Source: Candidatus Binatia bacterium
Lineage (GTDB): Bacteria > Desulfobacterota > Binatia > UBA9968 > JAJDTQ01
Assembly: GCA_022824205.1 (NCBI GenBank)
Contig: JAJEAI010000005.1
Location: 2,632-66,631, forward strand
DNA length: 64,000 nt
Direction of reading: 5' to 3'
Positions 1 to 64,000 of this stretch are shown piece after piece; position 1 is the stretch's first letter; each line of letters opens with the position of its first letter. The notes beneath the pieces were generated by a model. The model did not search any database. It had not been told where the DNA came from and was given only the letters and a program-made list of their open reading frames with translations. Made by a program: the position numbers and the translations under genes.

Positions 1-749
1 TGGTCCACCGTCGGAAAACCTTCGTCGGGCGTCAGCACCACCGAGAACTCGATCCCTTCCGGATCCCGGCCGCGTTCCGCGGCCGCGCGGCGCACGCTGG
101 CCACGGCGTCGGCGGCCTCGTCCACGGGCAGGTCCCCCGGACACCAGCCGTCGGCGTACCGGGCCACCCGCCGCGGGGCGAACCGGGGGTCGTGCACGCC
201 CAGGTGGACCGGCGGATGCGGCTTCTGGACCGGCTTGGGGAAGACCCGCACAGGGGGGAAACGCACGAACTCGCCACTGTACTCCGCTTCTTCATCTGTC
301 CACAGCACGCGCAGCGCCTCGACGCCCTCGCGCAGCGCCTGCCACCGGCGCTTGAACGAAGGGACCCCGAGGATCGCCGCTTCCTCCGGAAACCAGCCGG
401 CGCCCACGCCCATGATCAGGCGTCCGCCGCTGTGGCGATCCAGTGTCGCGGCTGCCTTGGCGGTGGCGATGACTTCGCGTTGCGGCAGTATGCAGATGCC
501 GGTGGCCACGCGCAGGCGTTCGGTGGCCTGGGCGGCCATGGCCGCCGCGATGAAGGGATCGGGCAGGTGCGCGAAGGACTCGGGCACCGTGCCGTCAGGG
601 GTGCGCTTGTAGCGCGATTGGTAGTGGACCGGGATGAGCATGTGTTCGGGAAACCACAGGGACTCGAAGCCCAGCGTCTCGGCCTCCCGGGCGATGTCGC
701 CCACGGGGCCCGACCGCTCCGTCGAAAACAGGGAAAGACCCAACTCCAT
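1..749 (-). CDS. LLM-class (luciferase-like) flavin/F420-dependent oxidoreductase, C-terminus cut by the window edge
   Basis: Hand translation of the minus strand from the ATG at 749-747 gives MELGLSLFSTERSGPVGDIAREAETLGFESLWFPEHMLIPVHYQ...HSGGRLIMGVGAGWFPEEAAILG...DPEGIEFSVVLTPDEGFPTVD. The frame is open to base 1. It is absent from the ORF track because there is no stop inside the window. Confidence 0.7.
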   Translation of the reverse strand, partial: MELGLSLFSTERSGPVGDIAREAETLGFESLWFPEHMLIPVHYQSRYKRTPDGTVPESFAHLPDPFIAAAMAAQATERLRVATGICILPQREVIATAKAAATLDRHSGGRLIMGVGAGWFPEEAAILGVPSFKRRWQALREGVEALRVLWTDEEAEYSGEFVRFPPVRVFPKPVQKPHPPVHLGVHDPRFAPRRVARYADGWCPGDLPVDEAADAVASVRRAAAERGRDPEGIEFSVVLTPDEGFPTVD

Positions 750-854
750 GATGTGCACCCCGGATCGCCGCGTTGTCTTCCGCCGCGGTTCCCGCTATAC
801 GCCACAGGGATAGCCGCCGTCCGCCGGACAGGCTACTTGGACCAGGAGAATAAC

Positions 855-2036
855 ATGCCCGAACCACCGGCCGGAACCCACGCCTTCACCCGCGCCCTCG
901 AGGCCGACGACACCCTCATCCCCATCGGTTGGGACGACTGGCTCGGCATGCCGCCGCCGGACGACGACGGCGCGTACACCGTCACCGAGGTGGTGGAGCG
1001 CTACCAGCGCAACGGCTACGACTGGGACATGCACGGCTCGCTCTACACCCCCGGGCGCGAGCGCGACGACCGGCCCGCCTTTGTGGTCTTCCACGGCGGC
1101 GGCGCCAACGAGACGGTCATGGACGTCACCCCGGACGGGCGTCCCGGGCTGGCGCGGCGGCTGGCCGCCCAGGGCTTCACGGTGCTGGCCCTCAGCTACC
1201 CGGGCCTCTGGCCGCCTGGGGGCGAGTGGGACAAACCCATCGCCGAACGGGTGCCCTTCTATCTCCTCGACGCCGGGATCGACCGGGAGGAGTTGGAGGA
1301 CCGGCTGCTCAAGTGCACGTTCAACGTCATCCTGCAGGGGGCGGGGCAGCTCACCGACCGCCACCTGCGCGGCCGGCGGCTCATCGCCTTCGGCCACTCC
1401 ACCGGCGGCCCCATGGCCGCCCACCTGACCCGCTTCACCCGCGAGGCCGAGGTCATCGGCATCGTGGGCTGGGGCAGCGGCGGACCCGACGGCTGGCGCC
1501 GGGAGTGGCGCGAGAACACCGGCATGGAGTCGCCCAAGCCCTACGGCCTCACACAGATCTCCCGGCGCACCGTGGACGCCTACCGGCGGTCCCACTACGA
1601 GGACCTCCCGGAGCTGACACCCTGGGGTCGCATGGAGGACTTCTTCCGCCTCACCGAGAAGACCCGGCCACAGATCAAGATCGGCCTGCGCGACAACCAG
1701 CACAACGTCTTCCCGGAGCGCCTGGAGGAGTACGTGCGGGTCACCGGGCTGCCGCGGGAGGAATATTTCGACCACCTGCAGGACCCCCCGGCCGGGTGGC
1801 TGGCGAATCTCAGGGTGCTCCTCATGGTGGGCGAGAACGACCACGGCCACTGGATCGGCGGCAAGAGCCTGGGCGACAAGCGCGAGATGTACATGGCCGG
1901 GAAGTACGCGGCCGGCGGCGCTCGGGTGCACGTGGGACTGGTGCCCAAGTACACCCACATGGGCCACTGGGCGCTCTACAACGAGAAGATCGCCTACACC
2001 TGGCTGTGGGCGTTGAAGACCGGCTACATGGACTGA
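855..2036 (+). CDS. alpha/beta hydrolase family protein
   Basis: ATG at 855 is preceded by AGGAGA (844-849). Motifs: FVVFHGGGANE and the GHSTGG nucleophile elbow. The first 221 codons of track ORF 192..2036 are antisense to the LLM gene and were trimmed. Confidence 0.75.
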   Translation: MPEPPAGTHAFTRALEADDTLIPIGWDDWLGMPPPDDDGAYTVTEVVERYQRNGYDWDMHGSLYTPGRERDDRPAFVVFHGGGANETVMDVTPDGRPGLARRLAAQGFTVLALSYPGLWPPGGEWDKPIAERVPFYLLDAGIDREELEDRLLKCTFNVILQGAGQLTDRHLRGRRLIAFGHSTGGPMAAHLTRFTREAEVIGIVGWGSGGPDGWRREWRENTGMESPKPYGLTQISRRTVDAYRRSHYEDLPELTPWGRMEDFFRLTEKTRPQIKIGLRDNQHNVFPERLEEYVRVTGLPREEYFDHLQDPPAGWLANLRVLLMVGENDHGHWIGGKSLGDKREMYMAGKYAAGGARVHVGLVPKYTHMGHWALYNEKIAYTWLWALKTGYMD

Positions 2037-2095
2037 TGGCGCCCGCCGGACCCATCGCGTCCGGCCCGCCCCGCCCCACAGCCGCTGGAGGTCCC

Positions 2096-2905
2096 ATGCC
2101 CCTGCTGCCCGTCAACGACACCGAACTCTACTACGAGGTCCACGGCCAGGGCACGGCCCTGCTCTTCCTGAGCGAGACGCACTGCGACGGAGAGGTGTGG
2201 AAGATTCACCAGGTGCCGGAGTTCTCCCGCGACCACCAGGTCATCACCATGGACTACCGCGGCACCGGACGGTCCGGAAAGCCGTCCGTACCCTTCACGA
2301 CCCGGATGTTCGCAGATGACGCCATGGGGCTCCTGGACCACCTCGGCGCGGACGAGGCGGTGGTCTGCGGCCATTCCATGGGGGGCCGGGTGGCCCAACT
2401 CATGGCATTGGACCACCCCGCGAGGATCAAGGCGCTCATCCTGGCGTCCACCGGGGCGGCCTACCCTCACACCAAGGGCATTCCTCTCAAGATCGCGACG
2501 GAGATGGTGGAATGGGGGTATGAGAAATACGTCCGTGACCACTCCATCCTCGTCGGATTCACCGATGACTTCGCCGAACGGCACCCGGACCGGGTAGAGA
2601 ACTATCTGCGCGTGCGCATGGCCAACATGGGGCCGGTGGAGTTCTACTTCCGCCATCTCCTGGCGCGGCAAGGGCACGACACCAGCGCCCGCCTCGGCGA
2701 CATCCGCTGCCCCACCCTCATCCTCGTCGGAGAAGACGACCGCAACGTCACCAGCGACCTGTCCCACCGGACGTCGTCGGAAACCCTGGAGAAGGGCATA
2801 CCCGGAGCCCGCCTCGTCGTACTGGCCGGAGAACGGCACAGCTACTTTTTCGCCAACCCGGACGCGGCCCACGCCGCGATGCGGGACCTTCTCGAAGGCC
2901 TCTGA
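2096..2905 (+). CDS. alpha/beta hydrolase fold protein
   Basis: Motifs: MDYRGTGRSGKP and the CGHSMGG nucleophile elbow. The ATG at 2096 has GGAG 5-9 nt upstream; an alternative start lies at 2036. The rest of track ORF 929..2905 is an out-of-frame overlap of the previous gene. Confidence 0.8.
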   Translation: MPLLPVNDTELYYEVHGQGTALLFLSETHCDGEVWKIHQVPEFSRDHQVITMDYRGTGRSGKPSVPFTTRMFADDAMGLLDHLGADEAVVCGHSMGGRVAQLMALDHPARIKALILASTGAAYPHTKGIPLKIATEMVEWGYEKYVRDHSILVGFTDDFAERHPDRVENYLRVRMANMGPVEFYFRHLLARQGHDTSARLGDIRCPTLILVGEDDRNVTSDLSHRTSSETLEKGIPGARLVVLAGERHSYFFANPDAAHAAMRDLLEGL

Positions 2906-3179
2906 TCACGACTCGTCGAGGGCAGAGCCGCTCTCCGCCCACGGCGAGAGTTCCGGTAGCAGAGGCCCGCTACGAATAGGAGATCGAAGTTTCGTTTTTT
3001 CTTCACAGCGGGTAATTTTTCTTCTGTTGAGGCCTTGACACCGGCCGTTCCGCATTATTGAATGCCTTTTTTTGTGATCGAGTCCCGGGGAAGAGGGCCC
3101 GCCGGACTCGGACAAAGGGCGATGGATTCAGGCCGGGGCCGGGGGCCCCGATCGTCAGCGCAACAGTCACGAGAGCGCC

Positions 3180-3659
3180 ATGCCACGTAGCGTACGACCC
3201 AGAATTCTCATTGCCGACAGCTACACAAGCCAGCAGGAAACGCTGTCAACGAATTTGCAGGAGCTGTCTCCGGTCATCGACGTCCTCGGCGTCAACGAGG
3301 GCCGCGAGGCGCTGGCCAGGACCGAAGAGCAAGAGATTCATCTGTTCCTGGTGAACGCCTTCCTCAAGGGCCCGCTCAACGGCTTCGAGCTCTGCCGGGC
3401 CATTCGGAAGATGGCGGCGCACCAGCACACTCCCATCATCCTGATCCTGTCGGGCGCCCTGATTCCGGAGCATCGCCGGGGAGTCGCGGCCGGCGCCGAC
3501 CTGCTGTTGCACGCGCCGGTGGAGAAGCAGGAGCTGTGGCGCATGGTGGTGCTGTTGCTGAACGAGACGGCCCGCCGGAGAAGGCCCGACTCCGCGTCGG
3601 CGGACGAGCCCGAGATCGCGGTCATCGAGCTCAAGCCTTCCATGCGTATCCTGCACTGA
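3180..3659 (+). CDS. stand-alone receiver (CheY-like) domain protein with degenerate phospho-acceptor site
   Basis: REC-like pattern: RILIADS...HLFLVNAFLKGPLNGFELCRAIR...TPIILILSG...GADLLLHAPVEKQEL. Asn occupies the position where the phospho-acceptor Asp is expected, and HAP replaces the usual KP. Confidence 0.65.
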   Translation: MPRSVRPRILIADSYTSQQETLSTNLQELSPVIDVLGVNEGREALARTEEQEIHLFLVNAFLKGPLNGFELCRAIRKMAAHQHTPIILILSGALIPEHRRGVAAGADLLLHAPVEKQELWRMVVLLLNETARRRRPDSASADEPEIAVIELKPSMRILH

Positions 3660-3728
3660 CCGAACCGCGGCGCGCCTTGCCGCCCATCGGCGAATCACCC
3701 GAACACGGGTTCACGGACTCGCCGCGCC

Positions 3729-4667
3729 TCACGCTCCCAGTATCTCGTCGACTTCCGCGAGTTCGCTGGAGTCGAGCGTCCATTCCGCGGTCCTGGCATT
3801 GTCCTGGAACTGTTCCAGGCGGGTGGCTCCGGAGATCACCGAGCACACCTGCGGCTGCGCCAGAAGCCAACCATGCGCCAGCTCGTTCATCCCCTTCCCC
3901 CGGGCATCCGCCCAGCTCCGCAACCTGGCCATGGTGTCGTAGCAGCGGTCGGTCATGTACTGCTGGACGTAGGGCTGGGTCTCGCCGCGAGAGCCGGGCG
4001 GCGGCTTCTCTCCCTTGACGTACTTGCCTGTGAGAAACCCGCCGGCCAGCGGGAAATAGGGCACGAAACCCACGCCGTAGGAGCGGCAACAGGGCAGCAC
4101 CTCGCGCTCCACCTCCCGTTCCAGCATATGGTAGTGGGACTGGAGCACGGCGAACGCCGTCCAGCCGCGGAACTCGGCCACGACGTTGGCCCGCGCCAGT
4201 TGCCACGACGCGAAATCGGAGGCGCCGATGTAGCGGACTTTCCCCTGACGAACCAGGTCGTCCAGTGCCCGCTGAGTCTCCTCGATGGGCGTCGAGGGGT
4301 CCCAACGATGAATGTAGTAGACGTCGATGTGGTCGGTTTGAAGGCGCCTGAGGCTTCCCTCGACGGCGTTCATGAGATGGTAGCGCGACGTGCCGCGGTC
4401 ATTCGGGCCATCGCCCGTGGGGAAGAAGAACTTGGTAGCCAGCACGAAGCGGTCCCGCCGGCCTTTCATGGCCGCGCCCAGCGTCTCCTCGGAACGGCCG
4501 CCCTGGTAGCTGTTGGACGTGTCGATGAAGTTGACCCCCAGCTCCACCGCCGCGTCCATGATGGCGGTCACCCGTTCCTGCGGCAGCTTCGGCGAGCCGA
4601 ACCGATTGGTGCCCAGTCCGATGGCCGAAACCCGCAAACCCGACGATCCAAGTTGACGATACTCCAC
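3729..4667 (-). CDS. aldo/keto reductase
   Basis: MEYRQLGSSGLRVSAIGLGTNRFG...FIDTSNSYQGGRSEE...YYIHRWD, a typical AKR signature over the full 312 aa. Confidence 0.9.
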   Translation of the reverse strand: MEYRQLGSSGLRVSAIGLGTNRFGSPKLPQERVTAIMDAAVELGVNFIDTSNSYQGGRSEETLGAAMKGRRDRFVLATKFFFPTGDGPNDRGTSRYHLMNAVEGSLRRLQTDHIDVYYIHRWDPSTPIEETQRALDDLVRQGKVRYIGASDFASWQLARANVVAEFRGWTAFAVLQSHYHMLEREVEREVLPCCRSYGVGFVPYFPLAGGFLTGKYVKGEKPPPGSRGETQPYVQQYMTDRCYDTMARLRSWADARGKGMNELAHGWLLAQPQVCSVISGATRLEQFQDNARTAEWTLDSSELAEVDEILGA

Positions 4668-4807
4668 GAAGAATCCTCCCGCCGCCTGTGTACCAGATCG
4701 ACCTTTCCGGCGCGAACCGGGACGGCCGGAGGGGAGATTTGCCGCGACAACGCCGAAGTGTTAGTTAGCTCTCGACGCCATAGCCAACGGAAACCTCGGA
4801 GGTACTC

Positions 4808-5572
4808 ATGCAGTGGGACATGGAGCGCGACAGCGCATTCGTGACGGGCGGCGGCAGCGGCATCGGCCAGGCCATCGCGCTCAAGCTCGGGGAGCAAAAG
4901 GTCCGGGTGGCCGTCGCCGACGTGGACGGCGCCAAGGCCGAGGACACCGCGGCGCGCATCAGCGCCGGCGGCGGCACCGCTCTGCCCTTGACCCTGGACG
5001 TCACCCGTTCGGATCAGGTCAACGCCGCCATCGCCAGGACCCACGCCGAGTTCGGCGGCCTCGCGTACCTCATGAACGTCGCCGGCATCTCCCAGCAGAA
5101 ACCCGCGCACGAAATCAGCGACGCGGACTGGGCGCGCATGATCGACGTGCACCTGAATGGCACCTTCTACTGCATCCGCGCGGCCCTGCCGTTGATGATG
5201 GAAGCGAGGTTCGGGGCCATCGCGAGCCTGTCGTCCATGCACGGCCTCAAGGGGCAGGAATGGGCGTCCCACTATTCCGCCGCCAAGGCCGGCATCGCCG
5301 CCCTCACCAAGGCGGTGGCGCGGGAAGTGGCGGAGTACGGCATCCGCATCAACGCCTTGGCCCCCGGACCCATCGACACGCCCATGTGGCGCCGCGGCCT
5401 TACCGGGGAGGCCCTGGAGCGGCGCAAGTCGGAACGCTCCAAGATGGTGCCCATGGGACGGCTGGGGGAGCCGGCTGAGGTCGCCGACCTCGCGGTGTTC
5501 CTGCTGAGCCCGGCCAGCAGCTACATGACCGGACAGATCGTGGGGGTGAACGGCGGCGAGCTGATGCCCTGA
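4808..5572 (+). CDS. SDR family oxidoreductase (FabG-like)
   Basis: TGGGSGIGQAIA cofactor-binding motif, YSAAKAG catalytic motif and PGPIDTPM. An alternative start lies at 4820. Confidence 0.9.
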   Translation: MQWDMERDSAFVTGGGSGIGQAIALKLGEQKVRVAVADVDGAKAEDTAARISAGGGTALPLTLDVTRSDQVNAAIARTHAEFGGLAYLMNVAGISQQKPAHEISDADWARMIDVHLNGTFYCIRAALPLMMEARFGAIASLSSMHGLKGQEWASHYSAAKAGIAALTKAVAREVAEYGIRINALAPGPIDTPMWRRGLTGEALERRKSERSKMVPMGRLGEPAEVADLAVFLLSPASSYMTGQIVGVNGGELMP

Positions 5573-5584
5573 CTCTTCCGTACC

Positions 5585-6637
5585 TCAGTCGCTGTCGAAG
5601 AGTGAGCGCTGAGCCGTCGAGCGCCGGAACGACGCCGTGGACAGGCTCCAGCTTCTGCGCGACAGGCCCAGCTTCCGGCAGGCGCCATCGAACAACGCCT
5701 CCGCCTGCTCGGCGAAAATCCCCTGCCCCCGCATGCGCGTCTTGAAGCTCGCGTCGTTGAGCTTGCCGCCGCGAATCTCGCGGACGCGGTTCAGCACCTT
5801 GTCCTTGCGCTCCGGATAGTTCTCTTCCAGCCAGCGCTCGAACAGGTCCTTGACACCGAAGGGCAGGCGCACCAGCGAGTAGCCCGCGCTGGCGGCTCCG
5901 GCCTCGGCCACGGCCGCCAGGATCGCCGGCAGCTCGTGGTCGTTGAGGGCCGGGATCACCGGCGCCACGATGACGCCCACGGGAATGCCCGCCTGCTTGA
6001 GGGTCCTGATCGCATTCAGACGGAGATGCGGCTGGGAGGCGCGCGGCTCCATGCGGCCACAGAGATCCGCGTCCAGCGTCGTCACCGAGATGAACACCAC
6101 CGCGGCGTCGCGCGCCGCCAGTTCCGCGAGGACGTCCACGTCCCGGGTCACCAGGTGGTTCTTGGTGACCATCGCCACCGGATTGCGGAACGCGGCCAGC
6201 ACCTCGAGGCAGCCGCGGGTCAGTTCCAGCCGCCGCTCCACGGGCTGATACGGGTCGGTCACCCCGCACATGGCCACCACCTGGGGCTTCCACCGGGGCG
6301 AGGACAACTCCTTCCGCAAAAGCTCCGGTGCGCGTTCCTTCACCAGAATCACGGACTCGAAATCCAGGCCCGCGGAGAAACCCAGGTACTCGTGGGTGGG
6401 CCGCGCATAGCAATAGATGCAGCCGTGCTCACAGCCGCGGTAAGGATTGACGCTGGCGTCGAAGCCCACGTCCGGGCTGTCGTTGTACGCGATGATGGAC
6501 CGGGAAGTGTCCTTGAGAAAGCGGGTCGCCGGCCCCTCGGGCGATTCGTCCGGGACGAAGGCGATGGGCTCGAAACGGTTCCGGGGGTTGTCGCTGCTCC
6601 CGCGGCCGCCGACGCCGGTCTTGGATTGGCTCGTCAT
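5585..6637 (-). CDS. radical SAM protein, PA0069-like family
   Basis: RGSSDNPRNRFE N-terminus followed by the NPYRGCEHGCIYCYARP CxxxCxxC cluster motif; 350 aa. Confidence 0.85.
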   Translation of the reverse strand: MTSQSKTGVGGRGSSDNPRNRFEPIAFVPDESPEGPATRFLKDTSRSIIAYNDSPDVGFDASVNPYRGCEHGCIYCYARPTHEYLGFSAGLDFESVILVKERAPELLRKELSSPRWKPQVVAMCGVTDPYQPVERRLELTRGCLEVLAAFRNPVAMVTKNHLVTRDVDVLAELAARDAAVVFISVTTLDADLCGRMEPRASQPHLRLNAIRTLKQAGIPVGVIVAPVIPALNDHELPAILAAVAEAGAASAGYSLVRLPFGVKDLFERWLEENYPERKDKVLNRVREIRGGKLNDASFKTRMRGQGIFAEQAEALFDGACRKLGLSRRSWSLSTASFRRSTAQRSLFDSD

Positions 6638-6721
6638 CCACCGATCACGGGTTGCGCCGAGTCTTTCATGCCGCCGCCGGACGTTCCGAGCTTCACCCGC
6701 GGCCGGACTTCGGAACCCGCC

Positions 6722-7321
6722 TCACTTCATGCGCCATTGCTTGCGCGTCGGGGCCGTCGAGGCGCACGGAGCCAGCTCGAGAGCCCGTGACATGAACGGT
6801 CCGGCGGACCTGCTGGCCGCACCCGCCACGAGACAAAGCGCCTTGTCGGCCCCAGGCCGGAACTCCATGGCCTCGGCATCGTAGTCGAATGCCTGGGCGG
6901 CGGAGTCACTCGAACAATCCACCAGTCCCAAGGATACGCCCGCGGCGGCGGGCGCCGCCAGCGTGGCGCACTTGCCGTCGTAGGTGGCCGACGCGATCCG
7001 CCGCGCGTCCCTGTCGTAGCGGAACTGCACGTCGCCGCCCCGGGGTTTGCAGGAATGCGCATGCAACCTCTCGCCGAACCCCCGCCCGACGGTGTCGATG
7101 CACCAACCCAGCCTGTCCTTCTCGTCCAGGTTGTCGGCAAGATAGATGACGGGGGCGGGAGTCTGAAGTTCCGGCGGCGCCGAATGGGCCGTCATCGGGA
7201 CCAACAGCAGCAGGAGGAGGATTGCCAAGCACGACACCCTGACGGCTGGGGCGGCGGCAGCGAGACCGCCGGGAACGGCCCGGCGCTCATTCCCGGCATC
7301 GGTTGTGGTCGACATCTTCAT
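6722..7321 (-). CDS. secreted protein with ricin-type beta-trefoil-like repeats
   Basis: Start taken at MKMSTTT (7321), with GGAG upstream. Hydrophobic signal segment VSCLAILLLLLLVPMTAHS. Three Cys-containing subrepeats end in QFRY, QAFDY and KQWRM, which are Q-x-W-like. Confidence 0.5.
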   Translation of the reverse strand: MKMSTTTDAGNERRAVPGGLAAAAPAVRVSCLAILLLLLLVPMTAHSAPPELQTPAPVIYLADNLDEKDRLGWCIDTVGRGFGERLHAHSCKPRGGDVQFRYDRDARRIASATYDGKCATLAAPAAAGVSLGLVDCSSDSAAQAFDYDAEAMEFRPGADKALCLVAGAASRSAGPFMSRALELAPCASTAPTRKQWRMK

Positions 7322-7530
7322 GGTCCTCTTCTCCTTCTTTTCACGCGCCAGGACAACCACCCGGGAGGGCTCCGCGCAGGTCGCGATCACGGCCCATGCG
7401 ATGGAGCGGCCAGCTACGCCCCCCGGAGTACTACCAGGAAAGGCCGTTTCCCGCCAAGACGGGCCGCGGGCACTTCGTTGTCCCCGGTTTCCCTATGGAC
7501 TCGCGCCGGTTCCCACGTTCCTCCCGGACC

Positions 7531-7740
7531 CTGGTGTCGCGTCCCGCAAATAAGAGGCATAATTTGCTGGTCTTTTTGCCGTCGGCTGCGTTACGTCACC
7601 GCGGGCTTGACCCGGGGTCTTCCTCGCGTGGTACCCGCCACATGGGGCGACCGCGGGTTGCCCCTACGGGTCATCGCGCCTTGCCGACGACAAAAAATCC
7701 TGCGCAACTTATGCCACTCATTTGCGGGACGCGACCCTGG
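7531..7740. repeat. palindromic element: two ~56-bp inverted arms (7531-7586, 7683-7740), each a hairpin plus T-run pointing inward
   Basis: Arm 1 is ctggtgtcgcgTCCCGCAAAtaagaggcataaTTTGCTGGtctttttgccgtcggc. The reverse complement of arm 2 is ccagggtcgcgTCCCGCAAatgagtggcataagTTGCGCAGGAttttttgtcgtcggc. A related copy lies at 54533-54659. Confidence 0.7.
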
Positions 7741-7773
7741 CCGAATTGCATCCCCCGCGAAAAAGTGCGATGA

Positions 7774-8655
7774 ATGGCCGCTGAAACCATGAGGCCTTTC
7801 CACTACCGGGCTCCGCGCAGCCTCGACGAAGCCCTCGCACTGCTGACACCTCGGGCCGTTCCCCTGGCCGGAGGAACGGACCTGTTTCTCAAGATGGAGC
7901 GCCGCCAGACGCAGGCGGACACGGTGGTCGATCTGAAACGGATTCCGGAACTGGACCGCATCGAGGCAGTGGACGGCGGAGTCCGCATCGGCGCCCTTGC
8001 TCTCATGGACAGCCTGGGCGCCTCCTCGCTTATCGCCGGCCAATACGAAGCCCTGACCCGCTCCGCCCGAGTGGTGGGATCGATCCAGACCCGCAACCGC
8101 GCCACCCTGGGCGGCAATCTGGCCAACGCCTCCCCGGCGGCGGACACGGCCCCCCCGCTGATGGCGCTGGGCGCTTCGGCGGAGGTCGCGGACGCTGGCG
8201 GTACCCGCCAGGTGCCGGTGGATCGATTGTTCCTGGGACCCGGCCGGACCGCGCTGCGGGACGGCGAGCTGTTGACCGCCATTCTCGTCCCGGCCCTGCC
8301 CGCCCGAGCCGGCAGTTCGTTTCATCGTTGCGTGCGCACCGCCATGGACATCGCGCTGGTGAACTGCGCCGCCTTCATTCGCCTGGACGAGGACCACCCC
8401 GACACCGTGGCGGAGGCGCGAATCGCGCTTGGCGCGGTGGCGCCCACGCCACTGCGAGCCGCGTCGGCCGAGACCCGTCTGGCGGGCGCTCGTCTGGACG
8501 AGGACGTCGTGGAGGCGGCGGGAGAGTGCGCCGCCTCCGACGCCCGCCCCATCGACGACGTGCGCGCGAGCGCGGATTATCGGAGGGAGATGGTCCGGGT
8601 GTTGACCCGGCGGGCCATCCGGAGCGCGTTCCGGCGCGCGCGAGGCGAGGCTTGA
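7774..8655 (+). CDS. xanthine dehydrogenase/CoxM-family FAD-binding subunit
   Basis: MRPFHYRAPRSLDEALALL...PLAGGTDLFLKM...RNRATLGGNLANASPAAD. An alternative start lies at 7789. Confidence 0.9.
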   Translation: MAAETMRPFHYRAPRSLDEALALLTPRAVPLAGGTDLFLKMERRQTQADTVVDLKRIPELDRIEAVDGGVRIGALALMDSLGASSLIAGQYEALTRSARVVGSIQTRNRATLGGNLANASPAADTAPPLMALGASAEVADAGGTRQVPVDRLFLGPGRTALRDGELLTAILVPALPARAGSSFHRCVRTAMDIALVNCAAFIRLDEDHPDTVAEARIALGAVAPTPLRAASAETRLAGARLDEDVVEAAGECAASDARPIDDVRASADYRREMVRVLTRRAIRSAFRRARGEA

Positions 8656-9128
8656 TGGAGACTCCACGTATCCGCATCACGGTGACGGTCAACGGCGAAG
8701 CCGTCAGCGAGGACGTCCCCGGCGACCGGTCGCTGCTGGATTTCCTGCGCGACGACCTGGGCCTCACCGGCACCAAGGAGGGGTGCGGCGAGGGGGAGTG
8801 CGGCGCCTGCTCGGTGATCGTCGGCGGACGGCTGGTGGACGCCTGTCTGATCTTCGCGGCGGAAGCGGACGGCCGTAACGTAGAGACCGTGGAGGGGTTG
8901 GCCGACGGCGAGGTGCTGCACCCGCTGCAGCGCGCGTTCGCCGCCGCCGGAGCGGCCCAGTGCGGCTATTGCACGCCGGGCATGCTCATGGCGGGCAAGG
9001 CACTGCTGGACCGCAACCCCTCCCCCACCCGCGAGGAAGCGGCCCACGGCATCGCCGGCAACCTGTGCCGCTGCACCGGCTACGGCACCATCATCCAGGC
9101 CGTCATGGAGGCAGCGAAGGAATCATGA
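8655..9128 (+). CDS. (2Fe-2S)-binding small subunit (CoxS-like)
   Basis: The ATG at 8655 overlaps the upstream stop (TGATG). Motifs: GCGEGECGACSV and QCGYCTPGM...NLCRCTGY. Confidence 0.9.
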   Translation: METPRIRITVTVNGEAVSEDVPGDRSLLDFLRDDLGLTGTKEGCGEGECGACSVIVGGRLVDACLIFAAEADGRNVETVEGLADGEVLHPLQRAFAAAGAAQCGYCTPGMLMAGKALLDRNPSPTREEAAHGIAGNLCRCTGYGTIIQAVMEAAKES

Positions 9129-11359
9129 GAGTCGTCGGTCAGGAGCTCCCCAGGGTCGAGATTCTGGAGAAGGTCACCGGACAGTCGGTGTTCGGCGCGG
9201 ACGTCTTGCCTGGCGGCCGGGTGCTTGCCGGCAAGATGGTGCTGAGCCCGCACCCCCACGCGCGCATCACCGCCATCCGCACCGAGCGCGCCGAACGCTT
9301 GCCGGGCGTCAAGGCGGTGGTCACGGCCGCGGACCTGCCGGCCATACGCTACGGGCGCTTCGTTCGCGACGAAGCCTACTTCGCCACCACCAAGGCGCGC
9401 TATGCCGGCGACCGCATCGCCGCGGTGGCGGCCGTGGACGAGGAGACCGCCGAGGAAGCGGCGCGGCTCATCGAGGTGGACTACGAGGTGCTGCCCTCGG
9501 TCACCTCCGGACTGGAGGCCATGGCGCCGGACGCGCCGCTGCTGCACGAAGACTACGCCGACTACTGGGCGCAGCCGGACCTCGACCGGCGCGGCAACGT
9601 CTGCGGCCACAAGCAGATCGTGCGCGGCGACGTGGAACGCGGGTTCGCCGAGGCCGACCGGATCTTCGAGCACCGCTTCCACGTGCCCATGGTGCACCAG
9701 ACCTACATCGAGCCGCACACCGCCACGGCGCGCTTCGACGCCTCGGGCAAGGCCACGGTGTGGGCGTCCTCCCTGGCCCTGTTCCCGTTGCGCGCGGCCA
9801 TCGCGCAGATCCTGCGGATGCCCATGACCAAGGTCCGGGTCATCCCCACCGAGATCGGCGGCGGCTTCGGCGGCAAGCTGTCGCCCACCGTCGAGCCCGC
9901 GGCGGTGGTTCTGGCCCGCAAGGCGCGGCGCCCGGTGCGCATCGTCATGAGCCGGAGCGAGGACTTTCAGACCACCAACCCCAGGCATCCGTTCCACCTG
10001 CGCTACAAGACCGGGGTCAAGCACGACGGCACCATCACCGCGCGGGAGATCGAGGTGGTGCTGGGGACCGGTTTCTCGGCCGGTTCCGGCGTCATGATCA
10101 GCCAGGGCGCGGCCGTGCGCGCGCCGGGACCCTACCGCGTGCCCAACCTCAAGATCGACAGCTACTGCGTCTACACCAACACGTCGACGTGCGGCGCCTA
10201 CCGCGGACCGGCGGGACCCCAGCTCGCCTTCGCCTCCGAGTCGCAGATGGACATCATCGCCCGTGAGCTGGGCATCGACCCCGTGGAGTTGCGGCTGCGC
10301 AACGCCATGGTGGACGGCGACGAGACTCCGGCCGGCGCCCGGCTCGAGGACGTGCACGCCAAGGAGACGCTGCTCAAGGCGGCGGAGGCCATGAACGCGG
10401 TGCCGCGGCCGCCGGGAAACAACGTCGGGCGCGGGGTGGCCATGGCCCACTGGCTCGTGGGCGGCATGGCGTCCAGCGCCGGCGTCAAGCTCAACGAGGA
10501 CGGCACCGTCGCCATCCTCACGGGCCTGGTGGACCTGAGCGGCGCCAGCACGTCCCTGGCGCAGATCGCCGCGGAAGTGCTCGGCGTATCCCTGGACGAT
10601 GTCCACGTGCGCACGGCGGACACGGACTTCGCGCCCCATTCCACCCTGAGTGCGGGCAGCCAGGCACTCAAGAGCATGGGCGGCGCGGTGCTGCTGGCGG
10701 CGCGGGAGGCGAAGCGGCAGATTCAGCAGGTGGCGGCGGACAAGCTCGAAGCCGACCCCGGCGACCTGGAGCTCGACGGCAACACGGTATTCGTCAAGGG
10801 GAGTCCGGAGCGGGCCGTGACACTGCGCGAGGTGGGTCAAATGGCCCTGGAGCACGCCCGCGGTCCCATCGTGAGCACGCAGTCCGTGTCCCAGCTCACG
10901 CCGCATCCGGCCATCGCCGCGCACGCGGCCGAGGTGGAGGTGGACCCGGAGACGGGCCGCGTCCGCATCCTGCGCTACGTGGCGGCGCAGGACGTCGGCA
11001 CCGCGGTCAATCCGCTCTCGGTGCGCGGTCAGATAGAGGGTGGGGTCATGCAGGGGCTGGGGCAGGCGCTCAGCGAGGCGTGCACCTTCACCGACGGGAA
11101 GATGGACAACGCCAACCTGCTGGATTACAAGATCTTCAGCGCCCTGGACGCCCCGCCCGTGGAAGTGCACCTGGTCCAGCACCCGTGCGCGTCGGGGCCG
11201 CTGGGGGCCAAGGGCGTGGGCGAGCCGCCCATCATTCCGCCGCCGGCGGTGATGGCCAACGCGGTGTATGACGCCGTGGGCGTGCGCATCCACGACCTGC
11301 CCATCACGCCCGAAAAGATCGTCAAGGCGCTCAAGGCCAAGCGGGCGGCGCAACGGTAG
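9125..11359 (+). CDS. molybdopterin-binding large subunit, xanthine dehydrogenase family
   Basis: The ATG at 9125 overlaps the CoxS-like stop. N-terminus MRVVGQELPRVEILEKVTGQSVFGADV; 744 aa. The active-site loop reads STCGAYRGPAGPQ, not the form I CO-dehydrogenase loop. Confidence 0.9.
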   Translation: MRVVGQELPRVEILEKVTGQSVFGADVLPGGRVLAGKMVLSPHPHARITAIRTERAERLPGVKAVVTAADLPAIRYGRFVRDEAYFATTKARYAGDRIAAVAAVDEETAEEAARLIEVDYEVLPSVTSGLEAMAPDAPLLHEDYADYWAQPDLDRRGNVCGHKQIVRGDVERGFAEADRIFEHRFHVPMVHQTYIEPHTATARFDASGKATVWASSLALFPLRAAIAQILRMPMTKVRVIPTEIGGGFGGKLSPTVEPAAVVLARKARRPVRIVMSRSEDFQTTNPRHPFHLRYKTGVKHDGTITAREIEVVLGTGFSAGSGVMISQGAAVRAPGPYRVPNLKIDSYCVYTNTSTCGAYRGPAGPQLAFASESQMDIIARELGIDPVELRLRNAMVDGDETPAGARLEDVHAKETLLKAAEAMNAVPRPPGNNVGRGVAMAHWLVGGMASSAGVKLNEDGTVAILTGLVDLSGASTSLAQIAAEVLGVSLDDVHVRTADTDFAPHSTLSAGSQALKSMGGAVLLAAREAKRQIQQVAADKLEADPGDLELDGNTVFVKGSPERAVTLREVGQMALEHARGPIVSTQSVSQLTPHPAIAAHAAEVEVDPETGRVRILRYVAAQDVGTAVNPLSVRGQIEGGVMQGLGQALSEACTFTDGKMDNANLLDYKIFSALDAPPVEVHLVQHPCASGPLGAKGVGEPPIIPPPAVMANAVYDAVGVRIHDLPITPEKIVKALKAKRAAQR

Positions 11360-11457
11360 CCCCCGTCGGGATGCGCGGGGCGAACGTCGAGCCCGGCGCC
11401 CCGCGCGCTCAAGCAAACGCCCCGTCCGCCGGGCGGGAACGAGAGCGGTGATCGCGG

Positions 11458-11485
11458 CCCGGAGGCCGCGGGCGCGGCCTCCGGG
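11458..11485. terminator. GC-rich 12-bp-stem hairpin between convergent genes
   Basis: cccggaggccgc-gggc-gcggcctccggg is a perfect stem. It lies between the stop of the large subunit (11359) and the stop of the glutaredoxin-like gene (11486). No U-tract on either strand. Confidence 0.35.
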
Positions 11486-11719
11486 TCAGAGCCCGAGAAG
11501 CGTGTCGATCCGATCCTGATCGAAGCCCACCACCGCCTCCCCGTCGATGATGACCACCGGGGTGCTCTGGAAACCGCGGGCCAGCAGGTCCTTCAGGGCC
11601 TCCTCGTCCTCGCGAATGTTCTTCTCCACGAAATCGACGCCTTTTTGAGAAAGATACTCCTTCTCTCGATGACAAGGCGGTCAACCGGGCTGGGTGAACA
11701 GAATGATGGAATCTGCCAT
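11486..11719 (-). CDS. YruB-type glutaredoxin-like protein with in-frame TGA (putative selenocysteine) in a UPPC redox motif
   Basis: The ATG at 11719 is preceded by GGAGG. Translation: MADSIILFTQPG-TGA-PPCHREKEYLSQKGVDFVEKNIREDEEALKDLLARGFQSTPVVIIDGEAVVGFDQDRIDTLLGL. The TGA at 11683-11681 occupies the first Cys of the CPPC motif. Neither half is in the ORF track. Confidence 0.65.
11638..11679 (-). promoter_or_regulatory. SECIS-like stem-loop immediately 3' of the TGA
   Basis: On the mRNA: UGA-c-CGCCUU-gucauc-GAGAGA-aggaguauc-UUUCUC-aaa-AAGGCG. This gives an outer 6-bp stem and an inner 6-bp stem (one G-U pair) with a GU-containing apical loop. Confidence 0.45.
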
Positions 11720-11854
11720 GGGTACCTCCGTGGGTGTCTTCATAACACCGGCCTGAGCGTTTCTCAACGCGCGCCTTGACATGCGGGCGCCACTTCTGTA
11801 GCCAAGGGGGCTTGGCGTCGACAACGCCCGCAAAATCGGAACGGAGGGACATGC

Positions 11855-12904
11855 ATGACACGCAAGGGACTATCGTTTCTGGCCGCGGCCATCATCGTGG
11901 GCGCCGCCCTGTTCGCGGCTCCCGAGGGGCGTGCCGAAGACTTCTACAAGGGCAAGACATTCCGCTTCATCGTCGGCTTCTCTCCCGGAGGCGGCTACGA
12001 CACGTACACCCGGCTGATCGCCCGCTACTTCGGCAGGTACGTCCCCGGCAACCCCACCACGCTCGTTCAGAACATGACCGGCGCCGGCAGCCTCATCTCC
12101 GCCAACTACATCGGCCGGCGCGCCAAGCCCGACGGCCTCAGCGGCGCGGTGTTCAACAACTCGCTCATCGTACAGTCCGCCCTGGGCGACAAGAAGGCCG
12201 GCGCGGTGCCTTTCGACAAGATGGAATGGGTCGGCGCCCCCAGCAGGGGCGAGATCGTGTGCATGATGATGGCCTTCACCGGCAAGACCACGTGGAAGGA
12301 CGTCATCAACTCGAAGGAGCCCATCAAGATAGGCGCCACCCGCGCCGGCTCCACCGGCCACGACATCCCGGCGATACTCAACAAGGCCATGGGCACCAAG
12401 TTGAAGATCATCACCGGGTACCGCGGTACAGCCACCATACGGCTGGCTCTGGAAGGACGGGAGGTCGACGGCTTCTGCTCCCAGTGGGAATCCATGAGGG
12501 TGACCGCCCGAAGCATGCTGGACGCCGAGGGGGACCAGAAACTGGTTCCCTTCGTCATCGACAGCCACAGCTATCCGGATCCGGAGATCCAGAAGATACC
12601 GCTGTTCAAGGACGTGTTGAACGAGGAAGGCCTCAAGCTCTACAACTCATGGGCGTTCCAGATGGCGTTCCAAAGGATGCTGGCACTGCCGCCGGGCACG
12701 CCCAAGGACCGCCTGGAGATCCTGCGGGCGGCCTACGAAAAGACCGTGAAGGACCCCAAACTGCTCGCCGAAGCCAAGAAGGCCAAGCTCGTGTTCACCT
12801 ATGTGCCGGGTCCCGAGGTGGAGAAACTCGTGAGCGGGATCCTCGAAATGCCGCCGGAGGTCAAGGAGAGCCTGTCCTTCCTCGTCAGTCAAACGAAGAA
12901 GTAG
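11855..12904 (+). CDS. Bug/TctC-family periplasmic substrate-binding protein
   Basis: Signal peptide LSFLAAAIIVGAALFAAPEGRA, then KTFRFIVGFSPGGGYDTYTRLIARYF...VQNMTGAGSLISANYI...KPDGL. Confidence 0.75.
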   Translation: MTRKGLSFLAAAIIVGAALFAAPEGRAEDFYKGKTFRFIVGFSPGGGYDTYTRLIARYFGRYVPGNPTTLVQNMTGAGSLISANYIGRRAKPDGLSGAVFNNSLIVQSALGDKKAGAVPFDKMEWVGAPSRGEIVCMMMAFTGKTTWKDVINSKEPIKIGATRAGSTGHDIPAILNKAMGTKLKIITGYRGTATIRLALEGREVDGFCSQWESMRVTARSMLDAEGDQKLVPFVIDSHSYPDPEIQKIPLFKDVLNEEGLKLYNSWAFQMAFQRMLALPPGTPKDRLEILRAAYEKTVKDPKLLAEAKKAKLVFTYVPGPEVEKLVSGILEMPPEVKESLSFLVSQTKK

Positions 12905-12931
12905 CCGCGAGGTGAAGGGAGGGCCGGGAGC

Positions 12932-14386
12932 CTACGGCTCTTCGCCCTCCCCTTCTCCCGCTCGCCAACCCCTCACCAACTCCACCTTCATCACTTTTCC
13001 GGTCGCCCCCTTGGGCAACTCGGACACGAAGCGGATGTGCCGCGGGTACTTGAAGCGGGCCAGCCGGTCCGCGCAATAGGCCGCCAGGGTGTTCGTTTCC
13101 GGCCTGACACCCGGTTTCACCACCACGAACGCGGCGACCTCCTCACCCAGCTCCGGGTGTGGTACCCCCACCACGGCGGCCTCGGCCACGTCCGGGTGCT
13201 CGACCAGCACCGCCTCGACTTCCTGCGGGAAAACCGAATAGCCGCCCCGGAGGATGCGTTCCCGCAGGCGTCCGGTGATCTCCACGAACCCGCCGGCGGA
13301 GATCCGCGCGAGATCGCCGGTCCGGAACCAACCCTCCTCCAGCACCGGGGCGGGATCGTTCCAGTAACCTTGCAGCGCGGCCGGGGTCCTGATCCAGAGT
13401 TCCCCCGTGTCTCCTTCCCCGGTGGCAGCGCTCTCGTCCGCAACCACCCGGACGTCGACACCCGGAACCGCGCGTCCGATGCATTCCGGCCGGTCCTCCG
13501 GCTCCGACGCCAGATACGAGATGGGCCGGAACAACTCGGTCATGCCGTAACCCCGGAGGATGCGATGGCCGGCGCGGCGGCGCCATTCCGAAGCCAGCTC
13601 CCACGGGCACGGCGCCGCGCCCGACACCGCCAGGCGAAGGGAGGACAGGTCCGCGCCGGCAAACTCCGGCGCGCCCAACAGCCGCCGGAACATCGTGGCC
13701 ACACCCAGAAACAGCGTCACGCGACGGTCCGTCATGGCCTCGAGCACCTTGTCCGGAGCGAACCCCCCGGGCAGCACGACGGTAGCGCCCCTGAGCAAGG
13801 GAGCCAGCAACGAGCCGTTCAGACCGAAGGAATGGGGCAGCGGCAGCACCGACAACACCACGTCTTCCGGCACCACCGCCATCATGTCCGCCCACGAGTG
13901 GTTCGCGAACGTCAGCGCCGCGTGGCTGAACACCGCGCCCTTGGGCCGTCCGGTGCTGCCCGAGCTGTAGCCGAAGTGGGCCGGCGCGGCCCCTTCCGGC
14001 GCCGTGTTCCACTGTCCTGGCCGTGCCGCCACACCCTCCACCACCAGCGCCGGAGCCACGTCCGCCAGGACTGCGTCCCGTTCCTCCGACTTGAGCAGCG
14101 GGCTCAACGGCACCGCGGTGGCGCCGAGCTTCCAGGTGCCCAGCATTGCCGCCGCGAAGCTCCAGTGATTCGGCAACACCAGCGCCACCCGGTCACCGGA
14201 CCGGACGCCCCGTTCCGCGAGCTCCCGCGCGAATCCCGCGGCGCGTTCGTGCAGCACGTTGTAACTGAGCGTCTCGTCGGGACAGACCAGCGCGGGCTTC
14301 TCCGGGAAGCGGGCGGCGGTCTCTTCCAACAGGCAGACGAAATTTCGTGTGGGGGAACTCACTTGGTTAAAGACGGGTACCGCCAC
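12932..14386 (-). CDS. AMP-dependent acyl-CoA synthetase/ligase
   Basis: YSSGSTGRPKGAV AMP-binding motif, LRGYGMTE, and C-terminal PKGATGKV. Confidence 0.9.
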   Translation of the reverse strand: MAVPVFNQVSSPTRNFVCLLEETAARFPEKPALVCPDETLSYNVLHERAAGFARELAERGVRSGDRVALVLPNHWSFAAAMLGTWKLGATAVPLSPLLKSEERDAVLADVAPALVVEGVAARPGQWNTAPEGAAPAHFGYSSGSTGRPKGAVFSHAALTFANHSWADMMAVVPEDVVLSVLPLPHSFGLNGSLLAPLLRGATVVLPGGFAPDKVLEAMTDRRVTLFLGVATMFRRLLGAPEFAGADLSSLRLAVSGAAPCPWELASEWRRRAGHRILRGYGMTELFRPISYLASEPEDRPECIGRAVPGVDVRVVADESAATGEGDTGELWIRTPAALQGYWNDPAPVLEEGWFRTGDLARISAGGFVEITGRLRERILRGGYSVFPQEVEAVLVEHPDVAEAAVVGVPHPELGEEVAAFVVVKPGVRPETNTLAAYCADRLARFKYPRHIRFVSELPKGATGKVMKVELVRGWRAGEGEGEEP

Positions 14387-14389
14387 CCT

Positions 14390-14629
14390 GAACCGTCATT
14401 CCCGCGGAAGCTTGCCCTCGACCCCGATCGGGAGCGGGGTGAACCTTTCGCGGGAATGACCCATGTCGGCTCTCGGCCGACACACAGGGGGATGAAAAGG
14501 AGACTTCGGCCCCCCAATACGTCATTCCCGTCCCCCAATACGTCATTCCCGCGGAAGCGGGAATCCAGGGGTGGTTGTGTGGCGGCCCCATTGCCCCCGG
14601 CCCCACCCCGCCTGGATTCCCGCTTCCGC
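14390..14629. repeat. composite REP-like palindromic element (family 1, GTCATTCCCGCG-GAA-GCGGGAAT core)
   Basis: Nested inverted repeats: ccccaatacgtcattcccgcggaagcgggaatccaggggtgg ... ccaccccgcctggattcccgcttccgcgggaatgacgtattgggg. Confidence 0.85.
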
Positions 14630-14752
14630 GGGAATGACGTATTGGGGGACGGGAATGACGCATTGGGGGACGGGAATGACGCATTGGAGGGACGGGAATG
14701 ACGCATTGGAGGGCCGGAATGACGCATTGGAGAGCCGGAATGACGTATTCAA
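14630..14752. repeat. tandem array of about 5.7 units of a 21-22 bp repeat (GGGAATGACGCATTGGRGGRMC)
   Basis: Units start at 14630, 14651, 14672, 14694, 14716 and 14737 (the last is partial). Two inverted copies of the same unit lie at about 14511-14553. Confidence 0.85.
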
Positions 14753-14797
14753 CCGGGCGTAACAAGCCAACCAATCTCCTGCGGCGCGGAAAGCCCA

Positions 14798-16147
14798 CTA
14801 GAGCCCCAGCTTGTCCAGGTCGATGCGTTCCAGCACCTCCCGTGGAATGCGGTTGCGCGGCGTGTATTCGGCCAGGGAAGGCTTGGCCGTGGCGTCGACG
14901 CCCCACTTGGCGGTGTAGCCGTCCGAGTCCGTCGAGGGGTCGAGGTCCGAGCCGCGGGTGTTGGAGATCACCGTGATGTCGCGGTCCGCCTGGCAGCGGG
15001 TACCCAGGGCCCAGGCCACCTCCCGGTCATCGAAGACGTTGACGTCATGGTCCACCACCACCACGCGCTTGATGTACATGTCGGCGCCCAGCACCGCCAG
15101 GATGGCGTTCTTGGCCTGTCCGGAGACCCGCTGCTCGATGGCCACGTAGCAGCTAAAGGGCGCGGGCACGCGCACCGCCGTCACCGACGGGACGATGGCG
15201 CGCACGGCGCGGTAGAGGTTCGCCTCCATGGGGATCGTGGACAGCAGCAGGTGGTCCACCTGGGCCACGGAGATGTCGTGGAACAGCGCTCCCTCCCGCA
15301 TGGTCACGGCCTGGTAGCGTACCACCTCGCGCTGGCGCTCTCCCAGGCTGTAGCCCGTGAACTCGCTGAACGGCCCCTCGGGGGTGCGCTCGCCGGGCAG
15401 GATCTCGCCCTCCAGGACGATCTCCGCGTGAGCCGGCACGAGCAGGTCCGAGGTCTCGCAGCGCACCAGCTCCAGCGGTTCACCCAGGACGCCGCCCATG
15501 ATGGCGCGCTCGTCCTCGTCGATGGAGCCGATGGCCAGCGCTCCCAGGCCGATGGCGGGATGCACCCCCACGGCGAAGGCCACGGGCAACGCCTCGCCGC
15601 GGGCCTCCGCCTTCCGGTAGAACTCCCACAGGTGCTTGGACGCGGTGATGTGGATGGACGTGCGGTCCTTGCCCATGATCATCAGGCGGTTGTAGGCACA
15701 GTTCCAGGTGCCGTCCTCCGGGTCCCGCGCGAACGAGACGGCGGCGGTGAGGTAGGGTCCGGCGTCCGCCGCGTGATGGACGATCTGCGGCAACGCCAGC
15801 AGATCGACGTCGGCACCTGTGTACACCACCTCCTTGACCGGCCCGGTGTCCACCACCACCGGCGCCACCGGGCGCTCCATGGCTTTCAGGAACACGCGCT
15901 GGACCTCGCGCGGCTCGGCGTTCATGGCCAATGCCATGCGCCGCCGGCTCGCGTGGAGGTTGGTCACCACCGGGAGCGCGCTGCCCTTGACGTTCTCCAG
16001 CAGGAGCACCGGCCGGCGGCGCCGTTCACGGGCCAGCTTCGCCACCAGCGCGCTCACCTCGTAGCGCGGGTCCACGGGATCGGCGATCCTGACCAGATCG
16101 TCCTTCGATTCCACCAACTCCAGATAGCTTCCAAGGTCCTGCGGCAT
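14798..16147 (-). CDS. UbiD-family decarboxylase
   Basis: 449 aa. N-terminus DLGSYLELVESKDDLVRIADPVDPRYEVSAL...LLLENVKGS, with family-typical length and layout. Confidence 0.85.
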   Translation of the reverse strand: MPQDLGSYLELVESKDDLVRIADPVDPRYEVSALVAKLARERRRRPVLLLENVKGSALPVVTNLHASRRRMALAMNAEPREVQRVFLKAMERPVAPVVVDTGPVKEVVYTGADVDLLALPQIVHHAADAGPYLTAAVSFARDPEDGTWNCAYNRLMIMGKDRTSIHITASKHLWEFYRKAEARGEALPVAFAVGVHPAIGLGALAIGSIDEDERAIMGGVLGEPLELVRCETSDLLVPAHAEIVLEGEILPGERTPEGPFSEFTGYSLGERQREVVRYQAVTMREGALFHDISVAQVDHLLLSTIPMEANLYRAVRAIVPSVTAVRVPAPFSCYVAIEQRVSGQAKNAILAVLGADMYIKRVVVVDHDVNVFDDREVAWALGTRCQADRDITVISNTRGSDLDPSTDSDGYTAKWGVDATAKPSLAEYTPRNRIPREVLERIDLDKLGL

Positions 16148-16262
16148 GGGTCACCTGTTACTCGGGAATTTCGCCGCAGGCAAGGGATCGCTGCCGCCGG
16201 TTTGACACGCGGCGGGCTTTCCGGTGAAGAAACAGGAAGGGTAGAACGGAAACGGAGGGAAC

Positions 16263-16838
16263 ATGGCCATCGACGAAGAACGGGAGATCGACGATCCCGG
16301 CTGCTGCTCCATAGACTACGGCCACCACAAGGCCGTCTTCGAGCGCCGCCGGAAAGCCTACCAGGAGGATCCATCCACGGCGGTCACGGTGCACGAGGCG
16401 CGCATCCGCCTGGTCAACGACCACCTGAAGGAAGCCAGGACGTCGGAAGGGTACACCATCCTGTGCGACGAGCCGGAGTCGCGCGGCGGCACCGGCAAGG
16501 GCGCGGCCCCGCTCCAGTACTTCGTCGCCTCCATCGGCTTCTGAATGCTCAGCCAAGTGACGCAGTTGGCGTCATTCATGGACATCCGCATCGAGCGTGC
16601 CGAGATGTCGGTGCGCGGAGAGTTCGACCAGAAGGGCAAGTTCGGGTTGTCGGACGTGCCGTCGGCATGCACCCGGCTGGTCTACCGGCTGGAGTTGCAG
16701 AGCCCGGACAGCCAGGAACGCATCGTCGAGTTCACCGAGGCGCTGGAACGCTCCTGCTACACCACCAACACGCTCCGGCGCCCTGTGGAGGTGGTGCCGG
16801 AGCTGACCCTCAACGGAGTGGACGTACCGCTGGGGTAG
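16263..16838 (+). CDS. OsmC-family peroxiredoxin-like protein with in-frame TGA (putative selenocysteine) at the first catalytic Cys position
   Basis: Track ORFs 16263..16544 and 16545..16838 are contiguous and in the same frame, separated only by the TGA at 16542-16544. The joined protein reads ...CDEPESRGGTGKGAAPLQYFVASIGF-U-MLSQVTQLASF...ALERSCYTTNTLRRP. GGAGG lies upstream of the ATG at 16263. Confidence 0.7.
16556..16576 (+). promoter_or_regulatory. SECIS-like hairpin 11 nt downstream of the TGA
   Basis: AGUGACGC-aguug-GCGUCAUU forms an 8-bp stem (one G-U pair) with a 5-nt GU-containing loop. It starts 11 nt after the UGA. Confidence 0.5.
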
Positions 16839-16849
16839 CCCGGTCCGCG

Positions 16850-17080
16850 TGGATTCCCGCTTGCCAGGCTGTGTGAAAACTCCGCGTGGATGAGAATCGG
16901 TACCAAACCCCCGGATCATCATTCCCGCGAAACAGAGTGTGTCAACACTCCACTCAAGAGACGCAACACCCCCTGAACCGTCATTTTCGCGGAAGCGGGA
17001 ATCCAGGAGGCGCGTGGGCGGGGAGGCCGCCCAGTTGGCCCCTCTCCACCCCTGGATTCCCGCTTTCGCGGGAATGACGA
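16850..17080. repeat. family 1 composite REP-like element
   Basis: tcattcccgcgaaacagagtgtgtcaacac...caagagacgcaacaccccctgaaccgtcattttcgcggaagcgggaatccagg ... cccctggattcccgctttcgcgggaatgacg. Confidence 0.85.
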
Positions 17081-17133
17081 TCGTAGGGCTTGCTGCGGAT
17101 CACAAACTTTTTTGCAACATTGGGGTTAACTTC

Positions 17134-17949
17134 CTACCCTTGCTCCAGCACCCAGCGGGCCACCTCGTCGTGGCGCGCGAACCACACTCGGGAGAAGCCC
17201 TTCATGTAACGCAATATCTCCGTCAGCACGGCGGCGATCATGGGCCGGCCGCCGAAGTGCGCGTGGACCGTAAGGTTGATCATTTCCGGGGCGTCGGACC
17301 GGTACAGGAAGTCGAACGTGTCCTTGTAGACGTTGAGAAAGTCGCGCGGGCTGCCCCGCAGCACGCGGTTGTCCGCGAAGTCGCTGTGGGGGATGGCCAC
17401 AATGTCCCCGGAGGCGGTGGCCATGCGGTAGGGCACGTCGGTGTCGTTGTAGTCGCCGTGCCAGACGCAGCCGGCTTCCGCCAGAAACCCCGCGGTGTGC
17501 TCCGTGGGCGTCGCCCTCGGACTCAGCCACCCCACCGGTCGCACCCCCGACACACCTTCGATGAGATCGAAGCAGCGCCCGATGACTTCCCTTTCCGCCT
17601 CCGCCGAAAGATCGGTGAGAAAGGTGTCCTGAGTGTACGAATGGCCCGCCAACTCGTGCCCGTTGTCGTGCAGCGCCTTGACCGCATCGGGGAACATCTC
17701 CGCGGAGCGGCCGCTCACGCACACCGTGGCGGGCACCTCGAACTCCCGGAACATCTTCATGAAGCGCCAGACCCCGGTGCGCCCGCCGTACTCGGACCAG
17801 GAGACTCCGAGCCGGTCCACCACGCCGGGCTTGAGCGGCGAGGACATGGGCGAATAGGACGGCGCCTTGCCCACGGACCAAGTCTCGAACATCGGCGTCA
17901 CCAGCACCGCCACCTTGGCGTCATCAGGCCATTTGTCGATAGTTGTCAA
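17134..17949 (-). CDS. polysaccharide deacetylase (NodB/PuuE-like) family protein
   Basis: VAVLVTPMFETW...ATVCVSGRSAEMFPDAVKALHDNGHELAGHSYTQD. Confidence 0.8.
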   Translation of the reverse strand: MTTIDKWPDDAKVAVLVTPMFETWSVGKAPSYSPMSSPLKPGVVDRLGVSWSEYGGRTGVWRFMKMFREFEVPATVCVSGRSAEMFPDAVKALHDNGHELAGHSYTQDTFLTDLSAEAEREVIGRCFDLIEGVSGVRPVGWLSPRATPTEHTAGFLAEAGCVWHGDYNDTDVPYRMATASGDIVAIPHSDFADNRVLRGSPRDFLNVYKDTFDFLYRSDAPEMINLTVHAHFGGRPMIAAVLTEILRYMKGFSRVWFARHDEVARWVLEQG

Positions 17950-18078
17950 TGTTCCATACCCCTTCCCATCATTGTTGGCGCCGTGACCCGACAGCCGGGG
18001 GGCGCGCCATAGGCCCCCGGCGCTTCCTGCCGTCGCCGGCTTCTCGTCTCTGAATTTCCGTGTGGCCCGCGGCCCCGG

Positions 18079-18786
18079 CTACGCCGGGTCGCCCATCAGC
18101 TCGATGAACCGCCGCGCAAGGCGTGGACCCGTGGCCTCGTCCTCGTGCTTGAAGAACACGTAGGCCCGTGTCCACCCCTGCCCGCGCACCCGCTCCGCCC
18201 ACGCGCCGATGGCCTCGTCGGTGTATTCCACGGCCCGCAGTCGCAGATAGCCCCAACTCGCGGTGGACACGAACGGGACCTCTTCCTTCAGCTCGCCGTC
18301 GGCCATACACAGCGCTACGTCGCGCTCCCGCAGAGTCTCAAAGACCGTCTCATCGAACCAGGAGATGTGGCGGAATTCCATGGCTACCCGGCGCCCTTGG
18401 GGCAGCACCGCGAGGAAGGCCTGAAGGCGCGGCAGGTCCAGCCGCATGTTGGGCGGCAACTGGAACAGCACCGGGCCGAGCCTGGAGCCCAGTGTCTCCA
18501 GCCGCTGGAACAGGAACGCCACGGCGTCACCCGCCTCCTTGAGGCGCGCGTGGTGCGTGATGGCCCGCGACGCCTTGACCGAGAAGGAGAAGTCTCCCGG
18601 CACCTGCTCGCACCACCGCGCCAGCACCGGGTCCGCGGGCATGCGGTAGAACGTGTGGTTGATCTCCACCGTGTCGAAACGCTCGGCGTAGAACGGCAAC
18701 ATTTCCTTGTCCGGCAATCGCGCCGGATAGAACTTGCCCTTCCACGGCTTGTAGGCATAGCCGCTGGTGCCCACGAGGACGTTCAC
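18079..18786 (-). CDS. DUF72 domain protein
   Basis: The GTG start at 18786 overlaps the thrC stop (GTGA). Motifs: VGTSGYAYKPWKGKFYP...FYRMP...VLFQLPP. The rest of track ORF 18079..19878 is an out-of-frame overlap of thrC. Confidence 0.8.
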   Translation of the reverse strand: MNVLVGTSGYAYKPWKGKFYPARLPDKEMLPFYAERFDTVEINHTFYRMPADPVLARWCEQVPGDFSFSVKASRAITHHARLKEAGDAVAFLFQRLETLGSRLGPVLFQLPPNMRLDLPRLQAFLAVLPQGRRVAMEFRHISWFDETVFETLRERDVALCMADGELKEEVPFVSTASWGYLRLRAVEYTDEAIGAWAERVRGQGWTRAYVFFKHEDEATGPRLARRFIELMGDPA

Positions 18787-19955
18787 GAGGGCTCGCTCCA
18801 GAGGTGCGGATACTTGAGGCCGGATCCGGTGATCATCAGCACCACGCGCTCGTCGCGGCCCACGGAGCCGCTCCCCAGCAGCCGGCGCAGGGCCGCCAGA
18901 CAGGCGGCGCTCTCGGGCGCCACGAAGATGCCCTCGGTGGCGCCGATTTCGCGCACGTCCTCCAGGATTTCGGCGTCGGACACGCTCAACGCGCAACCGC
19001 CGCTCGCCCGCACGATGCGCAGGATCATGAAGTCGCCGATGGCCACGGGCACGCGCAGACCCGCGGCCACCGTGGCCGGCCGGGCCACCGCCTCGGCCGC
19101 GTCCGCGCCGGCCTCGAACGCCGCGACGATGGGCGCGCAGCCCTCGGCCTGGACCGAGATCATGCGCGGGCGTCGCGAGTCGATCCAGCCCAGCTCTTCC
19201 ATTTCGTCGAAGGCCTTCCACATGCCGATGAGGCCGGTGCCGCCGCCGGTAGGGTACAGCAGCACGTCCGGCAGCGTCCAGTCCATTTGCTCGGCCAGCT
19301 CGTAGCCCATGGTCTTCTTGCCCTCGACCCGGTAGGGCTCCTTCAGGGTCGACACATCGAACCAGCCCTCGCGTTCCTTCTTCTCCCCGATGATGCGCCC
19401 GCAGTCGTTGATGAAGCCGTCCACGAGGACCACGTCGGCACCGTACTGCCGGCATTCCACGATGCTCACCGGCGGCGCGTCCCGCGGCATGTAGATGTGC
19501 GCCTCCAGGCCCGCCTTCGCCGCGTACGCCGCCAGCGCCCCGGAGGCGTTCCCCGCCGACGGCACGGCCAAGCGCTCCGCCCCCAGCTCCCGCGCCATGG
19601 ACACCGCCGCGGTCATGCCGCGGGCCTTGAACGATCCGGTGGGGTTCATGGATTCGTCCTTGAGGTAAAGCCGGCTCATGTCCAGCCGCTCGCCGAGGCG
19701 ACGCGCATGGACCAAGGGCGTCCACCCCTCCCCGAGCGTGGTGACCGCGGCGTCGTCCGTGACCGGCAGCACCTCGCGGTAGCGCCACAGGCTGGCCACC
19801 CGCCCGCACAGGCTCTCGCGCGTCAGGGTATCGCCGGCCCGTTCCAGGTCGTAACGCACCAGCAGCGGACTGCCGCATTCCCGGCAGAGATTGTGCAGCT
19901 TCCCGCGTTCATGACGCGCGCCGCAGCGCGAACATTCGAGAAACGTCACGTACAT
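18783..19955 (-). CDS. thrC: threonine synthase
   Basis: N-terminal Cys4 ribbon CSRCGARH...CRECGSPL and the PLP-lysine motif SFKARGM. The ATG at 19955 is preferred over the TTG at 19967. Confidence 0.85.
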   Translation of the reverse strand: MYVTFLECSRCGARHERGKLHNLCRECGSPLLVRYDLERAGDTLTRESLCGRVASLWRYREVLPVTDDAAVTTLGEGWTPLVHARRLGERLDMSRLYLKDESMNPTGSFKARGMTAAVSMARELGAERLAVPSAGNASGALAAYAAKAGLEAHIYMPRDAPPVSIVECRQYGADVVLVDGFINDCGRIIGEKKEREGWFDVSTLKEPYRVEGKKTMGYELAEQMDWTLPDVLLYPTGGGTGLIGMWKAFDEMEELGWIDSRRPRMISVQAEGCAPIVAAFEAGADAAEAVARPATVAAGLRVPVAIGDFMILRIVRASGGCALSVSDAEILEDVREIGATEGIFVAPESAACLAALRRLLGSGSVGRDERVVLMITGSGLKYPHLWSEPS

Positions 19956-19989
19956 GCGGCACCCCAAGAGTGGTATCGGCGAATTTGCA

Positions 19990-20066
19990 ACGCGTTCGCC
20001 CTGTCCCGTGGTTCGACCGATTTGCCCGTTCGCCCTGAGCGTAGCGAAGCGAAGTCGAAGGGCGCT
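19990..20066. repeat. family 2 repeat, single diverged arm
   Basis: ccgttcgccctgagcgtagcgaagcgaagtcgaagggcg (20026-20064) is related to the arms at 37688-37848. A partial duplication, gcgttcgccctg, lies at about 19992. Confidence 0.6.
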
Positions 20067-20073
20067 GTTCGGT

Positions 20074-21177
20074 TCACATGCGCGGGCTCCACACCCGCCC
20101 CGGCACGTAGATCTGTCCCTGGAAGAGCTTGCGGGTGGTGCGCACCACCCCCGCCTTGGCCAGGGCGAAGTTGTCGCCGACGCCGCTCAGCTCGAACGCC
20201 ACGGTGATGGACCCGCTGGGGTGCTCGATCTCCACCAGCTCGGAGAAGCCGCCCCTGGTTTCCGCGATGCCGTCGGCGACGGTGCCGGGCACCAGGGCGC
20301 AACTCCCGACGCAGATGGCGCCGGACACCGCGTGGGCCGCGTGGCAGTCCGTGGGCACGAAGTAGCGCGAAGTCAGCGCGCCCCCGTGACGCGGCCGGGA
20401 GAGGATGCCGAACTTGGGGATGACCTTGCCGCGCACGTCGCCGAGCCCCATCTTCTCGCCGGCCGCGACCCGGACGGCCTCCAGCTTTTCCAGCAACGCC
20501 CGGTCGGCGTCCAGCTCGGCCTTGCTCTCGTCGCCGCCGATGCCCATGCTTTCGGCCGTGGTCAGCACCATGGGCATGGCCACGTCCACGCAGCTCACCT
20601 CCACTCCTTCGATGACCTCCTTGCGCCGTCCGGTGGGAAAGAGCGCTCCGGTCTTGGAGCCGATGACGTCCATGAAGTTCAGCAGGATGGGCGCCGCCGT
20701 GCCGGGGACCCCGTCGATGGAGGTGCCGCCGTCGTATTCGACATATCCCTCGGGGGTCTCCACCACCGCCTCGATGAGCGAGTCGGTGTTGACGTTGCGT
20801 ATGTTCACCACGGTCCGGGGATCGTCCGAGGGCACGAGCCCGTGCTCGATGGCGAACGGGCCGATACCCGCCAGCATGTTGCCGCAGGTGGGACTGTAGT
20901 CGACGAACGCCTTGTCCACCGACACCTGGGCGAAGAGGTAGTCCACGTCCGCCCAGGCGTGGTCCGACCGCGACACGATGGCCACCTTGCTGGTGAGCGT
21001 GGTGGCGCCGCCCACGCCGTCGATCTGGCGCGGGTCGGGGGAGCCCATGGCCGCCAGCAGCACCTGGTCGCGCGTGGCCTCGTCCGCCGGCAGGTCGCCG
21101 GCCAGGAAGTACGGCCCGCGCGACGTACCTCCGCGCATCATCGTACAGGGAATCGCGGTCTGTCTTGCCATGGTCAC
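20074..21177 (-). CDS. PrpF-family isomerase (2-methylaconitate isomerase / 4-oxalomesaconate tautomerase-like)
   Basis: IPCTMMRGGTSRGPYF N-terminal signature; 367 aa. Confidence 0.8.
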   Translation of the reverse strand: MTMARQTAIPCTMMRGGTSRGPYFLAGDLPADEATRDQVLLAAMGSPDPRQIDGVGGATTLTSKVAIVSRSDHAWADVDYLFAQVSVDKAFVDYSPTCGNMLAGIGPFAIEHGLVPSDDPRTVVNIRNVNTDSLIEAVVETPEGYVEYDGGTSIDGVPGTAAPILLNFMDVIGSKTGALFPTGRRKEVIEGVEVSCVDVAMPMVLTTAESMGIGGDESKAELDADRALLEKLEAVRVAAGEKMGLGDVRGKVIPKFGILSRPRHGGALTSRYFVPTDCHAAHAVSGAICVGSCALVPGTVADGIAETRGGFSELVEIEHPSGSITVAFELSGVGDNFALAKAGVVRTTRKLFQGQIYVPGRVWSPRM

Positions 21178-21542
21178 GCTATCCTTTCCCAGATGAGCGA
21201 CGCCCGGCTGCCCGGCCCCCCCATGACCGGGGGCGCCGCGGTCAGCACCAGGCGCTCCCCCTCGAAGGACACTTCCCGCCGCGTGGTGGTGCCGTCGAGC
21301 CGGGGATCGTGGCCGAACTCGATGTGGTGCAGCACCACGTCTTCCTGCAGCTCGAACTCCCCGAAGTAGCTGAAATACATACCGTCGGGACGGCGCGTGG
21401 CGGTGGCCATGTGGCCGTCGGCGGTGTACTCCATCCGGCCCACCACCGGGGCGTCCTCATTCGATCCCGAGTTGCCTTCGGCGTCGGTGAAGCGGAACTC
21501 GTGCAGACGCCACGTTCCGATCATGCGCTCTCGATACCCCAT
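21174..21542 (-). CDS. small lipocalin-like domain protein (hypothetical)
   Basis: The stop overlaps the PrpF start (ATGA). MIGTWRLHEF...GRMEYTADGHM...YFGEFEL resembles lipocalin-like beta-barrel proteins. The assignment is weak. Confidence 0.45.
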   Translation of the reverse strand: MGYRERMIGTWRLHEFRFTDAEGNSGSNEDAPVVGRMEYTADGHMATATRRPDGMYFSYFGEFELQEDVVLHHIEFGHDPRLDGTTTRREVSFEGERLVLTAAPPVMGGPGSRASLIWERIA

Positions 21543-21674
21543 GATCCCAGGATAGCGTTTCGCGCCGGTACTTCAACTCCAGGAAGACTCGATCCATCGT
21601 ACCGGCGGCAATTGAACCGGAGGCTCCACGCAAACAGGTTCCTGTCATGACGGTCCGACGGACGGGACAGGATA

Positions 21675-24600
21675 CTACGTTGCCTGCGTCACGGCCTCCG
21701 GCTCGCCGCCGGTCTCCACCGCCACCGTGCCGCCGTAGTCGTCCACGATGCAGTAAAGCGCGGGCACGAGAAACAACACCTGGAACGTGGATGCCCCAAG
21801 GCCGAAGGCGAGGCTGGTGACCAACGGGATCAGCACCTGCGCCTGGAGGCTCGTCTCCGTCAACAAGGGCAGCACCCCCGCCACCGTGGTCAGCGAAGTC
21901 AACAGCACGGCGCGGAAACGCTGCCGGGCCGCGCCGCGCGCGGCGGCCTCCGCGGACTCGCCGCGGGCGCGGCGGATCTTGATGAAGGTCACGAGCACGA
22001 TGGCGTTGTTGACCACGACACCGGCCAGGGAAACGAAGCCCACGAGGCTGGGCATGGACAGCTCGATGCCCATGGCGAGGTGGCCGATGACGACACCCAC
22101 GAGACCCACGGGAATGGACGCCATGATCACCAGGGGCTCGATGTAGCCGCGGAACTGGAAGCTCAGAAGAAGGAAAATGGCGGCCAGCCCCACCAGGAAG
22201 TTCCGCCCGAGCGACGCTCCGGTCTCCGCCGATTCCCTCGCCTGCCCTTCAAGTTCCGTGCGGATGCCGGGATAACGCGCCAGCAGATCGGGCAGGAAAC
22301 GGGCCTGGGTGTCGGCGATGATCTCCGCGGCATTGGCCTTCTCCGAGTCGATGTCGCCCTGGATGGTGACCGCGCGCCAGCCGTCCACGCGGTGAATGCG
22401 GCTGTAGCCGCGCTCGGAGATCAGCGTGGCCACCGTATGCAACGGCACCTGCTCGCCGGCGGGCAGCGTGACGGTGAAGCCGGCGAGGTCGGCGAGGCTG
22501 TCCCGGTCCCGCTCGATCAGTCGGACGTCGATCTCGTAGTCCTCCGTCCCCACCTGGAACTCGCCGGCGCGCCGCCCCTGGAACGCCGCCCGAAGCTGGC
22601 GCGCCACCTCGGACGCGGTCACCCCCAACGCCAGCGCGCCTTCGCGCAGGCGCACGCGCAACTCCGGCTTGCCCAGACGCAGATCGTCCGTCAGGTCGAA
22701 GACGCCGCGGTACCCGCGAAGCCATTCCCGCAGCTCGGTGGCGGCCGCCTTCAAGGACGCCACGTCCTCCCCCACCAGGCGGATGTCGATGGGGTTTCCC
22801 CCGGGGCCTCTTTGCGGTTCGCCAAAGGTCAGCGCGATGACGTCCGGCGGCATGCCCACCTCGGTGCGCCACCGGCTCATGATCTCGTCCAGCGACGCGT
22901 AGCGGAAGTCGGGTCCCACCAAGTCCACGGTGACGGTGGCCAGGTGCTCACCCGATTCGCCGGCCTCCCGGTTGCGGCTGAACTGCACGCCGACGTTCCG
23001 CACCATGTTCGCGCCGTCCGGCCGCCCGGCCGCGTAGTGTTCGTCCACGACGCGGATTGCCTCCACCACTTGCTCCACCACGGCCTCGGTCCGGGCCAGC
23101 GGGCTCCCCTGGGACAGCAGCAGGCGCGCCTCGATGACGTTGCCCTCGATGTCGGGAAAGAGCCTGAACTTCAGCGCGCCGCCGGCAATGACGGACACGG
23201 ACACGAGGAACAGACCGGCGACCACGCCCACCGTGAGATAGCGCCAGGACACCGCCACGTCCACCAACCGCCCGACGAAGCCTTCCGTGAAGCGCGCCAG
23301 GCCGGCGTCGAACAGCACACGTATCCTGGGAGGCGATGCGTCGCGGGTGGCGCGCAACGCTCCTCGCAGGTGATGCGGCAGGATCAGGAACGCCTCCACC
23401 AGGCTGAAGGACAACGTAAGGATCAACACCACCGGCAATACCCCCAGGATGGCGCCGATGGTGCCGCGCAGGAACGCCAGGGCACCGAACACCCCGATGG
23501 TGGTGAGGAACGACGCCAGGACGCCCGGAGCCACCTCCCGGGTGCCTTCCACCGCGGCCTCCATCACGGAGTCTCCGGCCGCGCGGTGGCGCGCGATGTT
23601 CTCCGCGATCACGATGGCGTCGTCCATGATCAGCCCGACCGCGATGAGCAGGGCCACCATGGTGACCATGTCGAAGGAGTAGCCGATGGCCGCCATGCCG
23701 GCGATGGTGCCCATGAACGCCACCGGGAGACCCGCCGCCACCCAGAAGGAGTAGCGCAGCCCGAAGAACAGCCACATGACCAGGAATACCAGCACGAGGC
23801 CCTGGGCGCCGTTCCGCAACAGCATGGTGAGACGGTCGCGCACGATGGACGCCACGTCGCGGGTGATCTCGAACACCATGCCCGGCGGCGCCACGGCCCG
23901 CTGCTGATCGAGATAGGCCCTCACGGCATCGATGATCTCCAGGGTGTCGGCGGCGCGTCCCTTTTCCACCATGAGATAGGCGGCACGCCGGCCGTTGAAG
24001 CGGTTCTTGTCCTCGGCGCGCTCGAATCGGTCGGTGATGGCGGCGATGTCTCCCAGCCGGATCACGGCGCCGCTGTCGGAGGCCACCACCACCAGGTCTT
24101 CGAAGGTGCGCGGCGCGCGCCTTTCGTCATCGAAGCGGATCAGCACCGTCGAGTCCCGGGCCTGTACCGAACCCGCCGGGAGCGTCACGCTCTGGCGTTC
24201 CACGGCGTCGGCCAGGTCGCGCACGCTGAGACCGAACTGGCGCATGGTGGACGCGGGAACCTCGATGCGGATCTGACGCTGGGAAAAGCCCTGGAGCTGC
24301 ACCTGCGCCACGCCCGGTATGGCCAACAGGTCGTCCTTCATGCGCTCGGCGTAGGCCTTGAGTCCCTCCGGTTGCAGCGGGCCGGCCACGGCGATGGACG
24401 CCACCAGGTCCACGCGGCCGAGTTGCCGCACCACCGGCGCCTCGGCGTCCGCGGGAAAGTCCTGAATGCCGTCCACCTCGCTCTTGACGTCTTCCAGAAA
24501 GCGTTCGAGATCGGCGCCCTCGCGCATTACCAGCGTGGCCACCGCCACCCCTTCCCGCGCCTGGCAACGGGTCTCCTCGCGCTCGTCCACGCTGTCCGCG

Positions 24601-24803
24601 GCCGTTTCCAGCTTGAGACAGATGCCCTGCTCCACGTCCGCCGCCGAGGCGCCAGGCCACGGTACCCGCACCTCCACGGAATCGGACGGGATGTCGGGAA
24701 ACGTCTCGCGCTTCACGGTTCCCGCGAAGACGAGACCCAACAGGATGAACCCGATCATCAGGAGGTTTGCCGCCGTGGGGTGGCCGGCGAAGAAACGGAT
24801 CAT
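21675..24803 (-). CDS. RND efflux transporter permease subunit
   Basis: 1042 aa. MIRFFAGHPTAANLLMIGFILLG N-terminus and a duplicated 6-TM plus large-loop architecture. Confidence 0.9.
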   Translation of the reverse strand: MIRFFAGHPTAANLLMIGFILLGLVFAGTVKRETFPDIPSDSVEVRVPWPGASAADVEQGICLKLETAADSVDEREETRCQAREGVAVATLVMREGADLERFLEDVKSEVDGIQDFPADAEAPVVRQLGRVDLVASIAVAGPLQPEGLKAYAERMKDDLLAIPGVAQVQLQGFSQRQIRIEVPASTMRQFGLSVRDLADAVERQSVTLPAGSVQARDSTVLIRFDDERRAPRTFEDLVVVASDSGAVIRLGDIAAITDRFERAEDKNRFNGRRAAYLMVEKGRAADTLEIIDAVRAYLDQQRAVAPPGMVFEITRDVASIVRDRLTMLLRNGAQGLVLVFLVMWLFFGLRYSFWVAAGLPVAFMGTIAGMAAIGYSFDMVTMVALLIAVGLIMDDAIVIAENIARHRAAGDSVMEAAVEGTREVAPGVLASFLTTIGVFGALAFLRGTIGAILGVLPVVLILTLSFSLVEAFLILPHHLRGALRATRDASPPRIRVLFDAGLARFTEGFVGRLVDVAVSWRYLTVGVVAGLFLVSVSVIAGGALKFRLFPDIEGNVIEARLLLSQGSPLARTEAVVEQVVEAIRVVDEHYAAGRPDGANMVRNVGVQFSRNREAGESGEHLATVTVDLVGPDFRYASLDEIMSRWRTEVGMPPDVIALTFGEPQRGPGGNPIDIRLVGEDVASLKAAATELREWLRGYRGVFDLTDDLRLGKPELRVRLREGALALGVTASEVARQLRAAFQGRRAGEFQVGTEDYEIDVRLIERDRDSLADLAGFTVTLPAGEQVPLHTVATLISERGYSRIHRVDGWRAVTIQGDIDSEKANAAEIIADTQARFLPDLLARYPGIRTELEGQARESAETGASLGRNFLVGLAAIFLLLSFQFRGYIEPLVIMASIPVGLVGVVIGHLAMGIELSMPSLVGFVSLAGVVVNNAIVLVTFIKIRRARGESAEAAARGAARQRFRAVLLTSLTTVAGVLPLLTETSLQAQVLIPLVTSLAFGLGASTFQVLFLVPALYCIVDDYGGTVAVETGGEPEAVTQAT

Positions 24804-24810
24804 GGGAGTG

Positions 24811-26166
24811 TTACCGGACGGGAGCCAGGCCCGTGGCCTCGGCCACCAGGCCGGCCGCCACCGCCTGGTCCGTTTGCGGTCTGAGCAGCATGCCCTCGGC
24901 GGCGAACGGCAGGTCGGAGACCACGACGGCCTCGCCGGGTTCGAGTCCCGATCGCAGCACCACGAAATCGGCCTGGGTGAAGCTCACCTCCACCGCGCGG
25001 AACTCCAGCCGGCTCTCCGGCCCTGCCACGTACACTTGGCCGCCACGCAGGGCCGTGCGCGGGATCACCACCGCGCCGGGTCGAGGCTGCCCGCGAAGCT
25101 CCACCTCGACGTACATGTTCTTGACCAGCGGCGGGCTGCGGCCATCCCGGGCCTGCCGGTAGGGCTGGTCCACCGCGACGATGACCCCCACCGTCCGGGT
25201 GCGCGGGTCCACGGTGTCGCTCATCCGCGAGAAGCGCGCCGGCCACTCGATGGCGACGTCGCCCGAGTGCAGGCGCACGATGGCCTGCAGCTCCTCGCGC
25301 AGCCGAGGTATGACCGCGCCCAATTCCAGTGTCGGCCCGGCGCGCGACTGCAACAGCGCCATTACCCGGCTCATGGGCACCTGGGCGATGACCTCGGCCA
25401 CGTCGACGCTGTCGGCCTCCACCAGCACCTGACCCTTGGCGGCGAACTGGGCCAGCTCGACGTTTACCGCGGCGATGCGGCAGGTGAACGGCGCCACCAC
25501 GGTGGTGCGGTCCAGGTTGCGCTTGGCCGTCTCCAACTGGGACTTGAGCCGGTCGCGTTGCGCCCGCTGCGCCGCGCGTTCCGCGGGGAGCAGCCTGACC
25601 GAGTTGCGGAGGTTCTGCACCGCCTGCTCGCCGGCCAGCACCGAACGCTCCTCGCGGTCCGCGTCGGACCGGGACACGGCCCCGCGGCGCAGCAGCTCCC
25701 GTGTGCGCTCGAACTGCTTGCGGGTCAACGCCAGGTTCCGTTCCTCGATGGCCAGGGACCGTTTCGTATTCACCTCGCGTACGTCCAGCAAGGCAAGCTG
25801 GGAGTCGGCGGCGCGGATGTTGGCTTCGATCTCGGCTACCGCGTGGCGGTAGTCGGTGGGGTCGATGCGCAGAAGCTCGGTGCCGGCGACGAGAATCGCC
25901 CCCCGCTGGAGCTCCGGATGCCGGTAGACCACGGTGCCGCTGACCTCCGCCACGGCTTCCCACACCTTGCCCGGCTTGACGCTGCCGTGCCCCACCGCGC
26001 GCGGCACCACCCGCAACGACTTCGCCTCCACGACGCGAACGGCGGTGGTCCGTTCCTCCAGCTCCATGCGCGTAGGCGCCTCACGCGAACGGACCGCGTA
26101 CACCACCGCCAGCGCGCCGAGTCCGACGGGTATCCAGAAGAGCAGCTTTTTGAGAAATCGAAACAC
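24811..26166 (-). CDS. RND efflux periplasmic adaptor (MFP/HlyD family)
   Basis: N-terminal TM segment, a coiled-coil hairpin region and beta-barrel C-terminus. It lies 8 nt upstream of the RND permease. Confidence 0.8.
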   Translation of the reverse strand: MFRFLKKLLFWIPVGLGALAVVYAVRSREAPTRMELEERTTAVRVVEAKSLRVVPRAVGHGSVKPGKVWEAVAEVSGTVVYRHPELQRGAILVAGTELLRIDPTDYRHAVAEIEANIRAADSQLALLDVREVNTKRSLAIEERNLALTRKQFERTRELLRRGAVSRSDADREERSVLAGEQAVQNLRNSVRLLPAERAAQRAQRDRLKSQLETAKRNLDRTTVVAPFTCRIAAVNVELAQFAAKGQVLVEADSVDVAEVIAQVPMSRVMALLQSRAGPTLELGAVIPRLREELQAIVRLHSGDVAIEWPARFSRMSDTVDPRTRTVGVIVAVDQPYRQARDGRSPPLVKNMYVEVELRGQPRPGAVVIPRTALRGGQVYVAGPESRLEFRAVEVSFTQADFVVLRSGLEPGEAVVVSDLPFAAEGMLLRPQTDQAVAAGLVAEATGLAPVR

Positions 26167-26304
26167 TTGGAATCACGAGCCTCGCCACGGGAAGGGACGG
26201 CCGCAACGAACTCGCAAGGGGCGACCCCCTGCCTGCCTCGTCAAGTATAGCTAGCCTCAATGTTGCAAAAAAGGTTTGTGAAGAGCAATCCGAGGCACGC
26301 CCTA

Positions 26305-26415
26305 CGAATCGTCATTCCCGCGAAACAGGCTGTGTCAAAACACGATTCAAGAGAGGCGACACCCCCCTGAATCGTCATTCCCGCGAAAGCGGGAATCCAG
26401 GGGCGGTGGTGGGGC
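26305..26415. repeat. family 1 composite REP-like element
   Basis: cgtcattcccgcgaaacaggctgtgtcaaaacacgattcaagagaggcgacacccccctgaatcgtcattcccgcgaaagcgggaatccagggg. Confidence 0.85.
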
Positions 26416-26477
26416 GCCAAACCCCAACCCGCTTGCCTCCCGGCCTCTCCATGCTTCCAGTTTCTGCTACATCGAGG

Positions 26478-28466
26478 CTAGATCGGACCCAGCGGCCAAG
26501 GAAGATCGGGAACGGCGTGCTGCAGCAGCCCCTCGGGAAGATCCAGGGTCATGAGCCACGACAGGAACATCAGCACCAAGTCCGCCATGACCGTCAACAC
26601 CACCGTCCGGCTCCAGCTCTCCTTCGCTTCCCGCCGCAGGAACGCCAGGAAGAACAGGTTCAGGGAGATGAAGAACCCGCCCAGGGCGGTCATCCCCAGG
26701 AGCGCCAGCAGCCAGTTCAGGTAGTACCAGATTCCCCTTTCGGGGGTTTCGTGCCCCTCGATGCCCGGGCGTTCCGCGTCCTCGTTGTACGAGGTGGGCT
26801 CGCCGGCGCTGCGCCAGATGCCCCAGAAGACGAACAACCCGGCCACCAGCATGACTGAGGCGGCGCTGGCCGGGAACACCGCCGCCAGCAGGGTGTGGCG
26901 CAAGGAGTCGGCCAGTGCGATGACGAAAACGCCCACGGCGAAGCCGGCGAACAGCAGTTGCGGCGCCAAGTCTCTCGCGTGCCGGCGCGGCGCTTCGGCG
27001 GCCGGCTCGCCCGTGGGCCGGTTACGGGCGCCGAGCCAGATGGAGACGACGATGATGGCGGCGATGATCAGCACTCCCGGACGGGTGGCCATGCCCCACT
27101 CGTGGAACTGGATGGCCTGGTAGAGGTAGGTCTCGATCTGGTCGGCGAGCACGAAGCCGATGAGCATGGCCGGGCGCGACCAGCCGAAGCGCTTCATGCC
27201 CACGCCCAGGAGGCCGATGGCCACCAGCGCGACGAAGTCCATGATGTCGCGGCTCGCCTGGAACGCCGCGAAGGAGATCACCATAAGCATGAAGGGCGCC
27301 AGCAGGTGATAGCGGATGGTCGTAAGACGGGCGATGGCCGGAGACAGGAACAGGCACAGGCCCGCGCCCACCACATTGGCCAGGGCGAGGCTCCAGACGA
27401 TGGTGTAGGTGACGTGCAGCTCGGCGGTCAGCATCCGCGGGCTCGGCTCCAGTCCAATCAGCACGAGGCCGCCGATGAACACCGCCATGCTGCCACTGCC
27501 GGGGATGCCGAAGAGCAGCGTCGGTATCAGCCCGCCACCTTCCTTGGCGTTGTTGGCGGACTCCGGCGCCAGCACGCCGCGGATGTCGCCGCTGCCGAAT
27601 TGCGACTTGTCCTGCGCGGTCTGCACCACGTGGCCGTAGGCGATCCAGTCCACCACCGAGCCGCCCAGTCCGGGAATGGCGCCGATGAGGGTGCCGATGC
27701 CGGCGCAGCGAAGGCACAGCCAGCGGTTGCGGAGCATGTCCCGCAAGCCGTCGAGCCAGCCCTTGCCCAGCGCGTGGGCGCGGGAAATGGCGCCGGCGCC
27801 GCGCAGGAGGTCCACCACCTCGGGCAGCGCGAAGATGCCGAGGCCCACCACCACCAGCGGAATGCCGTCGGCCAGGTAGTCCACCCCGAACACCAGCCGC
27901 TCCTCGCCCGTGGCCGGCGCGCCGCCGATGGCGCCGACGACCAGCCCGAGACCGCAGGAGGCCACGCCTTTCCAGATGGAGTTGCCCGACAGCACCCCCA
28001 CCATGGAGATGCCCAGCACCGCGAGCATGAACAGCTCCGCGGTGGTGAAGAACAGGATCACCGGTCGGGCGATGAGGACGAAGAAGGTCAGAATGACGGC
28101 GCCGAAGAGACCGCCGAAGAGCGACGCCGAGAACGCGGCCCCGAGGGCGCGCGCCGCCTCCCCTTTCCGAGCCAGCGGGAACCCGTCCAGCACCGTGGCC
28201 TGCGACGCGCTGGAGCCCGGGATGCCCATGAGCACCGAGGTGAAGGTGTCCGAGGTGGGGATGACGGCCACCAGCCCCACCAGCATGGCCAGCGCCGACA
28301 CCGGATCCATGCCGTGGAGGAACGGGATCAGCAGCGACAGGCCGACGATGCCGCCGAGCCCCGGGAAGATCCCCACCACCAGGCCCAGCAGCACGCCCAC
28401 CACCAGGAAGCCCATGTGCTGGGCGTGCAGCAGCGTCGAAAAGGCTTCCAGGAGCGCGTCGAGCAT
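26478..28466 (-). CDS. tctA: tripartite tricarboxylate transporter large permease TctA with C-terminal TctB-like 4-TM extension
   Basis: TctA-type N-terminus MLDALLEAFSTLL...GIFPGLGG...GIPGSSASQATVLDG. 662 aa, with about 160 extra C-terminal residues forming four hydrophobic helices. Confidence 0.8.
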   Translation of the reverse strand: MLDALLEAFSTLLHAQHMGFLVVGVLLGLVVGIFPGLGGIVGLSLLIPFLHGMDPVSALAMLVGLVAVIPTSDTFTSVLMGIPGSSASQATVLDGFPLARKGEAARALGAAFSASLFGGLFGAVILTFFVLIARPVILFFTTAELFMLAVLGISMVGVLSGNSIWKGVASCGLGLVVGAIGGAPATGEERLVFGVDYLADGIPLVVVGLGIFALPEVVDLLRGAGAISRAHALGKGWLDGLRDMLRNRWLCLRCAGIGTLIGAIPGLGGSVVDWIAYGHVVQTAQDKSQFGSGDIRGVLAPESANNAKEGGGLIPTLLFGIPGSGSMAVFIGGLVLIGLEPSPRMLTAELHVTYTIVWSLALANVVGAGLCLFLSPAIARLTTIRYHLLAPFMLMVISFAAFQASRDIMDFVALVAIGLLGVGMKRFGWSRPAMLIGFVLADQIETYLYQAIQFHEWGMATRPGVLIIAAIIVVSIWLGARNRPTGEPAAEAPRRHARDLAPQLLFAGFAVGVFVIALADSLRHTLLAAVFPASAASVMLVAGLFVFWGIWRSAGEPTSYNEDAERPGIEGHETPERGIWYYLNWLLALLGMTALGGFFISLNLFFLAFLRREAKESWSRTVVLTVMADLVLMFLSWLMTLDLPEGLLQHAVPDLPWPLGPI

Positions 28467-28538
28467 TTCGGCCCTCCTATGCCCGGCTCACCGCCCGGAC
28501 TCCGTCCGGAACGGGGACATGCCGCCCTCGGGGTCCGG

Positions 28539-28569
28539 AAAAAGGGCGGCCGTGCAAGACCGGCCGCCC
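28539..28569 (-). terminator. rho-independent terminator/attenuator between tctC and tctA
   Basis: On the minus strand: GGGCGGCCG-gtcttgca-CGGCCGCCC followed by TTTTT. It lies 72 nt downstream of the tctC-like stop. Confidence 0.55.
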
Positions 28570-28640
28570 TCGCATTCAGGGTCTGAAACCCATCCGAGCG
28601 CGGTCGCGCCCGACAGGACGGGGACACGCGGGACGAGTCA

Positions 28641-29723
28641 TCAGAACACCACGTTGTACTTCTTCGTCAGCCAGTCACGCACCCACTTCCTGGCTTCCGC
28701 CGGGACCTGCGTGGCCGCCTTGAACTTGAGCTCGGCGGCCGCACCGGTCACCTGGTCGTAGGTGCCGATCTTCTTGTCCTTGTTGGCGATGTACTCGGGG
28801 TCCGCCAGCATCTTGTTGAAGGCCCCTTCGTAGGCCTTCGCCACGTCGTCCGGCGTACCCTTGGGAACCACGACGAACTTCTGGGCCGGGAAGCCGGCGG
28901 TGAAGAAGGCCTTCCACGCGTCGAACCAGGTGCCGGACGGCTTCTTGCCGTGGACCTGCTCGTAGACCTCCGCGAAGTGCGGCAAGTCCGGGAAGTTGGG
29001 GTCGCGAATCAGGTTGCCCTTGTCGTCGAGGGCGCCCCAGGACATGACCGGCAGCGCGCTGCCTTCCTTGACCAGCGGGGTCACCTTGGACAGGTAGGCG
29101 GCGGAGGTCTGGTAATCGATGCTGGTCTCGCCCGTCATGAACGCCTTGCGGCCGGCGGAGCGTCCCTTCATGCCGAACACCGCCTTGACGTCGAGCCCGA
29201 GCATCTCGAACGCCAGCAGGGGCACGAGGTCCAGCGACGTAGCACCCTGGGAGCCGTACTTGAGCGACGGCTTCCTGGCCGCCAGCTCGGCGGCGGTCTT
29301 GGCCCCGAGCTTGGGGCTGATGTAGGCAACGCCGCCCGTGGCATAGGCCAGAAGCGGACGCCACGCGCCGTAGTCGTACTTCACCCGCTTGTCGCCGAGC
29401 AGGAACGGGAACTGGGTGGACCCCGACGTTCCCAACAGGTCCCGGCCGTTGGCCTTGGCGCGCTTGGCGTACAGGTTGGCGCCCTTGGTGGAACCGCCCC
29501 CGGGAACGAACTTCAAGCGGACATCGGCGCCGCTGTGCTTGCGCAGGAACGGCTCGACGAAGCGGGCCCAGCGGCCGGAACCGCCCCCCTCGCTGAACGG
29601 GATCGTCCAGGTAACGGTCTTGCCCTTCAGGTCCGCGGCGGCGGCGTTGAACGCCGGAAACGCCAGCACCATGGCGACGGTCACGGCCACTCCGTGAAAG
29701 AGATGGCGGATACTTCTGTGCAT
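28641..29723 (-). CDS. tctC: Bug/TctC-family periplasmic substrate-binding protein
   Basis: Start at MHRSIRHLF (29723), with AGGAGGA upstream. Signal peptide AVTVAMVLAFPAFNAAAA, then TVTWTIPFSEGGGSGRWARF. Confidence 0.75.
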   Translation of the reverse strand: MHRSIRHLFHGVAVTVAMVLAFPAFNAAAADLKGKTVTWTIPFSEGGGSGRWARFVEPFLRKHSGADVRLKFVPGGGSTKGANLYAKRAKANGRDLLGTSGSTQFPFLLGDKRVKYDYGAWRPLLAYATGGVAYISPKLGAKTAAELAARKPSLKYGSQGATSLDLVPLLAFEMLGLDVKAVFGMKGRSAGRKAFMTGETSIDYQTSAAYLSKVTPLVKEGSALPVMSWGALDDKGNLIRDPNFPDLPHFAEVYEQVHGKKPSGTWFDAWKAFFTAGFPAQKFVVVPKGTPDDVAKAYEGAFNKMLADPEYIANKDKKIGTYDQVTGAAAELKFKAATQVPAEARKWVRDWLTKKYNVVF

Positions 29724-29888
29724 TCTCTCTGTCCTCCTGTTCCGTAACGAATACGGCCGAAATGAATCCGCGGAAGGGTAACGGAAACGACCGGCCCGCG
29801 CAACCGTCTCGATGGACGGTGGACACCCGTCGCGGAAAGCTGCTAGCACAAGAGGAACGACCCTCTTCCAGCCATCGGAGAAACACTG

Positions 29889-30950
29889 ATGCCCCTGATG
29901 ATCGACAACCGCATCGCCGAGCAGGCGCTCAACATGAAGGACGCCGTCGAGGCCATGGAAAACGCGCTCAGGCAGCTTGCCGAGGGCAATGCCGCTTACC
30001 AGCCGCGCACCGACCTGTGGTCACCCACCGCCACCGTGGGCGACTACTTCCGCTGGGGCTCGCTGCTGGGCGCCATCAAGGACCCACCCATCCTGGCGTT
30101 CCGCTTCAAGCTCGACATCATGACCTGGCAGGAATACAACGGCGCGGTCACCGAGCACTGGTTCAACGTCGAGCCGGGCAAATACTGCGGCATCATCCTG
30201 CTGGTGGACACGCGTACGGGCGAGTTGCTGTGCATCATGAACGACGGCTATCTCCAGAGCTACCGGGTGGGCGCCACCGCCGGGGTCGGGGTCAAGCACC
30301 TGTCCCGCGCCGACTCCCGTGTCATGGGTGTGCTGGGCTCCGGCGCCATGGCCCGCACCTACGCCATGGCCGCGTGCGCGGTGCGGCCCATCGAGCACCT
30401 CAAGGTCTTCAGCCCCACCCAGGCGAACCGCGAAGCCTACGCGAAAAAGATGGCGGAGGCCCTGGGGATCAGGGTCACCGCGGTCAACTCCGCGCGGGAG
30501 GCCATGAGCGGCGTCGACGTCGGCGCCACCTGCACCGACTCGCGCGTGCCCCTGTTCCAGGCGGACTGGCTCCAGACCGGCATGCACGTGGTGGACGTGC
30601 GTCCGGAGGAGCTCGAGGGCGAGACCTACGAGAAGGCCGACGTGGTCATCGGCACCTCCAACCAGGCGGTGTTCAACTACGCACTGGGCACCCAGGAGGA
30701 ACGCGACCGGCGCCCCATCGACAAGAACTACATGCGCCGCTACACCGACCGGAACCACACGACCCTGTCCGAGGTGCTGATGGGCGAGCAGCCGGGACGG
30801 GAGAACGACGGACAGACCACCCTGCACCACAACTTCTCCGCCGGCATCCAGTTCGCCGCGGTGGGCTACCTGGTCTACCGCTACGCCAAGGAGAACGGCC
30901 TCGGCCACGAGTTGCCGCTGGAGTGGTTCCAGCAGGACATCCGCAACTAG
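29889..30950 (+). CDS. ornithine cyclodeaminase/mu-crystallin family protein
   Basis: YRVGATAGVGVKHL...VMGVLGSGAMARTYA Rossmann segment; 353 aa. Confidence 0.75.
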   Translation: MPLMIDNRIAEQALNMKDAVEAMENALRQLAEGNAAYQPRTDLWSPTATVGDYFRWGSLLGAIKDPPILAFRFKLDIMTWQEYNGAVTEHWFNVEPGKYCGIILLVDTRTGELLCIMNDGYLQSYRVGATAGVGVKHLSRADSRVMGVLGSGAMARTYAMAACAVRPIEHLKVFSPTQANREAYAKKMAEALGIRVTAVNSAREAMSGVDVGATCTDSRVPLFQADWLQTGMHVVDVRPEELEGETYEKADVVIGTSNQAVFNYALGTQEERDRRPIDKNYMRRYTDRNHTTLSEVLMGEQPGRENDGQTTLHHNFSAGIQFAAVGYLVYRYAKENGLGHELPLEWFQQDIRN

Positions 30951-31068
30951 TGGCCTGTCACACGCCACTGGTATCCCGTGCGGTCAGAGGGATGAACACG
31001 CGAGGGACCTCGTGGCGCCGTACCGGCGGCTTGGTCGCGCCGGGGGCGGGGCACGGGCTCCCGCGTCC

Positions 31069-31950
31069 ATGACGCAGTACCTGCCTCAAGCCGTCGGGCT
31101 CCTGACCGCCTGGACCTACGGCATCAGCATCGTCTCCGCGCGCCGGGGCCTGCAGTACTCCAACGCCACGACGGTCACCCTGCTCTCGCTGATCTCGCAG
31201 ACCGTGATTCTGTGGGCGCTCGTCGCGGTCTTCACCGGGGTACCGGCCGTGGGCGCCGCGTTTCTGTGGCCCGCCGTGATCGTGGGGGTTCTCATGCCCG
31301 TGGTGCGCTGGCTTACGTACACCGGCATCGCGCGCATCGGCGCCGCCCGGGGCACGGCGCTGCGCTCCACTCATCCGCTTTTCAGCACCCTGCTGGCGCT
31401 CACCTTCCTGGGCGAAAACGCCACTCTGTCTGTGCTCGGCGGCATCCTCCTGATCGTGGCGGGCATCACCCTCGTTTCATGGCGCGACGAAGAGCGGCGG
31501 GCCGGCGCCCGCTGGTGGCACGGCGTCTACTCCCTGGGCGGCGCCTTCAGCGCGGCGGCCGTGCACAACATCGCGCGCTACTCGTTGCAGGGGGCCGGCT
31601 ACCCGATCCTGTTCGCGGCCATCGTCGGCGTCGTGTCGCTGACGACGTTCGCCGGCTACCTGGCGCTGCCGGGAACACCCACCCGGCCCGTGTGGAACCG
31701 GCAGTCCCTGGGACCGTTCGTGGCCGCGGCGTTGCTGGAGAACCTGGGGTTCCTGCTGTTCGTCACCGGCCTCAGCATCGGCCCGGTGGTGCTCGTCACG
31801 CCCATGGTGGCCACCCAGCCCATGTGGGTGCTGCTCTACACCGTGGTCTTCCTGCACAACATCGAGATGGTGACCCGGCGAACCGTGGGCGGCAGCCTCG
31901 CGGTGGTGACCGGGACCCTGGCCATCACCCTGGGAGGCGCGGCGCGATGA
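31069..31950 (+). CDS. EamA/DMT family transporter
   Basis: Ten predicted TM helices in two EamA-like halves. Start taken at MTQYLPQAV. Confidence 0.7.
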   Translation: MTQYLPQAVGLLTAWTYGISIVSARRGLQYSNATTVTLLSLISQTVILWALVAVFTGVPAVGAAFLWPAVIVGVLMPVVRWLTYTGIARIGAARGTALRSTHPLFSTLLALTFLGENATLSVLGGILLIVAGITLVSWRDEERRAGARWWHGVYSLGGAFSAAAVHNIARYSLQGAGYPILFAAIVGVVSLTTFAGYLALPGTPTRPVWNRQSLGPFVAAALLENLGFLLFVTGLSIGPVVLVTPMVATQPMWVLLYTVVFLHNIEMVTRRTVGGSLAVVTGTLAITLGGAAR

Positions 31951-31999
31951 AAAGCGCCGCCATGATCGGCCCTCGCGACCACCGGAAGGCATCCTGAAG

Positions 32000-33229
32000 G
32001 TGGCACGGCTCGAACCGCGCCTGCTGCGCAACTTCGTGCTGCTCTACGGCAGCTCGCTCTTCTCCGGGCTCGCCTGGGGCATGGTGCTGCCCACCATTCC
32101 GGTGCTTTCCGGCTCCTTCGACATCTCCATGGGCGCCGCCGCCCAGACGGTCACGGCCTGGGCCATGGGACGCTTCTGTGGCACACCCGTAAGCGGCATC
32201 ATGCTCGACCGCGTCGGGCCACGCGTGATGATGGTGGGTGGCGCCGCGGTTACGGGCGTAGCCGCCATCGCGGCTTTCCTGAGCCCGTCCTTCGCCGGAC
32301 TGCTGCTGGCGCTGTTCGTAATCGGCGCCGCCGACGCGGTGTGGGCCATGGGGCGCGAGGTCACCGGCATCGACCTCACCGCCCAGAACCAGCGCGGACG
32401 GGTCATGAGCGGCTTCCACGGGGTGCACCACAGCGGCGTCACCATGGGACCGCTGGTGGGCGGCTTCCTCACGGTGTCCGCGGGTTTCCGTACCGTGTTC
32501 ATCGCCTCCGCGCTCGTGTCCGCGCTCGCGACCCTTTCCGGCTTGGCGGTGGACAGGCCGGCGGTCCGGGGCGCGGCGCCGCGCACTCCGGTGCGGACCG
32601 CGTCCGGCGGCTTGGGCCTGCGCCACCTGGCCGGACGCCTGATGGCGCTCTACCGCGAGGTGGAGCCCTCGCTCCGTCCGACCTATGCCGTCCTGGTGGT
32701 GGCCACCGCCGCCAGCCTGATGTTCCGGCTGACGCTCCAGAGCATGCTGCCGCTCTACGCCGGCGCGTATCTGGGCTTCACTCCGGTGGAGGTGGGTGCA
32801 CTCTTCTCCATCTCGGGCGTGGTGGTCTTCTTCATGATCGTGCCCGCGGGCTTCGTGCTCGACAAGGTGGGGAGAAAGTGGGCCACGGTACCCAGCACCG
32901 TGATCCCGGCCCTGGTCTTTCTGGCCATCCCGCTGTCCAGTACCTTCCTGCAACTGGCCGTGCTGGTGTCCGTCCTCGGCATCGCCAACGGCCTCTCCCT
33001 GGGCTGCCTCGCCACCTCCACCTACGACGTGGTGCCGCAGCACGTCCGCGGCCGCCTCCAGGCCATGCGCCGCACCATCGCCGACCTCGCCGGCCTCGGC
33101 GCCCCCCTGGCCGGCGGCATGCTCGCCGACGCGTTCTATCCGGGTGTGCCGTTCTTCGCCCTGACCCCGATCCTGTGGCTGGCGGCGTTGCTGCTGGCGT
33201 TCGTGGCCAAGGAGACGCTGGAGCGATAA
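32000..33229 (+). CDS. MFS transporter
   Basis: 12-TM pattern and the MFS loop motif GIMLDRVGPRVMM. GTG start. Confidence 0.8.
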   Translation: MARLEPRLLRNFVLLYGSSLFSGLAWGMVLPTIPVLSGSFDISMGAAAQTVTAWAMGRFCGTPVSGIMLDRVGPRVMMVGGAAVTGVAAIAAFLSPSFAGLLLALFVIGAADAVWAMGREVTGIDLTAQNQRGRVMSGFHGVHHSGVTMGPLVGGFLTVSAGFRTVFIASALVSALATLSGLAVDRPAVRGAAPRTPVRTASGGLGLRHLAGRLMALYREVEPSLRPTYAVLVVATAASLMFRLTLQSMLPLYAGAYLGFTPVEVGALFSISGVVVFFMIVPAGFVLDKVGRKWATVPSTVIPALVFLAIPLSSTFLQLAVLVSVLGIANGLSLGCLATSTYDVVPQHVRGRLQAMRRTIADLAGLGAPLAGGMLADAFYPGVPFFALTPILWLAALLLAFVAKETLER

Positions 33230-33286
33230 GTCCATCTTTGGCCGGACCTCTCCTCCCGGTAAAGAGTCCCGACACCGTTCAGCATT

Positions 33287-34264
33287 TCAGCGCCGTGTAA
33301 TTTTCGGACCGATATACACGATGTACATGGCGTCACCGGCTTGTCCGGACCAAGAATAATGAAGACGTAGTGTCAGGGGACGTATCTTTCCGTGCCAAGT
33401 GGAGAACAACCTTCTGTTAGGATCGCTAGGATGGGGGAACGTCAACTCGTTCCGAAAGTTCCGTTTCTCGGTATCCGAGGAGTCGGAGAAGAGCGCATTG
33501 TCCCCCGTGAAGTAGTTCTGGTACATACGTTGTCCCTCTGTAGTCCGGACGCCGGAGGCATCGAAGGCGGAAGAGAATCTCTCTAGGATGTCCAAGAGTG
33601 CAAGTACACGCTCCGCCGCGCCCTTCGCGAACGGCAAACCATCGAGAGGACCGAAGCAGGCATCACTGAACGTCAGTCCGGGGCATCGAAGTTTTGAAAC
33701 CCTTTGCAGATCCTCCCATGACCGGAGGGACACCGGCGCTGTGCGCAACGACTCTTCCAGGGCTGAGTCGGTGCGCCAGTTCAGGAGCTCCGTACGTCGA
33801 TCTTCCCGCCCTGCATCGGCCTGCTTCCAAATCACGGCGACAGGAGAGAAGTCCCAATTCGAAGGCGTCACGCTGATCAGGCCACTCGTTAACCCTTGCA
33901 GACTCCGATAGGCAGCCTCACCGACCGCGGAGTCCGTAACGATCTCGTCACCACTTTCCAGCCAGTCGTCGGGGTGGTGCCGTCGGATGTCGTCCCAGAA
34001 AGGACCGCCGCGCGTCATCCAAAGCAATACGGCCCTGCGCATGGCCTCTGGGAACCGCTGAATGACCTGCGGCATTGGCACCCCGTGAACGGCCTCCACG
34101 GACAGCATCCGTCGATTGCAATACACGCCTCGCCCAAAACGCGACGCAATCACTCGCATGCCCATCAGCCGGCTCATGGCGTCGCAGAAGGACGATACGT
34201 CAGGGAACTGACCGTGAATTGACAACTCGTTGGCGAAAAGATCCACTTCAAGCCCAACCGGCAA
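33287..34264 (-). CDS. hypothetical protein, third gene of the low-GC DUF262/ATPase operon
   Basis: 325-aa ORF whose start overlaps the ATPase stop by 17 nt. I recognise no family or catalytic motif. Coding status is supported by length, coupling and its non-antisense-like composition. Confidence 0.6.
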   Translation of the reverse strand: MPVGLEVDLFANELSIHGQFPDVSSFCDAMSRLMGMRVIASRFGRGVYCNRRMLSVEAVHGVPMPQVIQRFPEAMRRAVLLWMTRGGPFWDDIRRHHPDDWLESGDEIVTDSAVGEAAYRSLQGLTSGLISVTPSNWDFSPVAVIWKQADAGREDRRTELLNWRTDSALEESLRTAPVSLRSWEDLQRVSKLRCPGLTFSDACFGPLDGLPFAKGAAERVLALLDILERFSSAFDASGVRTTEGQRMYQNYFTGDNALFSDSSDTEKRNFRNELTFPHPSDPNRRLFSTWHGKIRPLTLRLHYSWSGQAGDAMYIVYIGPKITRR

Positions 34265-35396
34265 AGTAGTTCATGTCCTTGTCAAACTGGTCGAAGAACC
34301 CCGCCGGCCAGGTGTCGACATTCCCTTCGATGTCTAGGCTCGGGGTCTGCACCTGCGGAATACCAGTCTCATCGCTTTCGTGGCGCGGCCTGAAAAAGTG
34401 CAACGCTACGTTCTCGGGCAACAGTTTTCGTTGTTTTATCGCTCGCCGGATACCGTTCAGAACATGATCGCTGTGTGTCTCGATCATGACCTGAACCCCC
34501 ACGGAAGCGACTTCAGCCAGGAACTCCCCCATCATGGCTTGTCCGGCAGGATGCAGATGAACCTCCGGGTTTTCGATCAGCAACAAGTCGTCTCGATTCG
34601 CCGACAAGGCCGCCACCACGATCGGAAACACCTGGGTTAGACCGAAGCCTGTATGGACTGGACGATGAAAATCCATATCACGGGACGTCCTAATCCCGAG
34701 AGTCACAGCATTAGCGCTAGCAACCTTGTCAACGGAAAGGCCACAGCCGGGGAAGAAGCGGGCCATTTGGGCCTCGACCTGGCGCAGGCGTGTTGGCGGT
34801 ATGCCCTGCACCACCAAACCGTCCAGGACTCGAAGATCGAGACCCGAGTAAAGGACACAAGCCGCGTATTCACCGGCTGGGCCGACTACTGGGGTTACCT
34901 GCGGATCTTCCAACACGTAGGACTCTCGCGGTCCCAACCGTTCGGCCGTCAGATAGGTCAGCCCACGCAATCGCTCAACCAAAGAATCTTCGGCACGGCT
35001 TGGCGGCAACAGGTACCGGAGGCTCCCGGGCCTAACGGATTCCTCTCCATCGACGCGACTGCGCACAACCGCCATGGACATCTCGCCGCGTTCGCCGCCG
35101 AACTCCCACTCATACGCCGTGTCTCCATCCAACAACGCGATACCACACTCCCGGCGACCGTGAATCTGGTCGATCACGTCGGATACCGTGCCGAGCCGCA
35201 TGGCTGCACCGTTCAACATAAGCCGCGTCGACCACTCGTGTTCGCGAATCGTCTGATTCAGCAATACGAGCCCCTGCAACACCGACGACTTCCCAGAGGC
35301 GTTAATGCCGGACAGCAACGTCAGTGGACAAAGTGGCAACTTCAGCAGCGAAAAACATTTGAAGTGTCGAAGTTCAATCCGTGTAAGCACCGACAA
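34248..35396 (-). CDS. ABC/AAA_21-type ATPase with DUF3696-like C-terminal tail
   Basis: Walker A GINASGKSS (residues 30-38). Signature-like GFGLTQVFPIV. Walker B plus D-loop LLLIENPEVHLHP. H-loop IETHSDHVL. C-terminal WPAGFFDQFD. Confidence 0.8.
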   Translation of the reverse strand: MSVLTRIELRHFKCFSLLKLPLCPLTLLSGINASGKSSVLQGLVLLNQTIREHEWSTRLMLNGAAMRLGTVSDVIDQIHGRRECGIALLDGDTAYEWEFGGERGEMSMAVVRSRVDGEESVRPGSLRYLLPPSRAEDSLVERLRGLTYLTAERLGPRESYVLEDPQVTPVVGPAGEYAACVLYSGLDLRVLDGLVVQGIPPTRLRQVEAQMARFFPGCGLSVDKVASANAVTLGIRTSRDMDFHRPVHTGFGLTQVFPIVVAALSANRDDLLLIENPEVHLHPAGQAMMGEFLAEVASVGVQVMIETHSDHVLNGIRRAIKQRKLLPENVALHFFRPRHESDETGIPQVQTPSLDIEGNVDTWPAGFFDQFDKDMNYFAGWA

Positions 35397-36480
35397 CGTC
35401 CTCCAGTGCCTTTCGAGTTACCTCGAACCGATACCTCACCTTCCTGGTGTCGCTTGTTCCATACGTAATTGCATCGTTAAAGTTCTCGTCTTCGAGCAAA
35501 TCGTAGAAGGCGAAACGGATATCCGTGCGAGACGAGTCAATCTGATCCGCGGTGTAGTGTGAGAGGCCCGTCGCCATGACGTCCCAAAGAGACGCGTTAA
35601 GGACGCCCCGCCGATCTTGGTCCGCCGCATGCTTCCGAAAAGCATGGCGGCCAAACAACTCATGGTTGTTTTCCATGCCTCTTCGAAAGGATTGACTCAA
35701 ACCTTGAAGATCCGCCTCGGGCATTCGGTTCATCTGCCGCAGGCACTGGGCCAGAAACTTGTCCATGTCGCCATTGTATTCCGAGAGGGGTATGAGTCGG
35801 AACGCACAGAACCTGTTAACGAACTCGCGGTCCCTCATCTTCTTCCGATTCAGGCTTTCACCGGTGGCGTTGATAAAAATTTCCGTTTGCGCTTCAGCCT
35901 TCAGAAAGCGTGTGGCCGGCCCCATAAATAGGCTGTTGCGCATCTGTTGTCTGGTGAGCGGCTCTCCGCTGTTGACTCGCTCGAATATATCCAGCCGAGC
36001 CTGTTCGGGCGCCTTTGAGTCGATAATGTAGAAGATGAGATTGCAGTCCTCAACCCGATTCTGGAGTTTGGATGACAAATCCAAAAACCGCTTTCCGTTG
36101 AGTTCGCTGCGGTCCGGAAGGCGCAATGCGAGCTTGTTGTTGACGAATCGCTGGAATGTGGAAAGGCGCTGCAAACCATCAACGACGACCATTCGCCCGT
36201 CATCGTTCTCCGCCATGTAGAACACCGGCAGAGGAATACGCATGATGACAGACTCTATCAACTTGCTCTGTTTGTCATCCGGCCAGATGAAATCACGCTG
36301 GAAGTCAGGATCCATTACGAAAGTGTTGTGCTCCACTCGTCGAAGGACGTCGTGGATGGTCCGATTCTCGTGTCGGATCAACATATCGTCAAGTGGATAA
36401 TCGCCCCACGAGCCTCCCTCGTGATCGACCCCTTCGATTTCTTCGTCAGTCACCGGATGACTCCATTGTTGCGTTTCCAT
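35374..36480 (-). CDS. DUF262 (ParB/GmrS-like NTPase) domain protein without a DUF1524/HNH nuclease domain
   Basis: FQRDFIWPDDKQSKLIESVIMRIPLPVFYM...VVVDGLQRLSTF (DGQQR-type motif), then RLDIFERVNSGEPLT. The stop overlaps the ATPase start by 23 nt. Confidence 0.8.
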   Translation of the reverse strand: METQQWSHPVTDEEIEGVDHEGGSWGDYPLDDMLIRHENRTIHDVLRRVEHNTFVMDPDFQRDFIWPDDKQSKLIESVIMRIPLPVFYMAENDDGRMVVVDGLQRLSTFQRFVNNKLALRLPDRSELNGKRFLDLSSKLQNRVEDCNLIFYIIDSKAPEQARLDIFERVNSGEPLTRQQMRNSLFMGPATRFLKAEAQTEIFINATGESLNRKKMRDREFVNRFCAFRLIPLSEYNGDMDKFLAQCLRQMNRMPEADLQGLSQSFRRGMENNHELFGRHAFRKHAADQDRRGVLNASLWDVMATGLSHYTADQIDSSRTDIRFAFYDLLEDENFNDAITYGTSDTRKVRYRFEVTRKALEDVVGAYTD

Positions 36481-36937
36481 CGCTTGGTCCCTGTATGCGT
36501 CCGACAGGTCCGTCTGCTCCGTTCAAGATTGAGAGATCACCCTGCAGGCATCCCTCTCACATGGATTTGTTGTGGCCGACCTCGCGCTCCTTTCCTTGCC
36601 CAACCCGACTGGCGCATCATCTTCAGGCAGCGCAACCCGTCCAACATCTCCTGAAACTCCGGCGCTCTAGCCGCCGTTCAGGGCTCGAAGTTGCACTATG
36701 ATGCAGTAAACAGCGGTAGCAAGAGATTCGCCCGTAGCGACTCCTGTATGACATCACGTATGCGTATAGGCAAATACTTGACGTCAACCCTCATCAACGT
36801 ACCCGGACCTCCTCCGCAGTCTCCGACCGTGGAGACGGTCGTACAGGCCGCATAGTCGACCACCGCCTTTGTCGCAGGGTCCGGTGGTTCGGTAGGCGAA
36901 CTTTGTCTGGCGAATGAACCACCGCACTCCGGGACTG

Positions 36938-37666
36938 CTACTTTTCTTCGATCTGCTCGCGGAAGCGTTCCGTGGCGCTCCAGGCCGCCTCATACCGGCT
37001 CTCGTCGATGCGGCCCCGCATCCGCTCCACCCGAAGCAGCAGGAAGTAGGTCTGGATCACGTCCTGGCGGCAGTACTCGTGGATCTCCGCCAGCCGGCCG
37101 TCCTCCCAGAGGTCCTGGACCATGGAGCCGTCGATGGAACCCTTGCCGCGCAGGCCGATGAGCTTGCACAGGAGGTCGAAGCCGCCGCGGATACGGTTGA
37201 CGCCGTGGTTGCCGATGAAGTCGTAGAGGTCGTAGTGGCCGTCCTCCGAGTAGCGGTAGCGGTGCCCGAAACGCTGGTTGAAGTAGCGCGGTGCGCGGCA
37301 ACCGTACTTGAGGGCGTGGAGCTCCAGGACCGGCAGGTCGAAGTTGCGGCCGTTGAACGACACCAGGGTGCCGTTGAACCGTTCGACCCGCTCCCAGAAG
37401 TCCCTGACGATGGCCTCCTCGCTGTAGTCGTCGGCGCACAAGCTCTCGACGTCGACGAGGACGGCGTCGTTGTTCACAATGCCCACCGCGATGGAGATGG
37501 GCACGTGGAAGGAGAGCGGAAGGAAATCACTGCCGGTCTCGGCCACGCGCTCGGCGCGCAGGCGCTCGTAGGCGACGCGGTCGGAGACGTCGTCGTGGGG
37601 AGCGTAGACCGACTTGACCAGTGCCTTGTCGATGCGGGTCTCGATGTCGAAGACGGCGTAAGTCAT
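36938..37666 (-). CDS. predicted 3'-5' exonuclease, RNase H-like fold (PolB exonuclease-domain-like)
   Basis: MTYAVFDIETRID (ExoI DxE)...LVSFNGRNFDLPVL (ExoII)...HYDLYD...YCRQDV (ExoIII). The upstream part of track ORF 36938..38053 was discarded. Confidence 0.7.
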   Translation of the reverse strand: MTYAVFDIETRIDKALVKSVYAPHDDVSDRVAYERLRAERVAETGSDFLPLSFHVPISIAVGIVNNDAVLVDVESLCADDYSEEAIVRDFWERVERFNGTLVSFNGRNFDLPVLELHALKYGCRAPRYFNQRFGHRYRYSEDGHYDLYDFIGNHGVNRIRGGFDLLCKLIGLRGKGSIDGSMVQDLWEDGRLAEIHEYCRQDVIQTYFLLLRVERMRGRIDESRYEAAWSATERFREQIEEK

Positions 37667-37687
37667 GGGTCCGGTCGATTGATCGCG

Positions 37688-37848
37688 CGTCCTTCGACTT
37701 CGCTCCGCTGACGCGGAGCTACGCTCAGGACGAACGGAATGGATTTTTTTGTTCTTAGTCCTGCCAAAGAATTCGGAACGAACACGGCAATCCCCCAACC
37801 GTTCGTCCTGAGCGTAGCTCCGCGTCAGCGGAGCGAAGTCGAAGGACG
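37688..37848. repeat. family 2 element: perfect 50-bp inverted repeat with 61-bp spacer
   Basis: The left arm 37688-37737 (cgtccttcgacttcgctccgctgacgcggagctacgctcaggacgaacgg) is the exact reverse complement of 37799-37848. Each arm also holds an internal GCTCCGC-tgac-GCGGAGC hairpin. Confidence 0.9.
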
Positions 37849-37857
37849 CCGTTTCCG

Positions 37858-38904
37858 CTACTCCGGCCGCACCAGCAGCACCCGGTCGGCGGGCAGCTCC
37901 AGCGGCAGGCGCTCCCAGGACTCGCCCTCGTCCTCGGAGACCAGGACGTCGCCCTTGCCCTTCTGGCCGGCGTCGCTGGAACGGCCGCGGGAAACGGCGC
38001 CGAGGCCGGCGTAGACGCGCCGCGGGTCCTCGGGATGCTGGGTCAGCGCCCATACCATCTGCAGCATGTGGTCGGGCAGCCCGCGGTCGACGCCCACCCG
38101 TTCCCAGCTTTCGGCCAGGTCGCGGCTGCGGAAGAGCGCGCCCTGGGCCTTCTCGGGACGGTCCCAGTAGCCCGGCGACTTGTCCGCGGTGGCCACCAGC
38201 ACCACCGGAGGGTCTCCCGGCAGGAAGACGAAGTCATGGAAGTAGTCGCGGGTCATACCGTATTCCGCGCGCTGCCAACCCGCGCCGGGATCGGCGCTGC
38301 GGAAGAAGCCCTGGGCCGTGGCCACGAACATGGGCCCCGCTCCCGCGGGGGTCGTGCTGATGTGGTGGATGTCCAGATAGTCGATGCCGCCGCTCACGTC
38401 CTCGAAGGACGCGCCGCGGTCGAAGGTGCGCACGATACCGCCGTGTTCGAGACAGACATAGAGGGTCCGGGGATCGTCGGCGGAGACGAAGATGTGGCGG
38501 ACGTGCTCGCGGTGCGGCGGGCGCGGGTAGGTCCACTTGGCGCGCACTTCGGACGGCATGTCCTGCAACGCCGACAGCTCTTCCCAGGTTCCGCCGCCGT
38601 CCTCGCTGCGGAACAGGTGGATGGGCTCGGTGCCGGCGTAGACTACGTCCGGGTCGGTGGGATCGACCGTCACGGCGCGCACGTTGCCGGAGAAGACGGT
38701 GCGCCAGCGTTGCCCGCCGTCGTCGCTGCGGCACAGCCCCTCGTCCGCGACGCTGGCGTACACGGTCCCGGGCCGTTGCGCAGGGCCGTCGATGGCGTCC
38801 ACCGTGCCGGGTGGAAGCGCCACGTCCAGCTCCCCCCAACCGCGCCCCCGGTTGCGCCACACCTGCAAGCCTTCCTGCGTTCCCGCCAGTATGCGTTCGG
38901 TCAT
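37858..38904 (-). CDS. BNR/Asp-box repeat (sialidase-like beta-propeller) protein
   Basis: Asp-box motifs SDDGGQRW, SEDGGGTW and SEDEGESW. Confidence 0.7.
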   Translation of the reverse strand: MTERILAGTQEGLQVWRNRGRGWGELDVALPPGTVDAIDGPAQRPGTVYASVADEGLCRSDDGGQRWRTVFSGNVRAVTVDPTDPDVVYAGTEPIHLFRSEDGGGTWEELSALQDMPSEVRAKWTYPRPPHREHVRHIFVSADDPRTLYVCLEHGGIVRTFDRGASFEDVSGGIDYLDIHHISTTPAGAGPMFVATAQGFFRSADPGAGWQRAEYGMTRDYFHDFVFLPGDPPVVLVATADKSPGYWDRPEKAQGALFRSRDLAESWERVGVDRGLPDHMLQMVWALTQHPEDPRRVYAGLGAVSRGRSSDAGQKGKGDVLVSEDEGESWERLPLELPADRVLLVRPE

Positions 38905-38984
38905 CGCCGTACCTCCCGACTCGTGCCTTGCTCAGCCAACCCGCGACCCCGCCACCACACCGATTGGAATAGCACCAAAATCCC

Positions 38985-39270
38985 CGACCGTCATTCCCGC
39001 GGAAACAGGCTGCGTCAAGGCTCTGCTCGGACACGGAATGGCACCACCCCCCGAAACGTCATTGAAATGAACCCTGCTACACCCCGATGAGTCATTCCCG
39101 CGGAAGCGGGAATCCAGGCGGGGTGGGACCGGGCAAAGAGGCCGCCACACCCCCCACCCCTGAATTCCCGCTTGCGCGGGAATGACTCATTGGGGGGGCG
39201 CCCATTTTCATCCCCCCTTTGTGTCGGCTGCAAGCCGATATGGGTGATTCCCCTTTCGCGGGAATGACGT
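38985..39270. repeat. family 1 composite REP-like element (largest copy)
   Basis: cgtcattcccgcggaaacaggctgcgtcaa... gagtcattcccgcggaagcgggaatccaggcggggtggg ... cccctgaattcccgcttgcgcgggaatgactcattggggg ... tgtgtcggctgcaagccgatatgggtgattcccctttcgcgggaatgacg. Confidence 0.85.
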
Positions 39271-39308
39271 TTCGGCGAGTTGTTGCGTCTCCAAAACGGC
39301 AAGCGGCG

Positions 39309-39776
39309 TCATTGCCCTTTCGCGGCCAGGTCTTCGATGGCGGCCATCACTTCGACGTAGGTGCCGCAACGGCAGATGTTGCCCGACAGGTAGTCGCGCA
39401 CTTCGACCTGGTCGGGCTTGGGGTTCTCGTTCAGGAGGCCCTTGACGGCCATGATCATGCCGGGTGTGCAGAAACCGCACTGGAAGGCCTGATGGTCCAG
39501 GAACGCTTGCTGCACGGGATCGAGGTTGCCGTCCCGGCTGAGACCCTCGATGGTGAGCACGTCGCGTCCCTCGGCGTTGCTGGCGAGCATCAGGCACGAG
39601 CTGACGGGCTTGCCGTCCACCAGCACGGTGCAGGAGCCGCACACGCCCACGCTGCAACCCTCGTGGGTTCCCTTGAGCCGCAGGTCGTCGCGCAGCACGT
39701 CCAGCAGGGTCTGGTTGGACTTGACCGAAAGCTCGCGTTCGCGTCCGTTCACGGTGGCGGTGATGAGGTGTCGCAT
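39309..39776 (-). CDS. (2Fe-2S)-binding small subunit (CoxS-like)
   Basis: MRHLITATVNGRERELS...GCSVGVCGSCTV...QCGFCTPGM...NICRCGTY. Confidence 0.9.
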   Translation of the reverse strand: MRHLITATVNGRERELSVKSNQTLLDVLRDDLRLKGTHEGCSVGVCGSCTVLVDGKPVSSCLMLASNAEGRDVLTIEGLSRDGNLDPVQQAFLDHQAFQCGFCTPGMIMAVKGLLNENPKPDQVEVRDYLSGNICRCGTYVEVMAAIEDLAAKGQ

Positions 39777-39796
39777 GGCCCCCTCTCGCTCTCTTT

Positions 39797-42127
39797 CTAC
39801 TTGTCCCGGGATGCGCCGGCTGCGCGCTCGGCCAGCGCCGCCACGATGCGCTCCGGGCGGAGCGGCAGTTCGGTGATGTTGACGCCGCCCAAGGCGTTGG
39901 CCACGGCGTTGCCGATGGCCGGGGCCACCGCCGGGATCACCGCCTCGCCCGCTCCCTTGGCACCGAACGGGCCGTCCGGGTGCGGCGTCTCCACCAGCAG
40001 CGACTGGAAGCGCTCCGGATGGTCCTCCATGGAGGGCAGCATGTACTCCAGCAGGGTGCCGTTCACCGGCTGCCCCTGCTCGAACACCATCTCCTCGAAG
40101 AACGCCGCCCCGAGCGCCTCCAGCATGGAGCCCTCGTTCTGGAGCCAGCACTGGAGCGGGTTGATGGCCTTGCCCACGTCCACCGAGGTGGCGATGTCGA
40201 GGACGCGCACCTTGCCGGTTTCCGCGTCCACCTCCACCTCCGCGGCGCACGCCGCGAAGAACCAGAACGCCGCGGCCTTGCCCTTGCCGGTCTTGGGATC
40301 GAGCCCGCCCTTGACCTGGAAGTTGCAGCTCCCGAAGATGCTGCCGACGGCATCGCCGTACTTGACCCGCAGAAGCTGCGGGATCGTGAGGCTCCGGTCG
40401 GGCACGCCACGGACGCTCACCCCGGTGGCGGCGAGCTCGAGATCCGCCTTGTCCACCTCCAGCGCCCGGGCGCCGGCCTCCAGGAGCTGGTCGCGCACCT
40501 CTTCGGCCGCTCGCAGCGCGGCGTTGCCCATGTGGAAGGTGGTGCGGCTGGAGCTGGTGGACTTGTCGTAGGGCGTCACGTCGGTGTCCGGCGCGGACAC
40601 CGTGACCCGCTCCACCGGAAAGCCCAGACCTTCGGCGACGATCTGCGCAAGACAGGTGCGTACCCCCTGACCCATCTCCGTGCTGCTGGTGAGGAGCATC
40701 ACCGAGCCGTCGCCGTTCAAGCGCACGCTGGCGGCCGAGGCCGTAGGCGTGGTGGTGCTCTTCATGATCACCGCGAGGCCCTTGCCGCGCCGCAGCGAGC
40801 CTTCGGTGGCGCCGTCCGCCTGCTCCTCCCGGCCGCGCCAGCCGATGCCCGCCGCCGCCTGCCGCAGACAGTCGGATATGCCTACCGACACCAGCGACTC
40901 GCCGGTGACGAAGATGTCGCCTTCCTGCAGAAGGTTCTTGAGCCGCAGCTCCAACGGGTCCATGCGGAGGTGCCGGGCGATGCGGTCCATCTCCGACTCG
41001 TAGGCCCAGGCCACGTGGGGCACGCCCACGCCGCGGTAAGGTCCCGCCGGCGGCAGGTTGGTGTACACGGCATAGGTGGTCAGCCGGCGGTTGGGCACCC
41101 GGTACGGCCCGCTGGCCACGTAGGAACCGGTCTTGGCGTTGGCCGGCCCGGACAGGGCATAGGCGCCGAGATCGTAGAAGACCTCCACCTCCCGCGCCAC
41201 CAGGCTGCCGTCGCGCTTGAAGCCGGTCTTCATGCGCACGAAGCCGCCGTAGCGCCGCCCGGTGAGGAACACCTCCTCGCGCGTCAGCACCCACTGCACC
41301 GGCCGCCCGGCCTTGCGCGCCAGCAGCGCCGTCACCGGCTCCAGCCGGGCATGGGTCTTGCCGCCGTATCCGCCGCCCACGTGCGGCACCACCACGCGGA
41401 CGCCGCTCTCGGGCAGGTTGAAGATCCGCGCAAGCTGCTCCTGGAGCCCCACCGCGTTCTGGCACGGGGTATGCACCACCAGCCGGTTGGGCGACTCCCA
41501 CACCGCCGTGGCCACGTGGGGCTCGATGTGGCCGTGCTGCACGGGGGGCATGCGGTAGGTGTTCTCGAAGATCCCGTCGGCCTCGGCGAAGCCCGCGTCC
41601 ACGTCGCCGTCCCCGGCCCGGAACACGCTGCACACGTTGCCGCCGGCATTGAGGTTGAGCTGCTCCCGGAAGATGGCCGCCTGGGTCTCGAAACGCTCCT
41701 CGTGGATGATGGGTGCCTCGGGCGCGGCCGCCTCCACCACATCGAAGACGGCGGGCAGAGGCTCGTATTCCACCTCGATGAGCTCCACCGCTTCTTCCGC
41801 GATCTCGCGCTCCTCGGCCGCCACCGCCGCCACGACGTCACCGACGCAGCGCACCCGCTCCATGGCCAGCACCGGCTGGTCCTCCACAACGGCGCCGTAA
41901 TAGGGGTTCAGGCCCTCGAGGTCGTCGCGGGTCACCACGGCGATGACACCGGGCAGCGCCGCGGCCTTGCTCACGTCGACGCTCACGAGCTTCGCGTGCG
42001 GGTGCGGACTGCGCAGCGCCTTGGCATGCAGCATCCCCGGCAGCTCGATGTCGGCGGTGTACTGGGCGGAGCCGGAGACCTTGGCGTTGCCGTCCACCCG
42101 CGGAACGTCGCTCCCGACGGCGCTCAC
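39797..42127 (-). CDS. molybdopterin-binding large subunit, xanthine dehydrogenase family
   Basis: The GTG at 42127 overlaps the upstream stop (GTGA). VSAVGSDVPRVDGNAKVSGSAQYTADIELPGMLHA; 776 aa. The loop reads PPAGPYRGVGVPH. Confidence 0.9.
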   Translation of the reverse strand: MSAVGSDVPRVDGNAKVSGSAQYTADIELPGMLHAKALRSPHPHAKLVSVDVSKAAALPGVIAVVTRDDLEGLNPYYGAVVEDQPVLAMERVRCVGDVVAAVAAEEREIAEEAVELIEVEYEPLPAVFDVVEAAAPEAPIIHEERFETQAAIFREQLNLNAGGNVCSVFRAGDGDVDAGFAEADGIFENTYRMPPVQHGHIEPHVATAVWESPNRLVVHTPCQNAVGLQEQLARIFNLPESGVRVVVPHVGGGYGGKTHARLEPVTALLARKAGRPVQWVLTREEVFLTGRRYGGFVRMKTGFKRDGSLVAREVEVFYDLGAYALSGPANAKTGSYVASGPYRVPNRRLTTYAVYTNLPPAGPYRGVGVPHVAWAYESEMDRIARHLRMDPLELRLKNLLQEGDIFVTGESLVSVGISDCLRQAAAGIGWRGREEQADGATEGSLRRGKGLAVIMKSTTTPTASAASVRLNGDGSVMLLTSSTEMGQGVRTCLAQIVAEGLGFPVERVTVSAPDTDVTPYDKSTSSSRTTFHMGNAALRAAEEVRDQLLEAGARALEVDKADLELAATGVSVRGVPDRSLTIPQLLRVKYGDAVGSIFGSCNFQVKGGLDPKTGKGKAAAFWFFAACAAEVEVDAETGKVRVLDIATSVDVGKAINPLQCWLQNEGSMLEALGAAFFEEMVFEQGQPVNGTLLEYMLPSMEDHPERFQSLLVETPHPDGPFGAKGAGEAVIPAVAPAIGNAVANALGGVNITELPLRPERIVAALAERAAGASRDK

Positions 42128-42966
42128 GGGCAGGCCTCCTTCCACGCCGCGGCCAGGGCGCGGCACCCCAGCACCCGCACCAGGTGCCGCTTGTACTCGG
42201 CCGAGCCGCGCAGGTCCGGGATCGCATCCATCTCGTCGGCGGCGTGTTCGGCCATCCGTTGCAGCGCCCCTTCGGTGGGATCCGTCTCGCACAGCAACAG
42301 CGGCCGGGCCGCCACCGCCCCCACCGCGAGCCTCGCCTCCACCGGACGGTCATCCTCCAGCCGCACGAGCGCGGTGATTCCCGCGCACGGGCGCTCCTCC
42401 GACGAGCCCGTGGTGAACTTGAGGTAGTCGCCCACCAACCGGCCCCGCACCGGCGGAACCGTCACGGCCGTCACCATCTCCCCGGTTTCCAGCGCCGTCT
42501 CGTAGGTGCCCAGGAGGAAGTCCGTGACCTTCATGGCACGCGTGCCCCGGGTTCCGCTCAGTTCCACCTCGGCGTCGAGCGCCACCAGCACCCCCGGCGG
42601 GTCCGACTGGTGATCCCCGTGGGCCAGGTTGCCGCCGATGGTGGCCAAGTGGCGGATGCGGATGTTCGCCACCTGGTGGCAGGCCGCCGCCAGCACCGGC
42701 AGATGCTCCCGCACCACCGGCGAGGTCTCCACCTCGTGGATCGTCGCCATGGCCTCGATACGGACCGCCCCGGCGCCGTCCCGCGTGATGGCGTTGGTGC
42801 CTTCCAGCTTCTTGAGATTGACCAGGACTTGAGGGCGCAGAAGCCCCTGTTTCACGAGGATAAGGAGGGCGGTCCCGCCGCTGACCGGGCGCACGTCCTC
42901 GCCCGCGTCCAGCATCCGGCAGGCTTCGTCGACGGTCTTGGGTTCGAGGAGGTCGAAGTTGCGCAT
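42124..42966 (-). CDS. xanthine dehydrogenase/CoxM-family FAD-binding subunit
   Basis: MRNFDLLEPKTVDEACRML...VSGGTALLILVKQG...ATIGGNLAHGD. Confidence 0.9.
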   Translation of the reverse strand: MRNFDLLEPKTVDEACRMLDAGEDVRPVSGGTALLILVKQGLLRPQVLVNLKKLEGTNAITRDGAGAVRIEAMATIHEVETSPVVREHLPVLAAACHQVANIRIRHLATIGGNLAHGDHQSDPPGVLVALDAEVELSGTRGTRAMKVTDFLLGTYETALETGEMVTAVTVPPVRGRLVGDYLKFTTGSSEERPCAGITALVRLEDDRPVEARLAVGAVAARPLLLCETDPTEGALQRMAEHAADEMDAIPDLRGSAEYKRHLVRVLGCRALAAAWKEACP

Positions 42967-43171
42967 GGTTCGTACTCTTCAGCGTTCGTCGAGCGGTGCC
43001 GTGTGGCTCGATACAACGGCGTCCTGCTCACACACGGACGCCTACCAATGTTGGCCCGACTTGGCAACCCGCGTGACGGATGCTCTCAAGGCGATCGTCT
43101 GTTGACAAAAACAACATCTGTACATTCTTGGAGTTTTGTGTCAATGTGATGTATCCACGTGGAAGGATGTC

Positions 43172-43438
43172 ATGATGAGCCGCTTGTCCATAGAGTTGAG
43201 CCCGGAACAGCATCAGCAACTGAAAGCCATCGCCGCCCTGCACGGCCAGACGCTCAAGGACTACATCCTTGAACGAACGTTGCCCGATTTGCCGCAAACG
43301 GAGTCCTTGTCGGAAGAGGAAACCCTGCGCCGGCTGGAAGCGTTTCTGGAGCCCCGGATAGCTGAAGCGGAGCGCGGAGAGGTCATCGAGGAGTCCGTGG
43401 AGCAGGTATTCTCTTCCGTCCGACGTCATGACCCGTAG
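43172..43438 (+). CDS. parD: ribbon-helix-helix antitoxin (ParD/CopG-like)
   Basis: MMSRLSIELSPEQHQQLKAIAALHGQTLKDYILERTL is an RHH N-terminus. GGAAGGA RBS. It ends 2 nt before the toxin gene. Confidence 0.7.
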   Translation: MMSRLSIELSPEQHQQLKAIAALHGQTLKDYILERTLPDLPQTESLSEEETLRRLEAFLEPRIAEAERGEVIEESVEQVFSSVRRHDP

Positions 43439-43440
43439 GC

Positions 43441-43752
43441 ATGTTGCCCTATGAACTGACCCCATCCGCGGCTTCGGACCTGCGCGACATTGCCCGTCAC
43501 ACCCTTACGCGGTGGGGGCGGCGCCAGCAGCAACGCTACGCGCGCCAACTGGAAGGCTGTTGCCAAGCGATCGGCGACGGCACGACCGTATCCCGGACGT
43601 TCTCTCAACGCCATCCATCGGTGTACGTCATGCGTTGCCAACACCACTACATCTTCTACCTCACCCCCGCCGGTGAAAAACCCGTCATAATCGCCTTCCT
43701 GCACGAACGTATGGACTTGACGGCGCGCCTCCAAGGCCGCCTGACCTCATAA
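43441..43752 (+). CDS. parE: ParE/RelE-superfamily toxin
   Basis: LTPSAASDLRDIARHTLTRWGRRQQQRYARQLEGCCQAI...HHYIFYL...VIIAFLHERMD, a ParE-typical pattern. Confidence 0.75.
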   Translation: MLPYELTPSAASDLRDIARHTLTRWGRRQQQRYARQLEGCCQAIGDGTTVSRTFSQRHPSVYVMRCQHHYIFYLTPAGEKPVIIAFLHERMDLTARLQGRLTS

Positions 43753-43785
43753 GCCTGCCGCTGCCGGGCACCTTAAGCGCGGTTG

Positions 43786-44958
43786 TCACACAACATCCTC
43801 CCGCTGCCGGCGGAACAACCCCGCCACGCCTCCGCCGATGGCGAACGAAATCACCCCCAGCGCCACGAAGCCCCAGTGGAATCCCAGGTCCGCCACGAGG
43901 ATGCCGGCGAGGAGAGGGCCGATCATGCGGCCGATGGAGGTGCCGCCGCGGATGAGGCCCAGAGCGACGCCCTTGCTGGAGTCGTCGGCGACCTGCAGTG
44001 CCAGGGTGGTGGAGCCCACGTTGGAGAGGCCGAAGCCGGCGGTCATCAGGCACAGGGGCAGCACCAGCGCGATGTAGCTCTGGCCGAAGATCTGCAGGAC
44101 GAAGGCGGGCACGGTGACGAAAACGCCCAGGAGAATCACCGTGCGGGTGCCGGCGCGGTCGCACAGCCAGCCGCCGGTGAGCCGGCCGGCGGTGTCGGCC
44201 AGGCGCGAGATGCTGACCATGGTGCCGATGATGTCGAGGGTGAGGCCCCGGCGCGCCGCCAGGAACGGGAAGGCGATGCGGGTCACGCCGATAAGGCAGA
44301 GGAACGACTGGAAGATGGCGAGGCAGGCGCCGAGAAAAGCCGGCTGGGCCAGGAGCCCCTTGCCCACGCGCCACAGGGGCATCGAGCCGCGCTCCACGGG
44401 TTTCTCGGTCCGGTGTCCCCGAGCCAGCAGGAGGAAGACCAGCCCCAGGCTCTGGGGCACCGCCACGACCAGGAAGAGCTTGTCGAGACCCCACCATTCG
44501 CCCACGAACCCGCCCATGGTGGGTCCCAGCGCGAAGCCCAGGCCCAGGGCGGCGGCCACCTGCCCCTGCGCCCTGCCCTGCTGCTCGGGCGTGGACTGCA
44601 CGAACACGATGCGGCGGATGGCGAGGCTGAACATGGCCTCGGTGAGTCCGATGATGGCGAAGGCCAACAAGAACACCGCCAGGCTCTCCTGGAAGGCGTA
44701 GCCCACCAGGCTCGTGACGACGGCCACGAGCACCGAGCCCAGCAAGAGGAAGCTCGAGCGGAAATAGGACGCCAGCGTGCCGGACAACACGTCCGAGCAC
44801 AGCGCGCCGACTCCGTTGACCACCAGCGGCATGCCCACCACCGACACGGGGAATCCCTTGGCGTGCATGTAGAACGGCGCCAACATGGCGCTGCCGATGG
44901 CGCCCGAGGCCATGCAGATGGACGCCAGCGAGTACAACAGGTTGGAGAAGATTCCCAT
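43786..44958 (-). CDS. MFS transporter
   Basis: 390 aa with a 12-TM pattern. Confidence 0.8.
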   Translation of the reverse strand: MGIFSNLLYSLASICMASGAIGSAMLAPFYMHAKGFPVSVVGMPLVVNGVGALCSDVLSGTLASYFRSSFLLLGSVLVAVVTSLVGYAFQESLAVFLLAFAIIGLTEAMFSLAIRRIVFVQSTPEQQGRAQGQVAAALGLGFALGPTMGGFVGEWWGLDKLFLVVAVPQSLGLVFLLLARGHRTEKPVERGSMPLWRVGKGLLAQPAFLGACLAIFQSFLCLIGVTRIAFPFLAARRGLTLDIIGTMVSISRLADTAGRLTGGWLCDRAGTRTVILLGVFVTVPAFVLQIFGQSYIALVLPLCLMTAGFGLSNVGSTTLALQVADDSSKGVALGLIRGGTSIGRMIGPLLAGILVADLGFHWGFVALGVISFAIGGGVAGLFRRQREDVV

Positions 44959-44978
44959 TCGCGTACGGCCTCATCCGG

Positions 44979-46427
44979 TCAGTCGCGATGACGCGTGGGG
45001 ATGAACGAGTGGTGGCTGACCACGGTCTCGCGCATGGCGTGCAGGTCCCCGATTCGCGCGCGCCTCAGGAGCACGAGACCCAGCGCCAGAAGCGGCAACG
45101 GCAACAACACGAGCGCGGCGACGCGCTGCGCCGGCACGTACGCACCCGGGTGCCCCGCCACCATGCCTTCCATGATGGCTACGACCACGCCGATGCCCAG
45201 TGCCCCCGCGCCGGGGCCGCAGGCGGAGAGCAGGCCGCCGGCGACGCCGTAGTGCTCTCGCGGCGAGAGATAGAAGACGGTTTTCTGGTTCGCGGGCAGG
45301 ACAAGGCCGATGCCGGCTCCCACGCACGCCATCGCGAGCAGCACGCTGGTGGGGCTCGATCCTTCGTCCAGGCCGGCGAAAAGAAAAATCCCGGCCGCGG
45401 CCGATGCCTGCCCTGCCGCCACCAGCAGCGCGGGCTCCATACGGTCGGCCAGCCGCCCGCTCACGGGCGAACAGGCGGCCGCGGTCACCGGCAGCGCCGT
45501 GAGGATGAGCCCGAGAGACAACGGCGCCACGTCCAGCACGTTTTGCAGGTACAGGGGGGTCAGCATCAGGATGGGGAAATAGGCGGCGGAGATCAGGATC
45601 ATGGTCACGAACGAGATGGTCAGCGGCAACTCCGTCATGAGGGGCAACGGCACCAGCGGGCGCCGGCCGCGCGCCTCCCGCACCACGAAAACCACCAAGG
45701 CCACCGCACCCAGCAGGAACCACCACGGGACCAACGGCGAGCCCCAGCCGCTGTTGACGCCCAGGCTCAAGCCCACCAGCAGCGACGGATAGCCCAGGAT
45801 CAGGACCGCGGCGCCCAGGAAGTCGAAAGGCTCGCCGCTCCGGTGCTCGGGGCCCCGGAGCATGAGCCACACGGCGATGCCCACCGCCAGACCGATCAGC
45901 GCGTTGGCCAGGAATACCGCGCGCCAACCCGCCAGATGGAGAAAGAAGCCCCCCAGGGCCGGCCCGGTGGCGCGCCCGATGCCCGCCGACGAGAGCAGGA
46001 TGCCCAGGCTCAACCCGGTCCGTCCCGGACGCGCCACCGCGGCCGTGATGGCCGTCGACATGGGCATGGCCATCGCCAGACCCACGGTCATCACCACCCG
46101 GCACGCCACCAGTTGCGGGAACGTCTGCGCGGCGGCGGCCAGCGCCGAGCCCAACCCGTAGAGGGTCACGCCGATCTTGTAGAGCGGGTTGCGGCCCAGG
46201 ATGTCGCCCGCGCGCCCCAGGCACAGCGCAAGGCTGGAGGACAGGACGAGACCCATGGTGGCGATCCACTGGACGGCCGACAGGCTGGCGCCGAAATCGG
46301 CCTGGATCATGGGGACGGCGACGTTGATGCTACCGTAGCTGTTGAAGAACAGGAAGTTGCCCGCGGACAGGACGCTGAGCACCCGGATCTCACGAGCCCG
46401 GGCTTGCCGCATGAGATGTGTAGGCAC
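44979..46427 (-). CDS. MFS transporter, DHA2/EmrB-like (14 TM)
   Basis: 482 aa. GRAGDILGRNPLY loop motif and a 14-helix layout. Confidence 0.8.
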   Translation of the reverse strand: MPTHLMRQARAREIRVLSVLSAGNFLFFNSYGSINVAVPMIQADFGASLSAVQWIATMGLVLSSSLALCLGRAGDILGRNPLYKIGVTLYGLGSALAAAAQTFPQLVACRVVMTVGLAMAMPMSTAITAAVARPGRTGLSLGILLSSAGIGRATGPALGGFFLHLAGWRAVFLANALIGLAVGIAVWLMLRGPEHRSGEPFDFLGAAVLILGYPSLLVGLSLGVNSGWGSPLVPWWFLLGAVALVVFVVREARGRRPLVPLPLMTELPLTISFVTMILISAAYFPILMLTPLYLQNVLDVAPLSLGLILTALPVTAAACSPVSGRLADRMEPALLVAAGQASAAAGIFLFAGLDEGSSPTSVLLAMACVGAGIGLVLPANQKTVFYLSPREHYGVAGGLLSACGPGAGALGIGVVVAIMEGMVAGHPGAYVPAQRVAALVLLPLPLLALGLVLLRRARIGDLHAMRETVVSHHSFIPTRHRD

Positions 46428-46467
46428 GAATGGTCCTCGTCGCGCGGGGCCCCTGCCGGCCCGGACG

Positions 46468-47382
46468 TCAGTCGTCCTGGACGACTCCCTTGATCACGTA
46501 GTCGCCGGACTTCTCGTCCGCCTCCAGGTTCAGCAGGTTCTGGGACTGGGCCTCTTCCAGCAGCTTCCCGAAGGAGCGGAAGCCGTGGTAGCGCTCGTTG
46601 AAGCCGGGCTTGCGGCGCTTGAGCGTCTGCTTGACCATGGAGCCCCAGATCGTGTCCTTGGCGCCGCGCTCGTCGAACAGGTGGGCGACGGTTTCCACCA
46701 CCAGGTCCAGGGCTTCCTGAGCCTCCTTCAGCTCCCTTTCCTCGGCCGGGGCCTTCTCCTCGGCCGAAGCCTTGTCCTCGGCCGGCACCTTCTCCTCCGG
46801 CGCCGCCTTCTCCCCCGGCGGCGGCGTCGCGGTCTTGCGCGATGCGCGCCCGGTCCGCTCGCGCTTGGCGCCGCCCCGGCGCTTCGACTCGCGCACCAGG
46901 TCGTCGTAGTAGATGAACTCGTCGCAGTTGGCGATGAGCAGGTCCGAGGTGGAGTTCTTCACGCCGACGCCGATGACCACCTTGTTGTTCTCGCGCAGCT
47001 TGCTCACCAGCGCGGAGAAGTCGGAGTCGCCGCTGATGATCACGAAGGTGTCCACGTGCGACTTCGTGTAGCAGAGGTCGAGGGCGTCCACCACCATGCG
47101 GATGTCCGCCGAGTTCTTGCCCGACTGGCGCACGTGGGGAATCTCGATCAGCTCGAAGGAGGCCTCGTGCATGACCGGCTTGTACTCGCGGTAGCGTTCC
47201 CAGTCGCAGTAGGCCTTCTTGACGACGATCTTGCCCTTGACGAGCAGGCGGTCAAGGACCTTGCGCATGTCGAAATTGGCATAGCGCGCGTCGCGCACGC
47301 CGATGGCGATGTTCTCGAAGTCGCAGTAGAGCGCCAGGTTTTCGGTCTGTGTCGCGTTGTCGTTCTGGTTTTTTTCAGCCAC
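46468..47382 (-). CDS. NYN (LabA-like) nuclease domain protein with C-terminal OST-HTH/LOTUS domain
   Basis: LALYCDFENIAIG...SGKNSADIRMVVDALD...FVIISGDSDFSALVSKLRE (NYN acidic residues). A Lys/Glu/Pro/Ala-rich linker follows, then C-terminal WGSMVKQTLKRRKPGFNERYHGFRSFGKLLEEA. Confidence 0.7.
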   Translation of the reverse strand: MAEKNQNDNATQTENLALYCDFENIAIGVRDARYANFDMRKVLDRLLVKGKIVVKKAYCDWERYREYKPVMHEASFELIEIPHVRQSGKNSADIRMVVDALDLCYTKSHVDTFVIISGDSDFSALVSKLRENNKVVIGVGVKNSTSDLLIANCDEFIYYDDLVRESKRRGGAKRERTGRASRKTATPPPGEKAAPEEKVPAEDKASAEEKAPAEERELKEAQEALDLVVETVAHLFDERGAKDTIWGSMVKQTLKRRKPGFNERYHGFRSFGKLLEEAQSQNLLNLEADEKSGDYVIKGVVQDD

Positions 47383-47385
47383 CGC

Positions 47386-48345
47386 TCACCTCTTCACCAC
47401 GTTCACCGGAGACCCCTCCATGTAGCCCTTGATGGCGGCGAGGTAGCCGTCGAAGTAGGCGCCGTAGTTCGCCTCTTCCACGTAGCCGAGGTGCGGCGTG
47501 ATGATCGTGTTGTTGCAATCGCGTAGCGGATGGTCCAGCGGCAGCGGCTCGGTGTCGAAGACGTCCAGGCCCGCCCCGCCGATGACGCCGCGCCGCAGGG
47601 CGTCCACCAGCGCGGCTTCGTCGACGATGGGGCCACGGGAGGTGTTGACGATCAGGGCCGTGGGCTTCATTCGCGCCAGGTCGGCGCTCCGGAACAACCC
47701 GCGGGTGCGGTCGCTCAGCACCAAGTGGATGGTGAGGACGTCGGAGCGCACCAGCAGTTCCTCCTTGCTCACCAGGGTCACGCCCACCTCCCGGCAACGC
47801 TCCTCGGTCAGGTTCTGGCTCCACGCGATCACGTCCATGTCGAAGGCGAGCCCCACGCGGGCTACGCGGGCGCCGAGCTTGCCCAGGCCGGCCAGACCCA
47901 GGGTCTTGCCCGGAAGGCCCGTGCCTACGGTCTCCTGCCAACCTCCCGCCCGCGTGGCCCGGTCTTCTTGCGGGATGTGTCGCAACAGTCCGAGGATGAG
48001 GCCCCAGGTGAGTTCCGCCGTGGGCGCGCCCACGCTGGCCGTGCCGCACACGGCCACCCCCCTTTCGCGCGCGCAGTCCAGGTCGATGGACGCGTTGCGC
48101 ATGCCGCTCGTTACCAGCAGCCGCAGGTTGGGCAGGCGCTCCAGAAGCGTGCGCCTGAAGGGCGTACGCTCGCGCATGACGCACACCGCGTCGAACGGCC
48201 GCAGCCGTTCGGCGAGTGCGTCGTCATCACTCAAATGGTCGTGGAAAACCGTCGTCTCCAGGCCTTCCGGCATCTCCCGCGCTTTCAGAAGCGAACGGGC
48301 AACGTTCTGATAATCATCCAGGAAGGCGGCTCGTACCTTGCTCAT
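47386..48345 (-). CDS. D-isomer-specific 2-hydroxyacid dehydrogenase family protein
   Basis: GLAGLGKLGARVA NAD-binding motif...NTSRGPIVD...TPHLGY. Confidence 0.85.
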   Translation of the reverse strand: MSKVRAAFLDDYQNVARSLLKAREMPEGLETTVFHDHLSDDDALAERLRPFDAVCVMRERTPFRRTLLERLPNLRLLVTSGMRNASIDLDCARERGVAVCGTASVGAPTAELTWGLILGLLRHIPQEDRATRAGGWQETVGTGLPGKTLGLAGLGKLGARVARVGLAFDMDVIAWSQNLTEERCREVGVTLVSKEELLVRSDVLTIHLVLSDRTRGLFRSADLARMKPTALIVNTSRGPIVDEAALVDALRRGVIGGAGLDVFDTEPLPLDHPLRDCNNTIITPHLGYVEEANYGAYFDGYLAAIKGYMEGSPVNVVKR

Positions 48346-48464
48346 GTGTACCTTTCAGGGTGCTCACGCACGGACGCGGCCTGCCCTGCGTCCAGCGCTC
48401 CGTGCGTGGACGGCGCGCCGGGCAGGCCGGTGAAACGCGACAGCGAGGGAGTCCCACAGGTTCT

Positions 48465-49088
48465 TCAGGACTCGAGGTCGCGGAGAACGGCGCGGCAGGG
48501 AGCTCCGTCCGCGCCGGCGATGCAGACGGGAAAGCAGATCAACTCGTACGTCCCCGGTCGGATGTCCGTCAGGTCGACTCCCTCCAGGAGCGCGAGCCCG
48601 TGGTCGAGGAAGGCCCGGTGCACCGGCACCTGCTCGTCCGCGTGGGCCACCGAGAGGTAGTCGAGCCCGACGAGCCGGTAGCCCTTGGCCACCAGGGCGT
48701 CGGCCGCCTCTACCGAGAAGGCCACGAAGTCGGGGTCATACACGGCACGCCGGAGCAGCTCGGAATTGCTCGTCTTGAACAGGACGCGCTCGCCCGGCGG
48801 GAGCTGGGCGACGTGCTCCGCGGTGATGTAGCGTTGCGCATCCACCTCGTGCACCAGGGCCGGCCCGATGAAAAGCTCCAGCGGCAGCTCATCGATGGAT
48901 GCGCCTCCGGCAACGAAGTGGAAGGGCGCATCCATGTGCGTGCCGCTGTGGACGCTCATGTTCACGCTGGAGGAGTTGTTGTGGTCGCCTCGCTCCATGC
49001 GCCTGCGGTCCACCAACTCGAAAGGCGCCCCCGTCACCCAGCGGGCCGTAGCGGGACCGAGCTTTAGCGAGATGTCGTAGTACTGCAT
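48465..49088 (-). CDS. cyclase family protein (kynurenine formamidase-like)
   Basis: HSGTHMDAPFHF metal-binding motif; 207 aa. Confidence 0.8.
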   Translation of the reverse strand: MQYYDISLKLGPATARWVTGAPFELVDRRRMERGDHNNSSSVNMSVHSGTHMDAPFHFVAGGASIDELPLELFIGPALVHEVDAQRYITAEHVAQLPPGERVLFKTSNSELLRRAVYDPDFVAFSVEAADALVAKGYRLVGLDYLSVAHADEQVPVHRAFLDHGLALLEGVDLTDIRPGTYELICFPVCIAGADGAPCRAVLRDLES

Positions 49089-49106
49089 CGTGTTTCCGGA
49101 CTGTAG

Positions 49107-49967
49107 CTACAAGTCCTTGCACAGGGTGGATTGAGGCACTTCCGCACAGAATTGCACCAGCCACTCCCGCTGCGCGGGGTCGATCGCCGGCGACGGTGTC
49201 TCCTGCCCTGCCTGCCCGGAACCGGCCGGATCGACGCGCTTCGGTGTGCCGTCGCCTTGCGCCTTCAGAAGCGCCGCGACCTCGGCGTAACGCCGCTGGG
49301 TAGCCTTCATGCTCTCTTCCAACGCAAGGGAAAACTCGTCCCAGCGCTTGTCGTCACGTTCGTTGCGCTGAGCGAGCACCTGCCCTTGCTCTTTTACGGT
49401 GTCCGCCACCGCCGCCAGACGCTTTTCCAGGTTCGCCAAAGTCTGGCCTTGCCGCGCCGTCGACCCCGAGGGCTTGGCGAGATCGGTTCCCAGGTCCTTC
49501 AGTTGCTTGGTCAGGCTCCCCTGGTTCTTTTCCACGAGCTCGGACAACTGCCGGTTCCCTTGCGCCACGCTACGGCCCAACTCCTGCTCAAGACTCTCCC
49601 GCACGGCGGCCAGGCTCTTGTCCCGCTGGTCCCGAAGCTGTTGCGCCCACTTCTTCAACTCCTGCTGCAACACCTCCCGCTGCGCGGCGGTGAGCGCGGC
49701 CGTGAGCTTGCCCTCCAATCCGGTCCCGTCCGAGTTTCCCGACAAGCCGCCGGCTCCGAGCAACTCCACCGTCTCGCGCACCCGCGCGAGCTGCCCTTCG
49801 GCATGGGCGAGCGAGATCATCATCTCGGTCAGGTTGGATTGGTTGCCCTGGGCCGTCCGCGCGAGCGACACCTTCAGATCGCGTATCTCCCACGCGGTAT
49901 AGCCCAGCGCCACCGTGGCCGCCACGAGTATCAGGAACGCAATCGTCTTGCCGAACAGCGAACTCAT
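49107..49967 (-). CDS. membrane-anchored coiled-coil hypothetical protein
   Basis: N-terminal TM segment IAFLILVAATVALGYTAW, followed by about 230 aa of heptad-like Q/E/L/K-rich sequence. Confidence 0.5.
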   Translation of the reverse strand: MSSLFGKTIAFLILVAATVALGYTAWEIRDLKVSLARTAQGNQSNLTEMMISLAHAEGQLARVRETVELLGAGGLSGNSDGTGLEGKLTAALTAAQREVLQQELKKWAQQLRDQRDKSLAAVRESLEQELGRSVAQGNRQLSELVEKNQGSLTKQLKDLGTDLAKPSGSTARQGQTLANLEKRLAAVADTVKEQGQVLAQRNERDDKRWDEFSLALEESMKATQRRYAEVAALLKAQGDGTPKRVDPAGSGQAGQETPSPAIDPAQREWLVQFCAEVPQSTLCKDL

Positions 49968-50003
49968 CGGCGTGGTCGCCGGCGGCCGGTCCCGGCCACC
50001 GGG

Positions 50004-50750
50004 TCAGTTGGCCGCGGCCTCCAGCCGGCCGGCGGCTTCGGCGCTGAGTTGGGGGCGCACGAAGGCCTGGTAGATGGACTCGTTCTGAAGCCACATGATG
50101 TCCACCCGGGTTCTCACGGCCGCGCGCATCTCCTCCTGAAGCCCCGCGTCCATGACATGTTCCTTGATCACATCCACGATGAAGTTTCCGTGTCCTTCAT
50201 CATGGTACTCGTGTGCCCGGAAGAACGCCAACGCCTCCGAGGGTATCCAGGAATAATTCGTCTCAAGGGCCTGGCGCTCTTCGCCCATGCGCTTGGGGCC
50301 CTCCCCCTCGAAGACCAGACCGGTGCCGATGGCTACGGCCCAGTGGCTCTGCTGCACCAGTTGCACGTACATCTCCAGGGCGGCCTTGATTCCCGGCAGG
50401 GGCTCGTAGCCTTGCATCTCCTCCCGCGAAATGCCCAGGCCCTCGCCGAAACGGGTCCACAACTCCGCGTGGCTGGGGTACTCCCCGCCGAACAGATCCT
50501 CGCCTTCCTCCTCCACCATGTTCTCCAGCAGCATGCGCCGCAACGCCTGGACGGGGCACTTCTGGTAGCGGATGCCGAAGAACCGGTGGATGTTGCGGAA
50601 CTCGTGGAACTGGTTCTTGGCCCATCCCTGCAACTGCTCCCGGGTGAGGTCTCCACCCAGGAGCAGTCGGCGGACCGGATGCACCGGATACCGGCCCCGC
50701 AGCACACGACGGAGGTCGTCGATCAGCGCTTCCGGCTCGAGCACTTCCAT
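50004..50750 (-). CDS. PqqC/TenA-like (haem-oxygenase-fold) iron-containing redox enzyme family protein
   Basis: LTREQLQGWAKNQFHEFRNIHRFF...HAELW...FFRAHEYHDEGH helical pattern. Confidence 0.55.
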   Translation of the reverse strand: MEVLEPEALIDDLRRVLRGRYPVHPVRRLLLGGDLTREQLQGWAKNQFHEFRNIHRFFGIRYQKCPVQALRRMLLENMVEEEGEDLFGGEYPSHAELWTRFGEGLGISREEMQGYEPLPGIKAALEMYVQLVQQSHWAVAIGTGLVFEGEGPKRMGEERQALETNYSWIPSEALAFFRAHEYHDEGHGNFIVDVIKEHVMDAGLQEEMRAAVRTRVDIMWLQNESIYQAFVRPQLSAEAAGRLEAAAN

Positions 50751-50774
50751 CTCTGCCTCCCGCCTGTGCCCCGG

Positions 50775-52448
50775 CTACTGCCCGGGGACGAAGAGCTGCT
50801 GGCGCCGCACCTGGCCGGGGAACACGTCCTTGCACTCGCCCTCCTCCAGCACCACCTCGCCGTTGACCACCACCGCGCCTATGCCCGGCGGATGGCGGAA
50901 GATCTCGTTCTCGTCGAGCTTCTTGGGCATGCGCTTGCTGGCGAGGTCATCGATCTTGTCCGGGTCGAACACGGTGACGTCGGCCGGCAGACCGGTCTTG
51001 AGGATACCCCGGTTCATTCTCAGCTTGGCCGCCGGATGACCGGTCACCTTGTGCACCGCTTCCTCCAGGTTGAAGAGGTTCTTGTCGCGGCGCCAGTAGC
51101 CCAACACGCGGGTGGGGGCGCCATGCCAGAAGAAACGGTCCAGGTGTGCGCCCGCGTCGGTGCCGATGAGCCCCTCGGTGGTCTTGATCATGTCGGCCAG
51201 CAGGTCCATGTGCCCGTTGGCGAAACCCTGGTAGTAGAGCTTCGACGCCAGTCCATCTTCCAGCCACGTGTCGAAGAAGGCATCCGCCTCGGACTTGCCG
51301 CCGGCCGCGGCGAGTTCCGCGACGTTCTGTCCCTCGCGGGACTGGAGGTCCGCGCGCTCCATCGCGTCGAAATATACGCCTTGCCACCCGAGCCACTCGC
51401 TGTAGGCGGGCTCGCCGGCGTTCTCGCGCCGCTGCTCGTCCAGCTTGCGGCGCACGTCGGGATCCTGGAGCTTGCGCGCCAGCTCGCCGCGGTTCTGCTT
51501 GATCTCCTCCCAAAGGGGCAGGCCGTCGAAGATGAAGCAGTCGTCGATGTCGAAGCGCCGGATGTGCGAATAGGGGATCACCACGCCGTAGATGTCCTTG
51601 CCCTGTCCCCGCGCTTCCTTCATGTAGTCGATGGCGCGTTCTCCGTCTCCCCTTTCACCGGGCCGCACACGGAACTCGTTGCCGATCATCGGCACGTTGA
51701 TCTTCTCCACCAGATCCGGGAACCCGCTCTCGGGCTTCAGGAGGTTGCCGAAGCCGTTGAACTGGAAGCAGCCGCCGTACTCGCCGGCCACGTTGGCCAA
51801 GGTCGCCATCTCCTCCTGGGTGGCCAGGGTGCTGGGAGTGCCGGCGTGGATGGCCGGGCCGCCGCGCGGGCTGGACGAGAAGCCGATGCCGCCGGCCTCC
51901 ATGCCCTCGCGCACCATCTGCTTCATGCTCTCCAGCTCCTCGGGCGTGGCTTCGCGCTGGTAGGCCGCCTCGCCCATGACCACCAGCCGCACCGGGGAGT
52001 GAGGCACCAGGGCGGCGACGTTCACGCCCACGCGGCCCTCGAGATAGTCCAGGTACTCGGGGAAGGTCGTCCACTTCCAGTCGTCGTCGTTCACATAGTC
52101 GTCGAGCACCCGGCGCAGGTACTTGATCAGCACGTCGCGCGGCTCGCCCTTGGGCGGCACCGGCGCGATGGAGGCGCCGCAGTCGCCGATGACGATGGAG
52201 GTGACGCCGTAGTTGACCACGGGGTTGCCGTGGGGATACTGCACGATGAAGAGGTCCATGTGGGTGTGGGAGTCGATGAATCCCGGCGCCACCACCTGGC
52301 CGTGCGCGTCGAGCTCGGTCGTGCCCGGCCCGACGTTCTTGCCGATGTCCGCGATGGTTCCTCCATCGACCGCCACGTCCGCCTCGAAGCCGGGGCTTCC
52401 GGTGCCGTCGACCACCAGCCCGTTCTTGATGACCAGGTCATGTGCCAT
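50775..52448 (-). CDS. D-aminoacylase-like amidohydrolase
   Basis: DLVIKNGLVVDGTG...GQVVAPGFIDSHTHMD; 557 aa. Confidence 0.8.
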   Translation of the reverse strand: MAHDLVIKNGLVVDGTGSPGFEADVAVDGGTIADIGKNVGPGTTELDAHGQVVAPGFIDSHTHMDLFIVQYPHGNPVVNYGVTSIVIGDCGASIAPVPPKGEPRDVLIKYLRRVLDDYVNDDDWKWTTFPEYLDYLEGRVGVNVAALVPHSPVRLVVMGEAAYQREATPEELESMKQMVREGMEAGGIGFSSSPRGGPAIHAGTPSTLATQEEMATLANVAGEYGGCFQFNGFGNLLKPESGFPDLVEKINVPMIGNEFRVRPGERGDGERAIDYMKEARGQGKDIYGVVIPYSHIRRFDIDDCFIFDGLPLWEEIKQNRGELARKLQDPDVRRKLDEQRRENAGEPAYSEWLGWQGVYFDAMERADLQSREGQNVAELAAAGGKSEADAFFDTWLEDGLASKLYYQGFANGHMDLLADMIKTTEGLIGTDAGAHLDRFFWHGAPTRVLGYWRRDKNLFNLEEAVHKVTGHPAAKLRMNRGILKTGLPADVTVFDPDKIDDLASKRMPKKLDENEIFRHPPGIGAVVVNGEVVLEEGECKDVFPGQVRRQQLFVPGQ

Positions 52449-52599
52449 GATTCTCCCCCTCTTGCCGGGTGTGGAATTTTGCTTGTCCGACTCCCCTAGT
52501 TAGACCGAAAGTCTGCATCGCGTCAAGGAAAGGCGCCTCGCGAACCGTCGCGGCAACGCGACGCTGGACGGTGTTCCCGCTTTTGACTAGACTCCCCGC

Positions 52600-54258
52600 G
52601 TGACTCATTTGTCGTCAGACGTCCTGGTGGTGGGAGCGGGCGGAGCGGGCATGTACGCGGCCATCGCCGCGGCGAAACAGGATGCGTCCGTGCTGTTGCT
52701 GGACAAGTCCCTCGTGGGGCGCGGCGGCGCCACCATCATGGCGCAGATGACCGTTGCCGCGGCCATCGGCCATGAAGAGCGTGACCACTGGGCCGACCAC
52801 CTCGACGACACGCTGGCGGCGGGCCGCGAGCTGTGCGACGAGAGACTCGCGCGCCTCTTGTGCGAGAACGGCCCCGCCCGGATCTTCGAGATGGACCGCT
52901 GGGGCGCCCACTGGGCGCGCGGCGGCGGCGGGCGCATCCGGCAGGTCCAGGCCCCGGGGCACGGCCGCGCGCGCTGCTGCTACGTGGACTTCCTCAACAC
53001 CGGGCCGGGGGTGGCGGGGACGCTGCGACGCCAGGTGAGCACGATGAGCGGGGTGCGCCGGGTCAGCAACGTGACGGTCACCGACGTCGTCGCCCACGAC
53101 GGCCGCGCCGTGGGCGCCGTGGGCGTGGACGTGGTCTCCGGCGACGTCGTCACCTTCGCGGCCAAGGCGGTCATCCTGGCGGCAGGCGGGCTCACCAAGA
53201 TATTCCGGCGCAACAGCGCCTCCACCAACATGGGCGGCGAGGCCTACGCTCTGGCGCTGCGGGCCGGGGCCGAACTCATCGACATGGAGTTCGTGCAGTT
53301 CTTCCCCATCGCCCACCTGGCGCCCCGGCTCGTGGGCATGGACCCCATCATGTGGGACCCCTTCCGCTACAAGCTCGGCGGCAGGCTGCTGAACGGGGAC
53401 TTCGAGGAGTTCATGCACCGCTACGGCGGCCAGGACGGCGGCAAGTACACCACGGTGCGCGACCAGGCATCCTACGCCATCCTGAAGGAGGTGGAGGCGG
53501 GCCGGGGCTCACCCCACGGCGGCGTCTACCTGGACTTCCGGCACGTTCCCGACGCGACCCTGCGGGACGCCTTCGGCCCGGTCATCGACCGGCTGGCGAC
53601 GAACGGCATCGACCTCACGAAGACGCCGGTGGAGGTGGCGCCCACGGCGCACTATCACATGGGCGGCATCCGCGTGGACGAGCGCATGGAGACCCGCGTG
53701 CCGGGCCTGTACGCCGCCGGCGAGGCCGTGGGCGGCGCCAACGGCGCCAACCGCCTGTCCGGCAACGCCATTACCGAGGCACTGGTGTTCGGCGAATGCG
53801 CGGGACGCGCGGCCGGCAACGCCGCGGCCGGCATCCCCTCGGGTTGGAACGACGCGGCGGCGGCGGACGCCGTGGGGCGCCTCCGGCGCACCGCGGACAC
53901 GATGCCGGAAGACGGCGTCCCGGCCAACGTCCTGCAACGCCGGCTGCAGGACCTCATGTGGGAGGACGTCGGTTCTTTCCGAACCGGCGAGCAACTCCGG
54001 CGCGCGCTCGACGGCATCCGCGAGATCCGGGGGACGCCCGCCACGGTGCATTCCGCCGGCGGCTACAACCTGGACCTGCAGGACCGGCTGGAGCTGCACG
54101 CCATGCTCACCACCGCCGAAGCGGTGACACGCGCCGCCCTGGGCCGTGCCGAGAGCCGCGGCGCCCACCAGCGCCTGGACTTCCCGGAGAGCGACCCGGC
54201 ACTGGTGCGGAACCAGAAGATCGAAATGAGGGGCGAAGAACTTGCGGCGCGCTGGTAG
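52600..54258 (+). CDS. FAD-binding flavoprotein of the succinate dehydrogenase/fumarate reductase/L-aspartate oxidase family
   Basis: DVLVVGAGGAGMYAA...HYHMGGIRVD...ESRGAHQRLDFPE. GTG start. Confidence 0.8.
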   Translation: MTHLSSDVLVVGAGGAGMYAAIAAAKQDASVLLLDKSLVGRGGATIMAQMTVAAAIGHEERDHWADHLDDTLAAGRELCDERLARLLCENGPARIFEMDRWGAHWARGGGGRIRQVQAPGHGRARCCYVDFLNTGPGVAGTLRRQVSTMSGVRRVSNVTVTDVVAHDGRAVGAVGVDVVSGDVVTFAAKAVILAAGGLTKIFRRNSASTNMGGEAYALALRAGAELIDMEFVQFFPIAHLAPRLVGMDPIMWDPFRYKLGGRLLNGDFEEFMHRYGGQDGGKYTTVRDQASYAILKEVEAGRGSPHGGVYLDFRHVPDATLRDAFGPVIDRLATNGIDLTKTPVEVAPTAHYHMGGIRVDERMETRVPGLYAAGEAVGGANGANRLSGNAITEALVFGECAGRAAGNAAAGIPSGWNDAAAADAVGRLRRTADTMPEDGVPANVLQRRLQDLMWEDVGSFRTGEQLRRALDGIREIRGTPATVHSAGGYNLDLQDRLELHAMLTTAEAVTRAALGRAESRGAHQRLDFPESDPALVRNQKIEMRGEELAARW

Positions 54259-54285
54259 GATGGGGGCAAGGCCAATGCCGCGAGT

Positions 54286-54490
54286 CGTCATCCGCGCGAA
54301 ACAGACCGTGCAATGACTCCGCTCGGCAAAGCGCTCGGCGAAGAAGTGGCACCCACGCCCCGAATCAGGACGGCACCCCGCCCCGAACCGTCATTCCCGC
54401 GCAAGCGGGAATCCAGGGGTGGGGCGGCGGGGAATACGCTCGTTCGGCCCCTCTCCGCCCCTGGATGTCCGCTTGCGCGGGAATGACGAT
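54286..54490. repeat. family 1 composite REP-like element
   Basis: cgtcatccgcgcgaaacagaccgtgcaa...ccgtcattcccgcgcaagcgggaatccaggggtgggg ... cccctggatgtccgcttgcgcgggaatgacg. Confidence 0.85.
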
Positions 54491-54532
54491 TCGGGGCGGG
54501 GGCGCCGTGCTGTCATGCGTGGTGGACACTAG

Positions 54533-54659
54533 ACACTAGTGTGGTGTCTGGTTGATTCGCAGCATAATATGCGGAGGATTTTTCGTTGACGGCGAGGCGC
54601 GATGACGACAATAAATCCAGCGCAACATTATGCCCCTTATTTGCGGGACGCGACACTAG
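54533..54659. repeat. second, shorter copy of the convergent-hairpin palindromic element seen at 7531-7740
   Basis: The right arm 54603-54659 (tgacgacaataaatccagcgcaacattatgccccttatttgcgggacgcgacactag) closely matches 7683-7740. The left arm is degenerate (ctagtgt...gcataatatgcggaggatttttcgttgacggc). Confidence 0.6.
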
Positions 54660-54702
54660 AAGCGGCTTGGCAAGCCGGAGTTCAGGAGTAACGAGCTTGA
54701 AC

Positions 54703-55062
54703 ATGAACATGGACGCCACGACAGCGCGGACCAGCCAGGTCACCACCGAGCTGCGCGTGCGGCGCGGCGGCAGCCAAGACCCGGAACGGTACGACATGTA
54801 CCGGGTACCCTACGAGGAGGGCATGTCCATCCTCGACGCGCTGGTGTGGGTCCGCGCCCACGTGGACTCGAGCCTCGCGGTCCGCTACGGCTGCGTCAAC
54901 GCCAACGCGTGCAAGACCTGCATGGCGCTGGTGGACGGACAGGTCGCCTACCTGTGCACCGCGCGCCTCCCGCGCGACGGCAGCCGCGTGGACCCGTTAC
55001 CCAAGCGGCCGTTGATCCGCGACCTCGTAACCGATACGGTGCCCGACGACGAGAAGCTGTAG
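54703..55062 (+). CDS. 2Fe-2S-only SdhB/FrdB N-terminal-domain-like protein
   Basis: YRVPYEEGMSILDALVWVRAHVDSSLAVRYGCVNANACKTCMALVDGQVAYLC...PLIRDLVTD. The 4Fe-4S/3Fe-4S half is absent. Start taken at the ATG at 54703. Confidence 0.6.
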   Translation: MNMDATTARTSQVTTELRVRRGGSQDPERYDMYRVPYEEGMSILDALVWVRAHVDSSLAVRYGCVNANACKTCMALVDGQVAYLCTARLPRDGSRVDPLPKRPLIRDLVTDTVPDDEKL

Positions 55063-55114
55063 GCGCCAAGGCCGGCATCGCGCCATGACGGAGCCATGAC
55101 GGAGTAACCATACC

Positions 55115-56509
55115 ATGGACGCCCCATCCTACGACCTCGTGGTCATCGGCAGCGGCCCGGCCGGCCAGAAAGGCGCCATCGCGGCGGCCAAGATGGGCAA
55201 GCGCGTGGCGGTCATCGACCGGTACGACATGCTCGGCGGCGTGTGCCTGCACGCCGGCACCATCCCCAGCAAGACCCTGCGGCTGGCGGTGCTCTACCTC
55301 ACGGGTTTCCAGCAGAAATCGTTCTACGGGCAAGCCTACTCGCCCAAGTCCCACGTGACCGTGGATGACCTCATGTTCCGGGTGCGCACCGTCGTCGAAC
55401 GGGAGCAGGCCCAAGTGACCGACCAGCTCCAGCGCAACGACGTGACCCTGGTGAACGGCTGGGCGCGCTTCGTCGACGCCCGTACCCTACAGGTGGAGGA
55501 CGGGCAACAGGTACGCGGCGACCACATCCTCATTGCCTGCGGGACGCGTTCGGCGCGGGATCCGGAAATCCCCTACGACGGGCAGAGAGTCATGGTTGCG
55601 GAAGACCTCGGCAGCACGGGCCACGGCGAGATACCCCGCAGCATGATCGTGGTCGGCGCCGGGGTCATCGGGCTGGAATACGCCTCCATGCTCTCCGCCC
55701 TGGGCGTGCGCGTGACGCTCATCGAACGGCGCGACACCATGCTGGACTTCGTGGATCGGGAGATAATCGAGGCGCTACGCTACCACATGCGCCGGCGTGA
55801 CGCCATCTTCCGCCTGGGGGAACACGTGACCGGCGTGCGCATTCAGGACAACGGCCTGGTACGCGCCGAACTGGAGAGCGGCAAGCGTGTCACCGGCCAC
55901 TCCCTGCTTTACACCGTCGGGCGGCAGTCCAACGCCGACCAGCTCGGTCTCGACCGCATCGGCATCGACACCGACGCGCGCGGTCGCATCGCCGTGAACG
56001 AGAACTTCCAGACCGCCCTGCCCCACATCTACGCCGTGGGCGACTGCATCGGCTTCCCCGCACTGGCCTCCACCTCCATGGAACAAGGGCGGCTCGCCAG
56101 CACCCACATGTTCGACGGCCCGTCGCTCAAGCCGGCACCCTTCTTCCCCTACGGCATCTACTGCATCCCGGAGATTTCCATGGTCGGCCGCACCGAGCAG
56201 GAACTCACCGCCGAGCGCGTGCCCTACGAGGTCGGCAAGGCCCTCTACGAGGACGTCTCCAAGGCACAAATGGTAGGCGACCGCGCCGGCATGCTGAAGC
56301 TGATCTTCGACCCCGACACCTTGAAGCTCCTCAGCGTCCACGCCATCGGCGAGGAATCCACCGAGATCATCCACATCGGCCACGCCGTCATCGCCCTCGG
56401 CGGCACCATCGAGTACTTCCGCGACAACGTCTTCAACTACCCCACCTTCGCCGAAGCCTACAAGGTCGCCGCCTACGACGGCTTCAACAAGATCGCGGAG
56501 GTGCGGTAG
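55115..56509 (+). CDS. sthA: soluble pyridine nucleotide transhydrogenase-like flavoprotein
   Basis: YDLVVIGSGPAGQKGA...GGVCLHAGTIPSKTLR. This has the single Cys followed by GTIPSK, as in SthA, rather than the CxxxxC of lipoamide dehydrogenase. Confidence 0.7.
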   Translation: MDAPSYDLVVIGSGPAGQKGAIAAAKMGKRVAVIDRYDMLGGVCLHAGTIPSKTLRLAVLYLTGFQQKSFYGQAYSPKSHVTVDDLMFRVRTVVEREQAQVTDQLQRNDVTLVNGWARFVDARTLQVEDGQQVRGDHILIACGTRSARDPEIPYDGQRVMVAEDLGSTGHGEIPRSMIVVGAGVIGLEYASMLSALGVRVTLIERRDTMLDFVDREIIEALRYHMRRRDAIFRLGEHVTGVRIQDNGLVRAELESGKRVTGHSLLYTVGRQSNADQLGLDRIGIDTDARGRIAVNENFQTALPHIYAVGDCIGFPALASTSMEQGRLASTHMFDGPSLKPAPFFPYGIYCIPEISMVGRTEQELTAERVPYEVGKALYEDVSKAQMVGDRAGMLKLIFDPDTLKLLSVHAIGEESTEIIHIGHAVIALGGTIEYFRDNVFNYPTFAEAYKVAAYDGFNKIAEVR

Positions 56510-56615
56510 GCGGGCTCTCGTGTGAGCCCTTGGCACGTTTCCAATACTCGAAACCGAGCACCGTGATTTCTCTTGTGACCGTGTTATGGAGAGGGATGAA
56601 AATGGGGCGCCGGTC

Positions 56616-56652
56616 CCCCAATGAGTCATTCCCGCGGAAGCGGGAATGACGA
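56616..56652. repeat. family 1 minimal hairpin
   Basis: GTCATTCCCGC-ggaa-GCGGGAATGAC, a perfect 11-bp stem. Confidence 0.8.
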
Positions 56653-56817
56653 TGCGGGCTGTAGCGGGCTCCTGTAACTAACTGAATTCCTTGGATAAGA
56701 TTTTATTTTCATATCAATGACGGATTCGAGGGCTCTTCGCCCACACCCGTTCCTGACGTGTTCCCGTGGCATCGTCCGCTCCGTGCCGATGACGCAAGCG
56801 TGGCGTTGTGCGTGCCC

Positions 56818-57738
56818 TCACGCGAACCGCGGAATGATCTCGGTGCCGAGGCGGCGGAGTTGGTCGTGGATGGCTTCGGGGGGGCAGGCGGGGCGGGCGA
56901 CGAACTTGGAGGCGCCGGCGTCGATGAAGCGCTGGATGGCGGCGGTGATGTCGTCGGCGGTGCCGAGGGCGGAGGTTTCGGTGAAGTCCACGTCGGTGCG
57001 GTTGCGCAGGGCGTGGGGACGGGCGATGCGCGCGGCTTCCTCCGGGTCCTTGGCGAAGCAGTAGTTGAAGAGCACGCCGAAGTGGTCGTGGTCGATGCGG
57101 CGGCCGTATTCGTCGGCGTGTTTCCGGATGCGGGCGATGGCGGTCTCCACTTCCGCGGGCACCATCTGGGAGGCGAGCCAGCCGTCCGCCAGGCGGGCAG
57201 TGCGGCGGAAGGCGGGGCCGCTCCGTCCGCCGACCCAGATGGGCGGCTCGGCCTGGGCGGGCTTGGGCTGAATGGAGACGTCCTCGAGGTGGTAGTACTT
57301 GCCGTCGAAGGTGACGTTGTTCCCGGACCAGAGGGCGCGCAGCAGGTGGACCATTTCCTCCGTGCGGCCGGCACGCTCGGCGCGGTGGACGCCGCAGGCC
57401 TGGAGCTCGGTGTCGTCGTCGCGGCCGAGGCCCACGGCCAGCAGCAGCCGTCCGCCCGACAGGAAGTCCAGGGTGGCCAGCTCCTTGGCCAGCACGGTGG
57501 GGTTCCTGAGCGGGAGGGCCATGACACTGGTGCCGAACTTCATCTTGCGGGTGCGCGCGGCCACCCACGAGAGCGCCACCACGGGCTCGAGGCTCAGGGT
57601 TTCCGACACCACGCGGTCGCTCAGCCACAGCGAGTCGATGGCCAGGTTTTCCGCAAGGTCCACGGCGCTCCAGAATGCCTCTGGATTGGGCTCTCCGAAG
57701 GGCCAGCCGGTAAAGCCGATGCCGATGCCGATTCCCAT
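56818..57738 (-). CDS. LLM-class F420/flavin-dependent oxidoreductase
   Basis: SLWLSDRV...FGTSVMALPLRNPTVLAKELATLDFLSGGRLLLAVGLG...PIWVGG. Confidence 0.8.
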   Translation of the reverse strand: MGIGIGIGFTGWPFGEPNPEAFWSAVDLAENLAIDSLWLSDRVVSETLSLEPVVALSWVAARTRKMKFGTSVMALPLRNPTVLAKELATLDFLSGGRLLLAVGLGRDDDTELQACGVHRAERAGRTEEMVHLLRALWSGNNVTFDGKYYHLEDVSIQPKPAQAEPPIWVGGRSGPAFRRTARLADGWLASQMVPAEVETAIARIRKHADEYGRRIDHDHFGVLFNYCFAKDPEEAARIARPHALRNRTDVDFTETSALGTADDITAAIQRFIDAGASKFVARPACPPEAIHDQLRRLGTEIIPRFA

Positions 57739-57937
57739 GTCCTTCCGTCTCCTTGTCAGGTACTGACACTACCAGATGGCACGGTGCATCTTCCAGCGCC
57801 CTCTTACCTCTCCTGGTGGATTCGCGGATTTGACTCACGCCGGTTATCCGACTATTGAAGATCAACCTCGGGTCGTCCCGGTCCCACGAACTCAACCTCG
57901 AACCGCCCGATCCTACGAAACAGGCCCAAGGACCCTC

Positions 57938-58879
57938 ATGATTTATCTCGAACTGGCCGGCGGCTTTGTCCTGCTCATGGGCGGGGCGGAGTTCGTGTTG
58001 CGAGGCGCGGTAGGGCTTGCGCGGCGCCTCGGCGTCTCGCCCCTGATCATCGGACTCACCGTGGTGGCCTACTGCACCACCATGCCGGAGCTGCTGGTGA
58101 GCCTGGAAGCGGCCGTTCGCGGCGCCCCCGGCATCTCCATCGGGAACATCGTCGGCAGCAACATCTGCAACCTGCTACTGATCCTCGGTGCGGCCGCCTG
58201 CGTCTGTCCGATGGTGGTGAACCCGCGCGAGGTGCGCTTCGAAGGGGCCATCGCCGTGGCCGTGGCGGCTCTGTTCATCACGCTCGGGCTGGCGGGCAGC
58301 CTGAGCCGGCTCGCCGGCGTGCTGCTGCTGGCGTGCCTGATTGCGTTCACGGTGGTCTCCGTCCGGCGAGCGCGCCGCAGTCCCCCCGAGGCCGATGCCG
58401 AGGAGGATGCGGCGGACCGGCCCGTCTGGTGGGTCCTCGGCACGCTCGCCGTCGGTCTCGGGTGCCTCGTCCTGGGATCGCACCTGCTGGTGGAGGGCGC
58501 CATCGGGTTGGCGCGCCTTCTGGGCGTGTCGGAGGCGGTCATCGGGGTCACGGTGGTCGCGGTCGGTACGTCGCTGCCGGAGCTTGCCACCGCGGTGGTC
58601 TCCGCCTACCGGGGCCATTCCGAAGTGGCCGTCGGCAACGTGCTCGGCGCCAACATCTTCAACCTCCTGGCCATCGGAGGCCTCGTGGCGACCGTCCATC
58701 CGCTGGACGTTCCGGAGCATCTGCTCCACCTCGCCATCTGGACGATGCTGGGCGCAACGATCGTGCTGATCTCCTGGCTGGCGTTCCGGGGACGGCTGGG
58801 ACGGCTGGCGGGCGTGCTCTCCCTCGCCGTCTATACCCTGTATATCGTGCTGGAGTACGGTCCGCTCACCAACGTATGA
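57938..58879 (+). CDS. calcium/sodium:cation antiporter (CaCA/YrbG family)
   Basis: Two alpha-repeats, GNIVGSNICNLLLILG and GNVLGANIFNLLAIGG. Start taken at MIYLELAGG. Confidence 0.8.
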   Translation: MIYLELAGGFVLLMGGAEFVLRGAVGLARRLGVSPLIIGLTVVAYCTTMPELLVSLEAAVRGAPGISIGNIVGSNICNLLLILGAAACVCPMVVNPREVRFEGAIAVAVAALFITLGLAGSLSRLAGVLLLACLIAFTVVSVRRARRSPPEADAEEDAADRPVWWVLGTLAVGLGCLVLGSHLLVEGAIGLARLLGVSEAVIGVTVVAVGTSLPELATAVVSAYRGHSEVAVGNVLGANIFNLLAIGGLVATVHPLDVPEHLLHLAIWTMLGATIVLISWLAFRGRLGRLAGVLSLAVYTLYIVLEYGPLTNV

Positions 58880-58903
58880 GCGTGCGGGGTTCGTGTCGCC
58901 CCT

Positions 58904-59251
58904 TCACGAGTCGATGGACGTGCCGCGGTACTTGTCCTTGAGTTCGTCCATGACCGTCCCCTTCCAGAACTTGACCCCCACCTGGTAGCCGGCCCGCCCG
59001 ATCATGTGCGCGGACACCGGCGCGGTGAGGAAGACGAACAGCGTGATGGCCAGGACCCGGATGGCGACGCCGATTTCGGGGAAGTAGAACGCCACGGACA
59101 CCATGAGGCAAGCCACCCCAAGGGTCGGGGGCTTGGTGGCGGTCTGCATGCGGGTGAGCAGGTCGGGCATGCGCAGGATGCCCAGGCACCCCAGGAACAT
59201 GAAGGCGGTGCCGATGATCATGAACACGGCGCAGATGATGTCAGTCGCCAT
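58904..59251 (-). CDS. mrpG: Na+/H+ antiporter subunit G
   Basis: FMFLGCLGILRMPDLLTRMQTATK; last gene of the mrp operon. Confidence 0.85.
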   Translation of the reverse strand: MATDIICAVFMIIGTAFMFLGCLGILRMPDLLTRMQTATKPPTLGVACLMVSVAFYFPEIGVAIRVLAITLFVFLTAPVSAHMIGRAGYQVGVKFWKGTVMDELKDKYRGTSIDS

Positions 59252-59510
59252 GGTGTGCCCATTTCTCGATGTAGCGGGAGAAGGTCACGGTCCCCAGGAA
59301 AGCCACCAGCGCCAGCACGATGGCCACGTCCAGGTAGACCGGCTCGTCGTACGCGATGGAATAGAGCGCGGCGATGCCCACACCCACGGTGGTCAGCAGG
59401 TCCAGCGCCACCAGCCGGTCCGGGATGTTGGGCCCGCGCAGGAGGCGCACGAACGTCAGCACGATGCCGAGGCTCAGCACACCCAGCAGAACGAAGGCCA
59501 GGGTCGTCAT
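59241..59510 (-). CDS. mrpF: Na+/H+ antiporter subunit F
   Basis: FVRLLRGPNIPDRLVALDLL; the ATG at 59510 overlaps the mrpE stop. Confidence 0.85.
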   Translation of the reverse strand: MTTLAFVLLGVLSLGIVLTFVRLLRGPNIPDRLVALDLLTTVGVGIAALYSIAYDEPVYLDVAIVLALVAFLGTVTFSRYIEKWAHHGD

Positions 59511-59980
59511 CGCAGCAACTCCATGACGCGCTTCTCGAATCCGTCCTTGATGGACCGGCGCAGCTCTTCGGCGTCGTCCACGTACATGGCGTGAATGTAC
59601 AGGACGCGCCGGTCGTCCGACACGTCCAGACTCAGGGTGCCGGGGGTCAGGGTGATCAGGTTCGCCAAAAGGGTGATCTCCGCGTCGGTCTCCGCGTCCA
59701 GCGGGATCGCCACCACGCCGGGCTTCATGTTGTGCGCCGGCGTCACCACCTCGTAGGCGATGCGCAGGTTCGCCAGCAGGAGCTCCCAGGCGAACAGCGA
59801 CCCGAGCCGGACCCCCTGCCACAGTTTCTCGAAGTACCGCGACGGCCGCAGCAGCGGGCGCACCGCATACAGGATCAAGAAGCCTATGACGAAGCCCACG
59901 ACCAGGCTGAGGGCCGACACCTCCCCGATCAGAGCCGCCCAGCTCACCGCCAGCATGATGTTCCACAAGAGGACGGTCAT
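59507..59980 (-). CDS. mrpE: Na+/H+ antiporter subunit E
   Basis: [12 protein letters not shown]...[17 protein letters not shown]; the ATG at 59980 overlaps the mrpD stop. Confidence 0.85.
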
Positions 59981-61476
59981 GATGCGCCCCTCACCCGCAG
60001 CACCGCCTCGATGTACGGCGCCGGGTTCATCAACTGCTCGCCCGCCTGTTGCGCCAGCACGAACAACGGCCCCGCGGCCACGCCCATCACCACCGCGAGC
60101 ACGGCGAGGGTCACGATGCCGCCCAGCATGAGCCCTATCCCCGCCCCCGGTGCGTGTGTTTCGGTCCCTTCCGGCAGCGGCTTCCAGAACGCCTCGGCCC
60201 AGATCTTGGTCATGGAAAAGAGGGTCAGGAGGCTCACCCCCAGGGCCGCGGCCACCACCACGAACTGCTCGATGTTCAGGCCGGCCTTGACCAGTGCCAG
60301 CTTGCCGAAGAACCCGGACAGCGGCGGCACCCCGGCCAGCGACAACGCCGACAGCAGGAACAGCATGCCTACCCACGGGTGGGCGCGGTAGAGGCCGCCC
60401 AGCTTCTTGAGGTCGTAGGTGCCGTGAATGCGGTGCGAGACCCCGCTCACCAGGAACAGGTTGGTCTTGACGAAGATGTTGTGGACGATGAAGAACACCG
60501 TGCCCGCCATCGCCAGCGGCGTGAAGAAGCCGAGGCCCATGATCATGTAGCCGATCTGACTCACGATGTGGAAGGACAGCAGCCGGCGGAACTCGTACTG
60601 GGCCACGGCGCCGAGCACGCCCGTCACCATGGTGATGGCGCCGACCCAGAGAATGATCGTGTGGGTGTAGTCGACGTTGTTGAGGAACAGCAGCGTGAAC
60701 ACCCGGATCAGGGCGTACACGCCCACCTTGGTGAGCAGCCCGCCGAAGATGGCCGAGACCGCCACGGGCGGCGTGTGGTAGGAGGCCGGCAGCCAGAAGA
60801 ACAACGGGAAGATCGCTCCCTTGATGCCGAAGGCCACCAGGAACAGGACCGCGAGGGTGGTCACGAGGCCGGGATCGGCGGCGCTCCCGAGCCGTTGCGA
60901 CAGGTCCGCCATGTTGAGGGACCCCGCCATGGCGTAGAGGATCCCCACCGCCGCCAGGAAGAACGCCGACGCCACCAGGTTCAGGGTGACGTACTTGATG
61001 GCGCCCTCGAGCTGCGCGCGCTCGCCCCCCAGCGCCAGCAGCACGAAGGACGAGATCAGCAGCACCTCGAACCACACGAACAGGTTGAAGATGTCGCCGG
61101 TGAGGAAGGCGCCGGACACCCCCATGATGAGGATGTTGAACAGCGGGTAATAGCCCCAGGCCTCCCGCGGGCGGTCCATGCTGCCCAGCGAGTAGACGAC
61201 GATGACCAGCGTCACCACGCCGGTGGTGGCCACCATGACGGCGCTGAACATGTCGGCCACAAGCGTGATGCCGAAGGGCGCGATCCAGTCGCCCTTCTGA
61301 ACGGCCTGGATGCCCTCGCTGGCCACGCGTTCGAGCAGGACGACGGAGACCGCGAGATAGCCGATGCTGCCCGCCAGGGTGAGGATGCGCTGCGCGGCCA
61401 CGTAGCGCCACGCCAGCACGCAGGCCGCTCCCACCAGCAGCGGGAGCAATATGGGCAGGACGATGAGCGAGTTCAC
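59977..61476 (-). CDS. mrpD: Na+/H+ antiporter subunit D (NuoM/N-like)
   Basis: 499 aa; [29 protein letters not shown]. Confidence 0.9.
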
Positions 61477-61817
61477 GTGTCCGTTGCCTTCATGTCGTCG
61501 AGGTCGTCCGTGCCCACGGTCTGGTACGCGCGGTACGCCAGCACCATGGCGAACGCCTGCACACCGAAGCTGATGACGATGGCCGTGAGGATCAACGCCT
61601 GGGGCAGCGGGTCCGCCACTGCCGTGACCGCCTTCTCGCCGTAGGGGATCACCGGCGGCACCGCGCGCGTGAGGCCGGCGGCCGTGAACACCAGCAGGCT
61701 CGCGCCGTGGGCGAGCAGCGCCAGCCCGATGATCAGCTTCACGATGCTCCGGCGCATGAGCATGTACACGCCGGAGGCGTAGAGTACGCCGATGACGATG
61801 GCGAGCAGGGCCTCCAT
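61473..61817 (-). CDS. mrpC: Na+/H+ antiporter subunit C (NuoK-like)
   Basis: [24 protein letters not shown]...[14 protein letters not shown]; ATGA overlap with mrpB. Confidence 0.85.
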
Positions 61818-62239
61818 CAGTCGTCCTCCACTTCCTCGGCCAGACTGATGATAACGATGAGCACCACGCCCACCACCGTCAGGTAGACGCCGATGTCGAA
61901 CAGCAGCGGCGTCCCCAGGTGCAGGTCGAGTCCGAGAAAGTCGAAATGGCCCCACTGGCCGGTCATGAACGGCTGCCCCTTGAACATGGAGAAGATGCCG
62001 CTCACGGCCGCCGCCAGGAGTCCCCAGGCGATGATGGTCTGGGCCCGGCACGGCAGGAAGCGGCGCATGGAGCGCACGTCGTAGGCGATGGCGTAGAGCG
62101 TCAGCGCCGCGGCCAGCACCAGTCCGCCGACGAAGCCGCCGCCGGGGTCGTTGTGTCCCCGCAGCAGCAGGAAGATGGAGAACTGGAACAGCAGGATCAG
62201 CAGGAACCGGCTGGCCGTTCTTAGAATCAGCGAGTTCAC
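61817..62239 (-). CDS. mrpB: Na+/H+ antiporter subunit B
   Basis: [16 protein letters not shown] motif. Confidence 0.85.
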
Positions 62240-64000
62240 GACCCCCTCCCCTTGCCCAGCCGCAGCCGGATGAGCGAGTACACGCCGATGCCGGCCACCG
62301 CCAGAACCGTGATTTCACCCAGCGTGTCGAAGCCCCTGAAGTCCACCAGGATCACGTTCACGATGTTACGGCCCTGCCCCATCAGGTACGAGTTCTCCGA
62401 GAAGTAGGTGGAGATGGTGGGATGCCACTGCACCGATGTCGCTACCAGCACCAGCAGGGTGAAGAACGCCCCCACCGCGGTGCCGATCACCGCGTGCCGC
62501 GCGATCACCACGCGGCTGGAGAACCGCTTGAACGGGGGCATGTAGTAGAACACGAACACGAACAGGATCAGCGACAGCGTTTCGATCAGGAACTGGGTCA
62601 TGGCCAGGTCGGGGGCGCCGTAGAGCACGAAGATCAGCGCCACGCTGTACCCCACCACGCCCAGGGCCATGACCGCGCGCAGGAAGGTCTGCGCCCGCAC
62701 GGTGGCGATGGCGCCCACCAGCGCCACCAACCCCACCACCCACTCGTGCACGCCGATGTCGCCCCAGTCCATGGCCACCACGGCGACGTCGCCGTACGTG
62801 AGGAACGTGTACCAGGCCAGCACCGCGGTGACGGTCATGATGGTGGCGAGGTAGAGCCGCAGGTAGCCGTTCTGCAGCACCCGGGTCTGGCCCACCGCCG
62901 ACCAGTTGAGGAAGCGCAACCACAGGGCGTACCAGTGGGACGGCCCGCGTCGCACCGCGGGGAGTGCGAACTCGGTCACCCGCTTGATGGTCTCGAGCTG
63001 CCAGTAGACCAGCGCACCCAGACCGAAGGTGACGAGGCTCAGCACCAGCAGCGCGTTGAAGCCGTGCCAAAGGGCCAGGTGCATGTGCACTTCCTTCCCC
63101 AGCACGGAACTCGCGGCCGCGGACAGCAGCGACTCGGGCAGCACCGGCACGAAGCCGAACAGCACGCTCAGGCAGCCCAGGAACACCGGCCCCAGCCACA
63201 TGGTCCAGGGCGGGTCGTGGGGATGCTTCGGCGTGTGGGTCTCCGCCCCCGAGAACGGCCGGATGCCCGCCAGCCACGCCACCGCGAACAGCAGCATGCT
63301 GGTGAGCACGGCGACCACGGTCACCGGCAGGTTGCCGTGGGTGACCGCCTCGTAAAGCGCCTCCTTGCCGACGAAACCGAAGAACGGCGGCAGCCCCGCC
63401 ATGGACAGAGCGCCCACCCCCGCGCCCGCGCAGATGATGGGCATGGTCTTGCGCAAGCCGCCGAGGTGCCGGATGTCGCGGGTGCCGGTCTCGTGGTCGA
63501 TGGACCCGGCCACCAGGAAGAGCGCGGCCTTGTACAGCACGTGGGCCATGAGGAACACCATGGCCGCCTTGATGGCCAGCTTGTCGCCCAGGCCGATGAG
63601 CATGGTGAGGGTGCCGAGAACGCTCACCGTGGAGTAGGCCAGGATCTTCTTGAGGTCGGTCTGGTAGAGCGCCTGGTACGCGCTCGCCAGCATGGTAGCG
63701 GCGCCGAAGCCCGTCACCACGTAGAGCCAGATGTCGCTGCCGCCCAGCACCGGGCTCAGGCGCGCCAGCAGGTAGACCCCCGCCTTCACCATGGTGGCGG
63801 AGTGCAGGTAGGCACTCACCGGCGTGGGCGCCTCCATGGCCGAGGGCAGCCAGAAGTGGAACGGCACCTGCGCCGACTTGGTGAACGCGCCGGCCAGCAC
63901 CAGCGCCAGCACCAGCGGGTAGAGCCGGTGACCCTGCAGCGCGGCGTTGTCCGCGGCCAGCGCCGATATCTCGAAGGTGCCGCCGATCTGTCCCATGAGC
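62236..64000 (-). CDS. mrpA: Na+/H+ antiporter subunit A (NuoL-like), N-terminus beyond the window
   Basis: [37 protein letters not shown] lies near the start of the in-window part, so the true start is beyond base 64000. Confidence 0.85.

Follow-up and report, generated by a model that had tools for sequence, protein, structure and literature searches.

What does the three-gene operon of foreign base composition carried by a Candidatus Binatia contig encode: an uncharacterised and unnamed defence system, as its initial annotation proposed, or a member of a family that already bears a name? We analyzed a window of 64,000 nucleotides, i.e., the whole stretch of DNA around this locus. The ORF list gives three minus-strand genes at 35374-36480 (368 aa, ATG), 34248-35396 (382 aa, TTG), and 33287-34264 (325 aa, TTG), exactly where the trio had been placed, and all of the peptides quoted for it were located in these ORFs (FQRDFIW, VVVDGLQRLSTF, GINASGKSS, LLLIENPEVHLHP, ETHSDH, and WPAGFFDQFD). 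The flanks had also been named correctly, as Pfam matches identified an MFS transporter gene on the left and a PolB-type exonuclease gene on the right. The G+C content is 0.562 in the triad and 0.582 in the spacer upstream of it, compared to 0.676 in the remaining window (sd 0.024 in 1-kb bins). This block lies 4-5 sd under the window mean and is the minimum among all sliding windows of equal length. The G+C dip noted before is real, but the wording "near one half" was too strong for a value of about 56%. Likewise, GC3 reaches 0.65-0.67 in the triad genes versus 0.80 and 0.91 in the genes on either side, and in 68 of 70 related loci the flanks exceed the cassette in G+C. This foreign composition fits a horizontal acquisition of the triad.

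The three proteins were queried against PADLOC, and all of them matched Menshen models end to end. NsnA (aa 29-363) aligned to positions 38-383 of the 385 in its profile (9.9e-119), NsnB (aa 4-379) to positions 2-343 of 345 (4.4e-96), and NsnC (aa 8-325 in maximal-ORF numbering) to positions 2-319 of the 319 in PDLC03896 (4.9e-105). For each protein, the respective Menshen model outscored by far the models of every other system, and the PADLOC scan of genes neighbouring the triad yielded zero matches. Millman et al. 2022, as cited in PMC12065111, demonstrated that Menshen protects against phages T2, T4, T6, and Fado, and the family has been dissected bioinformatically over 1,997 loci (Li et al., NAR 2025, PMC12065111). 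The Menshen for which activity has been demonstrated is that of S. silvestris alone (PMC12065111, PMC10952713). We thus regard it as highly probable that nsnA-nsnB-nsnC form a Type I Menshen anti-phage operon that is intact and stands alone, horizontally acquired and located between PolB-type exonuclease and MFS genes of a Candidatus Binatia chromosome. What the sequence analysis itself establishes is that the three proteins belong to the Menshen families, that their catalytic motifs are intact, that the order and coupling of the genes are conserved, and that the base composition is foreign. Judged by the family matches, the triad is an already known and named defence system, an ordinary cassette and not a new one; the earlier view of a horizontally acquired, NTPase-based defence module agrees with both the family match and the foreign G+C.

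Pfam searches for DUF262, DUF1524, DUF3696, AAA_15, and AAA_21 matched all of these domains except DUF1524, which was absent from all three proteins. The first gene indeed encodes a stand-alone DUF262 protein: GmrSD_N/DUF262 was matched across aa 44-185 (8.7e-24), no further Pfam domain was found in the 368 aa, and the QRxxxW, DGxQR, and FxxxN motifs of Menshen NsnA are all present. Nothing was detected in aa 1-43, ahead of DUF262. Type I Menshen differs from Type II in lacking an additional sensor domain N-terminal to DUF262 (PMC12065111), and the absence of such a domain from NsnA therefore assigns this operon to Type I. The second gene encodes, as had been read, an ABC ATPase that ends in a DUF3696 tail (AAA_15 2.5e-21, AAA_21 4.3e-15, DUF3696 4.4e-13), and its unusual "EN" Walker B and GxG signature are those described for NsnB of S. 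silvestris.

The tight coupling described for these genes holds, but the reported overlaps of 23 nt and 17 nt both belong to maximal ORFs. The likely start of nsnB is the GTG at 35390 (380 aa) instead of the TTG at 35396 that opens the maximal ORF, since a GGAGGA sequence lies 8 nt upstream and 380-aa relatives share the resulting 17-nt overlap. Similarly, nsnC likely starts at the GTG at 34246 (319 aa) and not at the TTG at 34264 of the maximal ORF, because the consensus of its homologues (586 detected, mostly 319 aa) begins with MDLFAN and this codon falls 1 nt past the nsnB stop. With the revised starts, the nsnA/nsnB junction becomes a 17-nt overlap and the nsnB/nsnC junction a 1-nt gap, and the three closest relatives (L001-L003) were gene-called with this identical arrangement. 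For nsnA, an in-frame start codon upstream of 36480 is absent.

Table 1. Features of the Menshen operon and its surroundings (window positions; NsnC residues in 319-aa numbering)
Feature	Position	Strand	Basis
PolB-type 3'-5' exonuclease gene, host flank outside the system	36938..38053	-	Pfam DNA_pol_B_exo2 4.1e-51
Upstream spacer, 457 bp, 58% G+C, presumed operon promoter and leader	36481..36937	-	composition
nsnA, ParB-like DUF262 NTPase with C-terminal ParBDB-type region, 368 aa	35374..36480	-	Pfam, PADLOC
NsnA motif QRDFIW	36283-36300	-	sequence
NsnA motif DGLQR	36166-36180	-	sequence
NsnA motif FERVN	35971-35985	-	sequence
GGAGGA, Shine-Dalgarno sequence of nsnB, within 3' end of nsnA	35399..35404	-	read from sequence
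nsnB (likely start), ABC-type ATPase with DUF3696 tail, 380 aa	34248..35390	-	Pfam, PADLOC, Shine-Dalgarno spacing
NsnB Walker A GINASGKS	35286-35309	-	sequence
NsnB GxG signature GFGLTQ	34632-34649	-	sequence
NsnB Walker B LLLIEN ("EN" variant)	34569-34586	-	sequence
NsnB H-loop ETHSDH	34464-34481	-	sequence
NsnB DUF3696 tail WPAGFFDQFD	34281-34310	-	sequence
nsnC (likely start), predicted effector, 319 aa	33287..34246	-	PADLOC NsnC PDLC03896 4.9e-105
NsnC C-terminal domain, putative BECR (YafQ/RelE-like) RNase	33290..33679	-	predicted structure
NsnC conserved FSDSS, 253-257	33476-33490		
NsnC conserved H272 in FPHP	33428-33439		
NsnC conserved H285 and K287 in WHGK	33386-33397		
NsnC conserved R294 and H296 in RLH	33359-33367		
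NsnC conserved GPKIT, 313-317	33296-33310		
Convergent spacer, 57 bp, nsnC stop to MFS stop, left border of the island	33230..33286	.	ORF positions
MFS transporter gene, host flank outside the system	32000..33229	+	Pfam MFS_1 3.5e-39

The third protein had been described as matching nothing. This stands for Pfam and NCBIfam, which gave zero matches, but not for PADLOC, by which it is NsnC; its earlier designation as the predicted effector agrees with the role of NsnC in Menshen. An AlphaFold2 model (mean pLDDT 87.2) divides it into an N-terminal alpha/beta domain (approximately aa 1-190) and a putatively BECR-like C-terminal domain (approximately aa 190-319). The latter models confidently (pLDDT 92.8). 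In a Foldseek comparison of a separate model of this domain with the PDB, YafQ, HigB, RelE, or ParE-type toxins made up nine of the ten best matches, all at sub-significant scores (best E 0.26). Profile searches were negative: the NsnC alignment matched no PDB sequence at E <= 10, hhalign of the C-terminal profile against an approximate E. coli YafQ sequence, a comparison of value as a lead only, gave a probability of 0.13%, and 31 sequences of the C-terminal domain searched against Pfam at E <= 10 returned only noise. The published assignment of the effector is PB-BECR1 with a His-Arg-His triad (PMC12065111). The structural matches fit that assignment and point to the C-terminal domain as a candidate BECR RNase. 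In addition, partial PADLOC NsnC matches span only aa 9-138 or only aa 213-322, and these N-terminal-only and C-terminal-only matches reproduce the published modular polymorphism of NsnC (PMC12065111).

The alternative that survives best keeps the operon as Menshen but gives NsnC a chemistry other than that of a simple BECR RNase, as a dual PIN and BECR nuclease or through a C-terminal domain acting on DNA or another substrate. It is argued in a 2026 preprint that active-site residues persist in PIN domains joined to a Menshen BECR effector. In the N-terminal domain here, the acidic residues D91, D92, D100, E103, and E116 (325-aa numbering) are invariant or near-invariant, and the BECR assignment is itself sub-significant. 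Beta and alpha elements alternate in the N-terminal domain, a pattern compatible with PIN. However, a Foldseek search of the PDB with the full-length model found no match with E below 1 and none to a PIN domain, the canonical D-E-D-D set is missing from every major NsnC N-terminal domain (PMC12065111), and the top matches of the C-terminal domain are consistently RNases of the RelE/YafQ type. We consider such a departure unlikely, though worth keeping in mind. Since the 319-aa subfamily is large, with a strongly conserved His/Arg/Lys cluster and a confident model, it is a reasonable candidate for biochemistry on the Menshen mechanism.

A mechanism for the Menshen operon can be proposed by analogy with what has been published about Menshen itself and about related defence systems built on DUF262 proteins and ABC ATPases. 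NsnA would be the sensor, recognising a feature of invading phage DNA through its ParB-like DUF262 NTPase and the attached DNA-binding domain. NsnB would act as the transducer: this ABC ATPase is predicted to assemble as a tetramer, with its DUF3696 tails pairing to clamp the PIN-like N-terminal domain of NsnC. ATP binding or hydrolysis would next activate or release NsnC, whose C-terminal BECR-fold domain would cleave RNA, halting phage propagation, with H272, H285, R294, and H296 as candidate catalytic residues. As for Menshen in general, the system no longer defends once its DUF262 gene is lost (PMC10952713), an NsnB4-NsnC2 complex has been predicted (PMC12065111), and higher-order complexes have been seen by mass photometry in the literature. 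The cassette might instead be a selfish addiction module of the toxin-antitoxin kind, or an anti-plasmid device, and not a dedicated anti-phage system: the putative fold of the effector is that of RelE/YafQ toxins, distant homologous triads occur on plasmids (one beside parA), and the cassette shifts between sites and phyla. We find this very unlikely, as the type system has anti-phage activity in the account given by PMC12065111, zero homologues were found among 50,697 phage records, and the cassette is often embedded in Hma defence operons.

The Hma (helicase-methylase-ATPase) association emerged from a survey of related loci. The order A-B-C on one strand was found in 82 of 83 of them, from more than 12 phyla, and the exception is a locus cut by a contig end. 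Hma genes surround the cassette in 26-30 of the 73 relatives with full flanks (approximately 40%). In the six closest relatives (L001-L006), the triad is embedded as HmaC-DUF7680-[NsnABC]-HmaB-HmaA, and the Hma-Menshen island of L001 occupies the same chromosomal site as the triad of the window. Both flanking genes also border the island in L001, with 89.9% DNA identity for the PolB-type exonuclease gene (L001 positions 2-337) and 79% for the MFS gene (L001 positions 15412-16960). These observations, together with the fact that independence from Hma is an assumption, would also suit an orphaned leftover of a composite Hma-Menshen island, dependent on Hma and, by itself, inactive or changed in function. 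On the other hand, more than half of the 73 fully flanked loci have no Hma, Hma-embedded systems are generally autonomous defences according to the literature, and the validated S. silvestris Menshen functions as three genes, as far as described in PMC12065111. Moreover, the ORFs and motifs are all intact, and tblastn of HmaA, HmaB, HmaC, and DUF7680 from L002 against the window revealed no Hma remnant (best E 0.11). We find the orphaned state very unlikely. An Hma operon with an embedded system at the window itself was rejected, as hmaA, hmaB, and hmaC do not flank the cassette (tblastn).

The borders of the Menshen operon were searched for traces of its arrival. Homology to L001 stops 9 nt beyond the nsnC stop, and the upstream spacer is homologous to the closest relative only over its proximal ~52 nt (36481-36532). 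No convincing promoter, ORF, Rfam family, or stable RNA fold (z -1.36) was found in this spacer, and neither a terminator nor a small ORF was found in it or at the borders. No integrase, transposase, or tRNA accompanies the cassette in the window; tRNA and Rfam searches were empty and border repeats of any meaning were absent, in line with what had been noted for integrase, tRNA, and direct repeats at the borders. A candidate border repeat with the core TGAACGG (36514-36529 and 33270-33285) was attributed to chance, its motif being unconserved across 81 loci, and repeats shared from flank to flank in these loci were about as long as those of shuffled controls (5.96 versus 5.80). A relic of an AAA_16/TPR gene in the upstream spacer was also discarded: the 33-aa tblastx match (E 0.001) occurred on both strands and is thus compositional.

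A second Binatia site of the cassette corresponds to approximately 42,970-43,800 of the window and is occupied in L004, L011, L032, and L033; a PADLOC scan of ORFs in this hotspot gave no matches. It is conceivable, if rather doubtful, that this Menshen lineage moves by its own means as a discrete unit of three genes, entering and leaving Hma operons, shifting between two or more neighbouring Binatia sites, and occurring across more than 12 phyla. If this were true, movement without integrase, transposase, tRNA, or border repeat would imply an undescribed route of mobilisation or recombination. Relatives carry the same cassette within Hma, at this site or a neighbouring one, which is a clear natural case of exchange at defence hotspots on the level of whole cassettes.

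Among characterised systems, the closest is Menshen of S. silvestris StLB046. Both have three components in the same order, an NsnA with DUF262 and ParBDB but no N-terminal sensor domain, an NsnB ABC ATPase with the EN Walker B, GxG signature, and DUF3696 tail, and a two-domain NsnC whose C-terminal domain, here putatively YafQ-like, bears a conserved His/Arg/His cluster. They differ in host, here an uncultured high-GC lineage (Ca. Binatia), and in NsnC subfamily, which here is PDLC03896 (4.9e-105) as opposed to PDLC03879 (7.3e-13). GmrSD, BrxU, and SspE share with NsnA the N-terminal ParB-like DUF262 NTPase with DGxQR, presumably a sensor, followed by a helical DNA-binding region. However, NsnA has no DUF1524/HNH, the nuclease role being passed to a separate protein via the ABC ATPase, and membership in this group was rejected as the DUF262-DUF1524 fusion is absent. 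PADLOC matches to SspE and HEC-05/06 were weak (E 1e-2 to 1e-7; SspE 0.018). PD-T4-2 also has a DUF262 protein without DUF1524, and PD-T4-2_A matches NsnA over its full length (6e-36), but far more weakly than the NsnA model (9.9e-119), and the partner genes differ.

Further resemblances concern the ATPase. In PARIS (AriAB), Septu (PtuAB), and Gabija (GajAB), an OLD-type ABC ATPase is likewise predicted to hold and regulate a nuclease partner, and NsnB cross-matched AriA (6.4e-24), GajA (7e-12), and PtuA (7e-11) in PADLOC. Unlike them, Menshen adds a DUF262 sensor protein, its DUF3696 tail would be the effector clamp, and its effector would be BECR-like, versus Toprim or HNH. HEC-03 and PDC-M55 (Payne et al. 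preprint) have a related C-terminal ATPase half (HEC-03B 7.1e-28, PDC-M55A 8e-33), a partner protein with a PIN-like domain, and also occur embedded in Hma, but they are two-gene systems without DUF262 and match only aa 204-370 of NsnB. MADS was discarded, as MAD3 scored 49.9 bits versus an NCBIfam cut-off of 420 and the methylase is absent from the island.

A new, unnamed three-gene system, as first proposed, is hardly credible: Pfam and NCBIfam leave gene 3 without a family and the triad without a system-level name, but the whole triad matches the named Menshen models end to end (1e-96 to 1e-119), a result that the proposal itself had listed as its refutation, the same architecture is detailed in PMC12065111, and the PADLOC profile of the matching NsnC subfamily has 319 positions, the protein's own length. 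The annotation of this locus should therefore read Menshen (Type I) instead of new defence system. The value of the finding is mainly corrective, and it adds a Menshen copy that stands alone in an uncultured high-GC lineage of which little is studied.

The proteins encoded by the three-gene cassette were scanned against Pfam, NCBIfam and PADLOC-DB. Pfam identified DUF262 (GmrSD_N, E 8.7e-24) in the product of gene 1 and AAA_15, AAA_21 and DUF3696 in that of gene 2; gene 3 had no Pfam match, and the NCBIfam scan returned nothing further above cut-offs. In PADLOC-DB the triad matched one named system, Menshen (NsnABC), end to end, with far weaker runners-up (PD-T4-2_A, 6e-36; PDC-M55A, 8e-33; HEC-03B, 7e-28; AriA, 6e-24). 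By these profile matches the triad is Menshen, an already named system to which standard defence-annotation tools would give that label, and not the uncharacterised system proposed in the initial annotation. That proposal was right in kind, as to a horizontally acquired, NTPase-driven defence module with the third gene as effector. NsnA contains the motifs QRDFIW, DGLQR (with R105) and FERVN; ahead of DUF262 lies a loop of just 43 aa, which places the protein in Type I Menshen. NsnB contains a Walker A motif (GINASGKS, with K34, or K36 in maximal-ORF numbering), an H-loop and a DUF3696 tail, and its uncommon EN-type Walker B (LLLIEN) and GxG signature (GFGLTQ) recur in the NsnB of Solibacillus silvestris.

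Features of the Menshen locus and its surroundings in the window
Feature	Coordinates	Strand	Maximal ORF	Start	PADLOC model	E	Alignment
gene 1 (nsnA)	35374-36480	minus	368 aa	ATG	NsnA	9.9e-119	near full length
gene 2 (nsnB)	34248-35396	minus	382 aa	TTG	NsnB	4.4e-96	near full length
gene 3 (nsnC)	33287-34264	minus	325 aa	TTG	NsnC (PDLC03896)	4.9e-105	profile positions 2-319 of 319
Segment upstream of nsnA	36533-36937
PolB-exonuclease gene	36938-38053	minus	371 aa
BNR-repeat gene	37858-38904
Empty intergenic region	42967-43684

The Menshen architecture was defined in a comparative study of 1,997 loci from 27 phyla, in which NsnA combines ParB-DUF262 with a ParBDB DNA-binding domain, NsnB is an ABC ATPase with DUF3696, and NsnC joins an inactive-PIN-like N-terminal domain to a variable C-terminal nuclease, most commonly PB-BECR1, which has YafQ as its best structural match and an H-R-H triad (PMC12065111). 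The S. silvestris system is reported there, after Millman et al. 2022, to protect against T2, T4, T6 and Fado, and one statement in PMC10952713 is that defence is abolished on loss of the DUF262 gene. AlphaFold3 models predict an NsnB tetramer that holds NsnC (ipTM 0.81; PMC12065111), and higher-order complexes have been seen by mass photometry.

The full-length model of the window NsnC shows two domains with good confidence (pLDDT 87.2); as a Foldseek query it found nothing. When the C-terminal domain was modelled alone (pLDDT 92.8, pTM 0.86), none of its PDB matches was significant by itself (best E 0.26, probability 0.77), and nine of the top ten were RelE-superfamily toxins (three YafQ, two HigB, two HigB2, PfiT and RelE), with ParE2 close behind. 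Across the NsnC subfamily, residues H285, K287 and R294 are invariant and H272 and H296 near-invariant (319-aa numbering). At the sequence level a BECR link gained no support, with negative results from a profile search of the PDB, from hhalign against YafQ and from the Pfam scan. We consider this domain most likely to be a BECR-type RNase. The N-terminal domain is predicted to adopt an alternating beta-alpha fold compatible with a PIN-like domain; among its conserved positions are several acidic residues, invariant or nearly so (D85, D86, D94, E97 and E110 in 319-aa numbering). Because of these residues, and because a 2026 preprint argues for an active PIN domain, albeit in a different group of Menshen effectors (those carrying BECR-Tox2), we keep a dual-nuclease NsnC as a possibility beside the single C-terminal RNase. 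Some PADLOC matches to NsnC are partial, confined to aa 9-138 or to aa 213-322, a pattern that mirrors the N- and C-terminal module shuffling published for Menshen. NsnA would sense phage DNA, on the model of DUF262 in GmrSD and SspE; an NsnB tetramer would grip NsnC through paired DUF3696 tails, and a nucleotide-dependent change may then activate or free the NsnC nuclease.

The three ORFs were found at the coordinates of the initial annotation, together with every peptide motif that it quoted; its tight coupling stands, while its overlap sizes apply to the maximal ORFs and not to the likely true starts. A GGAGGA Shine-Dalgarno sequence lies 8 nt upstream of a GTG at 35390 and just 2 nt from the TTG at 35396, and nsnB of the closest relatives is gene-called at 380 aa, overlapping nsnA by 17 nt. 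Of the 120 NsnC homologues listed, nearly all are 317-330 aa long (most commonly 319), and their consensus N-terminus, MDLFAN, matches a GTG at 34246, 1 nt past the nsnB stop (TGAaGTG), a gap also gene-called in the three closest loci (L001-L003). These two GTG codons are the likely starts of nsnB and nsnC, and the resulting 17-nt overlap and 1-nt gap leave the genes tightly coupled. The maximal ORF of the neighbouring PolB-exonuclease gene overlaps the upstream BNR-repeat gene by about 195 nt; because its Pfam domain begins only at aa 175, its true start is probably well downstream.

The reported dip in G+C is real, and the window has no stronger one. The triad (0.562) and its 457-bp upstream spacer (0.582) compare with 0.676 ± 0.024 in other 1-kb bins (z = -4 to -5), no 3.2-kb stretch is lower, and GC3 is 0.65-0.67 in the triad genes versus 0.80 and 0.91 in the flanking PolB-exonuclease and MFS genes. 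The flanks are as initially named, MFS_1 and EamA transporters to the left and a DNA_pol_B_exo2 exonuclease to the right. No tRNA, Rfam family or mobility gene was found in the 3.7-kb block, and border repeats were at chance level. The segment of about 405 bp ahead of nsnA (58% G+C) has no counterpart in any of 83 related loci; searches there for an ORF, a promoter, an Rfam family and a stable RNA fold (z -1.36) gave nothing convincing, and a weak 33-aa tblastx match on both strands to the AAA_16/TPR gene of L002-L004 is probably compositional.

Since the window's host genes are 80-87% identical in DNA to two Candidatus Binatia chromosomes (L033 and L004), the window probably comes from a Binatia relative. 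The closest cassette, L001 (NsnA/B/C 77/79/73% identical; triad DNA 75.6%), is flanked by the same PolB-exo and MFS/EamA genes, and lies in an island of ~15 kb (370-15305) with HmaC (DUF499), DUF7680, an AAA_16 protein, NsnABC, an HmaB apparently broken by a transposase, and HmaA. At 8988-13196 of L001, a 233-aa DUF1156 HmaB fragment precedes an opposite-strand Transposase_mut (IS256-type) gene and the remaining HmaB. This break suggests that the Hma part of the island is decaying at the very site where the window has Menshen alone. Embedding of defence systems in Hma has been described previously; here the order HmaC(DUF499)-DUF7680-[NsnABC]-HmaB(DUF1156 methylase)-HmaA(SNF2 helicase) occurs in 26-30 of 73 loci with full flanks, including all of the window's closest relatives (L001, L002 and L004 among them). 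An AAA_16/ORC-CDC6-like gene is often near such triads. No Hma remnant was detected in the window and PADLOC found no matches among the triad's neighbours, so this copy stands alone, outside any defence island. Just downstream of nsnC, L033 retains the start of an HmaB-like gene (ATGGCCGACACGCGCCTGATCGAG; 10966-11404, with an 80% tblastn match at 11195-11404) but has no full Hma, which looks like Hma loss caught midway with the Menshen cassette kept. At a different site, equivalent to ~42,970-43,800 of the window, four Binatia relatives (L004, L011, L032 and L033) carry Hma and/or Menshen islands. The window has there an intergenic region of ~720 bp, about 6 kb from the occupied site and within its second-lowest G+C 1-kb bin (0.614), whose small ORFs had no PADLOC matches; it looks like an empty second defence hotspot.

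In all, 586 NsnC homologues were detected, and scanning species-representative genomes gave 80 loci, with sources that include Binatia, Latescibacterota, Acidobacteriota, Alpha- and Gammaproteobacteria, Chloroflexota, Nitrospirales, Thermodesulfobacteriota, Spirochaetia, Gemmatimonadota and further groups. Among 83 related loci, 82 carry the three genes in A-B-C order, and the remaining one is cut by a contig end. Identities to the window proteins were 55-78% for NsnA, 58-83% for NsnB and 46-73% for NsnC, making the effector the most divergent component. Cassette G+C was below that of the distal flanks in 68 of 70 loci, as expected of horizontally moving DNA. Distant triads (NsnC 28-33% identical) were located on four plasmids, and none in the phage records searched. 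One of them (NsnC 33% identical) adjoins parA at 2708-5963 of the 29-kb cyanobacterial plasmid pCRI9333.06 of Crinalium epipsammum (L084, NC_019755.1), where RefSeq names its products only 'DUF262 domain-containing protein', 'DUF3696 domain-containing protein' and 'hypothetical protein'. The name Menshen is still missing from standard genome annotation. The NsnC subfamily is common to MAGs of more than a dozen phyla (L004-L083), at 47-67% protein identity and about 65-68% whole-triad DNA identity. Some of these MAGs bear names (APA_bin, RHO1_bin, COS4_bin, CAR1_bin, SB0665_bin) that we take to resemble those of marine-sponge microbiome bins. If the MAGs are sponge-derived, this distribution would suggest exchange of the NsnC subfamily within one habitat.
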